A stretch of 64,000 nt of DNA from Tubulanus polymorphus. Taxonomy: Eukaryota > Animalia > Nemertea. This document shows positions 1 through 64,000 of this stretch, one piece after another. Every line of letters begins with the position of its first letter. Position 1 is the stretch's first letter. The stretch is from positions 22,964,560 through 23,028,559 of the forward strand of contig NC_134027.1 in assembly GCF_964204645.1 (NCBI RefSeq), written 5' to 3'. The translations under genes and the position numbers were made by a program. The notes beneath the pieces are model-generated. The model did no database searches and had not been told where the DNA came from. It was given only the letters and a program-made list of their open reading frames with translations.

Positions 1-700
1 GGGGCTATGGCCGCTCAAAAATGCCCCAGAATCATGGTCAATTTCACTTTATTTGTGTACAACGCTGAAATCTTAGTAACATAATTAACCTTTTTTTGAA
101 AAAAACTTGCATACCCGAAAAAAGTTTTTAAGAAAGCACTTCACAAAGCTAATAAAGTATCTTTCCCTGTTCTGTTCTTACTGTCCTGATTGTAACCCTT
201 TTTATATTGGGGAAACTGGGAAGAATCAAGGAACATAAACGATGCTTTAAAGAGGGTGAAATTAGATATGTGGGGTAGTCTCTATTCTTTGCAAATCGGG
301 CATACTTTCGAATTTCCTGGAGCCAATATTGCTTTTCCACACAGCAATCTCACTATAGACACCACATAGTAAGAATCCGCTTTTGATTTGTACTCATTCT
401 GACCGCTCTGCCAACCTCAATGAAGATTTTAGCCCCCATTAGATCTGTGTTTCAAAATATGTCAGTACTCCAGTCCCCATTACTTAATGTGCAGTAATTC
501 GTATTATATTTCATGCATAGACAATGTATTTATGTACATGCGCTGTGTTTTATTTTGCAATTCATTTTAGACTGAAGGAGGGTAATATTTCTTACATTCG
601 AGGTAAACTTTTTAGCTATCAATTCATTTATTGTGGGATTATACTCTCATCGTTTTATCACGGATATTTTGTGATCTACAACTGATTCATGTTGATTCAT
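1..700 (+). mobile_element. 3' part of the same Penelope-like remnant in copy A
   Basis: Aligns to 40374-41060, including the pLTR-like segment at about 560-680. Confidence 0.65.
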
Positions 701-820
701 TAATTTTGAAGTGGATGATTTCTTTTAAATTGCCAAAATCTATAATATATAATGTAGCAGACGCATTGAAAATGAACGACCGAAACCCCCGTGGTTTTCA
801 ATATAGTTTCATATCTACAG

Positions 821-3800
821 TACCCCCGATTGGACCAGTCCTAACATCTCAACCAAACACCACCAACAACAACATCGTCGCAGTACAGGAGAATTCACAA
901 TTAACAATCACATGTGACGGTTCACAGTCTGGAGCTACAGGACTGACGTATAAATGGAGTGGTGTCAATCTATCAGGACAGTCTAATAATAAACTCAGTT
1001 TTACACGAATCAGTAAAACTGATTCAGATGTTTATACATGTAACGTATCGAATATAGCGGGATCAGTTGCTGGTAATATTACTATTCAAGTTCTATGTAA
1101 GTATTACGTTAAGATAGATGAACACACGTGATTTACCTAGTATTCATATTAAGCAATTTGTAACAGAAATTTGTTGGAAATAACCCAGTCAATGGATTCA
1201 AAGGAGTTCGTTGTTCAAATCTGTGTTTCATCAATTTCGTTAAAGAAACGAAATATTTATAAGTACCTACCTATATCTGCGTTGAATGCTGAGGAAAACG
1301 CGCGCGACTCCTTTACGGAGTTTATTATGAAGTGCATTTATGAGGCTGAATTATGTTAAAGTTTCAGATTCTATCCTTATCAAATGACATTTGGTCACAT
1401 CGGGATAAAGCAATTATCTAGAATAATGACGTAGGCAAGAAAATATCGTCAGATTACCACAAAATATTAATCTAAACGCGTTTATCCTTTAACCGCGGAC
1501 TCTTCTGAGGCATATTTTACCCTATTCAAACGGGTGTATTCTAGACCCCTTATGTTCCATTAATTATAACATGTATACATATTTCATTCAAATGAATCTT
1601 CCCATCGATCGATATTCACCATATTTTCTCTTCATGAAGTCTATTCGTCACGATTGTGATCGGGTGAGACGCGGCTTTGAAAAATATGCTACAATTTACC
1701 AGCGAACCGGAGCAATTAAAACATCATCAATAACGTACGAGAAATTTATTCAAGCAAAGGCTTGTGCTTTGAATAAATATGATTTTTCAATTCATTTCAA
1801 ATTAATTTGGGCCGGTAATCTGAAATATGAAATTGTACCGAATAATCTGTTGCTGTTGTACATATAACTCATCGATCAAAATAATCGCTTTTTAACACTT
1901 TTAATTTCAGACCCGCCAAATAATGTTACATTACAAGGACCGACGTCACCCGTTCAGGAATCCGTATCTGTTGACTTAACGTGTACAGCTACAGGGGGTA
2001 ACCCGGTACCGAACCTCGCCATAACTAGAACACCAGGTGGCAGCACTGTCAAACAGGGAATAAGCCCTCTAACATATTCAACATCCGCCACTAAAACAGA
2101 TAACCAGGCAGAATATCAATGTACAGCTACTGGGGCTGGTATACCAACACCAATGATTTCAAATAAAGTTAGATTAACTGTCAACTGTAAGTACTGCAGA
2201 TATTTTACAAATTACTCGTTATTCCCATGAAGTAACTGCGGTTCTATTTTTGACATAATTTTGTTTCGTCAACACACACGGATTTTGACAATATCGAGAA
2301 CAAATGATTTCTAGTTCAAGCAACAACGCTGACGATGATGAAGAAACCGGCAGATTATGTATTAGTAAACGATAATCAACAGATAGAGTGTAGAACTGAC
2401 TCGTCAAACCCGGCTGTAGAGATTCAGTGGTTCACATATTCCTTTACAACATGGACACCACTTTCCTCTCAACCAGCTACGAGTCAAACTACTGGAGCCA
2501 ATCACGGGTTTGTGGCTACTAGCGCATTATCTATTACTGCAACTAAAACTATAAATCAAGCTCAATACAGATGTCAAACTGGAAATCTTTACAAGGATAC
2601 AACGATTACCGTTTACTGTAAGTTTAAAATACATTAGTTCTAAAATATATCATTTCAGATCATTCGGAAATATTTTGCACCGGATTAATTACCAAATGAA
2701 ACCTGCTTCTAAACTACACGTAGAGGTTCATTAATGAGAGTGAAATGAGAATTTATATGAAATTCGTTCTATTTTGAATCATGACGTTTCGGCTTCAATT
2801 CTTCAATTTTTTTTCCGCTAGCAAAATATTTTTCTCGTCCATTTCAGATCCGCCAAGCAGTGTTGCATTACAAGGACCGACGTCACCAGTTCGGGATTCC
2901 ATTTCCGTTGACTTCACGTGTACATCTACAGGGGGTAACCCGGTACCGAACCTGCTAATATCTAGAACACCAGTTGGCAGCACTGTGAAACAGGGAGTTA
3001 GTCCTCTAACATATTCAACATCCGTCACTAAAACAGATAACCAGGCAAAATATCTATGTACAGCTTCTGGGGCTGGTATATCAACACCAATGATTTCTAA
3101 TAAATTCGTATTAACTGTCAACTGTAAGTACTATACATTGTTTACAAATTACTCGTAACCTCGTGAAGTTAATTTAGTTCTATTTTTGTGATGATTTTGT
3201 TTCGTCAACATCCTTGGATTTTGACAATATTGAAACAAATTATTTCTAGTTCAAGCAACATCACTGACAATGGTGAAGAAACCGGCAAATCGTGTATTAT
3301 TTAACAATAATCAACAGATGAAGTGTAAAACTGACTCGTCAAACCCGGCTGTACAGATTCAGTGGTTCATATATTCCTCCACCACATGGACAGCACTTGT
3401 CTCTCAACCAACTACGAGTCAAACTAGTGCAGCCTATCACGGGTTTATGGCTACTAGCGCATTATCTATTACTGCAACTAAATCTATGAATCAGGCTCAA
3501 TACAGATGTCAAACTGGAAATCTGTACAAAGATACAACAATTACCGTTCACTGTAAGTATGAAACGCTATTTCAGATATCAAATGAAGTGTTGTAGATTG
3601 TTGTTCATATAAATGCCCTTTCCCTGAATGGCTAATGAAGGAGCGTGAATTTAAATATTTGTTTATAGTTCCACCAGAATCAATGACACTGACTGAAATT
3701 CCAAACGGTCCAGTTGTTGAAGGTACATCTAAAACTCTGACGTGTACAACTGACTCCAGTAACCCGGTGTCTACAATTAAGTGGGCGTACAGCTCTGGGG

Positions 3801-6800
3801 CGACAACATGGATAAATATTTCACCCAACCCAGCAGTAAATCATAAACCCGGATCTCACAGTGGACAGATATCTACTAGTAGTCTAGTAGTATCAACTGA
3901 TAAGGATAAGAATGGAAGACAATACAGATGTACAGCTAATCAGAACAGTCATCCCGTTAATGGTCTCAACCAAACCACAACATTGTCTATATTGTGTAAG
4001 TGTGGTATAGCACGTGTAATGTGTTTAACGGTTACATATTATTTCATTCATCGATTTGAATCGGAATACCAATCATTATCTGCATCTTCATGGTTCATTA
4101 AGATTAAATCAACCAAATGCGCTTTACTTATTTACAATTCGCATGATTTCAGTTCAACATCCGTAGATTGAGAGAATATTGAAAACAAATTATAATATGC
4201 TTAATGGTGAAAAACGGGCAGATTATGTGTTAGTAAACAATAGTCAGATCGAATGTAAAACTGAATCAGTCTTCGATCGATTTTCTTTACTTTGATAAGA
4301 TATGATAGTCTACCGTCAGATTATCTCAATGTAACGTCAAATTGTTTAATATCGGCTTTCTGACACGAGGGGGCGATAGTGTGCGTATGATACGTTTGCC
4401 ATATTTTTCATGTTTTGTAATATTATCAAAGTCGTTACGTAGAATCTTTGCAACTATTCCTTAATTTTCTTGCAAACTTCATGTTCTTCTCTCGGGGCTT
4501 TTGAATGTACAATTTTTGAAGTTTTAGAAACACTAGTTTTCCGGCCATTCTCCTTACGTCTGCTGTTACATAAAAATCTAACAGAGAATCACTTCGAGTT
4601 ACATCGTGTTCATTTATTGGTCCTCGCAATGACCAATTAGAAAAATACCCTGCAAAGAGGTATGAATCGCTAGATGTCGTACAAAAACAGGGTTTGGACT
4701 GTATTCCCGTTTTGCATATTTCGGTAGAAGAGCTGACATGCGCAGTAAGAATCAATTCTGTACTCAGTAAGAACCTTCACGCTCTGGACGAGTTCTCCAT
4801 AGTTCATGCAAGAAATTATTGGCGTAATCGAGTCTATGAGAATAAATCAATTCTGACTTGAAACGGTACCAACAAGCGGACCCCTGCAGGTGTTTGTCTT
4901 ATTTGGGTGTTTTTCTTTATCAGCAGTGCTTACTTCCTACTGAAGTGGCGCATGCCTGATGCGGTACATCGGTATCAGGGACATAGACTGGTTGCCTTGT
5001 CTTTTCGAACTTACTGCGAATGCAGTGGCCCTGAATTCGACAGGCAACCATTCTATCAGGGACAACGATTACAACGATTACCGTTCACTGTAAGAGAAAA
5101 TCACATGTTCGCATCTTTCAATGACCGTCTAATAAAGTATCAATCATGACTTTCAATGTTATATCTTCAGTTCCACCCGAGTCAATTACACTGACTGAAA
5201 TTCCAAACGGTCCAGTTGTTCACGGTACATCAAAAACTCTGACATGTACAACTGAATCCAGTAACCCGGTGTCTACAATTGTCTGGGCGTACAGCTCTTG
5301 GACGACAACGTGGACAAATATTTCACCCAACCAAGCAGTAAATCATAAACCCGGATCTCACAGTGCACGGGCATCTACTAGTAGTCTAGTAGTACCAACT
5401 GATAAGGATAAAAATGGAAAACAATATAGATGTACAGCTTATCAGAACAGTCAAACTGTCAATGGTGTCAACACATCCATGACGTTGTCTATATTGTGTA
5501 AGTGTTCAATAGGCGATTTATCTTCTTGATAAATGAAAATGCACAATAATCAGATGTATTCGTAGCCGTTTCGGTAGAGGTCTTGGATTACTGTAGCAAT
5601 GAAATGAAAAATTATCTTTTAATTTTGTAAAACATAGTAGTTAGTGTTTATCAGATGACTGGATATCAATCAAATCCACGAATGATTAATTCGTCACAAA
5701 AAACTTATAAAAACTGATTGCAGTAAAAACTGATATGATTTCATACGAGGGAATTTTACTCCATTTATCGGTAACTTTTTATTGCCGATGTCCGCTGTGA
5801 ACAACCAGTATGACTATAGTGAACTGTTATTTATCTCATAAAAACCCTACGAAAACGTCGTTGTGTTCTTACAAATGAACTTTACTCTATCTATCAGTGA
5901 TATTTTATTACCGATGTCCAATCTAAACAACCAGTATATACACAGTACAACGACAGCGTCCGGGGGGACATAATTACTTTGCATCGAAGGAAAACATTCT
6001 CAACAATTCATCTATCTTTATTCTAAGTTCTATTCCGAATTTCATCCATATTTTGTTTCAATTCTACTCCGTTACGCAAGGGGATCAAATTCCTCTCATA
6101 GCATTAGCGCAACTGGTACATATCTTCATTTGAGACTACACTGTACATTCTTTCATATTTCAAGTGCTGAAAAAGTTACTCTTGTATTTTTTAGAAACTT
6201 TTTATTCTATATACACTAGACACAATATTACATATTTAGTTTAATTCTACAATAGATGCACCGCAGCTTTCTTCACAAGTTGAACCCGTTGCCGCAAATA
6301 TAGGAGAAAGTGTTAGATTTACGATAAACTACGATGCAAATCCGTTAGCGACAACTCTCAACTGTAGACACAATTCAACAAATGACCGACGGAAATTGAA
6401 AAAGACCAGTTTAACGCAGTGGAATGTCATCATACAATCAGTTCAGGCGTCTGATTTTGGATCTTATTCGTGTAGACTCAATAATTCAGTTGGTAGCATA
6501 GGTATAACACTGAAACTCACAGAAACTGGTAAGAATCATGTGCTATTTCGAATTATATGTTGTTTTCAGAAATTCGCAGTCATTTGCACTATAGCACTAT
6601 TTACCACTTATCAATTCTAATAAAACCTGCAAATATCGATTGCAGCCTGAAACCTATTTTCAATGATAACTCTTCTGTTAGTCGTTCATCAATTGATAAT
6701 ATTTGAGTAGTCGGATGTCTGGAGGGATGCTGGGCCCAGGGTTCAGATTAATACCGGAGTAACACTCTGAATAACACGAGACTGCATTTTGCTGAACTGG

Positions 6801-9800
6801 GATCCCAATAAATTAGTGCAGCGCGCGAACTATAAAACGAATTTCTTTTTTTTCTTATTGTTTTAGGACCTCCCCAAACACCGTCAAATCTGTCAGTTAT
6901 TGCAAAAACAGCCATTTCTGTGACATTGAGTTGGGTGTCTGAATTTGAGGGTGGTGCCAAACAAACGTTTGCTGTCAGTTACAGGGCTTGGAATTCCATA
7001 CAATTCGTGAATAAAGCTGAAATACCCGATCCCGGTTATAGAAAACTGGTGCAAACGAAAATAACCGGTTTAAAACCGGCAACTGATTACCAGTTCAAAG
7101 TGAAAAGTGTCAACTTAAATGTAGGTGATAATACAAGTCCATTTACTGATATAGTTACAACTAATACAAATGGTAAGATTGAAGGCTTGTTAGATATGTA
7201 AGTTTTATAAGATATAAATACAGGCCTATTTTTAAGCCCGTTGGAATAATTAAACGTAAATTCCTCAATTCGTTAAGTTTTTGATTAGGATAATTTTGTT
7301 TGAGTTGAATTCCTCATTCTCGGAAAATCCTCATTGCGTGTCATCGAAGAAATTCAAACAAAAAGTTCCTTCGGATTATTTTACCAGTAAACTTTGCCGA
7401 TGTCATTCACATTCGATGTCGCATCATTTTCGGTCAAATTCAGAATCAAGGAGCTTCCCGTTGATACGAATATAGGAATCGGAATACGTAGCGACATACG
7501 TGCCTCCTCGATCCCCGATCTTGAGAATTCTATCTCGGCTGTTAGTTCCAGCTAGTGGGATTGGCTGCACCCACTCCTTTCTAGATGATTGTGTTGATGA
7601 TGTATCAATTGTTTTCAGGATGATATTGATATCGGATTTGTTTTTCTCATTTTTCAGCTATTCCAATCGCTTTAATCACCGCAATGAAGCAAGCGACAGT
7701 AACACAGAAAGGAAATAGTGTCCTGATAAAATTGTCGTCGTTTCCGTCGTGTCTACGCGGAATACTGTTTCAAAAATACGAACGAATGTTTTAATTCTAC
7801 GAAACTAGAAAGTACTGGCGGTTCGATTAGTATTGAGATTAAAATCGATCCCGATCAAGCATACAGTTACCAACTGATTGTAACTGAGAGAGGTGACGTG
7901 ATTCTGAGCCATCAGGTTGAAATTCCAGGTAAATATTTGCTGGTTAGTGTCGGTAAACCAAGATCCAAACGTTGAAAAGAGAAAGATAAACAAACGAATA
8001 AATGCATAGATATCCCAACCACGCCTATAGTCATTTTGCTAGTTCGCTTTTAATGAAAAATATCTCTGGTGAAATCCAGGCCCATCGATACTTCCTTGTC
8101 ATAATTTGCACATTTTATTTTCCCATTTTTCGATCCTCTCAGTTACTACCAATGTTGCGTTGATCGGAGGTGTTGTTGCTGGTGTATTGTTGGTCGCCAT
8201 CATCGTTATTGTGTTCGTGTTTCTATTCTTGAAAGGTCGTCGAGACGGTCAATGGATCTGGACAAAATACTGCACGAAAAGGTTTATGTTTCTTTTTGTT
8301 TATACGTTACTAGAAGTTTCCTCTTCTATTCGCTAAGCTTAATCTAATGTCAATAGATTCATTTCCATGCTGAGCAATAGACTCGTATTTTGTCTTTAAG
8401 GTATGTCCTACCCGTTTGTGTCCTATTCCCTTTTTAGATGGGCCAAAGAAAATAGCAATGCCGTCCTTTGATTTGTACGAGCCATAAAAAACGATGCAGT
8501 CCTTTTTTCAACAATAAGTGTCATTAATTCCACCAATGACTTCATTAATTTTGACGATAAGGACATATTTCTTGATGTAAAAGTGGGCAATTTTCGGTGA
8601 TATATTTCAAAAATCAGAATATTATAAATGGTCTCGAAACTGGTTGTACACGTTAGTTACACCACGAGAAGATTCGAATCCCAATATTCCATTTAACCGA
8701 TCCCTTTCACTAGCGACAATTATATTTTCGAAATATGTAATCGACGTGTAAATAATGCAGCGAAATCATTCTTTCATTTCAGAAAAACTGGAGAATCACA
8801 AGTTGGTAAATGAAGTAGAAATAGATTTGTTATTCGATGGGAAATATAATATAATGATAATATTATCAGTAATTTCATCATTATTTGAATTACAGGCCTT
8901 CTAGGGTTTCATCGGTTTTCCATACACTGAATATTTTTAAAACGAATACGTAACATCAATTCTATGATATTTTTGATAATAGCGTCATTCTTGAACAGAA
9001 TTGTTCTTATAATTTCAGTTTATTCAAACACGAAGGAATCCCCGTGTATGTATATTCGATGCATTTTCTGCCTTCGTGTCTCACTGTGAATTGAGTTTAC
9101 TATCGAAAAATATGATATTTCAGACTCTTACGCCACGGTAACACCGAACGTAAATGCGGCTTTTGAAGGTGGTAAGTCAATTATCATTAAATCACTTTTT
9201 CAATTTAACTTATTATACGTACATTTCTATGAAAACATCTATGAGAAAGTTTACAAAATTTTAGTCTCACCAGTGGCAAGATGTCGTCGACATCTGTACC
9301 AACTATTTTTGTTCCAAATCCTCACAGCCGCTATTCCAAAGTGCCACCTTATCATTTTAGGGATACGAATCATTTTTCTTATCTCATAGAATTTCAGGGC
9401 TTTTAAAGATTTTATCAGTTTTTACGAAACCCCACAAGGTGAAAACTCATTTTTCCGCGGCCACTGAGTAGAGACAATAGCTTGATGTAAGTGCTTAATG
9501 ACCTCACCATCTTCTAACCAGTCTCACTGCTTCTATTCTACCCCCTCCTGAACGGCGCTAGCTATCCTTTACATGTCCCTATATTCTATTATAGCAACTA
9601 AATGCTCTTCTATCTTTCCAACAAACTCCCACCTTGTAATCTGAGCCATTTGCCATCAGTGTGCACACTGCACACTCTACTCATATATACATTTAACTAT
9701 TGAATCTACACCAAAAAATAATCTTCCGTTCGAACGGAAAGGTTTGTGGCCTCGAAAAAAATATGTATTTCTCAGCATGTTACCATAGGTTTTCTATTTA

Positions 9801-10823
9801 CTTACACTGAATATTATATTTTTTCAATCTTGGAATAATTTTCATCATTTCAGTCTATTCAACCAGTAGTCAAGCCCATGGCACAGATCTGTGTATGTTT
9901 ATTCGATGCATTTGATACTTTCTCATTTCACTGCGAATTTAGTTTACAATTTATGGAATATGACATTTCAGACTCTTACGCCGCGGCCACAAGGAGCGTA
10001 AACAAGGCTTTTAACGGTAGGTCAATTATCATTGAATTAAGTCACACATTTCTATGAGAAAATCTAGAAAATCTAGGAGACAATATAGAAAAATTCTAAC
10101 GAAGGGCTAGCTATCGTAGACATTTTGTTTCAATCATCCTTGACCTAGCCTCCGCGCCTGCCTTGTCATTTTCGGGAAAGTGAGCATTTCATTAATCCGC
10201 TTGCATTCTTAGTTTTCCTTCGTTAAAATCTGGCTTCTGAAGATATTTTACTGTTTTCTAAAAACACTGAATATGTGATATTAGGAAATTCATACATATC
10301 ATCTATGTTTTTCTGGATATAATTGATTTTATATTTATTCCTTGAACCGAATTTCCACCATTGCAGTTTAATCAAACAGTAATGAAGCATATGACAAAGA
10401 CTCGCGTATGGATTATATTCGTTTCATCTGAAACCGTCTTATCTCCCTGTGAAATGCGTTTACTATTGATAAAATCATATTTCAGACTCTTACGCTGAGG
10501 AAACACTGTATGTAAATGTAGCTTTTGGCGGTAAGCAAGTCATCATTAAATCACTTCATCGATTATCATTAACCCATACCATAAAATTCATCGATAGACA
10601 TCATTCTAAGCAAACAATTTAGAATCTTCACAAAAGACTTAGATATCGTCGGGTTTTTCAACTACTCGTCACCTAAGCTCCGCGGCCGCTTTATCATTTT
10701 TTTTGGGATAGTGATAACTATGTGTTTTGTTTGTTTCCTTCATTAGAAGCAGACTCTGTAACTGGTGACCAGAACCATTATGAAGAAGTTATTATGGAAC
10801 TTTTTACTGACTCGAAAAACTAG
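821..10823 (+). CDS. IgSF receptor copy A (5' end outside window): 8 Ig + FN3 + spacer + TM + Tyr-motif tail; carries a frameshift and a premature stop
   Basis: GT-AG exons: Ig 821-1096, 1911-2186, 2315-2617, 2848-3123, 3250-3552, 3669-3995, 5171-5497, 6256-6528; FN3 6867-7172; spacer 7658-7928 (271 nt, 8-nt deletion versus the 279-nt paralog exon, stop at 7792-7794); TM 8143-8281 (VALIGGVVAGVLLVAIIVIVFVFLFL); tail 8783-8805, 9019-9045, 9124-9171, 9854-9892, 9972-10016, 10367-10405 (TAT>TAA), 10486-10530, 10753-10823. Ig motifs such as LTITC..YKW..DSDVYTC. Confidence 0.85.
4150..5095 (+). pseudogene. Dead 303-nt-type Ig exon split by an insertion (5' part also at about 28690-28850 minus and 44535-44660 plus)
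   Basis: atggtgaaaaacgggcagattatgtgttagtaaacaatagtcagatcgaatgtaaaactga (exon 5' part) breaks at about 4265; the exon 3' end acaacgattaccgttcact|gtaag resumes at about 5071. Confidence 0.7.
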
Positions 10824-11179
10824 CACGATGTGCTTGTAACATCGAAAATAAATTATACGACCCTTCTACTCCGTGGATGGATTCAAAGTTATTTGCAGCG
10901 TCATATGTACTTTGAAATGATTCCTGAAGAAACAATGTTACGATTTCGTTTTGTTTTCGCTTTCTCGTCGAACAAACACAAAATATACGTAAATTGATAA
11001 ACAAGTTGAACGGGTGCAATTAGAAATAGGTCTAGTTGTTGATGCCGTTAGACTATGCAACAAGTTAGAATTCCTACGAGTGACGGTCTATTCTGAAAAA
11101 TCTGTCGAAAGTAACTGTAATTTCTGCTTGTTTCCTCATTCACACTTATTCATTACCTACGTAAATTACCATTTCATTG

Positions 11180-11600
11180 TAACGGAATATAATGAATTAT
11201 TTGATAAATGTGAATGTATTGTTAGAATAAGAAATAAAAACAGATCTTGCTGTGAGTGGTATATTTCCCCAGACCTTTCGAAAGCGTTCGACATTCCAAA
11301 TCATGACATTATATGTCATGATTTGGAATATCATTATATGAAGGTTTCCTAGGGATAGTAAACGATTGGTATTCTTCTCATCTTCCCAATCAACAACAAA
11401 ATACGTCTCACACAAATGCTCCATTTCTTCCACACTATCCGCTAAGATCTGAGTATGCCGTGGTTTCTATCCTAGGTCCACTTCTTTTTCTTATTCACAT
11501 GCATTATATTTATTCTTCTACGGAAAAGCTTAAGTACATACTATTCGCTGTTGATACGCCACTGCATTAGTTCACATATACATCTCTGTACAAACATACA
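11180..11600 (+). mobile_element. Degenerate LINE (CR1/L2-type) reverse transcriptase fragment
   Basis: Ordered motifs DLSKAFDIPNHDII, WYSSHLPNQQQ, SILGPLLFLIH and ILFAVDT match the LINE RT consensus DLSKAFDxVxH / WxxSYLxxRxQ / SILGPLLFxIY / LFADD, with frameshifts. Confidence 0.75.
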
Positions 11601-12394
11601 TACATAATGATTTAGATTTGACGATGATGACTGCAGTCTCTAAAATAAAAAAAAAGCGCCTACAAATATCTTATCGTGCACGAAGTCATAGTGAAATATT
11701 TTTGAAACCCGATTTCAGCCATCCATCATACTTTATACTTTTTGTTATCATTGGATCATTTATGTTAATCATATGATCATTTATGTTTACATTGGGCTTC
11801 ACCTTACTTGATCTAATGCCGATCAGTTTCTGTATGAGATTTTTTAACAAAATATAATAAGAATTTATTCAAACTACAACGTAAGTCTCATTTTATGCAA
11901 TTTCTGAAGAATCTCTATCTCGAGTCATTTGTGGGTTCATTGACAATTCACAATGGCTTAGGTTATCTCAGGTGGTACAACACCGTGTGAAGTACGAAAG
12001 GCAGATTTCCAGGGCAAACTTCGGCTTTCGTAGCTAGTGGTTGGAAGAAATAACCGAACGCACTATGTTTGGTCGTAAGGCATTTCGCTGCGTCGTCCAT
12101 CTTGGAAATAGACACGAACTACAGCGACCGTGCCCAATCTCGTGGTCGACCGTTTTCGGTTCATAGTTCGGACAAACTGACATTCGGTTTCACTTAGTTC
12201 GACTATAGTCAAATAACTCCCATTACGAAGTTCGCCCAGTGTGCTGATAAAAATATCTAATGCCTTGCATCATTCACAACCAATGATGTCTTGGGTGTCG
12301 AAGTTCTGATTACAACGAAAAATGGCGATTAAGTGTCGAATGATGGTTCGATTAAAGATATTTTAGGTCAAGTTCCGCAGTTCACGAAATGGCC

Positions 12395-15300
12395 GAATGG
12401 TGGCAGCAGATGTAGAAATGAATACATGTCGTTCAAACATTAATTTTTGAATGTCTCAGGTATGAATTGAAACTCGCTCTGTCTATAGCTGTAAAAACCG
12501 AGCACCTCAGTTTCATATTCTACTTCCTGGTTGGAATTTCTACGAACACATATTGAGATATTCACGCAAAAAAGTGTGAAAACAGTGTTATAAGTAGTTT
12601 CTTGTAAGCGATCTCTTTTCTTCTAGAAAGTAAATTCGGCCACTGTATTTATTCTCGCCTCTGCGTCCTATCTGTTGAAAGGCCTTTTAAGTCTTAGGGA
12701 TGCTTATCGAACATGTAATTCGTTATAATTTTGAGTACTAAGTACAGAAGAAACAGTCATTTCCTACTTATACGACGAGCGTTGAGCCGCCTAAACAGAA
12801 CGAAATATAAGCCGCGGACTCAGGTTTACACGTATACGCTCAACCTTCTTCAATGTCATGCGACTATTCCCCCTCTTGTTTGCTATGATCATGTTCATAT
12901 TCTTGTTAAATAGGAGCAATACTTCCTCGTCTCTATTGCGTCGCATATTACTGGAGATCGGGATTTGGCAGTAGCAACGAAAGAAGAAAACATTCCACTC
13001 GCTCATCTAACTCGTGACTGGAAAAACGTTGATGAATGATTCCAAGGTTTTTGTTTGGAAATTAATCCGATTTTTGAACACATTTTTATCGAATTTGGGG
13101 AATTCTTTAGTTTTCTTCATTTAAGATCTACCAATCAATGTAACATTACAAAGACCGACGTCACCCGTACAGGAATCCACATCTTTTGACTTAACGTGTA
13201 CAGCTACAGGGGGCAACCCGGTACCGAACCTCGCCATAACTAGAATACCAGGGGGCAGCACTGTGAAACAGGGAGTTAGTCCTCTAACATATTCAACATC
13301 CGTCACTAAAACAGATAACCATGCAGAATATCAATGTACAGCTACTGGGGCTGGTATACCAACACCAATGATTTCTAATCAAGTTAAATTATTTGTTTAC
13401 TGTAAGTACTACACATATTTCTCAATCTACTCCATTTCTAAGTGAATGTTGCACAATAAAGAATATCAGGGTTGATAAAGATGCCGTACATGCAATGTTC
13501 CCAATCATTTTTTCCATTTTCCACAGATGCACCAAAGCTCTCGGAAAAACTCAAACCCGTCGTAGATTTACGATAAACTACGACGCGAATCCGCGAGCAA
13601 CAACTTTGAATTGCAGCCACACGTTTGAATACAGGGCTACTCCGGCAACCATGTTCTGGATCGTAACTGTAAAATCAGTTCAGGCGTCTGATTACGGATC
13701 TCATTTGTGTCAACTGAAGCGTAGAAATTACATTGAATATCCTAGAAATTGGTAAGTGCTGCATCGTGCGGAACTTTATTCCAGAAACGAAGCTTCATTA
13801 CGGTTGCTGCAGTCCACATGTGGAAAAATCCCTAGAAATTCTAATGAAAACTGCTTTAGATTCTATAGTCTCATTATTGTTCATTTGTCATCAATTGCAA
13901 AATACAACTTGTGCAACCTTCATCTTGGTCATTTTGTTCATTGTAGGGCTTCGAAATCTGACAATCGTCGCAAAAACGGCCGTATCTGTGACTCTGAGTT
14001 GGATATCGGAATTTGCGGGTGGCTCCATAAAAACATTCACAGTCACTCACAAGGCATTGGAATCTACAAAGTCCGCGGATAAAACTGGAATACCCGATCC
14101 TGGTTATGGGAAAATGGTGCAAACGAATTAATAACCGGATTGAAACCAGCAACTGCTTATCAGTTCAAAGTGATAAGTGTCAACTTAAATCCTGGTGATA
14201 AAACGAGGCCATTTACTGATATAGTTACAACTCGAACAAATGGTAAGTGTGAATCATGTAGAGATTTCGAATAGAACCATACAGGTCTCTTCCCCTATAT
14301 TCACTGCGCATTGATTCATGGTCCATTCCTCCTTTCGGTGTAATGAACTAAATACCGGTTTCTTGAATACTGTTGCGTATATTTCTCATCACTAAACTTC
14401 GAGAATGTTTCATACGTTTCTACTATCGGTTCTTGTTTTATAAGTTTTCCCGACAGGCGTCACCTCTACGCATGCGTATAACCCAACGGTCAACTTAGCC
14501 AAATTCATCGGCTTAGATGTATATAGATCCCTCCAATAGTATATATATAGTATTGTAAATAGTTGATGTATATATATATTTTGTTACGTTTTCATTCTCT
14601 AAATTTTAATCACTTCAGTGTTGTTTTGTAAATATTTGTATATAAATGTGTAATAGTTTTCCTCCATATACCATGGAAATGGTTGGAGTGTAAATAAATC
14701 GTAATCGTGATATTGTATCGTGTATGAGTTACACGTTCCGTTCAGCCTTTCAAAGTCTGAATCGACAGAACTTTAGGGTAGATATCAGATCCTAAAACCG
14801 ACTTGTTGCGCGTGCGCAGTGACTGGCATTGACTTCGAAAACTTGTAAAATAGAAGTTCGTGACCACGGTATATTCGTGACCACGGGACTTCTGATAACA
14901 GCACTACTGGTTGAATTATCATACTGCACTAAAGCATGTCCTGTATTATTTTCAGCTATTCCCAGCGCTATGGACACCGTATTGGATCAGGCCACGATAA
15001 CGCAGGAAAGAGATTTCGCCCTGGTGAAGATGTCATCGTTTCCGTCGAAGTACAGCGTCTACGTGGAATACTGTACGAAATATACGAACCAGTGTAAATC
15101 TACCAAACCGATAGAAACCACCGACGGTTCGATAAAAATTGAGATTAAAATCAATCCAGATCAACCATACACTTACAAACTGATCGTATCTGAAAGTAGT
15201 GACGTCATCGCCAGCAGACCGCTTGAAGTGAAAAAAGGTAAAGCTATGGCTGGAGGTTTTTGATCCAAAATATTTTGATGAGATGGAACACAACCATGGG

Positions 15301-16797
15301 AAAATAGATTCGAAGTCGCCTTCTTTTGAAAATTTGCAAAAAGGTGGCTGATTCTAGCCGAGTAAAAAAAAGATCTTTCCAATACGCCTAGCAAATATTA
15401 CATCATTTCGTTTTTGCATCCGTTTTTGTGTGGCCAAAAACAAGCGCAGAAAAGAAGATCCCGTTTTGTGTGGCGACGAAACAGGAATTAAATTTGGACT
15501 CAAATCGCTTGAAAAAAGATAATTTTTACGATAGATTTCTTATGCCGCAGATATTCTGTTGATGGTTATGTTTCTGCAAACCCAAGTAACCATAATCTAT
15601 ACAGATGCGAATATTGAAATCATCAATTTCAAACGTCATTTCTTTATTCAGTTGATGATAAGAGGACCGTAACGTCTCCAGATCCGCTGACGATTGTTGG
15701 TTTTGTTCTTAGTATCATCGCGTTTGTTCTGAACGTGATATTATTGGTATTACTTTTAATGAAACGATTAAGAAACAGAACAAGTGGAATGTAAGTGTTC
15801 ATTAATTAAATCATTTGCTGTCCATTTGTTTTGCATCAATTGCCCCCTTCTTTATGAACGATGCTGTTGTAAAACCATCAAGAAATGGCTGAGAAGTAGT
15901 CAATTGGGTTAATTTCAAAACAAGTAGGAAGATCAATTATTGTCTTCAAGCCATTAAATGGTAAATTCTTTAAAAAAACAGAAATACCTGAACACGGGCT
16001 CTGAAAATGCTCGTTCCTAGTGACTCATCTGAATCGGTTCGAATCCCATTATTACGCCGTTCTTTGAATTTGTGAAACATTTTTTTTCATTTCAGGAAAA
16101 ATGAAACTAATGATTCAACAACAGGTAAATTTGTTAAAAAATACTAGAAATATGAATTGTTTTCCCTGCTTCTAAATACTGAATATTTTTTGATAATACT
16201 ATACTACAATTGAATATTATTGATAATTACATCATATCCGAACGTATTTATAACATTTCAGTTTATTCTAACAGTAATGAACTCAAGGACACCGATTCAC
16301 GTATGTATATCTAGTGCATTTTAAACTATCCCGTCTAATTGAGCAAAACCACAATATCAATGAAAACTAATAGCTATTGTTTCATTCTAAAGGGTGGATT
16401 GCTGCCCGAAACGTTAGAAAAACACAATAGCTGTGTTTGATTGATCTCGTGGGTTTTGCTCAATTAAACTGAAGACTGGAAATAGTCTCGACTATTTATA
16501 ACTATCCCGTCTTTCTGTCAATAATTTCTATTGTATATTTTAAAAAATATTATAATTTTTCAGGTGTTTACGCCGCGGTGACGCCGTATGTAAATGTGGC
16601 TTTTTGTGGTAAGTATTTTCTCGAACATTCTTGCGAACACAGTATAGAAACATGAAGATATGATCGTTCCGCGTCCTTTTCGGGACAGTAACATAATTGT
16701 ATATATACATCCACTTCGTAAAACTTTACCGTCTTTTCCTTCATTTAAAGCAGAGCTCGAGCCCGATCAGAACAATTATGAAGAAGTCAGGAATTAA
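12395..16797 (+). pseudogene. IgSF receptor copy B, decayed pseudogene
   Basis: Promoter/exon-1 block 12395-12670 aligns to E 53010-53370 but the ATG and donor are lost. No signal or V exon found. Ig 13126-13401 open; Ig 13527-13751 deleted and frameshifted; FN3 13947-14242 frameshifted (..QTN*); spacer 14956-15237 open; TM 15652-15790; tail 16096-16124, 16262-16300, 16564-16608, 16754-16797 (VYSN.., VYAAVTPYVNV, NNYEEVRN*). Confidence 0.8.
16337..16499. mobile_element. Short Penelope-like terminal fragment with inverted arms and a 13-bp TSD
   Basis: TSD aactatcccgtct at 16324-16336 and 16500-16512; imperfect IR aattgagcaaaacc../..ggttttgctcaatt; core gggtggattgctgcccgaaacgtt. Confidence 0.6.
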
Positions 16798-19700
16798 CAG
16801 ATACTAATAACCAGCTTCGACCTCTTATCGACTGAAAGTTGTGTAATATAGAGTATGTAACAAAGATGTTGTGCCTGGGCCCATCGAATATTACACTATT
16901 ACACTCCGTGTTAAAAACTGTGGATTAGGGATACCGGTTCATTCGTGACGGTGTTACGGTCCTGTTTTGTCTGACGAATCGCAGGTAGTTTGTTTTCAAT
17001 GAATGAAATCGATCCTTTTCGGAAGAAATAACATAATTGATAAGAGTTCAAATGTCAAATTAATGCCTCGAGGAAAATAAGAATATTTTCAAATGCAGAT
17101 AAATCCTAAATACAGGGATAGTATTTGTACATGTATGTATATTTGTAACATAGATGCAGCTCCGATCTGTGATACGTGTCTCTCGAGAGTGATATTTTGT
17201 TCTCAATCGAAACATTTTCTTTTGTTATTACATTTTGTACGAATTACGTTGGATTATTTGTGGGTAAAATATCTGTATCTTATCATTATCGATATTAATC
17301 TATTTAATCGATTCGTTTATTCAATTTGTTTATCTAAATCATTTAATCAAGGCTACGCCGTACTTTGTAAAGTTAACCTGATGTTGAGTTGAAAATAATG
17401 AAATATTGCTGTTTTCCATAACGGAATGTATACAATAGATTCTCCTTCTCTCACTCAAGTTTACATCTACCCTTCAAACAACATCTACATTTTTCCTCTC
17501 TCAATAATTACACATGAAATAATCTTATAGGGTTTAAGAGCCTTGTTCTATCGTTTATATGTATTGGCTATTTTTATGTAAACTTCTTTCAAAATAAAGA
17601 ATATCTCACGCTCAATTTAGTTGAATTACAATTTTCTTTTGCGTTTCAAATTTCAGGCTTCATTTCGCAAAGATTTGTTGCTGTTTTCGCAATTTTTTAC
17701 GAAAATAGGTGACAATCGAAACTATTTCAATCAAACTCTCAGGAAGGGGAGAATTCGTGATTTTGTTTATGACATGTTGGAAGATGTCGGAGACATACAG
17801 TTGGAACCTCGTTGAAGAAAGCCACTAAATATTTGGATGGATATATGAAAGCTGTGGGTACTGGAGTGTGTAATGGGTAGTGTAGTGTGATCTGTGTGCA
17901 TTTGTGGCCAGCACACAGATCACATTGTTCAATGGGGTTTGGTCCAGGACTCGTGAGATTTTCTACAACACGGAAGTAACGTGTAATAAATGATGACTTG
18001 AATTGCATGACTGCCTACCACCCCTCATTATTGTTGGAAAAGTAAACGTTCCGCACTGACTAAAAATTAGTAATAATAATTAATAACATTTTTGAAATGA
18101 CCAGAATCTTAACTTAGGTTCTATCTCATTTTTATTTTACAATTGCGATTGGTATAATTTTTTTTAAACGGCCGTTAAGGCTTCATGTTTCGTCTGCAAT
18201 TCACTGCAAATAGTTACGCAACTACGCACATTTCAGTGTTTTGGCAGCTGTACACTCAATCGGCACCGTTCGTGACTAGCTTCACTGCGGAATTATCATT
18301 AATTTACATCGCCATATCACATCATCAACTTATATTGTGCCTTAAAACCCTAACAGCCGAAATAATTGAAATGCACACACGATTTCTATCATTGAAAATT
18401 GAGAGAGTGGCCGTGTTTGTGTTCTGCTGCTTCGCGTAAATCCCCATGGGGGCGCAACCGCGCGGAGTGGGGCCGATACGTCTAGCGGGTAGCGCCGATA
18501 TATCCGTGTTAAACGGGTTTCTTATTGAACCGAGTCATACTAATACTTAGAAGTCATTTCTTTTGGAACTGTGGAGCCTGATGTAGATTAGAATGAAATA
18601 ATGTCTCAATTCATATTTATGTTTATAGGGGAAAATAGAAAAAAACGCCCATATTCAATATAGAATATAAAATAATTCAAACACGTAGATTGCATATATA
18701 CGAAACTGAATATTTTTTTATTAAAAATTGAAAATTCTGCAAAAGCGTTTGCAATGGTGTATTAGATATATTATCATTCATTACATATACATGTATAACA
18801 AGCCAAACAAATCGTAATACGAACAATTGAGTATCAAAGCATCAATTTAAAAAGCCCTAGTGCAAAAAATATCTGCTTCTTAAATCCTAGTATAGCATGA
18901 AAAATGCCATTTTCAAAAATACTATGATATCGACATCTTTTTATTTCATTTAGAGATACGTGCATTGACATTCTCTTATCACAGACGCGCGTCAGAGAAA
19001 TCCACCACAGTGTCAATGGCTATAGACGTTGAGTAACGGAATAGTTCACATAAACATAGGTGAAAACTATCAGGTTTTGTGTAACAAGTAGTACTTAGAA
19101 ATGATTGAGGTTATTGTGACTGCAAAAAAGCATATAACTAGAGGGGCCAATGGACCAAGTAAGCATTCGAGATGAAATCATCTCTTGAGGGAAGAACTAT
19201 ATGAACAACTCAACACTATACAAATCTTAACCAGTTCACCAGATAATCTTTGCACCAGGAAGAATCATGGGTTTACGCTGGTATAAGGCTAAACAAAATT
19301 GATACCTTGTTTCTCATAATCGACCAGGTCAATTTTGTAAAATATCATGAAATTTGTAATCAGTTCATTTCTATAGCTGCCGGGTCTGCAATGGTAAAAT
19401 TAATCACGATTTTGAAAAAGTAATGTATAGGGAAGATAGGCCTATAGATAGATCCCGTTTAAGTTGCTCGAGTTTGAGTTAACTGGAGGACGGAATTGAA
19501 TGAAATGACTACACGAAGCTTCATGAAGACTGCCGTCTTTTCAAGGGAGGGTAAAAAATATCACACCAGTTATATCAATAAGATTTTATGAAAATATATG
19601 AGAGCAATATACACAGTAACTATTTGTAAAGAATATACGCATACATCATTGTTTAACATAGCTGCATAATTAATTGTTGAATTACAACGTTAGCCATCTA

Positions 19701-20578
19701 TAAAATGTCGAAACAACAAACGATGTTTGGATGGCTTTGCGATGTGGTTAGGTCTATTTCTCGCCTGTTGGCTGCCTAGAATGAATTGGCAACTTTGTGA
19801 TGAAGATGTCAAATGATGCCGAGGAACTTTTGAAATTAACATTGCTTGGACTCAAAATAAGCGTTGATAGGTATGAATTCAGAACGTCAAACCAACACGC
19901 AGGTCTTATAGAAAACTATCTACTCTTAATATTACAAATAATTGATAATAAATCAGTGAGCTCACAATATAGATATTAGGCATAAGCATTATTGATGATG
20001 ATATCTTGTAACTGTATTAGTCCTTTTATAGAGAAATATCTGATTGTGCTATGTTCTTATATAAACAGTTAATTAAGTCAAGTTAAGTTCTTGTATTTCT
20101 CTCTGACACCTGTTCCCAAACCCATCGTGGAGATTTTTGTTTTCTTCCAATTTTAACGTGGCAAATGAGTATTTTACACAGATATTATGCATGCAAATCG
20201 AAGGGCTAGATTTAAATCATATTTCAAAATCAACCCTACCACATTGAAAAAACTGTTAGAAACCAGCAGTGTTTTGTTAAAATACTACAAAATGGACGTC
20301 GGATCCAGTTTCACCATGATGTCCGTATGTAACTTTCAAACCTAATAGAGAACTGTAGAACTAGATCCAGAAATGGCTCTCCTAAATATTGCGATTGTTT
20401 CAGGGACGGATTTCGCAAGAGATCACGAAAACCTGTGAGAACGAAAGGATCTGACCGAGGTCCAGGAATGGCACCAGACGTATCCTCGACAGTCATTTGA
20501 TATCAGCGATAACATGCTACATACAATCCTTAGAACCTCGCTCGACTGAACACAGTGGATGAGACAATAATACAAAAA

Positions 20579-23500
20579 TCAACATTTCTTTTCCTGCTGC
20601 TCTTTTTCTTCACGTTGTCTGCGTCGTTCGGCCTCTTCTGCTTCCAAACGAGCGACGAGTTCAGCTTGAACTTGCGGCTCAACGACGCGACCGAGTTCTG
20701 AGTACGTCGAAAAATCATCGAAATCACCGATAAGCACACCAGGGGGCGCTTGAATTTTGACGTTGTTCACGACGTGTAAATAGATCGGTTCTTTTCTCAG
20801 TTCTTCTACATCGTCTGCATTGAATGCAGGGTTGTCGACACCACAGTTAACGTACTTCACGATATCCCCATCGTCATTGTTGTAAACGTCTTGATAAGGA
20901 TTCTCTTTGTCGCCAATTGTTTGATAGGGATTTTCTGAAATCATACGCGTAACAACATTTAGTGAATTCAACAAACAATCCGTCAAACGATTCAGTTGGC
21001 CAGTCTACATCTGGGAATTGAAGGTTACAATAAATCTATCAAACCCTCCCGCATAAAAGTGGCTGCTTTCTAAAATGCCCATGACATCGTCAAGTCTGCC
21101 CACTAGTGATTGGATATTTACTTCACGCCCTATTTTCCACAATAAACTCTGCCTTACTTGGACTTCTTTTCTTTTCCCTTTTAGAAACGGTATTTTAGAG
21201 TTAGCGTATCGGACATCGTACAGAATTCTGATTCTCTCGTAAGAATCGGTGTACACGTAGAACTCACCCATTTCGTAGTTTCCATTTCTCTCTGCTTTTT
21301 TCGCCTTCTTTCCTTTACGCGTTTTGTTTTTATCGACTTGCGAGTACAGTGGTTCTGCACTATCTAACGACCCTGAAGAGAAAACACGGGATGTGAATAT
21401 CTTAGAAACAAATTTCACGTCATACTTTTTCTCGAATATCTAATTTGGCATTTCATTTTGTGTAGCCAACACATTTCTTTTCTTCGAAAAAGTTTCTGAA
21501 TGTACTTTTGCTACAAATAAAATCCCTTTAGTATAGATTTCATTCTGTGCATTTCACCTTTAGTTTTCTTGTTCTTGCTTTTATCCACATTGGAGTAAAT
21601 TGGATCAGTACCGCTTGCACCATTTACGACTGAGAATAAGCCACAAGTTTGAAAAAATTGGCAAAAACAATTTCAAACAATTCTATTCGAGAAAATCATT
21701 GTCATTTCATGTGTTATTCGTGACAACATTCGCATTCTTTACAACAACAACGATTCAGTAGTAATACTAAACTGGGAGTCATGATTTCAATGATTGAGGA
21801 AAATCATGATTAGTTTCCTAACAAAACTTTTTCATCGAAAGTGACTTTATTGATTCTGTAAAAATTATCACGCGTTTCTACGGCAATTGACGGCACTCTT
21901 CGTGTTTTCAATGATTTCATCGCATCGGTAAAATCATGATAAGTTTCCAATGTAAGCCTCTAATGTAAGGTACACCGTAGTCTATGCACAAATGGTGGTA
22001 TGGAATTGTGCACGACCAATTTCATTAAATCTTTAGTCTAATACATCGTAAATAAAAATCGTAGCGGAAAAATGCTTTTTGATTTTTTTTCACTTTATCT
22101 AGTTGGTTTTCATAAAACGAAATTTGAAAGAGTAAGATTATTTCCATTTCCTCTATGTAACTATGTGTATCGGTAAGTTCTTTGTGAATATACGGCACAT
22201 GTAATCCTGCTATTCTAAGGGCATTTCACCAAATACGTTGATCGGTTCCTTGGTATCATTCTAGATTTGAAAAACACTTGCTTACCTTGATTCTGATTTC
22301 GTTTTTTATTTTTGTCGACCTGTGCGTAAATCGGTTCCCCTGAAAATAATAGAATTCAAAATCTATTCCGATCGCCTCTACCATTCTTCTGGTCAATGAC
22401 CGAGCAAATGATAGGTTTTTATAGATTGAGCCATCAATATTGCATCATTTGGCAATTCCCGAATATAACTAATCACTGTACACTACAGGACATTACCGGA
22501 CATAACCGATCACTTCGATCATTACGTCCAAAAATACGAACCTGAATTCGCTACACTTTAAATCAAGCTTTACCTTATCGTGAGATTAATATGCATGGCA
22601 ATCTTTGGACTTAGATATTGAGATAATGAATATGTTAATTGATTCGCGGCTCGGAAATACTCGGTGGTTTTACGGAGATATCCGGCAATATCGATCGGTC
22701 CAAAAAATCGATTAATTAAGATAGGGCCTCGTAACATAAAGATAAAACTCTTACCAGTTTTCTTGACTCCATCTTCCGAAACTGCGAATATAGAAATGGA
22801 TCTATTTAAGTACTTATAATGTATTAGTTCTAATTCAGTTATGACAATATATGTGATACAGTAATAATACGTTAAATCCTACAATTGTAAATAGGCTAAA
22901 AAGTTTATTCTAAAATTACTTGTGATAATTCGGGGTATAACTGCAACCCTCCTACGATCAGTCTTAAAGGGGGAAGGATGAAGGAGACTTCTAAGATTGA
23001 AGCAATTTTTTCGTTGATTCTTTTAACAAACCTTCTACTCAATTCAGTAGATCAGAAAATATCTTTATTTCAATAATGACGAAGTTTCAATGAAATGAGG
23101 AAATGAACCGATTGCTTACCAAGATCGTTAATGCTCGAATACGGATCTGAAAATATGAAACAAGTTTAAGCATCTCATAGACGGTATTGTGATTGAAGAA
23201 TATTTTATAAAAGTCCGATCTTTAACTTAAAAACTCTGCGCTGAAGATAGAAAATATTTTTTTTCTTTTTCTTTTGCCCATTCGGGATCTAAAAGGACAA
23301 AGACAAACGAGAATTTCAATAGTGTTTTTCTCTGAAGAAATAGAAAACCCTAATAATTTGTGCCAATTTTATTACTAACAAAGAAATTCTCGCAACATTT
23401 AGGGATACGATATAACTGAAAATATTGTGGGGATTTCATTGTCCATAATGCAATATAAAAACCGACTGACAGAGATTTTCAACAATAACGTTGTGATATG

Positions 23501-23794
23501 AAAACTGTTGCAATAATCTGTTTGCGTAAATTTTCGGCGTGTTAGAAAGTTGTAAAATTGTGACATTACCGAAGTCATCGGTAGTGACGTGATTATCTTT
23601 GGTCGGTGGACTTTTAGGTTTTTTGTTGACTCGCGCGTACACGTCACCTAACAAGGAAAAGAAAACAAATATTTGAAAAAATATATGTTTATTGTTTAGA
23701 TGAGATGAAAGGTTTGAAGTGGCAAATTTTACCTCTAGGTCCGGCTACATGTCCATCGATATCGTTATAGTTCGGAGGAGGAACTGAAGCCGGA
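20579..23794 (-). CDS. Cytoplasmic tail exons of copy C (13 Tyr; PPPNY, VYARV, EPIYAQV, DPIYSNV, EPLYSQV, YQTI-x6-YQDV, EPIYLHV, STYSEL; C-terminal charged helix)
   Basis: Eight in-phase exons translated by hand; they overlap ORFs 23436-23654, 21005-21418 and 20579-20986. Confidence 0.85.
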
Positions 23795-26700
23795 CTGAAA
23801 AAAGGGAAACACACCATTTTGTGGTGATCGCCTGGGCTGGAAAGGGAATCTCTGACATGGAATTAAGTTAAACAAATAGGAATTGAAATCTCTAGTTTCT
23901 ACCTTCTCGAGCTATTTTTTGTCCAGATCCATTGACCTTCTCGACGCCTTTTCACGAATAGCAACACGAACACAATGACGATGAGGGCGAGCAACAATAC
24001 ACCCACAACAACACCTCCGATCAGTGCAACATTGGTAGTAACTAAGAGGATAAAAAATAAAATGTGCAAACTATGACAAGAAAGTATCGATGTGCCTGAA
24101 TTTCACCAGAGATATTTTTCATTAAGAGTGAACTAGCAAAATGACTATAGGTATGGGATATCTATGCATTTATTTGTTTTTTTATCTTTCTTTTCAACGT
24201 TTGGATCTTGGTTTACCGACACTAACCCGCAAATATTTACCTGGAATTTCTACCCGATGGCTCAGAATTACGTCACTACTCTCAATTACAATCAGTTTGT
24301 AACTGTATGCTTTATCGGGATCGATTTTAATCTCAATACTAATCGGCCCACCAGTACTTTCTTGTTTCGTAGAATTAAAACATTCGTTTGTATGTTTGAT
24401 ACAGTATTTCACGTAGACGCTGTACTTCGACGGAAACGACGACATTTTTATCAGGACACTATTTCCGTACTGTGTTACTGTCGCTTGCTTCAATACGGTG
24501 TTTATAGCGCTTGGAATAGCTAGAAAATTAGAAACCATGAATTCGATTTCAAAAAAGACCGGAAAAAATTATATCATCAACACAATCATCTAGACTGGAG
24601 TACGTGCAGCCAATCCCACTAGCTGGAAATAACAGCCGAGTTAGAATTCTCAAGATCGGGGATCAAGGAGGCACGTATGTCGCTACGTATTTGCATTCCG
24701 ATATTCGTATCAGTAGGAAGCTCCTGGACTCTGTTTTTGGGCTTAAAATGATGCAACATCGAATGTGAATGATATCGGAAAAGTTAACTGGTAAAATAAT
24801 CCGAAACAGCTTTTCGTTCGATTGTCGTCGTTGACGGTAACAATCACGAAATGAGGAATTTCCGAAAATGAGGAATTTAACTCAGCGAAATTAACTTTAT
24901 TAATTTCACATAAAGAAATGTGCGTTAAAGTAATCGAACGAGCTTAAGGATAGGCCTGTATTTATATCTTACTAAACTTACATATCTTACAAGTCTCCAA
25001 TCTTACCATTTGTTCTAGTTGTAACTATATCAGTAAATGGACTCGTATTATCACCGGGATTTAAGTTGACACTTTTCACTTTGAACTGATAATCAGTTGA
25101 TGGTTTTAATCCGGTTATTTTCGTTTGCACCAGTTTTCTATAACCGGGATCGGGTATTTCAGCTTTATTCACGAATTGTGTAGCATCCGATACCCTGTAA
25201 CTGACGGCGAACGTTTGTTTGGCACCACCCTCAAATTCAGAAACCCAACTCAGCGTCACAGAAACAGCTGTTTTTGCAATAACTGACAGATTTGACGGTG
25301 TTTGGGGAGGTCCTGAAACCACAAGAAAAAAAGAAATTCGTTTTATAGTTCGCACGCTGCACTAATTTATTGGGATCCCAGTTCAGCAAAATGCAGTCTC
25401 GTGTTATTCAGAGTGTTACTCCGGTATTAATCTGAAGCCTGGGCCCAGCATCCCTCCAGACATCCGACTACTCAAATATTATCAATTGATGAACGACTAA
25501 CAGAAGAGTTATCATTGAAAATAGGTTTCAGGCTGCAATCGATATTTGCAGGTTTTATTAGAATTGATAAGTGGTAAATAGTGCTATAGTGCAAATGACT
25601 GCGAATTTCTGAAAACAACATATCTTTCGAAATAGCACATGATTCTTACCAGTTTCTGTGAGTTTCAGTGTTATATCTATGCTACCAACTGAATTATTGA
25701 GTCTACACGAATAGGATCCATAATCAGATGCCTGAACTGATTGTATGTTGACATCCCACTGCGTTAAACTGGTATTTTTCATTACATGGCGGCCCTTTGT
25801 TGAATTGTGTCTACAGTTGAGAGTTGTCGCTAGCGGATTTGCATCGAAGTTTATCGTAAATCTACCACTTTCTCCTATATTTGCGGCAACGGGTTCAACT
25901 TGTGAAGAAAGCTGCGGTGCATCTATTGTAGAATTAAACTAAATATGTAATATTGTATCTAGTGTATATAGAATAAAAAGTTTCTAAAAAATACAAGAGT
26001 AATTTTTTCAGCACTTGAAATATGAAAGAATGTACAGTGTAGTCTCAAATGAAGATATGTACCAGTTGCACTAATGCTATGAGGAATTTGATCCCCTTGA
26101 GTAACGGAGTAGAATTAAAACAAAATACGGATGAAATTTGGAATAGAACTTAGAATAAAGATAGATGAATTGCTGAGAATGTTTTCCTTCGATGCGAAGT
26201 AATTATGTCCCCCGGACGCTGTCGTTGTACTGTGTAACTGGTTGTTTACATTGGACATCGGTAATAAAATATCACTAATATATGGAGTAAAGATCACTTG
26301 TGAGAATACAACGACGCTTTCGTAGGGCTTTTATTTGTTAACTCTAAGATGAGATAAATATCAGTTCACTATAGTCATACTGGTTTTTTTACAGCGGACA
26401 TCGACGATAAAAAGTAACTGATAAATGGAGTAAAATTCCCTCGTATGAAATCATATCAGTTTTTTACAAGTTTTCTGTGACGAATTCATCATTCGTGGAT
26501 TTGATTGATATACGGTCATCTGATATACACTAACTACTATGTTTTACAAAATTAAAAGATAATTTTTCATTTTATTGCCTCAGTAATCCAAGACCTCTAC
26601 CGAAACGGCTACGAATACATCTGATTATTGTGCATCATCATTTATCAAGAAGATAAATCGCCTATTCAACACTTACACAATATAGACAACGTCATGGATG

Positions 26701-29700
26701 TGTTGACACCATTGACAGGTTGACTGTTTTGATAAGCTGAACATCTATATTGTCTTCCATTTTTATCCTTATCAGTTGGTACTACTAGACTACTAGTAGA
26801 TGCCCGTGCACTGTGAGATCCGGGTTTATGATTTACTGTTGGATTGGGTGAAATATCTGTCCAAGTTGTCGTCCCAGAGCTGTACGCCCAGACAATTGTA
26901 GACACCGGGTTACTTGAGTCAGTTGTACACGTCAGAGTTTTTGATGTACCGTGAACAACTGGACCGTTTGGAATTTCAGTCAGTGTTATTGACTCTGGTG
27001 GAACTGAAGATATAACATTGAAAGTCATGATTGATACTTTTTATTGGATGGTCTAATGCAACGTCAGCTCGTGTAATATCGGCTTTTTGGCACAAGGAGG
27101 TAAAACTGTACGGACAATAAACTGATAACATTTTTCTTACTCCGCGATATTTCAAGGTCGTAGGCAGTACGACTGTGTATTGATAAGCCGGTTTTCGGTC
27201 TCTATTTTCGATTAGAAACTTGTCTAATAAGAGACCACAGAACCAGTGTAATTGAGATAGATTGGTTGCCTGTCGAACTCAGGGCAACTTGCATTTCCTG
27301 TCCGTTTGAAAAGACAAGGCATCCAGTCTATGTTCCTGATACCGATGTACCGAATCACGCATGCGCCACACCTCAGTAGGAAGTAAACACTGATGATATA
27401 CACTGACATACGCAATGGTCCGTCCGTCGGCACTGTTTTATACGACGGCGTCCTAGAGACATTAATCTATTTTTTATTTTCACTTTTCCGGCCATAATTA
27501 TCTGCGTGTTTAGAAAGGCGCAGAAAAGTCTCCCATGAATACGATTGCTGATCCAGGCCTTGACCGCAAAATTTCTAATGCACAAATTAAAACGGCAAAA
27601 ACAGGGATTTGAGAAAATTGTCAGCTTTTCCTGACAATTTTCTCAAATCCCTTTTCAACGCGCTAGAAGAGGGATTTCTCACCCACGTTTGGGTGCCCTC
27701 ACCAGAACAGGGTTCCATTCAGGCGCTCGCGCAAAAACAAGAAATTACGTTTTTTTTAATCTTAAGATAGGGATTGACACTATCTAATTTGATCGGTAGA
27801 TTTCGTAAGATTTTTTTTTGTTTTGATTTAGTGTCCCTACAAACCTACCACATCAGCCGGGAGCAAATCAGGGGTTTCGGAAATCGAAGGACATTTACAG
27901 TTGTTGGATCGGCGGTTGAATATACGGAATATTTTGTTTGAATTGAAGTATATCTGACTCCCCGTAACCTTGATTCAAAATTATATGTTTTCTTGATTTA
28001 CTTTAGCTATTCAATTTTTCTAACACGCAGAGAAATCCGGCGGACTTTTCTGCACCTTTCTAAACGCGCAGATAATTATGGCCGGAAAAGTGAAAATAAA
28101 TTAATGTCCCTAGGACGCCGTCGTATTTTTAAGTCAGAATTGATTTATTTTTATAGACAAGATTACATCCAGATTCCATGAACTATGTAGACTCGACCAG
28201 AGCGGGAAGGCTGTAACTGTGTACAGAATTTATTCTAACTGCGCATGTCAGTTCTTCTATCGAAACATACAATGAGGAATAGAGTCCGAACCCCGTAATC
28301 GTGCATAGATTCGCCCCTCTTAGTTGCAGAGTACGTATTTCTTAATACGTCGTTGCGGGGATGATTAACGTGAACATTATATGCCCCGTTAGTGAGGAGG
28401 AAGGTCATAAAAAACTACTGTATTCCTATAACCTCAAAAATCGTACATTCAAAAGTCCTGAGTGAAGGGCATGAATTTTGCGAGAAAATTTAAGAAAAGT
28501 GTACAATTTCCTACGACAAGCGACCTTGATAATATCGCAAAGCAGGAAAAATACGGTAAACATAACATACGTACACTATCGTCCCCTTGTGTAAAACAGC
28601 CGACATTACACGATTTGACGTAACATTTAGCTGATGTTTTAACGGTAGACTATAGTATTTATCAATGTAAAGGCTAATCAATGAAACACTGATTCAGTAA
28701 AACCAGGGAGGTGGCCAACTCCCTGGTTTTACACTCAATCTGTTGACTATAATTGTTTACTAATACATAATCGGCGCGTTTCTTCACTTAAGCATAATTT
28801 GTTTTCAATATTGTCTAAATCTAGGTATGTTGGACTGGAAGATAATTTGTTTCAATGAAGTGACATTTATTGTAAATACAGCGCATTTGTTGGTTTTCCG
28901 ACTCAAATCGATGAATGTATAACCGTTAAACACATCACAAGCGCTATTCTACACTTACACAATACAGACAATGTCGTGGAGTTGGTGACACCATTAACAG
29001 GATGACTGTTTTGATAAGCTGTACATCTATATTGTCTTCCATTCTTATCCTTATCAGTTGATACTACTAGACTACTTGTAGATGTCTGTCCACTGTGAGA
29101 TCCGGGTTTATGATTTACTGCTGGGTTGGGTGAAATATCTGTCCATGTTGTCGTCCCAGATCTGTACGCCCAAACAATTGTAGACACCGGGTTACTGGAG
29201 TCAGTTGTACACGTCAGAGTTTTTGATGTACCTTGAACAACTGGACCGTTTGGAATATCAGTCAGTGTAATTGATTCTGGTGGAACTATAAATAAATATT
29301 CAAATTCACGCTCCTTCATTAGCCATTCAGGGAAAGCGCATTTATATGAACAACAATCTACAACACTTCATTTGATATCTGTAATATAGTGTTTCATACT
29401 TACAGTTAACGGTAATTGTTGTATCTTTGTAAAGATTTCCAGTTTGACATCTGTATTGAGCCTGATTCATAGTTTTAGTTGCAGTAATAAATAATGTACT
29501 AGTAGCCACAGACCCGTGATAGGCTGCACTAGTTTGATTCGTAGCTGGTTGAGAGACAAGTGGTGTCCATGATGCAGAGGAATATTTGAACCACTGAATC
29601 TGTACAGCCGGGTTTGACGAGTCAGTTTTACACTCCATCTGTTGATTATTGTTAAATAATACACGATCTGCCGGTTTCTTCACCATTGTCAGTGATGTTG

Positions 29701-32700
29701 CTTGAACTAGAAATAATTTGTTTCAATATTGTCAAATCCGAGGATGTTGACGAAACAAAACCACGTCAAAAATAGAACCACATTAACTTCACGAGGTTAC
29801 GAGTAATTTGTAAACAATGTATAGTACTTACAGTTGACAGTTAATACGAATTTATTAGAAATCATTGGTGTTGATATACCAGCCCCTGTAGCTGTACATT
29901 GATATTCTGCCTGGTTATCTGTTTTAGTGACGGATGTTGAATATGTTAGAGGACTAACTCCCTGTTTTACAGTGCTGCCCCCTGGTGTTCTAGATATGAG
30001 CAGGTTCGGTACCGGGTTACCCCCTGTAGCTGTACACGTGAAGTCAACGGAAGTGGAATCCCGAACTGTTGACGTCGGTCCTTGTAATGCAACACTGCTT
30101 GGCGGGTCTGGAATGGACGAGAAAAATATTTTGCTAGCGGAAAAAAACTGAAGAATTGAAGCCGAAACGACATGATTCAAAATCGAATGAATTTCATATA
30201 AATTCTCAATTCACTCTCATTAATGAGCCTCTACGTGTAGTTTAGAAACAGGTTTCCTTTGGTAATTAATCCGGTGCGAAATATTTTCGAATGATCTGAA
30301 ATGATATATTTTAGAACTAATGTATTTTAAACTTACAGTAAACGGTAATCGTTGTATCTTTGTAAAGATTTCCAGTTTGACATCTGTATCGAGCTTGATT
30401 CATGGTTTTAGTCGCAGTAATAGATAATGTGCTAGTAGCCACAAACCCGTGATTGGCTGCACTAGTTCGACTCGTAGCTGGTTGAGAGACAAGTGGTGTC
30501 CATGTTGTAGAGGAATATGTGAACCACTGAATCTGTACAGCCGGGTTTGACGAGTCAGTTCTACACTCTATCTGTTGATTATCGTTTACTAATACATAAT
30601 CTGCCGGTTTCTTCATCATCGTCAGCGTTGTTGCTTGAACTAGAAATCATTTGTTCTCGATATTGTCAAAATCCGTGTGTGTTGACGAAACAAAATTATG
30701 TCAAAAACAGAACCGCAGTTACTTCATGGGAATAACGAGTAATTTGTAAAATATCTGCAGTACTTACAGTAGACAGTTAATCTAACTTTATTTGAAATCA
30801 TTGGTGTTGGTATACCAGCCCCAGTAGCTGTACATTGATATTCTGCCTGGTTATCTGTTTTATTGGCGGATGTTGAATATGTTAGAGGGCTTATTCCCTG
30901 TTTGACAGTGCTGCCACCTGGTGTTCTAGTTATGGCGAGGTTCGGTACCGGGTTACCCCCAGTAGCTGTACACGTTAAGTCAACGGATACGGATTCCTGA
31001 ACGGGTGACTTCGGTCCTTGTAATGTAACATTACCTGGCGGGTCTGAAATTAAAAGTGTTAAAAAGCGATTATCTTGATCGATGAGTTATATGTACAACA
31101 GCAACAGTTTATTCTGTACAATTTCATATTTAAGATTACCGGCCCAGATTCTTTTGAAATGCATTAAAAACTCATATTTATTCCAAGCATAAGCTTTTGC
31201 ATGAAGCTTTTTACGGAGTTATTTCTCTCATTCAAATAGATATAAAATATGAAGTATCGAGTCAAATCCAACAATGCATTCGCATGAATAAATTTCTCGT
31301 ACGTTATTGATGATGTTTTAATTGTTCCGGTTTGCTGGTAAACTGCCGCATATTTTTCAAAGCCGCGTCTCACCCGATCACAATCGTGACGAATAGACTT
31401 CATGTAGAGAAAATATGGTGAATATCGATTGATGGGAAGATTCATTTGAATGAAATATGTATATCTGTTATAATTAATGGGACATAAGGGGTCTAGAACA
31501 CACCCGAATGAATATGGTAAGATACGCCTCAGAAGAGTCCGCGGTAAAAGGGTAAACGCGTTTAGATTCATATTTTGTGGTAATCTGACGATATCTTCTT
31601 GCCTACTTCATTATTCTAGATAATTGCTTTATCGCGATGTGACAAAATGTCATTTGATGAGGATAGAATCTGAAACTTTAACATAATTCAGCCTCATAAA
31701 TGCACTTAATAATAAACTCCGTTAAGGAGTCGCGTGCGTTTTCCTCAGCATTCGACGCAGATATAGGTAGGTAAGGTACCTATAAATATTTCGTTTCTTT
31801 ATCGAAATCGATGAATCACAGATTTGAACAACGAACTCCTTTGAATCCATTGACTGGGTTATTTCCAACAAATTTCTGTTACAAATTGCCTAATATGAAT
31901 ACTAGGTAAATCACGTGTGTTCATCTATCTTAACGTAATACTTACATAGTACTTTGATAGTAATACTACCAGTAACTGATCCTGCTACATTCGATACTGT
32001 ACATGTATAAACATTTGAATCAGTTTTACTGATTCGTGTAAAACTGAGTTTATTATTAGACTGTCCTGATAGATTGACACCACTCCATTTATACGTCAGT
32101 CCTGTAGCTCCAGGCTGTGAACCGTCACATGTGATTGTTAATTGTGAATTCTCCTGTACTGTGACGACGTTGTTGGTGGCGGTGTTTGGTTGAGATGTTA
32201 GGACTGGTCCATTCGGGGGTGCTGTAAATATGAAACTATATTGAAAACCACGGGGGTTTCGGTGGTTCATTTTCAATGCGTCTGCTACATTATAGATTTT
32301 GGTAATTTAAAAGAAGCCATCCATTTCAGAATTAATAAATCAACATGAATCAGTTGTAGATCACAAAATATCCGTGATAAAACGATAAGAGTAAAATCCC
32401 GCAATAAATGAATTGATAGCTAAAAAGTTTACTTCGAATGTAAGAAATATTAACCTCCTTCAGTCTAAAATGACTTGCAAAATAAAACACAGCGCATGTA
32501 CATAAATACATTGTATATGCATGAAATAAGATACGAATTACTGCACATTAAGTAATGGGGACAGGAGTACTGACATATTTTGAAAAATAGATGTAATGGG
32601 GGCTGAAACCTTTATTAAGGTTGACAGAGCGGTCGGAATGAGTACAAATCAAAAGCGGATTCTTACTATGTGGTGTCTATAGTGAGATTGCTGTTTGGAA

Positions 32701-35700
32701 AAGCAATATTGGCTCCAGGAAATTCAAAAGTATGCCCGATTTGCAAAGAATAGAGACTACCCCACCTATCTAATTTCACCCTATTTAAAGCATCCCGTTT
32801 ATGTTCATTGATTCTTCCCTGTTTCCCCAATATAAAAAGGTTACAATCAGGACAGTGAAAACAAAACAGAGAAAGATACTTTATTAGTATTAGCTTTGTG
32901 AAGTGCTTTCTCTAAAACTTTGTCCGGGTATGCAATTTTTTTCAAAAAAAGGTTGATTATGTTACTAAAATGTCAGCGTTGTGCACAAATAAAGTGAAAT
33001 TGACCATGATTCTGGGGCATTTTCCTGGGGCCATAGCCCCTTAATGCCCCAACTAAAAATGCACTTTAATTACCCGATAATTCATTTGGAAATACTGAAA
33101 TTTGCCATCAAACCTTTTGTACGCTAAAATGGAATTGAAACCCACCTTTGAGCTCTCCTTCCATCTAAAATATCATTGCCTAAAAAGTTTTTATCAGAAA
33201 TCCTTAGAAGCTCCAAGGGAAAGACCCTGAACAACCACCACTTTAAGGTAAGCTTGAGTAAATGGAAAGAAATTCAGGTAAGATTCACAGCTAGTAGGTT
33301 TACGAAAAACAGAGAAACCTATAATCCCGAATTAAGATTTTGTATGAGAACATCAAAAAATGGGTTTTTTTTCATCGAATTCCCACTCGAAGGTAAACTT
33401 CTAGGAAGGATAAATAAAGGGAATTAAGAAATGTCAAAAGATGTCAAGGATGAGATCAGTTGACACTAAACATAAAGTATAATCGACGTAACTGCGCCAT
33501 AGAAGAGGCGCGAATATAGGGTAAAATTTCAGATTCAATGTGTTCTATGAAAAGGTTAGCTAGAGTAGGCGATAGATGCCCGTAGCGAAATCATATTGCG
33601 CAAAGAAAATGCCATCATATTGAAAATAGGCTCTTCTAGCGCATAATTCTAAAAGATCAACGAGACAGTTAACTGAGGCAGGATAATTCAAATTACAGGA
33701 CGGGAGTGTACGTTTGATAAAATCTGAAGTGAGTTCCAGAGGGATGTTAGTGATATCTCTATCACTAACAACATTGACTACATCAAACGAAATGAACTTG
33801 TTGCCATTAAGGGTAACATGACGTCTTGTAGTAAATCCATATCTTGTTTGTTATGAGAACCAGAGAACGAACCAAGAAAGGAGAAAGCGTTTTTTCAATC
33901 GAGGATCCAGAAAGATGTCATGAGGGAGAGCCCCTTCTTGAGATGACAAGATGCGTAAAGGGACATTACTTTTTACGAATCTTAGGGGGGCTGTAAGGAT
34001 AAGTCGGTAAGCTGGGTAATCGGCTGGTCAATTTCATTATAAATGTATCATCAGTAGGATGTTTACGTATACTGTGTATTTATTTGGGCAGTCATTTTAG
34101 ACTGAAGAAGGGTGGCAGCAACCACCCGAAATGTTTCTAATATTTCAAATATTAAGTTATCATTCGTAACTCGCAGTCAGTGAATTGTTCAAACCCAGAT
34201 CACATGGTGAATACAATTTCATAGTCACTCTTCGTTACTGAACGCGATAAGAGAAATGATATATTATTCAATTCTTACCCACTACAGTTATTTCCTTTTT
34301 ACTATTTGCATTAGTTGAGAACATGTTCATGTAGTCGCATGACCATGATGAGAGAAATGAGATATAATTCAATTGCTAATTATTCTTACCTACTACAGTA
34401 ACTACTTTTCTACTTTCTGAAAACATGTTCATGTATTGACATGCCCATCCTCCAGCATCAGACATCTGTACATTAGTTATACGTAAACCGTAACGTCCAG
34501 CTGTGACGTCACACTGTCCAGTGTACCGAGGTTCAGTAATAGCTCCACGAGGACAGTTTGTCTTATCAAACGAATAATGTACAGTAGGGGTACTGAATGT
34601 CATACTGTAACCGCAGAAATCTTTACTGGGTGGTGAAACCTGACACTGTACGTCGGTGGTGCCACCTAGTTTTACAACTGCTGGTGTTACAACTGTCGTG
34701 ATTGTCGTGTCCGCTGCATCTATACAATTCTGCTGCTGTCCTAGAATTATTCAATCACCTTAAAACATTTAAAATCGTTCATGTCATCGTGTTCGTATTA
34801 ATCTAGTCTTTTACAAGTAATTTGTACTACATTTGGCCGGGACATACGAAAATCAACGCTATACCGCGAGGTTCGTATTAAGCCATTTCGTATTAACGAG
34901 GTTCCAATGTATATGTACCAAACGATGATCTCTAGCGAGAGTCCGAAACTTGGTGCATTTTCATCTTGATTCTTGAAAAATTAATATTCGATTTTAAAGT
35001 TTTAATTTGTGTATTTACGTAGTGCGTCTCAAACTCATTAAAGACTGAAAAACAATAGCTAAATACTAAGTAAGCGACGAACTAAGGGTAATGATACAAG
35101 TAGAAGAAAATTAACAACCATTGGTGAAACAATATCTGATTGGTTTAAACGATATTTAGAACATCTTTCACTCATATAACGGTAGATCAAGTCTGAAAAG
35201 TTTCTTTTAAGCTATGAATTTATTCGTCCAACGTTTCGACTATACCCCAATAGGAATCCCCATCTTCAGGAATAACGAGTGAAAAAAAATATGACACATA
35301 ATGCCATCGAGAACAAAGGAACCGTGTTTCTCATCACCGCGCACGTCCGAAGAATCAGTGACGAAAATCTGGTAAAAATAGCGCTCGAATAATTTAATAA
35401 TTTCTGTTGGTTTCTTTTCAATGCAAAAAAATGGAATACCCCCTGCTCAATAGAATCCTTGTTTATTATTATTTCTTTTTCGTACTTGGAATTATGTAAT
35501 GTGCATTATCAGCAATGGATCAGGTTATTGATGCGATGTAGATAGATCGGGATTTAAAACTGTCATTTGCCCTGACATTGGAGATTTCGGTAAGCACAAT
35601 CCAAAAGTAAAGACTCGGTTCCCTCATGCCATCTTCAGTGCATTTTCTACCTAAATCAAAATAAGGAAGTTGACTCCCTCAGGCTCCTCTTCAATCCCCC

Positions 35701-36411
35701 TTTCATTACAAGGACTAAGTAGAAATGTATGCCCCCCGCGTCACTTTGGAGAAGCCAGTGCACAATGAGAAACACGGTATGTATTTTGAATGGCGTTATG
35801 TGGTAGTATTTACCTGCTGTAGATCTCACGCAGAGAAGAACAATCACAAACACACACCAGACTACCGGTACATTCTGAATATATATTAGAACAATAAATT
35901 ACATGTGTTTGTCATAAATAAAGTTTTCATTTCTAAATCAATTTAATCGACGTCTTGTTCGTGGACTTAAAACGATTTAACTATTTATAACCATACGTAC
36001 ATATATTTGTAATCGCAAACAGCAATCTATGTAAGATCTATTGACGAATAAGCCACCATAATTGATTTACGTATCTAAACTCGAAATTTTTTGGATCATT
36101 TCATTAATGGCCTTTGCTTTGATGTTGGAGAGCCTAAACAATTCTAAAGCCGTGCTTAAATAAAGTCAAGTCGTGTAAAAATTAATTTGAGTAACTTATG
36201 AATCTGAATATGTAGGCCTATAACCTTTTTTTATTCAACAAATCCATGTACGCAACTAACATATTTTTGGAACTAACACAATTTTCTTGCAGTTGTGAAG
36301 TGACTGTGGTGGCTATAAGTAAGAAGCCAGTGGCCTATACGCGTGTTTTATCACGATTTTACTGCATTATATAGGCCTACATGTACTCACTTGGATGCGT
36401 TGAGTGTTCAT
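20579..36411 (-). CDS. IgSF receptor copy C, apparently intact: SP + V-Ig + 8 Ig + FN3 + spacer + TM + long multi-tyrosine tail
   Basis: Exons (minus strand): 36411-36391 MNTQRIQ; 35874-35814 signal NVPVVWCVFVIVLLCVRSTA; V 34740-34390; Ig 32221-31946, 31043-30768, 30639-30337, 30107-29832, 29706-29404, 29285-28959, 27003-26677, 25922-25650; FN3 25312-25007; spacer 24519-24241; TM 24041-23903; tail 23794-23733, 23647-23570, 23146-23120, 22781-22755, 22339-22286, 21629-21558, 21372-21268, 20934-20579. Splice phases are all compatible and I found no stop. Confidence 0.9.
27441..28125. mobile_element. MITE/non-autonomous DNA transposon with long TIRs
   Basis: TIR tacgacggcgtcctag.gacattaat..ttttcacttttccggccataattatctgcg at both ends; absent from the corresponding site in A (about 4860). 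Confidence 0.8.
32330..34150 (-). mobile_element. Same Penelope-like remnant in the V-Ig2 intron of C
   Basis: Reverse complement of about 39280-41060; hammerhead-like ctgaaga-agggtggcagcaaccaccc-gaaa at 34102-34131. Confidence 0.7.
34390..34740 (-). CDS. N-terminal V-type Ig exon of copy C
   Basis: 351-nt phase-1 exon, QQQNCIDAADTT..VQCQVSPP..YGLRITNVQMSDAGGWAC..VTVV, matching the V-set E-F strand pattern L-x-I-x-N-V-x-x-x-D-x-G-x-(W)-x-C. Confidence 0.85.
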
Positions 36412-37080
36412 TTTTTTCCAAATTTCCTGATGATCAACATATCGATTATTTTGAAAGAAGAAGTTATAGCAAAGTTTTCAAGTATAAACACTCGCTTCCT
36501 TTCAACGTCGCAATCAAACACGTATGTCAAAACTAAGCCTAACGATTGTGAGGTAATAGAATCACGTAGACGAACACAAACCGGTAATCCAAATTTAGAA
36601 AACGTCTAATCAAAGAGAAACTTCGAAACTGAAAACGTCTGGTCGATTTTCACTTCCTGGTCGCATTATACACACTAGATTTATATCTACACATACCAAC
36701 ATACAATGTAGACCTACCCGCGGCGTATGTGCCTAGTTGACAGCAGTACCAGTTACTTGACGACATTCTTCTGATTTATAATGCCTACACTCTATGCATA
36801 AACAGCTATCATAGTCATATATTCTTGAAGGTTATTGATTAAGTAGCTTTGTTCATTGTGGGAAAACCCACGCAGTATAGGTCTTGTATTTTCGTGTAAA
36901 CATCGGCATTCAACACTGAATATCGATGATGAACACGATTCTTGTCGGTATCATTCGCTATATTTACCTAACTTCCTGGTCGGAATAGAAATACGTCTTT
37001 TTAAAATATTCATTCGACAGAAATTCTAAGCGCTCTTCATCCTGTCAATACGTAGATCAGCAATTTGCTTGAATGTTGTA
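36412..37080. promoter_or_regulatory. Putative bidirectional promoter region between head-to-head genes C and D
   Basis: Start codons diverge at 36411 (-) and 37351 (+). ACTTCCTGGT (ETS-like core) occurs at about 36652 and 36971; the same motif is at about 12522 and a variant (ACTTCTTGGT) at about 62436 in paralog 5' blocks. Confidence 0.5.
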
Positions 37081-37350
37081 AGTTAATCGTTTTACTATGA
37101 AGTCTAAATTAAAAAAAAAATCTTCCTTTCGCTTTGCTCTTGTTTTTTATTTACGTAACGAAGGTCACAAAACTCAATTGCTTAAGGTCAGAAAAACATT
37201 TTATTTTTTTTTCAGTGTTATCACATTCGATTTTAGTTACAGTTTCTTTATTTGTTATGATATTTGTCTAAAGTATGTGTTATGTTATGATATTTGTATA
37301 CTATTTTCTTATTGAAGGTATTCTGTTGTTCTTTGAAAAGCATATAGAGC

Positions 37351-40300
37351 ATGTATGGAAAGGTAAGGACGAGAGCTACCACGTATTTCATCCAAATTCA
37401 TTTTTGTAGATTAAATCTATGCAGTTCCATTGATTAACTGAACCTTGTGACTGATAAGTGCGTGGTAAATCATTATCTATCGAGATCCAAACGAAAACCG
37501 ATTTCGAAGCCGATATCACACGTGACAAATTAGTAATGCACACATTAATTTTCGGTCCCGGTTTGACAGTGTTATTTATCAACAAAATTTTTTGATTAAC
37601 AAATTCACATCTAGCGCAGACAGACACCCCTGATATTCTAACATCGAGCAGATTGTGAAATCACGCTGCTTCAGTACATTATCTTCATTACAGAAGTGTT
37701 TGGTAGGGATTGTGGTATCATTTCTAATGTGGACAGGAATAAACGGTAATATACAGTACAGATTTCTACTTGCAAAGCCGACCACAAGTGACATGATTAA
37801 TTCATTTTGCATTGTGAATGTAACAAAAATCATTAGAAGACATGCAATCATCGGCTTTTCATGATATTTGACATCAGGATAAAAGTTCCTTAATCCATTA
37901 GTAAGAACGCCCTAATCTGTGTACGCTGTAGATGATTGAAGAAATCCCGCAATTCGAATTTGAATGAAAAATTTATTTCTTTATCGTAAAAAAATTGAAT
38001 TGTGGGATTTCTTCAATTAATTCCTTAATCCACTTAGTATCCATAATGACAAAATATTTAATGCACCACAGGCGATCCTGTCCTTTTTCAAAACAAATTT
38101 GACTATGGGAAGTTTTGTACATCCTCTACCCGACCACCATTACGATTTCCACAAATTTCCACTCGGACTCACTTCAGCATATCAAGGCTTGACAACTAAT
38201 AGATTGACGCAGTTTATACTCAAAACAGATGACCTGATACGCTTCGTAATTCAAATACATATTCTTACAACGATTACTCGGACGCAATTTCATAAACGTT
38301 TTTCCTGATAAAAGTTTATACCAAAGAAATGCACTGTTAATGATATCTTGAGCAAATACAATCTGTGAGCAACGTTGCTAGAATGTTTTGACATCATATG
38401 AATGATTTCATGCGAAATATGTAATGAATAAATCATGTTTCTAAAATCATGTTGATTCAGTTTATAATCAGCCTTGCGTAAGTAGAAATCTGACTAATTC
38501 CACGTTTTTGTCACGAATTAATAATTATTTGTGGATAGTTTCTCAACACCCTCCTCTGCATTTATAGAATTAGGCTTCGTATATTGGCTTCAACTCGAGT
38601 TATGATGGACCAGTTGATATCTGTCTAAAATCGACTATAAACAAACTTTCATTTCCATTGAAAATTTCAGGTCAGCAACAGAACTGTATCGACGCAGCGG
38701 ATACGACAATCACGACAGTTGTAACACCGGCAGTTGTAATACTAGGTGGCGCCACTGTCGTACAATGTCAGGTTTCACCACCCGGTAAACATTTCTGCGG
38801 TCTCAAAATAACAATGTCTGGCCAATCGGGACAGTTTGCATTTGACGAGATTAACTGTCCTAGGGGAACTATCACTGGGTACACTGGACAATGTGACGTC
38901 ACAGCTGGGCGATATGGTATACGTATCACTAATGTACGGATGGTTGATTCTGGAATGTGGTGGTGTGATTACATGAACTCTTTTCCAAATAGTAACACAA
39001 TAATTATGTAAGAGGTAACAATGATAAAAAGTTCTTTCTCTTATCGTGTTCAGTGATGAAGAGTAACTGTGAAATCGCATTCACCATGTGATCTGGGTTT
39101 GAACAATTCACTGACTGCGAGTTAAAAAATGTGACGAATAATAACGTTAAAGCTTTATTAATCAAATTAACGTGAGTAAAACGTGTAACATTTTACACGT
39201 ACTCTTATCATTTGTAGCATGTTGATTTATAAAAGTAAGATCCCGCGATAAAAGAATTGATTGCTAACTTGTTTAATATTTGAAATATAAGAAACATTTC
39301 GGGTGGTTGCTGCCACCCTTCTTCAGTCTAAAATGACTGCTCAAATAAATACACAGTATATGTAAACATCCTACTGATGATAAATTTATTATGAAATTGA
39401 CCAGCCGATTACCCAGCTTACCGACTTATCCTTACGCCCCCCCCCCCCCCTAAGATTCGTAAAAGTAATGTCACTTAACGTATCTTATCATCTCAAGAAG
39501 GGGCTCTCCCTATTGATATCTTTCTGGATCCTCGATTGAAAAAACGCTTTCTCCTTTGTTGGTTCGTTCTGTTGTTCTCATGTCATACACGAAATGGATT
39601 TACTACAAGACGTCACGTTACCCGCAATGGAAACAAGTTCATTTCGTTTGATGCAGTCTCTCTATTCACAGCATAGATCTCTCTGCAACTCTCTTCAGAT
39701 TTTATTAAACGTAAACTCCCGTCCTGTAATTTGAATTATCCTGCCTCAGTTAACTGTCTCGTTGATCTTTTAGAATTATGCGCTAGAAGAGCCTTTTTTC
39801 AATTTGATGGCATTTTCTTTGCGCAATATGATTTCGCTACGGGCCTCTATCGCCTATTCTTGACTAGCTAACCTTTTCTTAGAACACATTGAATCTGAAA
39901 TTTTACCCTATATACGCGCCTCTTCTATGGCGCAGTTATGTCGATTATATTTTATGTTTAGTGTCAACTGATCTCATCCTTGACATCTTTTAACATTTCT
40001 TGATTCCCTTTATTTATCCTTCCTAGAAGTTAACCTTCGAGTGGGAGTTCGATGGAAAAAACCCTTTTTTGGATGTTCTCATACAAAATCTTAATTCGAG
40101 ATTAGGTTTCTCTGTTTTTCGTAAAGTTACTAGCTGTGAATCCTACCTGAATTTCTTTAACTTACCTTAAAGCGGTGGTTGTTCAGGGTCTTTCCCTTGG
40201 GCCTTGGATTTGTGATAAAAACTTTTTAGGCCATGAGATTTTACATAGTATGGGAGCTCAAAGGTAGGTTTCAATTCCATTTTAGCGTACAAAAGTTTTG

Positions 40301-43300
40301 ATGGAAAATTTCAATATTTCCAAATAAATGATTGGGTAAAAGTGCTTTCTTGCATTTTTGGTTGGGGCATTAAGGGGCAATGGCCGCTCAAAAATGCCCC
40401 AGAATCATGGTCAATTTCACTTTATTTGTGTACAACGCTGAAATTTTAGTAACATAATCAACCTTTTTTTTAAAAAAAAACTTGCATACCCGGACAAAGT
40501 TTTAAAAGTATCTTTCTCTGTTCTGTTTTCACTGTCCTGATTGTAACCTTTTTATATTGGGGAAACTGGGAAGAATCAAGGAACATAAACGGGATGCTTT
40601 TAAGAGGGTGAAATTAGAAAGTTGGGGTAGTCCTCCATTCTTTGCAAATCGGGCATACTTTTGAATTCCCTGGAGTCAATATTGCTTTTCCAAACAACAA
40701 TCTCACTATAGACAACACATAGTAAGAATCCGCTTTTGATTTGTACTCATTCCGACCGCTCTGTCAAACTTAATAAAGGTTTCAGCCCCCATTACATCTG
40801 TTTTTCAAAATATGTCAGTACTCCAGTCCCCATTACTTAATGTGGAGTGATTCGTATCTTATTTCATGCATAGACAATGTATTTATGTACATGCGCTGTG
40901 TTTTATTTTGCAAGTCATTTTAGACTGAAGGAGGGTAATATTTCATACATTCGAAGTCAACTTTTTAGCTATCAATTCATTTATTGTGGGATTATACTCT
41001 TATCGTTTTATCACGGTTATTTTGTGATCTACAACGGATTCATGTTAATGTATTAATTTTGATGTGGATGATTTCTTTTAAATTGCCAAAATCTATAATG
41101 TAGCAGACGCCGCATTGAAAATGAACGACCGAAACCCCCGTGGTTTTCAATATAGTTTCATATTTACAGCACCCCCGAGTGGACCAGACCTAACATCTCA
41201 ACCAAACACCGCCATCAACAACATCGTCACAGTACAGGAGAATTCACCATTAACAATCACATGTGACGGTTCACAGTCTGGAGCTACAGGACTGACGTAT
41301 AAATGGAGTGGTGCCAATCTATCAGGACAGTCTAATAATAAACTCAGTTTTACACGAATCAGTAAAACTGATTCAGGTGTTTATACATGTAACGTATCGA
41401 ATATAGCGGGATCAGTTGCTGGTAATATTACTATCATAGTTCTATGTAAGTATTACGTTAAGATAGATGAACACACGTGATTTACCTAGTATTCATATTA
41501 GGCAATTTGTAACAGAAATTTGTTGGAAATAACCCAGTCAATGGATTCAAAGGAGTTCGTTTTTCAAATCTGTGTTTCGTCGATTTCGTTAAAGAAACGA
41601 AATATGTATAGGTACCTACCTATATCTGCGTCGAATGCTGAGGAAAATGCGCGTGACTCCTTTACGGATTTTATTATGAAGTGTATTTAGTAGGCTGAAT
41701 TATGTTAAAGTTTCTATCCTTATCAAATGACATTTTGTCACATCGGGATAAAGCAATTATCTAGAATAATGAGATAGGCAAGAAAATATCAGATTACCAC
41801 AAAATATTAATCTAAACGCGTTTATCCTTTAACCACGGACTCTTCTCAGGCATATATTACCCTATTCAATCGGGTGTGTTCTAGACCCCTTATGTCCCAT
41901 TAATAATAACAGATATACATATTTCATTCAAATGAATCTTCCCATCGATCGATATTCACCATATTTTCTCTCTACATGAAGTCTATTCGATACGATTGTA
42001 ATCGGGTGAGACGCGGCTTTGAAAAATATGCGGCAGTTTACCAGCGAACCGGAACAATTAAAATATCAATAACGTACGAGAAATTTAAATCATGCGAATG
42101 CATTGTTGGACTTGACTCGATACTTCATATTTTATATGTATTTGAATGAGAGAAATAACTCCGTAAAAAGCTTCATGCAAAAGCTTATGCTTGGAATAAA
42201 TATGATTTTTTAATGCATTTCAAAAGAATCTGGGCCGGTAATTTTAATATGAAATTGTACAGAATAATCTGTTGCTGTTGTACATATAACTCATCGATCG
42301 AGATAATCGCTTTTTGACCCTTTTAATTTCAGATCCGCCAAGTAGTCTTATATTACAAGGACCGACGTCACCCGTTCAGGAATCTGCATCTGTTAACGTA
42401 AAGTGTACAGCTACAGGGGGTAACCCGGTACCGAACCTCGCCATTACTAGAATACCAGGGGGCAGCACTGTCAAACAGGGAATAAGCCCTCTAACATATT
42501 CAACATCCGCCACTAAAACAGATAACCAGGCAGAATATCAATGTACAGCTACTGGGGCTGGTTTACCAACACCAATGATTTCAAATAAAGTTAGATTAAC
42601 TGTCAACTGTAAGTACTGCAGATATTTTACAAATTACTCGTTATTCCCATGAAGTAACTGCGGTTCTATTTTTGACATAATTTTGTTTCGTCAACACACA
42701 CGGATTTTGACAATATCGAGAACAAATGATTTCTAGTTCAAGCAACAACGCTGACGATGATGAAGAAACCGGCAGATAATGTATTAGTAAACGATAATCA
42801 ACAGATAGAGTGTAGAACTGACTCGTCAAACCCGGCTGTACAGATTCAGTGGTTCACATATTCCTTTACAACATGGAAACCACTTGTCTCTCAACCAGCT
42901 ACGAGTCAAACTAGTGCAGCCAATCACGGGTTTGTGGCTACTAGCGCATTATCTATTACTGCAACTAAATCTATAAATCAAGCTCGATACAGATGTCAAA
43001 CTGGAAATCTTTACAAGGATACAACGATTACCGTTTACTGTAAGTTTAAAATACATTAGTTCTAAAATATATTATTTCAGATCATTCGAAAATATTTTGC
43101 ACCGAATTAATTACCAAATGAAACCTGTTTCTAAACTACACGTAGAGGTTCATTAATGAGAGTGAATTGAGAATTTATATGAAATTCGTTCTATTTTGAA
43201 TCATGACGTTTCGGCTTCAATTCTTCAATTTTTTTCCGCTAGCAAAATATTTTTCTCGTCCATTTCAGATCCGCCAAGCAGTGTTGCATTACAAGGACCG

Positions 43301-46300
43301 ACGTCACCAGTTCGGGATTCCACTTCCGTTGACTTCACGTGTACAGCTACAGGGGGTAACCCGGTACCGAACCTGCTAATATCTAGAACACCAGTTGATG
43401 GCAGCACTGTGAAACAGGGAGTTAGTCCTCTAACATATTCAACATCCGTCACTAAAACAGATAACCAGGCAAAATATCAATGTACAGCTACTGGGGCTGG
43501 TATACCAACACCAATGATTTCTAATAAATTCGTATTAACTGTCAACTGTAAGTACTGTACATTGTTTACAAATTACTCGTAACCTCGTGAAGTTAATTTG
43601 GTTCTATTTTTGTCATGATTTTGTTTCGTCAACATCCTTGGATTTTGATAATATTGAAACAAATTATTTCTAGTTCAAGCAACATCACTGACAATGGTGA
43701 AGAAACCGGCAGATCGTGTATTATTTAACAATAATCAACAGATGGAGTGTAAAACTGACTCGTCAAACCCGGCTGTACAGATTCAGTGGTTCATATATTC
43801 CTCCACCACATGGACAGCACTTGTCTCTCAACCAACTACGAGTCAAACTAGTGCAGCCTATCACGGGTTTATGGCTACTAGCGCATTATCTATTACTGCA
43901 ACTAAATCTATGAATCAGGCTCAATACAGATGTCAAACTGGAAATCTGTACAAAGATACAACAATTACCGTTCACTGTAAGTATGAAACGCTATTTCAGA
44001 TATCAAATGAAGTGTTGTAGATTGTTGTTCATATAAATGCCCTTTCCCTGAATGGCTAATGAAGGAGCGTGAATTTAAATATTTGTTTATAGTTCCACCA
44101 GAATCAATGACACTGACTGAAATTCCAAACGGTCCAGTTGTTGAAGGAACATCTAAAACTCTGACGTGTACAACTGACTCCAGTAACCCGGTGTCGACAA
44201 TTTTGTGGGCGTACAGCTCTGGGGCGACAACATGGATAAATATTTCACCCAACCCAGCAGTAAATCATAAACCCGGATCTCACAGTGGACAGATATCTAC
44301 TAGTAGTCTAGTAGTATCAACTGATAAGGATAAGAATGGAAGACAATATAGATGTACAGCTTATCAGAACAGTCATCCCGTTAATGGTGTCGACAACTCC
44401 ACGACATTGTCTGTATTGTGCAAGTGTAGAATAGCGCTTGTGATGTGTTTTAACGGTTATACATTCATTTGAGTCGGAAAACCAACAAATGCGCTGTATT
44501 TACAATAAACGTCACTTCATTGAAACAAATTATCTTCCAGTCCAACATACCAAGATTTAGACAATATTGAAAACAAATTATGCTTAAGTGAAGAAACGCG
44601 CCGATTATGTATTATTAAACAATAGTCAACAGATCGAGTGTAAAACCAGACTTTACTGAATCAGTGTTTCATTGATTAGCCTTTACTTTGATAAATACTT
44701 AGTCTTACGTTGAAACATCAGCTAAATGTTACGTCAAATCGTGTAATGTCGGCTGTAAATAATTCATGCCCTTCACTCAGGACTCAGTGAATGTACAGTT
44801 TTGAGGTTATAGGAATACAGTAGTTTTTTATGACCTTCCTCCTCACTAACGGGGCATATAATGTTCACGTTAATCATTTGATCCCCGCAACGACCTATTA
44901 AGAAATACGAATTCCGCAACTAAGAGGGGCGAATCTATGCACGATTACGGGGTTCCGACTCTATTCCTCATTGTATGTTACGATAGAAGAACTGACATGC
45001 GCAGTTAGAATAAATTCTGTACACAGTTACAGCCTTCCCGCTCTGGGCGAGTCTACATAGTTCATGCAATCTGGATGTAATCATGGCTATGAAAATGAAT
45101 CAATTCTGACTTAAAAATACGACGGCGTCCTAGGGACATTAATTTATTTTTTATTTTCACTTTTCCGGCCATAATTATCTGCGCGTTTAGAAAGGCGCAG
45201 AAAAGTCCGTCATATTTATCTGCGCGTTTACAAAGAAGCAGAAAATACGAAATATTTATCTGCGCGTTTAGAAAGCCGCAATATTTATCTGCGCGTTTAC
45301 ATGTATAAATATTTCGAACTTTTCAGCGCTTTTGTAAACACGCAAATAATTATGGCCGGAAAAGTGAAAATAAAAAATAGATTAATGTCTCTAGGACGCC
45401 GTCGTATAAAACAGTGCCGACGGACGGACCATTGCGTATGTCAGTGTATATCAGCAGTGTTTACTTCCTACTGAGGTGTGGCGCATGCGTGATTCGGTAC
45501 ATCGGTATCAGGAACATAGACTGGATGCCTTGTCTTTTCAAACGGACTGCAAATGCAAGTTGCCCTGATTCGACAGGCAACCAATCTATCGGGGAAAAGC
45601 GATTACACTGGTTCTGTGGTCTCTTATTAGACAAGTTTCTAATCGAAAATAGAGACCGAAAACCAGCTTATCAATACACAGTCGTACTGCCTACGACCTT
45701 GAAATATGGCGTAGTAAGAAAAAATGTTGTTAGTATATCCGTACAGTTTTTCCCTCTTGTGTCAAAAAGCCGATATTACACGAGCTGACGTTGCATTAAG
45801 ACATTTTGACGATAGACTATTTCATTTTATCAAAGTACAGACAGATAGACGAAACGCTGATTTTTGGCAGATATGACCGCTCACATAAATGTGTGTAAAT
45901 TCGAGATAATTTTTCCCTTCATTTCAGACCCGCCAAGTAATGTTACATTACTAGGACCGACGTCACCCGTTCAGGAATCCGCACCCGTTTCCTTAACGTG
46001 TACAGCTACAGGGAGTAACCCGGTACCGAACCTGGCCATAACTAGAACACCAGGGGGCAGCACTGTGAAACAGGGAGTTACTCCTCTAACATATTCAACA
46101 TCCGTCACTAAAACAGATAACCAGGCAGAATATCAATGTACAGCTACTGGGGCTAGTATACCAACACCAATGATTTCAAATAAAGTCATATTAACTGTCA
46201 ACTGTAAGTACCCGGATTGTTTTTAATCTAAATCACTCGTTATTCTCATGCAGTAAATTAAAATACTATTTGGTTCCAAACAACCGTTACGTCCTCAGGA

Positions 46301-49300
46301 ATTTGTATTTATCTATGTCAATTCAAAATTTAGTTCAAGCAACAGCACTGACAATGGCGAAGAAACCGAAAGATTATGTATCAGTAAACAATAATCAACA
46401 TACAGAGTGTAAAACTGACTCGTCAAACCCGGCTGTACAGATTCAGTGGTTCATATATTTCTCTACAACATGGACATTACTTGTCTCCCAACCAGCTACG
46501 AGTCAAACTACTGCAGACAATCACGGGTTGGTGGCTACTAGTACATTATCTATTACTGCGACTAAAACCATGAATCAGGCTCGATACAGGTGTCAAACTG
46601 GAAATCTTTACAAAGATACAACAATTACTGTTTACTGTAAGAGAAAAGCACTTTTTCTTTCAATGACCGTCAATTAGATAACAATAAATAAATAGCTTTA
46701 TTATCATATCTGTAGTTCCACCAGAGTCAATAACATTGACTGAAATTCCAAACGGTCCAGTTGTTCAAGGTACATCAAAAACTCTGACGTGTACAACTGA
46801 CTCCAGTAACCCGGTGTCTACAATTATGTGGGCGTACAGCTCTGGGACGACAACGTGGACAGATATTTCACCCAACCCAGCAGTACATCATAAACCCGGA
46901 TCTCACAGTGGACAGACATCTACTTGTAATCTAGTAGTATCAACTGATAAGGATAAGAATGGAAGACAATACAGATGTACAGCTTATCAGAACAGTCAAC
47001 CTGTTAACGGTGTCACCAAATCCACGACATTGTCTATATTGTGTAAGTGTCAAATTGTGTAAAAGTCAATTTGTTTTCTTTAAACATCTATTGTGCAGAA
47101 ATGAGATGTAATCGAACCCGCTTCGTCCGAGGTCTCTGATTATTGAGGCAATGAAATGAAAAATTATCTTTTAACTATGTTAAACATAGAAGTTAGTGTA
47201 TATCAAATGGTTGGATATCGATCGAATCCACGAATGATCATTTCTCACAGAAACATTATCAAAAACTGATTGCAGTAAAAACTGAAATGATTATATACAA
47301 GTGAATTTTACTTCATCTATCTGTGATATCTTATTGCCGATGTCCGCTGTAAACAACCAGCATATACCCTTTTACGAGAGCGTATTGGGGACATTATTAC
47401 TTTACATACATCGCAGGAAAACATTTTCAATAAGTGATCTATATTTTCTAAAATTCTATTCCAAGTTAGTTACTAAATGGAATGAAATTCCTTATAGTTT
47501 TAGTACAACTGGTATAACTTCATTTGAATTATTACATTCTTTCATATCTAAAGTGCTGATAAAAATTACTCTTGTAGCAACAAGAAAATATCTATTTTGT
47601 ATACACTAGACACAACATAACATATTTAGTTCAATTCTATAATAGATGCACCACAGCTTTCTTCACAAGTCGGACCAATTGCCGCAAATATAGGAGAAAG
47701 TGCTAGGTTTACGATAAACTACAATGCGAATCCGCGAGCGACAACTTTATATTGCAGTCCCGATTCAAGAAATGGCAGACGTTTAATGAAAAATACCGGT
47801 TTAACGCAGTGGGATGTCATCATACAATCAGTTCAGGCGTCTGATTATGGATCTTATTCGTGTAGACTCAATAATTCAGTTGGTAGCGCAGAAATAACAC
47901 TGAAACTGACGGAAACTGGTAAGTAGGCCTACGATGTGCTTTTTCGGATATGACATTTTTTAGAGATTCACGGTCACTTGCACTATTTGCTAACCTAGAA
48001 ATCTAATGAGATCTGCGGATATCGATTGCAGCCTAAAACCTGTTTTCAAAGAAAGTTCTCTTAGTCCTTCATCAACTTCATTCAACGCCACATGCCCATC
48101 ATCATACGTATATTTTTGCTTCTTTTTATTCCAGGAACTCCACAAACACCGTCAAATCTGTCAGTTATTGCAAAAACTGCGGTATCTGTGACGCTGAGTT
48201 GGGTGTCTGAATTTGAGGGTGCCGCCAAACAAACGTTCACCGTCAGAAGTAGGGCTTCGGATTCCACACAATTCGTGAACAAAGCTGAAATACCCGACCC
48301 AGGTTATAGAAAACTTGTACAAACAAAAATAACCGGATTAAAACCAGCAACTGATTATCAGTTCAAAGTGAAAAGTGTCAACTCAAATCCTGGTGATAAT
48401 ACGAGTCCTTTTACTGATATAGTTACAACTAGAACAAATGGTAAGATTTGTAGCTAACGTCAATTGGTCAGCTTTCTAAGACACGCATGAGTCTATCTAT
48501 CCTTAAGCGCGGTAGATTTCTTAAATGTAAATTTCTCAATTCGTTAAGAAATTCTGTTTATTATCGTCACTGGAGAAAACGCACGTCCTTGATCCTGATC
48601 GCTAGAGTCCTTCCTCAACCTTTAGTTTTCAAAATAACGGCTTTTCCTTCTTATTTATTTAATTGACGGATTGATTTTGTTCTGATTTGAATTTCGTATC
48701 CGTTGTCGACTCACCACGTCTACGGAGAACGAACAGGGTGTTTAATTTCGAAATCGGAATCGAAGTACACAAAAGTCGGCGAATCGGTCGATTTACATGA
48801 TTTCTTTTAAATCAAAGTACGCAATTTCGGTTCAAGTTAGTTGTTCGAACAATCTTCCAATCCGCAGCCTAAACCAGCAAGCTAATACTGGTTAGCGTCA
48901 ATCTCAATCGCGGGCTCAATATTTGAAAATAACCATACCATATAGGGCTGACGATCAAATTTCTCAGTTTTTAGTTTTAGCGGCTAGTGGGATGGGCAGC
49001 TTTAAACGCGTTCCTGATAAGACAGCAGTGATATATGCATGTGCATTTTCTATTTACACGAATGTTTTAAAGAAAGAAAAAGAAATCTGAAATAAATTTC
49101 TCATTTTCAGCAATTCCAAGTGCTATGAACCTTATATTGAAACAAGCCACCATAACACGAGATGGAAATCTTGTCTTGATAAGATTACCGTCGTTTCCGT
49201 CAAAGAAGTACCGCGTCTACGTGGAATACTGTATCGAAAATACAAACCGATGTAATTCTACGAAACCGATAGAAATTACCGATGGTTTCATTAGTATAAC

Positions 49301-51301
49301 AATTAACATCGATTCTGCCCGTGCGTACAGTTACAAACTGATGGTAACTGAAAGTAATGACGTCATTGCGAGCCATGAGGTTAAATTGGAAGAAGGTACC
49401 GGTGCGATTAATGATTAATTTTATTAATGTTAATGATATTCGGTGGTTTTTTACGTTCTGCCTAATTCACCATATCAGTTAATTTCTGGTTTTTTACCAT
49501 TTGGAGAAGCAATGGAAATTATCACTGTGTCAGATTATGGTGGCTGATTCGGGCCATGTAATAAAGAAATCACAAACGTTACAAATTTTTTTTTTGCAGA
49601 CGCTTAAAAGTCGTTTCATTGCGCAATAAAACGAAAATTACCACGTTAAAACGAGAAATTACCGCGATAAAACAAGAAAAAGTCGTTTTATCGCGCGAAA
49701 AAACGACTTTTTCTCGTTTTAACGCGGTAATTTTCGTTTTATCGCGCTATTTTTCGTTTTAACGTGGCAATAAAACGAAAAAGTTCGTTTTATCGCGCAA
49801 TGAAGTGACTTTTTCTCGTTTTAACGCGGTAATTTTCGTTTTAACATGGTAAATTTTGTTTTATTGCACGCCATAAAACGACTTTTAGGCGTCTATAAAA
49901 AAAAAAGAAATTGCACAATTTGTGATATCAGCCACCTTAGTCAGATGCTGGTAGTTATTTTGTTTATGCGCAATGTTTCAGTTAATCAATTACTTTAGCT
50001 TGTCAGCATTATTCAAATGTTCTTAATACTTCGGTACATCATCTTTACAGATGATGGCAAGTGGACTGTCGCTTCGTTAGTTCCGCTGATGATTGCTGGT
50101 GTTATTCTTGGTAGCATTGCGTTTTCTCTGGTGTTAATCTTAATGATCGTACTTCAAATAAATCTACTCAGAAATAGAGGTTGCTCCTTCATTAACAAAT
50201 CAAGAGAACCGTGAGTTGTTTTTAAGCTATTTCCTAACTGTGTGTGTCCTACCCGTACAATATGCCATCTTTTTGAATGATCTAGGTAGAATGGCAATGC
50301 CACCCAATGCTTTAGAATTTGTACAAAACATCAAAAGCGATGCAGTTTTAAAAATAAATGTCATTAAATCCATTGACGAACTTATAGATTTTGAAAATAA
50401 TTTGATTTTCTTAATTAAATAAAACGCCAAATTCAAGATACTTAAAAAACCAGGATGTCATGAATAGACTCGAAACTAGCGGTACATGTCACACCACGAC
50501 GAGATTCGAATCCCATAATCTCCTTGAACCGAACATCCCGGCATCGGCGAAAGTTACAAGTTTATTTTCGGAAGTTGGAATTGATATGTCACTAATGCTT
50601 TGAAATCCTTTCATTTCAGAGAGACTGGAGAATCGACAGTTGGTAAATGATAGCTTAAAGTAGAACTAGAGTTATATATAATTCAAGGAAAAATAAATCA
50701 TAATCAAAATTATAATTATCAGTAGAATAACAGGGTTGGTAAAGATGTTATCCATTTTGAAAATACACTATTAAAAAAGCAGATTACAATCTAATATATG
50801 TTTTATCTTATTGATTATATCATTATTGCTGAAATGATTTTGTATCATTTCAGTTTATTCTAACAGTAATGAAGCCCGCCGTGACACAGACTCGCGTATG
50901 TATATTCGATGCATTTTACTCATACCTTCCCATCTCCCAGTGAAATTGATTTACCATTAAGATAATTCGTCTTTCAGACTCTTACGCCGCGGCAACGCCG
51001 TACGTGAATGTGGCTTTTAGCGGTAAGTCAATTGTTATTATTTTATCAATTTACTCATACATACGTGAATGACTCATACATAAGTGAATGACAACATTCG
51101 AAACGGAATACTAAGAGACTTCATTACATAAGGCTTAGATGTTATCGACATTTGTTTCAACTATATTTCCTACCTTAGCTCCGTGGCCGCCATATCTTTT
51201 CGGGATAAGAATAATTTTTATCATCTGTGTTCATTTCTTTTCCTTCATTGTAAGCAGAGTCAATAGATGATCCGAATCCATATGAAGAAGTCAGGAACTA
51301 G
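37351..51301 (+). CDS. IgSF receptor copy D: SP + V-Ig + 10 Ig + FN3 + spacer + TM + short Tyr tail; frameshift/stop at the end of the V exon
   Basis: Exons: 37351-37362 MYGK; 37694-37745 signal; V 38671-39014 (stop at 39009-39011); Ig 41170-41445, 42333-42608, 42737-43039, 43269-43547, 43674-43976, 44093-44419 (GC donor), 45928-46203, 46334-46636, 46716-47042, 47646-47918; FN3 48135-48440; spacer 49111-49395; TM 50051-50210; tail 50620-50642, 50854-50895, 50978-51022, 51258-51301 (..NPYEEVRN*). Confidence 0.85.
38671..39014 (+). CDS. V-type Ig exon of copy D (ends in a stop 3 nt before the donor)
   Basis: ORF 38658-39011; aligns to the V exons of C and E; ATT-AT-GTA-AGA-G|gt is 1 nt short of the paralog pattern. 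Confidence 0.8.
39150..41060 (+). mobile_element. Degenerate Penelope-like retroelement with inverted pLTR in the V-Ig2 intron of D
   Basis: RT remnants QFDGIFFAQ (about 39800), PLLWRSYVDYIL (about 39918, YVDD-like) and PFLDVLIQN..GFSVFRK (about 40062-40125). The terminal segment gtcattttagactgaag.agggt occurs direct at about 40915 and inverted at about 39315-39340. Confidence 0.7.
45118..45406. mobile_element. Same MITE, shorter form with internal tandem repeats (atatttatctgcgcgttta)
   Basis: Same TIRs and same insertion site as 27441-28125. Confidence 0.8.
49536..49939. mobile_element. MITE with a 7-bp TSD and internal ttttcgtttta(t/a)cgcg repeats
   Basis: Ends tatggtggctgat / atcagccacctta; gtcagat at 49529-49535 and 49940-49946; inner IR agacgc.taaaagtcgttt. 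Confidence 0.75.
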
Positions 51302-53302
51302 CAAAACAGAATACTAATGACCAGCCGGAACTTCTTATTGGGGCAGATACAGCACGTGCTTTCACCGACAATACATGACCTTTGTATGCTGGGAATGGAT
51401 TCCAGTTTGCTCCGCCAAGTTAACTGCTGAAGGAGTTTGTCTTGTCTCCAGAATCCCATCGAATATATTACAAAACGACTACGAAAAGTTAATTAACAAG
51501 CTAAACTAGACCCGGTGCAACGAGGAATAGGTCTTGTTGGTGATGCCGATTCCGATGGTTCGTTGATGCAACGAAGTTCGAATTCCTGCGAGTGAAGTTC
51601 AATTTTTTTTTTTCAAATTGCGAGCGAAATCCGTGAAAATATCTGACGATTGTGTCCTCGTTTATTATCGTGCTAACTTTAACAAGTATTATTTAAGATG
51701 TAGTTTACTACTATCTATATGTAATGCGTACAAGTAAATGATTTGATCAATTTTTTCAGCCGCTTCTTTTTTTATGATATCATGATCAATGTGATTTTAT
51801 TTCAATTCATGTAATTCTTACAATATTTGACAAATCAACCGTATATTATATGATATAACTTAATACTCTGCGTAAACATAGTCCCATAGATAATGTAAGC
51901 ATATTAGATGAAAATTGGCTTTGGGGCAATAGTAGCGTGTACAAATGGAAACAGCTGTTAGAAAAAGAAAGAAAATATGAGGCCAGAAATTGATACCTTG
52001 TTTCTCCGCTCTGCTTAACTTCAAAGTTGACCCGGCCGGCCGCCTATTTGCCCTGTAAATTACTTTTTTAAATCATGATCAATTTTAGCTATAAATGCGC
52101 TGATAACGAATTTAATTGCATTTTACAAAATGACCCGGCCGATTAAGAGAATCAAGGTATGATTTCTGTTTAGCCTCAGGAAATACGGGGATTTTTCGTT
52201 AAACGTAAAATTAAGAGGGATGTATCTTATTTTTAGAATTTGACATTCAACTAACCATGATTTGACAAATAAGAAGTGAACATTTGATTGAAGCTTAAAT
52301 GTTTAAGAGAAAAGAAAGGGAATTTACGTTATTTGTTATTCTGAATTGACAGGTTTTTTTTCTGTAAATCATCTATTTATTTTTTTCAACGAATTGAATC
52401 ATGTTTTTTGCTTGTATCTCTTTATACTGTTGATATCGCATTGCTATATAACCCATGTTAGTCGCATATCTAAGCGGAAATTGGGATGATTATAATCATT
52501 TTAGCAAATGGATGAGTTAATTAAAAGCAATCGCCACGCAATTTATACCAAATTGTATTTTTTTCTAATCATTTTCTTTATGGATGTTATACTTTGTAGA
52601 ATATATATTGTCTAGAAAAGAAAACCAATGCGTTGTCTTCATGTCATTCATTTTGGCGCCTCCGCTTAAACGACGAAAAACGTCCACTTTTTTCGGAAAA
52701 TACCTCATTTTCGTGCGTCGACACAGATTTCTAGAGAAAATTCGACGTCTTTGCTTTCGTTTTGGTGTTTTATTCGCATTCAGGCATTTTATTGTCCTAA
52801 TTTGCATGGGAATCATACGTATTATGTCCCCACATTGAAAATGCCTCTGTTTACAACAAAAATGCCTCCGGTGGAGCTGTGGATAAAAGTATGGCGAGGA
52901 TCGGGATCGCAAATTAAACGAATGGCAATAAAGTGTCAAATGGTAGTGACAGCGGTTGTGTTTGACTAAAATATATCAGGTGAGGTTATTTACTTATGCG
53001 ACGTTCCGGATAAATGGTGGCAGCAGATATAGATGCCAATGTGTATTTGTTCAAACATTCATTTTTGATTTATAGCCTCGATAATTCCTATTTTGTCAAT
53101 CCAATTCCCAGGCACGAATCAAAACATGCTTTCAAGTTCCGGAATTCTCTATTGCTATAAATACCAATCGCTTTAGTGTAACTTGCATAATACTTTGAAG
53201 TCACTCTTTTTTAATATATGTACATATCTATGTGACGAAATCTTGAAGTCGCTGAGTGAAAACTGTGCTTGCTTGATTTATGAGTTTTCTTTAGCAATCT
53301 CC

Positions 53303-60916
<7,614 letters not shown>

Positions 60917-61122
60917 CAGACGTTCAATCATAGGACGATATGCACTGACCAACAATACATCGAGCTCCTTTGTCGCAGTAAGCAAATCTTATAACAGTTG
61001 GTTTTGTTCGATGCATTGAGGATCGAATCTCGAGAAGGAAGCTTCTTGAAACATTTACGAAAGTTATCGGGATGTCTGCTTGTTAGTTAACTTGTGCACA
61101 AATGATTCATATAATTCAGCTT

Positions 61123-61366
61123 AACGAGAGAAATCCCACAATAACGAAGCGAAGATTGAAAAATTCTATATCAGAGTTAGCGACATTACGGCTATAACAA
61201 CTGTACTGGCTAACACCAGTACGCCCGATGATGGCTAACAGTTGTTAGCCGAAACGTCGCTCCTCAAATAAAATCACTCTGATATAGAATTTTTCAATCT
61301 TCGCTTCGTTATTGTGGGATTTCTCTCGTTATCATCATACACGGATATTGTCTATCTTCTCGTCTA
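61123..61366. mobile_element. Penelope-like terminal fragment with a 56-bp inverted repeat, hammerhead-like core and 12-bp TSD
   Basis: TSD ataattcagctt at 61111-61122 and 61367-61378; IR 61122-61177 / 61276-61331; ccgatga-tggctaacagttgttagcc-gaaacgtc at 61225-61258. Confidence 0.7.
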
Positions 61367-62339
61367 ATAATTCAGCTTGTTTATAAGTTGCATAGACGCA
61401 GCGATGTATTGGTGATAGCGAATTAAGAAATCTTTTCTGTTAATCATCTATTGTTTGTATGAATTGAATTGAATGAATTGAATTATAACTTTTATAACAT
61501 ATTTATATATCTATCTAATTATGTATAAAACTGAGTGTTATATTATGAATAAAAGAAATATATCAATAAAAGAATTCCATCCAAAACTCGGCGGTCTTAT
61601 TTTCATGAAGAATCTTCATCTCCATGTATTGATTTATTCATTGTCAATTTAATATTCCTCAGGTGACGCCTGGAAAATGTGAAGCGTAGACTATCGTTTT
61701 AAGAATGTAATACTGATTAAATCTCCAATTTCTGGTGTTAATTTAATCTTAATTGAGAGCGTAAAGCCCTAAACATGTATGAAGTGTGGACTTTTTGAGT
61801 GTGCCAAAAACGTCTAATGTCTGGTGTTCTGTAGTTCATTTTCAAATAGAAGTGTCTCTGGTGAAGTTCCCAAATGAAAGTGAAGTGAGGATTGAGAAAT
61901 AAATTGCTAATCTCCATCTCCTATTCTGTTGTTTTGTAACCTTAGATTTCATGAATCATTTGTGAATAGTGAAATGAATATTTAAACGATGGTTCCATTC
62001 TATTGTTTTTGAAAAGGTATTAATTTCATCGTCTTTGAAAAGAGGATTTTTCTTTGATTTATGTTTGATAAGTTTCGAAGGAAAACTCGTGAGACTCGAA
62101 CGTTATACTTAAGTATGGTTCTTTCAATTAAATGTAGATAAGAGAGTCGACATTTAGAAACAAATTCAAGGTGATCTTGAGCCATTAAACATAGACGATT
62201 CCGGTATTTCTTCTGAAGTCTGGGTTGTTAATATAACCGCCAACGCGGTGCCTAGAAATTGGGAACTTCTTTATTTTGGCAGTGTATATCATTGTATTAT
62301 TCGAAGTCTATTGATGATATAACTTCGAAAATTCTAGAC

Positions 62340-63450
62340 TGTGAACAATTCCCAGGCATGAATTTGAACTCGCTTTCGCAAGCATTCTTTATGACTGTAA
62401 ATACATAGCACGTAACGTAGTATCTCCTACATAATACTTCTTGGTTGGAATCGGTTTTTTTACATATCCAATCTTAGTCATTGTTTGAAACGTGTGCCTA
62501 CATTATTAGTAGTTTTCTTCAGAAATCACCATTATTCTGGTAAGTAAAATCGGTCACAGATACTTTTTCCTGCAAGTTGTTTTCAATCATGACATTCGTT
62601 TTCGGAGTTTTTACAGCGACGCCATATTTTGGCTTGTTCTAAGCGAAGGAACTTAAGAAGGAAATATCAATCATACGTGATTTTGTTTTGAAAATCGAAA
62701 GTGCGTACGTTGTGCGTGGTCAAAGTTTTTCTAATTTAGTTGGGTTTGTCATTTTTGATGTATAGGGGCCTATGGGTTTTATGAGATTGTAAAGCGGCTA
62801 TTGCCGGAGATCAAGCGTTGGTATACAGTCAAATTCAAAGAGGATAAATATCCCTCTCGCGCATAATCTGCCTCATGACGAGGCCAAATTTTGGAAATGG
62901 CACCTTCTTCGATCGCTTGAGCGAATATTATCATCTTTTTCTAGATACAAGACAAGTGAAGTGTGTTATTTTGATTCAAAGAGTTCTCTGTCTATACACA
63001 GCATGTATAGAAACGTAAGAATGAATATTGATATTCCAACTGAAAACCTATCAATACCTAATTAAATGAAACAATATTCATATTGTATTGCGGTTTATGG
63101 ACAACATCATCGATCGTGTAATAAATGGAAATATCTCCCTGGAACTTGTGGGATATATCTCAGTCTTTTTTCAATTCATGTTAAAGTGACGTTTTTCTCA
63201 TTAAGAAACAGAAGTGTTCGTTCGTGACCCTGGTGCTATGCCTAATGATGTATAAGGCAATTAACGGTGAGTGACCGTCGATCTGTAGCTCCCTGAACCA
63301 TGATTGTGTCCTTTTTTGTACGCCTTATTATTGAAATCTAATACGTAGGTTATATAATAACTGGAATAACTTATGGTAAATGTAGTGATGATGAAACGCT
63401 CAATAAACCAATACGTAACTATAAGTTATTCTAACTAACGAAATATAAGA
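62340..63450 (+). pseudogene. 5' stub of a further copy (F): promoter/exon-1 block and intron remnants, no V exon
   Basis: 62340-62560 aligns to E 53095-53340, with CC-ATG-TTT-CTG|gt changed to CC-ATT-ATT-CTG|gtaagt; 63420-63450 (ttattctaactaacgaaatata) matches about 54930-54955. Confidence 0.55.
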
Positions 63451-63865
63451 AAAAACTTTTGAATTGTATTCATTGGTTCGATGGTTAAAGTTTATTTTGT
63501 AGTCAAAATTGACCTACTTCTTTGTGATAATTTCGTGACGTTCATTGAAGTGTCAACGATGTTTCAGACTTGTAGGATTGAAATTTAAAGAATTGCTACG
63601 TAGGTTATCTGATATGATGTCATAAGTGGTCACGGTTGAAAATCATCAGATTGGATACTTTCAGGCCGGCGGGAAATTTGTCCTATCATTCCCGCGGTTG
63701 GCAAAACGGGGGCAAATGCTGTGGGAAACTGGCCCCCGAACGGAAGTAAGTGAAAAATACAGTCTTGAGATATTCACAAAAAGCGATTTTTGCCAGGGGG
63801 CCGGGTTTCTCTCGTGAGAAAGATACAGGTCGAACCATTGAATTGAATAGTTTTTAAACTGTCCT

Positions 63866-63993
63866 ATATTCTTGAAGGTTATTGATTAAGTATCTTTGTT
63901 CATTGCGGGAAAACCCACTCAGTATAGGTCTTGTATTTTCGTGTAAACATCGGCATTCAACACTGAATATCGATGATGAACACGATTCTTGTC
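63866..63993 (+). repeat. Copy of the D upstream region; the cluster probably continues beyond the window
   Basis: atattcttgaaggttattgattaag..gaacacgattcttgtc is nearly identical to about 36818-36946. Confidence 0.85.
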
Positions 63994-64000
63994 TGTATTA

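Follow-up and report, generated by a model that had tools for sequence, protein, structure and literature searches.

Neighboring receptor genes of Tubulanus polymorphus share membrane-near exons and continue into unrelated tails. The question raised by this locus is whether it harbors paired receptors as defined in PMC3533184, and how a gene joining parts of two receptor types came about. An earlier note, made from the DNA alone, had answered with paired-receptor logic and portrayed one gene, A, as a chimera of a C-type ectodomain and a D-type tail.

Organization of the receptor gene cluster

The window, i.e. the whole 64-kb stretch of DNA analyzed, represents a cluster of five genes (A to E) for Ig/FN3 cell-surface receptors, with C and D arranged head to head, and additional models of the family are present on the same 27.8-Mb contig. 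The region of the cluster is highly repetitive. Gene C (20579..35874, minus strand) is an intact long-tail gene. As judged from its open frame and Pfam, it comprises a signal exon, nine Ig domains (the first of them V-set), FN3, an FN3-like spacer, a transmembrane segment (TM) and a tail of 276 residues, which agrees with the different long tail ascribed to it before; its exons are identical to those of the database model P0015 (XP_074646830.1) in 21 of 21 cases. The spacer and TM exons of C are located at 23903..24519 and its tail exons at 20579..23794 (both minus strand).

The other genes reside on the plus strand and were delineated as exon models; all four are broken as assembled. Gene A (821..10823) has a short tail and a long-class middle, and its tail exons match P0010. 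In the window it comprises eight Ig exons, FN3, FN3-like spacer, TM and tail; its 5' end falls before base 1, and with it the N-terminal V domain, likely the one that binds ligand. Gene B (13126..16797), a truncated short-class gene matching P0012, is broken in its Ig and FN3 exons and open in spacer, TM and tail. Gene D (37694..51301) belongs to the short class and has 11 Ig domains, its own TM type and the tail motifs YSN, TPYVNV and NPYEEV; its V exon is frameshifted near 39005. Gene E (54688..60917), likewise short-class, has five Ig domains, and its Ig exon 57380-57654 is one base short. The spacer matched nothing in Pfam, nor in Foldseek at E ≤ 0.001; it folds FN3-like, which is a common fold.

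Gene A combines long-class and short-class DNA

Our findings support that A is a genuine hybrid of two receptor types. Positions 5123-8283 of A (plus strand) align with 27053-23901 of C (minus strand) at 89.9% identity. As delimited by alignment, exon and intron identities and breakpoint mapping, the C-like tract of A (5123..8367, plus strand) encompasses the last two Ig exons, FN3, spacer, the TM exon and about 85 bases of the next intron, with a blurred left edge at about 4000-5120. Identity amounts to 93% for the last Ig, 92% for FN3, 90% for the spacer, 94% for the intron between spacer and TM and 88% for the TM exon, each value being reached by 0 of 60 shuffles; the proteins are 86-91% identical in last Ig and FN3. 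The exons previously described as near-identical in A and C are indeed shared, but at 88-93% and in the membrane-near part only. The TM exon of A (8143..8281, plus strand) is of the long-class type (GQWIWTK..), encodes a helix without charged residue and ends in phase 2, the same as the short-class TM exon.

Behind the TM exon, A switches to short-class DNA as the earlier note had stated. The start of the post-TM intron is C-like (0 of 2000 shuffles). Its first 85 bases are only about 70% like those of C, so the junction is older than the homogenization upstream of it. The breakpoint maps to 8368..8374 (plus strand, flanked by 8367 and 8375). The intron matches that of D (local score 263, z 50), as do the first three tail exons, which give z below 0 against the tail exons of C. 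At 8375..8386 (plus strand) the intron retains a relic, namely the 3' terminus and donor of a D-type TM exon; aligned without gaps to 50201-50246, 34 of 46 positions match, versus 10-16 at other offsets. A 14-mer at 8402 that had been equated with about 50243 is identical in 13 of 14 letters; in register, however, 8402 faces 50228, and 50243 is a local second copy.

The distal Ig exons of A (2315..3995, plus strand) are nearer to D than to C, as judged from synonymous differences and three-way sites: in three of them (2315-3552), synonymous differences are absent in comparison with D and number 3-4 per exon in comparison with C. For the mosaic of A, C and D chi2 is 110 (0 of 2000 permutations). 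A is a chimera with a D-type tail, as proposed, but its ectodomain is not C-type throughout. Since the distal Ig exons are nearer to D, the preferred reading of A is a gene of the short-tail type whose middle was overwritten, likely by gene conversion. Short-class parts make up its two ends (the tail, the distal Ig exons and, as judged from the intact copy P0010, the signal exon), and the part between them is long-class.

The hybrid in public data

Two DNA contigs bridge the junction of A (X1, 8149-9660; X2, 8259-8727). The spliced contig X4, 344 letters long and taken as RNA on the strength of its six GT..AG joints, connects the A-type TM exon to short-tail exons. DNA spanning 8281-8800 and a transcript joining the TM exon of A to its tail exons, both of which the chimera demanded, were thus found, the support consisting of assembled contigs, not long reads. 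The X4 bulk run contains the spliced A-type contig along with C-type exon-exon loose ends, at bulk level.

The spacer exon of A (7658..7928, plus strand), which encodes the FN3-like domain, has 271 bases, eight fewer than that of C. The 8-base deletion after 7748 shifts the frame and leads to a stop ahead of the TM. The window copy of A is frameshifted, and intact A-type copies exist elsewhere: P0010 is an intact A-type model with its own substitutions and a short-class signal exon 94% like that of D, and X5 reads carry the intact form of the A spacer (8 gapped and 10 loose-ended, depth 19). The deletion was bridged by no contig among the 20 of 26 matches listed, an absence limited by the fact that contigs drop minor variants; the deletion may reflect a null allele, or the assembly may be wrong at this point. 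No joint from FN3 to TM that skips the frameshifted spacer exon, which would be in frame, was present among the joints listed.

GT..AG joints in X4 define five short-tail exons of A at 8783-8805, 9019-9045, 9124-9171, 9854-9892 and 9972-10016, and spliced contig and motif scan agree on a last exon with NHYEEV at 10747..10823 (all plus strand). Neither the spliced contig nor P0010 includes the third tail repeat, two exons at 10367..10530 (plus strand); its exon 10367-10405 contains TAA and its second exon retains YVNV. Both YVNV-type tyrosines have been lost from the spliced tail, which makes A one of the weaker members of the short class.

Ectodomains follow locus, tails follow class

Six long-tail and ten short-tail models (16 in all) make up the family. 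The proteins in the database stem from gene prediction, some of them being probably mis-joined across neighbors, and P0010, P0005, P0022, P0026 and the pair on the second contig were seen as protein models alone. P0010, P0022, P0005 and P0026 may constitute a second block of genes or else a second haplotype retained in the assembly. The GQWIWTK TM occurs in all six long-tail models, on two contigs, and in one of the ten short-tail models, P0010. In all 11 models that include a 5' end, the signal exon agrees with the class of the tail, and signal exon, TM and tail are linked by class in every model except P0010. A TM tree divides by class (100/100) with the exception of A and P0010. Ectodomains group by locus, not by tail class, and the AU test rejects class clades for last Ig, FN3 and spacer (p-AU 1.5e-91) and for the V domain (p-AU 7.4e-08). 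On a 16.5-Mb contig, i.e. another chromosome, P0008 and P0023 are 93-98% identical over five domains and have opposite TM and tail.

The V domains of P0008 and P0023 are 93% identical, those of P0005, P0010 and D 84-89%, and those of C and D 66%; the V domain of C is 63-70% identical to each other V domain compared and has no close partner. If the V domain of A resembles that of P0010, it would be only 67% identical to that of C. The V domain carries a variable patch in this family of at least 16 models. Pairwise dN/dS of V exons was 0.5-0.7 (three pairs only), and positive selection on the whole domain was not seen. The family thus displays the conserved ectodomains with different tails and the small gene clusters of paired receptors, as well as the ectodomain phylogeny by locus over signaling class of conversion-maintained pairs. 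The concept of paired receptors applies better to the family as a whole than to A and C taken as a pair.

Tail motifs and proposed signaling

The tail of C contains VYARVNK, EPIYAQVDK, DPIYSNVDK and EPLYSQVDK, with STYSEL near its end. These four Y[AS]xVxK motifs are matched in number by 0 of 10,000 shuffles; the motif is present in five of six long tails, P0006 being the exception, and in none of the eight short tails scanned. Short tails have 60-102 residues and carry YVNV and YEEV. A single match to the ITIM consensus, STY[ST]EL, is at chance level for such a tail, one match arising in 27-38% of shuffles (3840 of 10,000 for one tail), although it is retained in all six long tails. Neither an ITAM (Yxx[LI]x6-12Yxx[LI]) nor a charged residue in the TM helix was found in any of 14 cases. 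Because these activating hallmarks are absent, the family is not a textbook paired receptor; the paired-receptor logic put forward earlier holds at the level of the family without them.

The Csk SH2 pattern used in the motif scan is Y[TAS][KRQN][MIVR], and YVNV is a Grb2 site. The EPIYA-like Y[AS]xVxK repeats of the long tails are predicted to dock Csk, and YVNV and YEEV of the short tails are predicted Grb2 and Src/Nck sites, respectively. EPIYA and EPLYA bind the SH2 domain of Csk (PMC3593179, PMC3561454), and the Src/Lck consensus is pYEEI (PMC2271153). The Grb2 ligands found on searching were of the YxN type only; a Csk SH2 consensus was not found in PMC9269885. Repeated E/D-P-I/L-Y-A/S motifs are shared with EPIYA/EPLYA proteins, namely Pragmin, p140Cap and the A/B segments of CagA (PMC3593179, PMC3561454), whereas the repeats of Tubulanus, including one exact EPIYA in C, reside in the tail of a host transmembrane receptor, where they are predicted to bind Csk. 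The motifs can be read in more than one way. IYAQVQK is the solved SAP ligand, and TPYVNV conforms to TxYxx[VI] as well, the pattern of an ITSM, which can be inhibitory (PMC5112662). Csk binding can also raise Src activity through sequestration, as described for Pragmin.

We lean towards an explanation in which two fixed gene frames, long-tail and short-tail, have their ectodomains swapped by conversion and bear tails predicted to be antagonistic on Src-family kinases. Outer domains would be copied between neighboring genes, likely via gene conversion. In A, one conversion tract (or a double crossover) from a long-class donor would have crossed the TM exon of a short-class gene, and the hybrid would have stayed in frame because both TM exons end in phase 2. 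Upon ligand binding and subsequent tyrosine phosphorylation of the tail, the Y[AS]xVxK repeats of long tails would bring Csk to the membrane, possibly along with an SHP phosphatase via STYSEL, and damp Src kinases, whereas YVNV and YEE[VI] of short tails would bind Grb2 and Src/Nck and promote signaling or uptake. As judged from their motifs, the two tails likely signal in opposite directions, brake versus go. A, retaining YEEV alone, would be a weakened activator or decoy. By analogy, our guess is that the ligand is a pathogen or non-self. More tentatively, the family might represent an independent lophotrochozoan paired-receptor system without ITAM or adaptor, in which Csk-docking EPIYA-like repeats and Src/Nck/Grb2 sites set the balance of Src-family activity, recurrent conversion matches ectodomains on two chromosomes, and hybrids like A are tuned-down decoys.

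Alternative explanations

Neutral turnover would dispense with selection for pairing: conversion and unequal crossing-over in a tandem array, a decaying A, in origin short-class, that acquired the TM of a neighbor by accident, and tails with unrelated jobs. In line with it are the defects that A, B, D and E all show in the assembly, the loss of the YVNV tyrosines and a whole tail repeat from A, dN/dS near 1 in the homogenized Ig exons, and introns as homogenized as exons (98% identity in one A-C intron). We nevertheless regard this explanation as rather unlikely. Siglec-11/16 also exhibit relaxed constraint and frequent null alleles (PMC5701461), long and short tails are found combined once more on a second contig, there with a distinct ectodomain, and class linkage of signal exon, TM and tail is broken by P0010 alone. 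Furthermore, tyrosine motifs are kept across diverged family members, and the A-type hybrid is spliced and occurs intact in other copies.

Nephrin and SYG-2 combine many Ig domains, FN3, one TM and a tail with tyrosine motifs, a layout shared by the Tubulanus genes. The latter might accordingly encode adhesion or junction proteins, the ectodomains of which bind each other and the tails of which link different cytoskeletal adaptors without antagonism; the automatic database names (nephrin-like, syg-2-like) and the resemblance of the terminal YEEV to Nck/Src sites point that way. This is improbable in our view. Three word-seeded searches, which are weak for distant kin, returned 8, 13 and 15 proteins, all from the same species and none from outside Tubulanus; the family appears to be a one-species expansion with variable Ig number, an extra FN3-like domain and two tail classes, and at least 16 models with a variable V patch look more like a fast-evolving recognition family than like one conserved gene for a junction protein. 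In a reverse scenario, A would be an ancient short-class gene that has a TM of its own, and it would be C that acquired a new tail. This is very improbable and largely refuted: the diverged start of A's post-TM intron fits a junction predating homogenization, but the GQWIWTK TM accompanies the long tail in every long-tail model on both contigs, and A contains the relic of a D-type TM exon. It is hardly credible that the junction is a mis-join of near-identical neighbors. The region is repetitive, and the deletion missing from the contigs listed indicates that the assembled copy may hold errors, but contigs spanning the junction come from two samples, splicing across it is seen in a further contig, P0010 has substitutions of its own, and the junction lies in diverged, not identical, sequence.

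Relation to known receptor systems and significance

Conversion-kept paired receptors in vertebrates and ITAM/ITIM families in Hydractinia and Botryllus are already known. Siglec-11/16, Siglec-5/14 and PILRa/b are kept alike by conversion (PMC5701461, PMC13358205) and, as in Tubulanus, are clustered IgSF genes with homogenized long- and short-tail ectodomains and common broken copies. In contrast, the Tubulanus family lacks a charged TM residue that could engage a DAP12/FcRg-type adaptor, its short tail has tyrosine motifs of its own, and there is no sequence relation. CEACAM1/CEACAM3 and the Xenopus ceacam pairs come closer in that both members possess their own tyrosine motifs, conversion adjusts ligand-side domains and pairs arose repeatedly and independently (PMC5112662); they oppose ITIM/ITSM to ITAM-like motifs, whereas Tubulanus sets Y[AS]xVxK repeats against YVNV/YEEV without ITAM and has ectodomains of up to 11 Ig and two FN3-type domains.

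Among invertebrates, the Alr cluster of Hydractinia likewise combines V-set/I-set Ig domains with a spacer resembling FN3, each encoded by a single exon; it is rich in pseudogenes, and its tails vary more than its ectodomains, but Alr proteins have 1-3 Ig domains and tails with ITAMs or ITIMs (10.1101/2022.03.04.482883). An Atlas feature match of 0.84 to an Alr2 cluster is no more than a lead. The fester coreceptors (FcoR) of Botryllus also form an IgSF family distributed over more than one chromosome, and their tyrosine motifs are of several types, interpreted as activating or inhibitory; FcoR motifs change with the allele and the splice form, and the partners of FcoR are fester proteins (PMC12582321), whereas the Tubulanus classes are separate gene frames trading ectodomains. 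No description of the Tubulanus family was found in the literature on searching for Tubulanus immunoglobulin, in nemertean titles and abstract starts, or for lophotrochozoans among the matches listed.

If the two tails oppose each other, the family would constitute a further independent origin of the paired design with different wiring, and it would include a host receptor in which EPIYA-like motifs stand in tandem, motifs of a type presumably imitated by bacterial effectors. Otherwise, the locus would remain a neatly mapped example of a TM exon transferred by conversion from one gene class to the other.

Gene cluster and domain layout

Self-comparison of the window revealed five related genes, for which exon models were built by coordinate: A (821-10823, plus strand, its 5' end lying beyond the window), B (13126-16797, plus), C (35874-20579, minus), D (37694-51301, plus) and E (54688-60917, plus). 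The C model is a single open frame comprising a signal exon, nine Ig domains (the first of V-set type), FN3, a 92-residue spacer, a transmembrane (TM) segment and a long tail, and its exons match XP_074646830.1 exactly (21/21). No Pfam match was obtained for the C spacer; its predicted structure is a seven-stranded sandwich (pLDDT 90.9) with FN3 domains as best structural matches (Z 9.8, rmsd 2.6, 89 aligned). All matches in protein searches stem from Tubulanus polymorphus (8/804, 13/47 and 15/4108 candidates), and no description of the receptor family was found in the open-access literature searched.

Family members vary in their membrane-near domains: the database model P0007 is devoid of the FN3 exon, P0027 and P0028 of the spacer exon. 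C and D share a 5.6-kb inverted repeat (92%, 28596-34155 and 39273-44756) that takes in intron DNA and ends before the V exon of either gene; a common intronic stretch (about 33200-34050 in C, 39400-40250 in D) contains what by eye resembles a decayed retroelement reading frame. The seventh Ig exon of D (44093-44419) has a GC donor (44418-44421) where its paralogues have GT. C and D are each followed downstream by one copy of an inverted stretch (19286-19441 and 52042-52176, 72% similar), perhaps a small repeat, and a long (TA)n run lies upstream of E (54325-54469).

Gene A is a hybrid

A and C align at 89.9% across 5123-8283. Their last Ig, FN3, spacer and TM exons, which the earlier note considered near-identical, are indeed alike, though at 88-93%, and the three introns between them are 84-98% identical. 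Downstream of the TM exon, the intron and tail exons of A match D and not C, as had been proposed. Positions 8309-8367 still resemble the C intron (score 46, 0/2000 shuffles), with similarity to D at chance level (894/2000 shuffles), and from 8375 A is D-like, with ungapped matches at 34/46 positions versus 10-16 at eight other offsets; this stretch was picked after the alignment had been seen, and its shuffle value of 1/2000 is optimistic. Since the matched D sequence starts ten bases within the D TM exon, what survives as a relic in the A intron is the end of a D-type TM exon together with its donor. The hybrid is in frame, as phase 2 is the end phase of either kind of TM exon. We regard the hybrid nature of A and its breakpoint as near certain.

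The description of A as a C-type ectodomain joined to a D-type tail holds as far as the hybrid is concerned; it does not hold for the whole ectodomain. At synonymous positions three distal Ig exons do not differ from D, against 3-4 differences each from C, and A is nearer C from 5171 on; over the first 4.4 kb, sites informative for A, C and D are unevenly distributed (chi2 110, 0/2000 permutations). Class linkage was assessed in 16 models, one per apparent locus, out of 33 fetched proteins, isoforms being excluded. The TM exon ending in GQWIWTK occurs in 6/6 long-tail models and in 1/10 short-tail models, namely P0010, and the signal exon tracks tail class in all 11 models having a 5' end; that of P0010 is 94% like the D signal exon. 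Given the distal Ig exons near D and this linkage of signal exon, TM and tail, A is best read as a short-class gene whose middle part is a long-class tract. The two TM types split at 100/100 in the TM tree, where A and P0010 fall among the long class; moving them out of it was not rejected (AU test, 53 TM columns, p 0.19), so that this tree by itself does not place them there. The donor of the tract need not be C, as the A juxtamembrane sequence KGRRDGQWIWTKY is nearer P0006, and the long-class remnant in the A intron is about 70% like C, indicating that the junction predates the homogenisation upstream of it.

Junction, transcript and damage in the window copy

Four public runs were compared over 6800-11000. 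Contigs from X1 (8149-9660; 11 other letters, 2 gap letters) and X2 (8259-8727; 1 other letter, 2 gap letters), assembled contigs rather than long reads, bridge the TM-tail junction, and a spliced contig joins an A-type TM exon to short-tail exons; the earlier note had called for long reads across the junction and for a transcript of this kind. In the unlabelled run X4, six GT..AG joints (depth 86.1) lead from the TM exon to 8783, 9019, 9124, 9854, 9972 and 10747; the exon lengths sum to one record's 344 letters, so they are read as a single spliced contig. Compared with the window, this contig has other letters at 8229, 9026 and 9869, and two of these differences give residues of P0010 (XP_074645302.1), an intact A-type model of 1141 residues. 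The A-type hybrid is spliced, yet the observed transcript is not letter-identical to the window copy of A.

In that copy the spacer exon (271 bases) lacks, after 7748, 8 bases found in C, E and B, and the frame meets a stop at model residue 934, ahead of the TM. Over 7680-7830 the deletion was bridged by none of the 20 listed of 26 records (four runs, two samples); among the records listed, contigs from X1, X2 and X3, elsewhere exact matches to the window there, have the 8 bases, and in the raw reads of X5 (depth 19) the intact form is carried by 8 gapped reads and 10 with loose ends. The window copy therefore has either a minority null allele or an assembly error at this site. A stop codon opens the third tail repeat of A, which the X4 contig and P0010 both skip. 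B, D and E are likewise broken as assembled; P0026 is an intact near-copy of the 3' part of E (92-100% across the last eight exons).

Pairing within the family

The family proteins are predicted gene models. Grouping by tail class was rejected for the last Ig, FN3 and spacer (p-AU 1.5e-91, 11 rows; B, P0022 and P0007, with missing domains, excluded) and for the V domain (p-AU 7.4e-08, 11 rows). The cleanest long/short pair is P0008 (long tail) and P0023 (short tail) on another contig of 16.5 Mb, with identities of 93% (V), 94% (first Ig), 97% (last Ig), 98% (FN3) and 95% (spacer). In the identity table the C V domain reaches 63-70% with each of the others (the mis-framed E row excluded; A, whose V exon lies outside the window, absent), leaving C without a matched partner among those compared. 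Four isoforms of the C locus (P0014, P0017, P0018 and P0019) terminate in tail exons of a copy outside the window, which implies that annotation can join neighbours; their tails come either from wrongly joined gene models or from splicing over a long distance to the tail of a neighbour.

V-domain differences among 11 members cluster in a patch of about 14 residues after a conserved CG/CD (residues ~44-57; aligned exons 34390-34740 on the minus strand, 38671-39014 and 55116-55466), which suggests a putative variable binding face. P0005 and C (P0015), both long-class, are identical from the eighth Ig through the second tail exon and share only 70% in V; the two would be recent duplicates or alleles, one of them with a swapped N-terminus.

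Tail motifs and proposed signalling

The C tail contains four Y[AS]xVxK motifs (0/10000 shuffles reach four), one an exact EPIYA; two to five occur per tail in 5/6 long tails and none in the eight short tails scanned. An ITIM-consensus STY[ST]EL match is found once in 6/6 long tails, a single match arising in 27-38% of shuffles. TPY[VM]NV, which we take to be a YxN motif of Grb2 type and which also fits the ITSM pattern, is present in 8/10 short models; its tyrosine is lost in both spliced repeats of A and P0010. YEE[VI] terminates 8/8 short tails scanned and is near pYEEI, the Src/Lck consensus (PMC2271153). Isoform P0016 ends in DPEWAKEKEKKYFLSSAQSF, a short alternative ending matched in a C tail intron (23302-23225, minus) that keeps only the first long-tail tyrosine motifs.

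Set against the standard paired-receptor definition (PMC3533184), the family shows ectodomain sharing and clustering and lacks the charged-TM/ITAM feature: no ITAM occurs in the six long and eight short tails scanned and no charged residue in any TM scanned. The observation was partly confirmed and its interpretation partly supported. Siglec-11/16 (PMC5701461) and CEACAM pairs (PMC5112662) are conversion-maintained, and the Tubulanus family would work alike, its function being predicted; it should be classed with neither. Two other invertebrates, Hydractinia (10.1101/2022.03.04.482883) and Botryllus (PMC12582321), have IgSF clusters for which motifs of both activating and inhibitory kind have been described.

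Phosphorylated EPIYA/EPLYA motifs are ligands of the Csk SH2 domain, and Csk recruited to the membrane inhibits Src kinases (PMC3593179, PMC3561454). The tail motifs may also be read as SAP-type or SHP2 binding sites or as a means of Csk sequestration, and the chances that the two tail classes would signal in opposite directions are about even. The most economical working model, each step of which is inferred from sequence, is that long tails would apply a Csk brake on Src kinases, short tails would deliver a Src/Nck/Grb2 go signal, and A would be a weakened short-class member.

Follow-up and report, generated by a model that had tools for sequence, protein, structure and literature searches.

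Introduction

Csk is described as a single gene conserved across animals whose product is brought to the membrane by scaffolds, and VE-cadherin and other adhesion-linked scaffolds are among those reported to anchor it (PMC3492796). Human PAG/Cbp contains YSSVNK and YASVDRNKK (PMC6277618 Table 2), which correspond to Y317 and Y227, respectively, by a numbering that we worked out from the spacing of the peptide table; Y317 is reported to bind the Csk SH2 domain and Y227 to be phosphorylated (PMC9663509). The EPLYA site of p140Cap also binds Csk and follows an Abl substrate pattern, acidic at -3 and aliphatic at -1 (PMC3561454), and ELM holds an EPIYA Csk class (PMC5753338). As described for Helicobacter pylori CagA, the A and B segments bind Csk and the C and D segments bind SHP2 (PMC3593179), the SHP2 segments reading YATID[DF] (PMC8042891). 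EPIYA-Csk signalling has been reported to stop phagocytosis in mammalian cells (PMC4030455). EPxYAxV has further been described as a promiscuous SH2 binder.

A second body of work concerns clustered receptors. CEACAM and Siglec clusters are described as combining similar ectodomains with different tails, in inverted clusters that undergo gene conversion and birth and death (PMC2832619). The FcoR receptors of Botryllus are reported to swap tail motifs by allele and by splicing (10.1101/2022.03.04.482883, PMC11507803), and polymorphic single-pass receptor clusters are also reported in Biomphalaria (PMC13712769). Here we describe five paralogous Ig-superfamily receptor genes within a 64,000-nt window of contig NC_134027.1 of the nemertean Tubulanus polymorphus, the window being the whole stretch of DNA that was analysed, and set them against these systems.

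Results

Gene C, a 22-exon animal gene on the minus strand (36411-20579), bears the EPIYA tail (Table 1). Its spliced model sits letter for letter inside RefSeq P0010 (XP_074646830.1, 'nephrin-like isoform X4'), and the tail exons are therefore already in the annotation. Since P0010 is identical to gene C, two candidate readings were dropped: that the P0005 and P0001 tails are alleles of gene C, and that a V-domain inversion occurred between genes C and D. The encoded protein has a signal peptide, a V-set domain, eight further Ig domains, an FN3 domain, a 92-residue domain without a Pfam match that is, at a guess, FN3-like, a transmembrane (TM) segment and a tail of ~270 aa. The V domain has a Pfam V-set match, and its predicted model adopts a V-set fold (pLDDT 72) with VHH and TCR V domains as top matches (Z 9.7, rmsd 2.5, 96 residues aligned). 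A database search with the V domain matched 17 of 104 candidates, exclusively from Tubulanus, and an atlas comparison of the FN3 region returned generic FN3 proteins. SYG-2 is the best PDB sequence match to the ectodomain (E 5e-18), and RefSeq names family members nephrin-like or syg-2-like.

Table 1. Coordinates of the receptor genes in the window and of the exons of gene C.
Feature	Position	Strand	Description
Gene A	1..10823 (5' end outside window)	+	C-like ectodomain and TM, short-type tail
Gene B	13116..16797	+	partial short-tail paralogue with frameshifts
Gene C, last exon	20579..20934	-	YQTI-x6-YQDV, YVN, NPAF, EPIYLHV, ITIM-consensus STYSEL, stop
Gene C, 105-nt exon	21268..21372	-	EPLYSQVDK, EPLYSQVDKNKTRK; symmetric phase 1
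Gene C, 72-nt exon	21558..21629	-	DPIYSNVDK, DPIYSNVDKSKNKK; symmetric phase 1; tandem duplicate in P0001/P0015 tails
Gene C, 54-nt exon	22286..22339	-	EPIYAQVDK, GEPIYAQVDKNKK; fits EPxYAxV; symmetric phase 1
Gene C, 27-nt micro-exon	22755..22781	-	no tyrosine; symmetric phase 1
Gene C, 27-nt micro-exon	23120..23146	-	DPYSSI; symmetric phase 1; missing from some RefSeq isoforms
Gene C, tail exon 2, 78 nt	23570..23647	-	DVYARVNK (peptide DVYARVNKKPK); symmetric phase 1
Gene C, tail exon 1, 62 nt	23733..23794	-	PPNY; phase 2 to 1
Gene C, transmembrane exon	23903..24041	-	core without charged residue; splice joints in X4
Gene C, membrane-proximal domain exon	24241..24519	-	no Pfam match
Gene C, FN3 exon	25007..25312	-	PF00041
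Gene C, eight further Ig exons	25650..32221	-	32221-31946, 31043-30768, 30639-30337, 30107-29832, 29706-29404, 29285-28959, 27003-26677, 25922-25650
Gene C, N-terminal V-set Ig exon	34390..34740	-	six cysteines; C-strand Trp absent; varies more than any other domain in the family
Gene C, signal-peptide exon	35814..35874	-	spliced model
Gene C, first coding exon with start codon	36391..36411	-	N-terminus of P0010
Gene D	38671..51302	+	short-tail paralogue head-to-head with gene C; V exon runs into stop
Gene E (RefSeq P0025)	55116..60917	+	short-tail paralogue, frame shift near 57471

The tail peptides quoted in the initial annotation were all found in place, in exons with AG/GT ends, as are all tail exons of gene C. 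The 54-nt EPIYA exon, which that annotation had added to the open reading frames, is real: it is present in P0010 and is spliced on both sides in contigs of X4, a sequence run whose kind is not on record and whose contigs are spliced at CT..AC. These contigs bridge seven of the eight gene C tail introns, the joint 23146/23570 being absent among the X4 joints listed, and runs X1-X3 gave no spliced joints among the matches listed. X4 departs from the window at several letters and may therefore represent an allele or a near-identical paralogue of gene C.

The unit common to the four motif exons is Y[AS]xV[DN]K. An EPIYA repeat with one motif per micro-exon had been proposed; one motif per exon stands, but EPIYA is the reading in just one of the four, the motif exons span 54-105 nt, and the only true micro-exons are the two of 27 nt. 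A six-frame search of the window for Y[AS]xV[DN]K gave four matches, each inside a gene C tail exon, and four Y[AS]xV were reached in 0 of 100,000 tail shuffles, a statistic in which the copies are not independent because three of the motif exons are duplicates. Those three, of 54, 72 and 105 nt, are alike at the DNA level (0/2000 shuffles for each of the three pairs), and the likeness of the 78-nt exon is weaker (36/2000 at best); the array thus arose largely by exon duplication.

Seven long tails were scanned, the P0005 tail not being counted separately as it equals that of P0015 distally. Copies of Y[AS]xVxK per tail were 0 in P0006, which lacks any repeat, 0 in P0022 (with two looser sites), 2 in P0007, 3 in P0008, 4 in gene C and 5 in P0001 and P0015, which reached five via tandem duplication of the 72-nt exon. 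Motif number thus varies mainly between paralogues, from 0 to 5, by exon loss or duplication. The motif occurs in five of the seven long tails and in none of six short tails. A lysine run follows each motif (K+R make up 18% of the proximal tail), an exon of P0032 retains the VNK-lysine part without the tyrosine, and an NPx[YF] motif is also present in the long tail. EPxYAxV, which is reported to be depleted in mammalian proteomes, is yet found in 5/7 long tails here (0/6 short tails).

That the number of sites is tuned by skipping phase-1 exons was a further proposal. Six internal tail exons are indeed symmetric in phase 1 (78, 27, 27, 54, 72 and 105 nt); the PPNY exon, which passes from phase 2 to 1, is not skippable in frame. 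Exons that RefSeq isoforms do omit are those of 27 nt, a duplicate motif exon of 72 nt and a tyrosine-less exon of P0022, and isoform P0011 ends early. The EPIYA exon is present in 11 of 12 RefSeq models, counting models that reach the region or stop before it, and its skipping was not seen among the X4 joints listed. None of the 14 X4 joints listed is a canonical exon-skipping joint; the canonical ones link consecutive exons, though contigs of this kind lose rare splice forms. Apparent X4 shortcuts hold inserted letters that, read by eye, translate to P0007- and P0008-type tails, and we therefore take them for expressed paralogues, not skipped forms of gene C. RefSeq models of the cluster also look partly chimeric: residues 731-1217 of P0005 equal gene C exons at 97-100%, and P0001 and P0015 have one ectodomain in common and two tails. 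The isoforms were down-weighted as proof of skipping for this reason, and contigs lose rare forms; skipping may thus occur, and its tuning of motif number is weakly supported.

Among the other motifs, the distal STYSEL of gene C, a possible SHP site, fits the ITIM consensus [ILVS]xYxx[ILV] as initially annotated; STY[ST]EL is kept in six of the seven long tails, and an ITIM is found in none of the six short ones. The YQTI-x6-YQDV pair does not hold as a strict ITAM, since Yxx[LI]x6-12Yxx[LI] occurs in 0 of 15 tails and a V-tolerant version alone matches. PPxY and YVN are not supported as family features: among the seven long tails scanned, PPxY is confined to gene C isoforms and YVN occurs in three. 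Tandem sites for both Csk and SHP2 had been envisaged. The Csk-type assignment stands by sequence comparison only, and SHP2 recruitment through the repeats is not supported, the gene C repeats being all Y[AS]xV[DN]K with no copy of YATID[DF] after the tyrosine.

The peptide of the EPIYA exon is identical at 9 of 11 positions to an East Asian CagA EPIYA-A segment (PMC8042891). It is also close to PAG, whose YASVDRNKK (Y227, for which the consulted sections of PMC9663509 do not state Csk binding) is identical to the window motif at seven of nine positions. Searches with the last exon and with a second tail query matched, respectively, 8 of 804 candidates (T. polymorphus proteins alone) and 7 of 172 (Tubulanus proteins alone). 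A tail search among 1.84 billion representatives gave five matches, four of them from Tubulanus and none a bacterial effector; the fifth, P0027, was rejected as an unrelated repeat protein with a 45-residue match. In the tail atlas comparison the best score, 0.80, was at chance level. Because PAG/Cbp carries the same Y[AS]xV[DN]K unit and no bacterial effector was among the tail matches, the likeness to CagA is read here as convergence on a host Csk-type motif class. Horizontal transfer from Helicobacter was rejected, the gene being split by introns, with internally duplicated exons and no bacterial match; as an animal gene equal to P0010, gene C falls outside the bacterial EPIYA effectors. 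It likely encodes a host receptor with tandem predicted Csk-type sites of the CagA A/B kind, one per exon.

The initial annotation had missed a second tail class and the paired ectodomains. Seven long tails align mutually, as do six short tails (P0016, P0017, P0020, P0021, P0024 and P0025 in RefSeq; genes A, B, D and E in the window carry the same type), with no long-short match at E<0.05; P0019 has a third tail type, with marginal matches. Short tails carry YSN, Y[VM]NV (5/6) and YE[ED][VI] (6/6), the latter two being putative Grb2-type and Nck/Src-type sites, respectively, by consensus. None of 14 TM cores, those of short-tail genes included, has the charged residue of DAP12-type partners.

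Highly similar ectodomains with different tails were found in P0008/P0020 and, within the window, in C/A and C/D. Between genes C and A, introns are 80-99% identical in 10 of 11 cases up to the TM exon (one is 70%), so that homogenisation extends to introns as much as to exons; the TM exon is 88% identical, and no further likeness follows. The tail exons and introns of gene C have no match elsewhere in the window. A long/short pair from a second chromosome-scale contig, P0008 and P0020 respectively, keeps 81-100% identity per 100 residues for ~900 residues, beyond which the two are unalignable. Genes C and D share an inverted block of 5.6 kb at ~92% identity (39273-44756 vs 28596-34155). In a V+Ig2 tree of 13 rows, with P0025 replaced by window gene E and with P0001 and P0006 (no V domain), P0018 and P0026 (no TM) and isoform copies left out, long and short forms come out as sisters at three nodes, two of them starred (P0008/P0020, 100/100; P0005 with P0024 and window gene D, 99/97), and grouping all long tails in one clade is rejected (p-AU 1.3e-7). 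Such tail classes, unalignable with each other yet borne by ectodomains homogenised between them, correspond to the pattern of paired receptors.

The V domain departs from this homogeneity. V domains are pairwise 57-99% alike (mean 71%, vs 80% for the next Ig; 15 rows), and the variability maps to the strands predicted as C, C', F and G. Between genes C and D, identity is 68-86% over the V exon and jumps to 85-97% after it, and dS falls from 0.36 in V to 0.04-0.09 in the next six Ig exons, the homogenised tract beginning right after the V exon. V dN/dS, 0.5-0.7 overall, peaks at ~1 over residues 36-72 (the central third), which does not demonstrate positive selection. The V domain of gene C is at best 76% identical to any short-tail V examined (12 others; the V exon of gene A lies outside the window), vs 93% and 86-88% in two other long/short pairs.

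In this assembly all four short-tail genes of the window carry a frameshift or stop; gene A has lost 8 nt near 7750, which shifts its frame, and one of its repeated tail exons contains a stop. Five RefSeq short-tail models are intact with conserved tail motifs (P0016, P0017, P0020, P0021 and P0024). Splicing of a C-like TM to a short tail is seen in X4, as a loose contig end.

Discussion

On balance, and somewhat better than an even call, we consider gene C to be the probable inhibitory member of an Ig-receptor family that pairs near-identical ectodomains with either a long repeat tail, predicted to dock Csk, or an unrelated short tail. By analogy with the receptors of vertebrate immune cells, the family likely works as off/on pairs. 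From known biology, a ligand at the variable V domain would cluster the receptor, a Src- or Abl-family kinase would phosphorylate the repeats, and Csk, docking on these through its SH2 domain, would turn Src-family kinases off at the membrane. The conserved distal STY[ST]EL may be an SHP site, the short tails would signal the opposite way, and the ectodomains could be kept alike by gene conversion, or by recurrent duplication, among inverted neighbours. The block of phagocytosis by EPIYA-Csk signalling in mammalian cells provides, by analogy, a hint at what the long tail could do.

Several observations weaken this picture. The lesions in all four short-tail genes of the window tell against functional pairs, as does the V domain of gene C, which has no close short-tail partner when classic pairs keep the ligand domain alike. 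An activating label for the short tails is weakened by the lack of a strict ITAM and of TM charge, the inhibitory/activating split by the ITAM-like pair in the long tail itself, and protein-level pairings by the chimeric look of the RefSeq models. A bolder form of the proposal is tentative, and we hold it to be possible at most: that spiralians have paired immune receptors independent of those of vertebrates, whose off-switch consists of a graded series of 0-5 Csk-docking exons rather than ITIMs, with inverted neighbours swapping ectodomains between tails. Under that reading, tandem EPxYAxV, a motif exploited by CagA and reportedly depleted in mammalian proteomes, would have a natural role in a host.

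The alternative that survives best, unlikely as we judge it, is an adhesion or junction receptor of nephrin/SYG-2 type, expanded in this lineage, whose repeats would bring Csk to cell contacts, with ectodomain likeness as a neutral by-product of conversion and mostly decaying short-tail copies. SYG-2 as the best solved relative of the ectodomain, the RefSeq names, the anchoring of Csk by VE-cadherin and other adhesion-linked scaffolds (PMC3492796), the lesions in 4/4 window short-tail copies and the homogenisation of introns along with exons would all fit such a receptor. It accounts less well for the large number of paralogues, whose V domains are just 57-99% alike, for intact short-tail models with conserved motifs, for the recurrence of a long/short pair on a second chromosome-scale contig, and for a tail without a relative found outside Tubulanus.

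We regard it as improbable that the repeats are YxxPhi-type sorting signals, or lysine-rich membrane or charge spacers, multiplied by exon duplication. The lysine runs, the NPx[YF] motif, the DNA-level duplication of three motif exons (0/2000 shuffles) and the tyrosine-less P0032 exon are in line with that idea, but the small residue at +1, V at +3 and the D/N-K that follows fit PAG and CagA A/B sites closely, and the acidic -3 and aliphatic -1 residues reproduce the Abl substrate pattern of p140Cap (PMC3561454). A promiscuous CagA-like scaffold for both Csk and SHP2, its site number set mainly by within-gene exon skipping, is very improbable, for although six symmetric exons, RefSeq isoforms that drop 27-nt exons or a duplicate exon of 72 nt, and the promiscuity ascribed to EPxYAxV speak for it, the lack of canonical skipping joints among the 14 listed (in contigs that lose rare forms), the EPIYA exon in 11/12 RefSeq models, the lack of a YATID-type SHP2 copy and the paralogous origin of the apparent X4 short forms speak against it.

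Should the preferred reading of paired receptors with a Csk-docking long tail be true, a ribbon worm would possess off/on receptor pairs whose likeness is maintained by gene conversion, with an inhibitory arm that works through Csk in exon-sized doses. This would provide a testable invertebrate model for the origin of paired receptors, and its 0-5 sites would form a natural series for the question, so far posed with CagA, of how Csk-site number relates to signal strength; the CagA A/B motif would belong to the usual host repertoire outside mammals. Should the Csk part alone hold, the addition is modest. We found no description by title of a Tubulanus receptor family in the literature on T. polymorphus or on nemertean immunoglobulin immune receptors, and no relevant paper on EPIYA invertebrate receptors and Csk, in a survey that left most subscription papers uncovered. 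As far as that literature extends, a nemertean receptor family with two tails, paired ectodomains and exon-dosed predicted Csk-type sites appears to be undescribed.

Comparison with known receptor systems

The vertebrate paired receptors CEACAM1/CEACAM3, Siglec-5/14 and Siglec-11/16, as described, resemble the Tubulanus family in their similar ectodomains, different tails and inverted clusters (PMC2832619). Unlike them, the Tubulanus family would combine, on its presumed inhibitory side, one ITIM with predicted Csk sites in tandem; it has neither a DAP12-type TM charge nor a strict ITAM, and its V exon escapes conversion in one neighbour pair. Hydractinia Alr and Botryllus FcoR likewise form invertebrate clusters of single-pass receptors, with tyrosine motifs in the tail and an ectodomain of V/I-set or other type (10.1101/2022.03.04.482883, PMC11507803); Csk is not mentioned in the Botryllus FcoR paper. 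The Tubulanus family differs from both in its longer ectodomain and two discrete tail classes, and no homology was found. We know of no allorecognition in T. polymorphus.

Nephrin and SYG-2, the latter the best PDB match, have the tandem Ig, FN3 and TM layout of gene C. Nephrin has Nck sites, which the YE[ED][VI] ends of the short tails resemble. Unlike nephrin and SYG-2, the gene C family comprises multiple genes specific to its lineage, adds a juxtamembrane domain and has tails without a relative found outside Tubulanus. CagA EPIYA-A/B, the host Pragmin and p140Cap sites and gene C have in common the EPIYAQV core, a basic flank and a copy number that varies by duplication (PMC3593179, PMC8042891, PMC3561454, as far as these describe them), but gene C is a host-encoded receptor, not an injected effector, with EPIYA in one of four copies and no C/D (SHP2) type. 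PAG1/Cbp, in the descriptions available, resembles gene C in being membrane-bound and in bearing several Y[AS]xV sites (PMC6277618, PMC9663509); it is palmitoylated with almost no ectodomain (PMC3492796), and no homology was found, whereas gene C displays its sites on a 9-Ig receptor, one per exon.

Results and discussion

Repetition of the two-exon unit in the short tail of gene A, a plus-strand paralogue of the Ig-superfamily receptor gene C, is a parallel example of motif dosing through exon duplication; the third YSN copy contains a stop. The tail of gene C has an alternative end in RefSeq isoform P0011, whose terminal exon overlaps a repeat-flagged stretch and, therefore, may be an artefact.

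Features of the receptor genes and surrounding sequence (window positions)
Feature	Position (strand)	Remarks
Short-tail unit, gene A	8783-10823 (+)	YSN exon + YA[AT] exon; 3 copies
Alternative terminal exon, P0011	23230-23288 (-)	Tail stops after motif 1
~480-bp insertion	27224-27642 (-); 45175-45788 (+)	Introns of C and D; 93% identical
Reverse-transcriptase-like intronic fragment	33560-33850 (-); inverted copy near 39600-39900	Common to C and D
V domain, gene C	34390-34740 (-)	C5, C32, C42, C62, C76, C100
138-bp segment	36814-36951; 63861-63998	Upstream of C; right end of window
Long imperfect palindromes, MITE-like	49586-49906; 56308-56667; 61122-61331	Introns and downstream of gene E

Judged by eye from its translation, the intronic fragment common to gene C and its inverted neighbour D looks like a decayed reverse-transcriptase piece, and its presence in both genes therefore makes it older than their last homogenisation. 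The intron insertion that they also have in common contains short inverted pieces and is possibly a mobile-element remnant.

The two copies of the 138-bp segment are 96% identical, hinting at a further C-type gene just past the window's right edge. Outside the window, RefSeq isoforms P0001-P0015 combine a single ectodomain with tails of adjacent paralogues, reflecting either mis-mapping or real recombinant haplotypes.

In the N-terminal V domain of gene C, six cysteines are invariant across 14 rows, and the tryptophan normally present in the C strand is missing, features that bring to mind the unusual domains of Alr, the clustered receptor family of Hydractinia.

Follow-up and report, generated by a model that had tools for sequence, protein, structure and literature searches.

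What is the end of a second, different V domain, provided with a splice donor of its own, doing in the intron of a receptor gene that already possesses a complete V exon? The question is raised by a stretch of 64,000 nucleotides of Tubulanus polymorphus (hereafter the window, to which all coordinates refer), in which receptor genes are clustered in tandem, each of their domains having an exon to itself: a leader, a V-set domain, several Ig domains, FN3, transmembrane and tyrosine-rich tail. There are three V exons in the window, that of gene C on the minus strand and those of genes D and E on the plus strand, and the segment in question, which we call the orphan, lies within gene C, where and as a preliminary description of this DNA had placed it. 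The parts concerned are the following, the slash marking the exon boundary:

35812..35880 (-): gene C leader (signal peptide) exon, coding part mapped; exact match to residues 6-28 of the RefSeq model P0025
34390..34740 (-): gene C V-set Ig exon; donor TAG/GTAAGA; Pfam V-set E=1.2e-6; this end is used in 6/6 matching RefSeq models
34346..34389 (-): spacer of 44 nt, predicted to be the first intron bases of an incoming exon; contains a TAG in frame and reaches the junction on its 3′ side
34279..34345 (-): orphan V-exon 3′ end, from the F-strand W-x-C to the G strand, 22 codons and a G, then a GT donor, TGG/GTAAGA
32222..34278 (-): intron of the type found in gene D, between the orphan and the second Ig exon of gene C

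The V domain of gene C is carried exactly by six RefSeq models of Tubulanus polymorphus (P0020-P0025, organized as V–Ig×8–FN3–TM), all of which splice directly from this exon to the next Ig exon and skip the orphan; gene models of this type are usually supported by RNA evidence. One of them, P0025, can be placed on the window one exon after another over residues 6 to 1219, only a few residues of the tail being different, and is, judged by this correspondence, a near-identical allele or twin of gene C. The same may be true of the models XP_074646826-832 of this species, which agree with gene C at every residue from 6 to 1219, with tails that differ from the window at a few residues and with the orphan in none of them, their name, ‘nephrin-like’, being an automatic one only. 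At a wider level, the 19 cluster representatives obtained for the V domain of gene C are all Tubulanus polymorphus RefSeq models (17 longer, two near in length), and together with 15 further members from 8 clusters they form the 34 family proteins referred to below. The tail of gene C (19000-24000, minus strand) contains repeated tyrosine motifs of the PIYAQV, PIYSNV and PLYSQV types, in exons that the RefSeq isoforms use alternatively, and among the twins of gene C similar ectodomains are paired with long or short tails.

As to its class, the V exon scores above the Pfam cut-off for the V-set, and the orphan aligns from the F-strand Cys to the G strand; the assignment of F strand, loop and G strand in the orphan agrees with this match, and also with the strands predicted at 96-101 and 111-115 in a structural model of low confidence (mean pLDDT 54). 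The phmmer matches of the gene C V domain are MOG, Skint1 and a light chain. A Foldseek search with the low-confidence model, an AlphaFold one, gave antibody V domains at a best E of 1.9e-3, no match reaching E<=0.001; from these structural results only the order of the strands was taken.

The orphan, read on the minus strand from 34345 to 34279, consists of WSCDYMNMFSTNANSKKEITVV plus a G, 67 nt in all, followed by GTAAG. Its start is 102 nt further downstream than the W codon that corresponds to it in the V exon (34447), and 44 nt separate the orphan from the donor of that exon, for which about 45 had been given. A similarity search of the 64-kb window joined it to the gene C exon end and its first intron bases at E=1.9e-9, and the family motif occurs without mismatch at four places, the three V exons (C, D and E) and the orphan; the doubled exon end was not reported by Tandem Repeats Finder. 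Could it be a product of the assembly, that is, a chimera of two haplotypes or paralogs? The tandem cluster is rich in repeats, and a few residues of the tail are not the same in the window as in the RefSeq model, both of which would speak for such an error. However, one short-read contig of run X1 covers 34192-34496, crossing the orphan junction, and records of runs X2 and X3 cover 34228-34378, in every case with 0 differences from the window; these three runs bear two sample codes and possibly come from the assembled animal, and thus are not to be read as independent individuals. The raw-sequence check that had been proposed for the segment thus came out in its favor: its presence in the DNA is confirmed, the spanning records ruling against an artefact, and a chimera is extremely improbable. 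The D-type intron also contains, at 34088-34145, a short repeat of high copy number whose joints are inverted, and at which the depth of run X5 exceeds 700.

If the segment is real, the next possibility is that it is used. The preliminary description had called it in frame, and the reading frame does run on through the spacer, although the spacer carries a TAG, so that read-through from the gene C exon ends in GKNN and a stop. It had also been said to lack an acceptor, which is the case: the AGs of the spacer lie no further than 5 and 14 nt from the start of the intron and give no usable site, and those further on would leave exons of 23, 16 or 3 nt. Use as a micro-exon was considered and ruled out by these AG positions. 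Neither does the orphan qualify as an alternative or cassette exon, having no usable AG and being missing from all six models. A different use would be that of its donor as an alternative 5′ splice site, which would retain 111 nt with a stop and lead to a decayed transcript or to a secreted single V domain. The orphan donor, with 6/9 matches to the consensus, equals several donors that gene C does use; however, the upstream site is better (7/9), none of the six models uses the downstream one, and the codons of the orphan would in this way never be translated, all of which makes such a use highly unlikely. Runs X6 and X7 have no records on 34200-34440 and are uninformative on expression.

The origin of the orphan is better approached through its differences from the end of the gene C exon, for which two further features are needed:

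34320..34333 (-): block of 14 nt identical to 34422-34435 in the gene C exon, the two ends having no longer perfect match
34307..34318 (-): stretch containing the 9 extra nt of the orphan loop, their placement being ambiguous by one codon in a gap placement test

The two ends are identical at 44 of 57 aligned nt (77%), and the orphan loop is longer by 9 nt, that is, by three residues and not by two as at first counted; it exceeds by the same three residues each of the 15 complete V ends in the family (from 19 proteins, the other four being truncated models). The shortest explanation would be a local duplication of the present exon end of gene C followed by neutral decay, and the shared positions, the 14-nt block and an M-F-S in common are what it would leave. 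But other paralogs are nearer to the orphan than gene C is: among 13 ends compared, its peptide is identical to the V end of P0011 at 16/19 residues and to that of P0001 at 15/19, against 12-13/19 for gene C. Moreover, synonymous divergence between the orphan and the gene C end (pS=0.52) exceeds that between genes C and E (0.19-0.24), and nonsynonymous divergence is lower (pN=0.17-0.19), a signal with a Fisher p of 0.04-0.10 that depends on some 10 synonymous sites. The orphan retains all four family-invariant residues (W, C, Y, M), the open frame and the GT; when 14 random substitutions were simulated in the gene C end, these survived together in 1.4% of trials, and in 2 per 100,000 when likeness to the family at >=17/19 residues was added, these values being rough, as they come from one substitution model with the gap placed to favor the alignment. 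Since the invariants, the frame and the GT have been kept, since pN is below pS, and since random decay rarely preserves them, the divergence would have arisen while the segment was coding. On these comparisons, decay of a copy of the neighboring exon end does not account for the orphan, and duplication with decay becomes very improbable.

The flanks of the orphan also speak of more than one lineage. Downstream, as the preliminary description maintained, it is contiguous with the intron shared with gene D, 34308-34167 matching 38986-39124 at 82% and 34155-28596 matching 39273-44756 at 92%. The corresponding exon of gene D is:

38671..39014 (+): paralog D V exon; a single end before the D-type intron; G strand one base short (frameshift); donor GTAAC

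This exon reads into a stop, and paralog D looks, from its sequence, like a pseudogene or a broken allele, while a D-like end that stays in frame is seen in one loose end of X5. Three loose ends in X1 and X5, of 30 letters each, place a V end and a GT directly before a D-type intron, and those paralogs may have single V ends. Upstream, the spacer is closest to X1 record 6, a 600-bp contig that is alike up to about +35 of the intron and has 8 differences over 141 nt from the gene C V end with its first ~35 intron bases, its remaining 459 nt matching neither the orphan nor the D-type intron. Its V end (on 34356-34496) is 94% identical to that of gene C, it has its own intron, and its depth is about twice that of the orphan contig; no protein matching it was found among those retrieved, and it may be an unannotated gene, a solo V or an allele. 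It is thus a candidate for the donor lineage, known from one short contig that could be an allele. In other words, the flanks of the junction match different paralogs, X1 record 6 on the 5′ side and the D-type introns on the 3′ side, and because of this, of the closeness of P0011 and P0001 and of the synonymous divergence, the two sides belong to different lineages, that of the relic (16/19 to P0011 against 12-13/19 to gene C, pS 0.52) being other than that of the adjacent exon.

The reading that we favor is that the orphan is probably the last 67 nt and the donor of another V exon, left in the intron by out-of-register recombination, and that its source was likely the former V exon of the gene itself. 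This agrees with the scar of V-exon replacement that had been proposed for it, which is borne out by its greater closeness to other paralogs, by the coding type of its divergence, by the D-type intron and by a 94% relative of gene C that has no orphan. The recombination, either a gene-conversion tract or an unequal crossover, homologous at its 5′ end and presumably non-homologous at its 3′ end, would have put the V exon of another paralog and 44 nt of its intron before the end of the resident exon. The junction would have been resolved at the F-strand Trp codon of the latter, with, by eye, microhomology of a few bases at most, and the incoming exon would come, in the simplest case, from the lineage of X1 record 6. 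From then on the upstream donor would have been used in splicing, the relic leaving with the intron and drifting neutrally, while the receptor would have kept its stalk and tail and acquired a predicted new N-terminal binding domain. We infer the resident exon of orphan type and do not see it, since no gene, allele or protein with the orphan loop was found (0 of the 34 family proteins, and none in runs X1, X5, X6 and X7), the search for paralogs that had been suggested thus finding none; a word-based search from the spacer and orphan, covering proteins of 269-2000 aa, gave 1 candidate and none at E<=10, which is weak evidence. Against replacement it can be said that M-F-S and one Lys are common to the orphan and the gene C end, which fits a local origin or a later exchange.

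A very similar outcome could have been reached in two steps, if a tandem duplication of ~100 nt of the gene's own V end came first, and the upstream copy was then converted in register by a paralog, so that the copies no longer look related, leaving a relic that would still be inert. The repeated unit takes in the first intron bases in both copies, the similarity to the donor candidate ends near +35, before the junction at +44, and the end sequence predicted is the same as for replacement in one step. Nevertheless, two events are required instead of one, the first of which the sequence does not demand, and the intron flanking the orphan matches the D-type lineage unbroken; we consider this order of events unlikely, if less so than the other alternatives discussed here.

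Replacement in one step also finds support within the cluster, firstly, because V domains differ between otherwise matching genes, as in the near-twin P0007, and secondly, because there are other partial-exon relics in it. P0025 and P0007 have the same type of leader and 99-100% identity over residues 701-1200, against 75-78% over the first 200, the V of P0007 being D-like; the same gradient of identity separates P0002 from P0016. P0007 was initially taken as the other allele of gene C, a reading set aside as separate models identical to gene C exist, and by its sequence it may be a twin of gene C or an uncollapsed allele. On a second long contig, P0009 and P0013 are near-twins with almost identical membrane-proximal domains and divergent V.

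If the donor lineage is that of X1 record 6, about 3% change per lineage would be the upper limit for the age of the join. Freed segments at 2-3% divergence were still intact in 64-75% of simulated trials, in which indels were not simulated, so the intactness of the orphan at such an age needs no selection. The relic is probably inert.

Selection would keep the orphan if, as was also suggested, it were a stored template, so that a 102-nt deletion between the 14-nt blocks, or conversion, would swap the FG loop of gene C in the soma or the germ line. In favor of this, the deletion would preserve the reading frame and lead to a donor that can be used; the FG region varies within the family, with a mean of 2.8 residues per column where the framework has 2.1; one derived base of gene C, in the Lys codon, matches the orphan; and pN/pS between genes C and E is 1.2 over codons 98-116, the FG region, against 2.2 over codons 43-57 and 0.32 elsewhere, the counts being small and the region chosen after inspection. 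Residues 43-57 form a hypervariable stretch of the V domain. Against a template stand the following: (i) the orphan is a single copy among three V exons; (ii) no RSS-like site (heptamer-spacer-nonamer consensus) was found within 34000-35000 on either strand; (iii) perfect identity extends over 14 nt only; (iv) no protein of the 34 bears the loop, and no joint skipping the 102 nt was found in X1, X2, X3 or X5, whose contigs drop rare variants; (v) in X5, which comes from another sample, 0 reads cover the orphan when 3-6 would be expected (P 0.002-0.07), a figure computed for a low-depth read set from genome sizes of 313-358 Mb (PMC8468679); and (vi) the intactness of the orphan is explained without selection. 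The 17 reads that X5 does have on 34200-34440 fall neither on the orphan nor on the distinctive exon end of gene C, and the X5 animal is probably without this form of gene C and the orphan. A role as template is thus remote.

The comparison with known sources of V diversity leads in the same direction. The J segments of V(D)J loci encode the end of the loop and the G strand, and end in a splice donor without an acceptor of their own, a layout that the orphan shares; however, the orphan starts before the F-strand Cys and has no heptamer or nonamer, and the upstream V exon of gene C lacks nothing, G strand and donor included, unlike the V of V(D)J loci. The pseudo-V sequences of the chicken lie upstream as an array of long donors, some 25 or more in number, and their use is AID-dependent and somatic. 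Like the orphan, these chicken Ig sequences, which are named in PMC11999971, are non-expressed V-like sequences near an expressed V exon; unlike them, the orphan is a single short downstream fragment, 77% identical and with no sign of use. Thus, no donor array of the chicken type with long homology was found in the 64 kb, where there is one fragment with a longest perfect match of 14 nt. The same source offers a lophotrochozoan comparison, the Biomphalaria FREPs, IgSF proteins diversified by point mutation and recombination, although these are secreted IgSF-fibrinogen lectins, and the Tubulanus proteins are membrane receptors without a fibrinogen domain.

A closer likeness is with the Alr2/Alr family of Hydractinia, in which V domains differ between near-twin genes, a pattern also seen in the Tubulanus cluster (for Alr, PMC8282982, PMC9546547 and bioRxiv 10.1101/2022.03.25.485889). 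Gene C has a clustered Ig-Fn3-TM-Tyr architecture and V variability among its paralogs, traits that would make it a candidate receptor of Alr type. Unlike Alr, the Tubulanus receptors have up to nine Ig domains, and the likeness is one of architecture and of V pattern. In Alr, domain 1 is often without the canonical Cys/Trp pin, whereas the Tubulanus V keeps both Cys, and the duplications described in these sources are of whole exons, whereas here an exon end of 67 nt lies in an intron of the gene itself. The swapping of V exons by recombination is an ordinary route of diversification in such gene families, and what the relic would add is a dated marker, the record to the base of one likely V-domain replacement in ribbon-worm receptors. 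No description of this receptor family or of the relic was found among the titles and abstract openings that the literature search covered.

More interesting than the scar itself is a receptor family whose near-twins have diverged in V, their membrane-proximal domains being almost identical and the outermost ones 20-25% different. In another nemertean, Lineus, graft rejection with memory has been reported (PMC2248247), and because of this, together with the Alr2-like pattern, the Tubulanus cluster may be put forward as a candidate with a putative role in nemertean self/non-self recognition. A bolder version would make of the cluster a nemertean self/non-self complex that swaps V exons, and of the relic a latent CDR3-like cassette, which the 102-nt in-frame deletion at the common 14-nt block would join to the V framework, switching the loop in a single step, in the soma or the germ line, without RAG or AID. 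We hold this to be very doubtful, although, if it were true that the relic is recruited by deletion, this would be a new way, and a very simple one, for an invertebrate to diversify its V loops.

Other traces of exon breakage are scattered through the window. The gene fragment B (13116-15300, plus strand) contains an Ig exon, a broken Ig exon and two FN3-type exons, no V exon being found in it, and near 13.6 kb an Ig exon lies in two pieces. A fragment of ~60 nt of an Ig4/Ig6-type exon is repeated in three paralogs, at 4203-4267, 28726-28787 and 44588-44646, each time in the intron that follows one and the same Ig exon, and is, judged by this shared position, an older partial-exon relic inherited by duplication.
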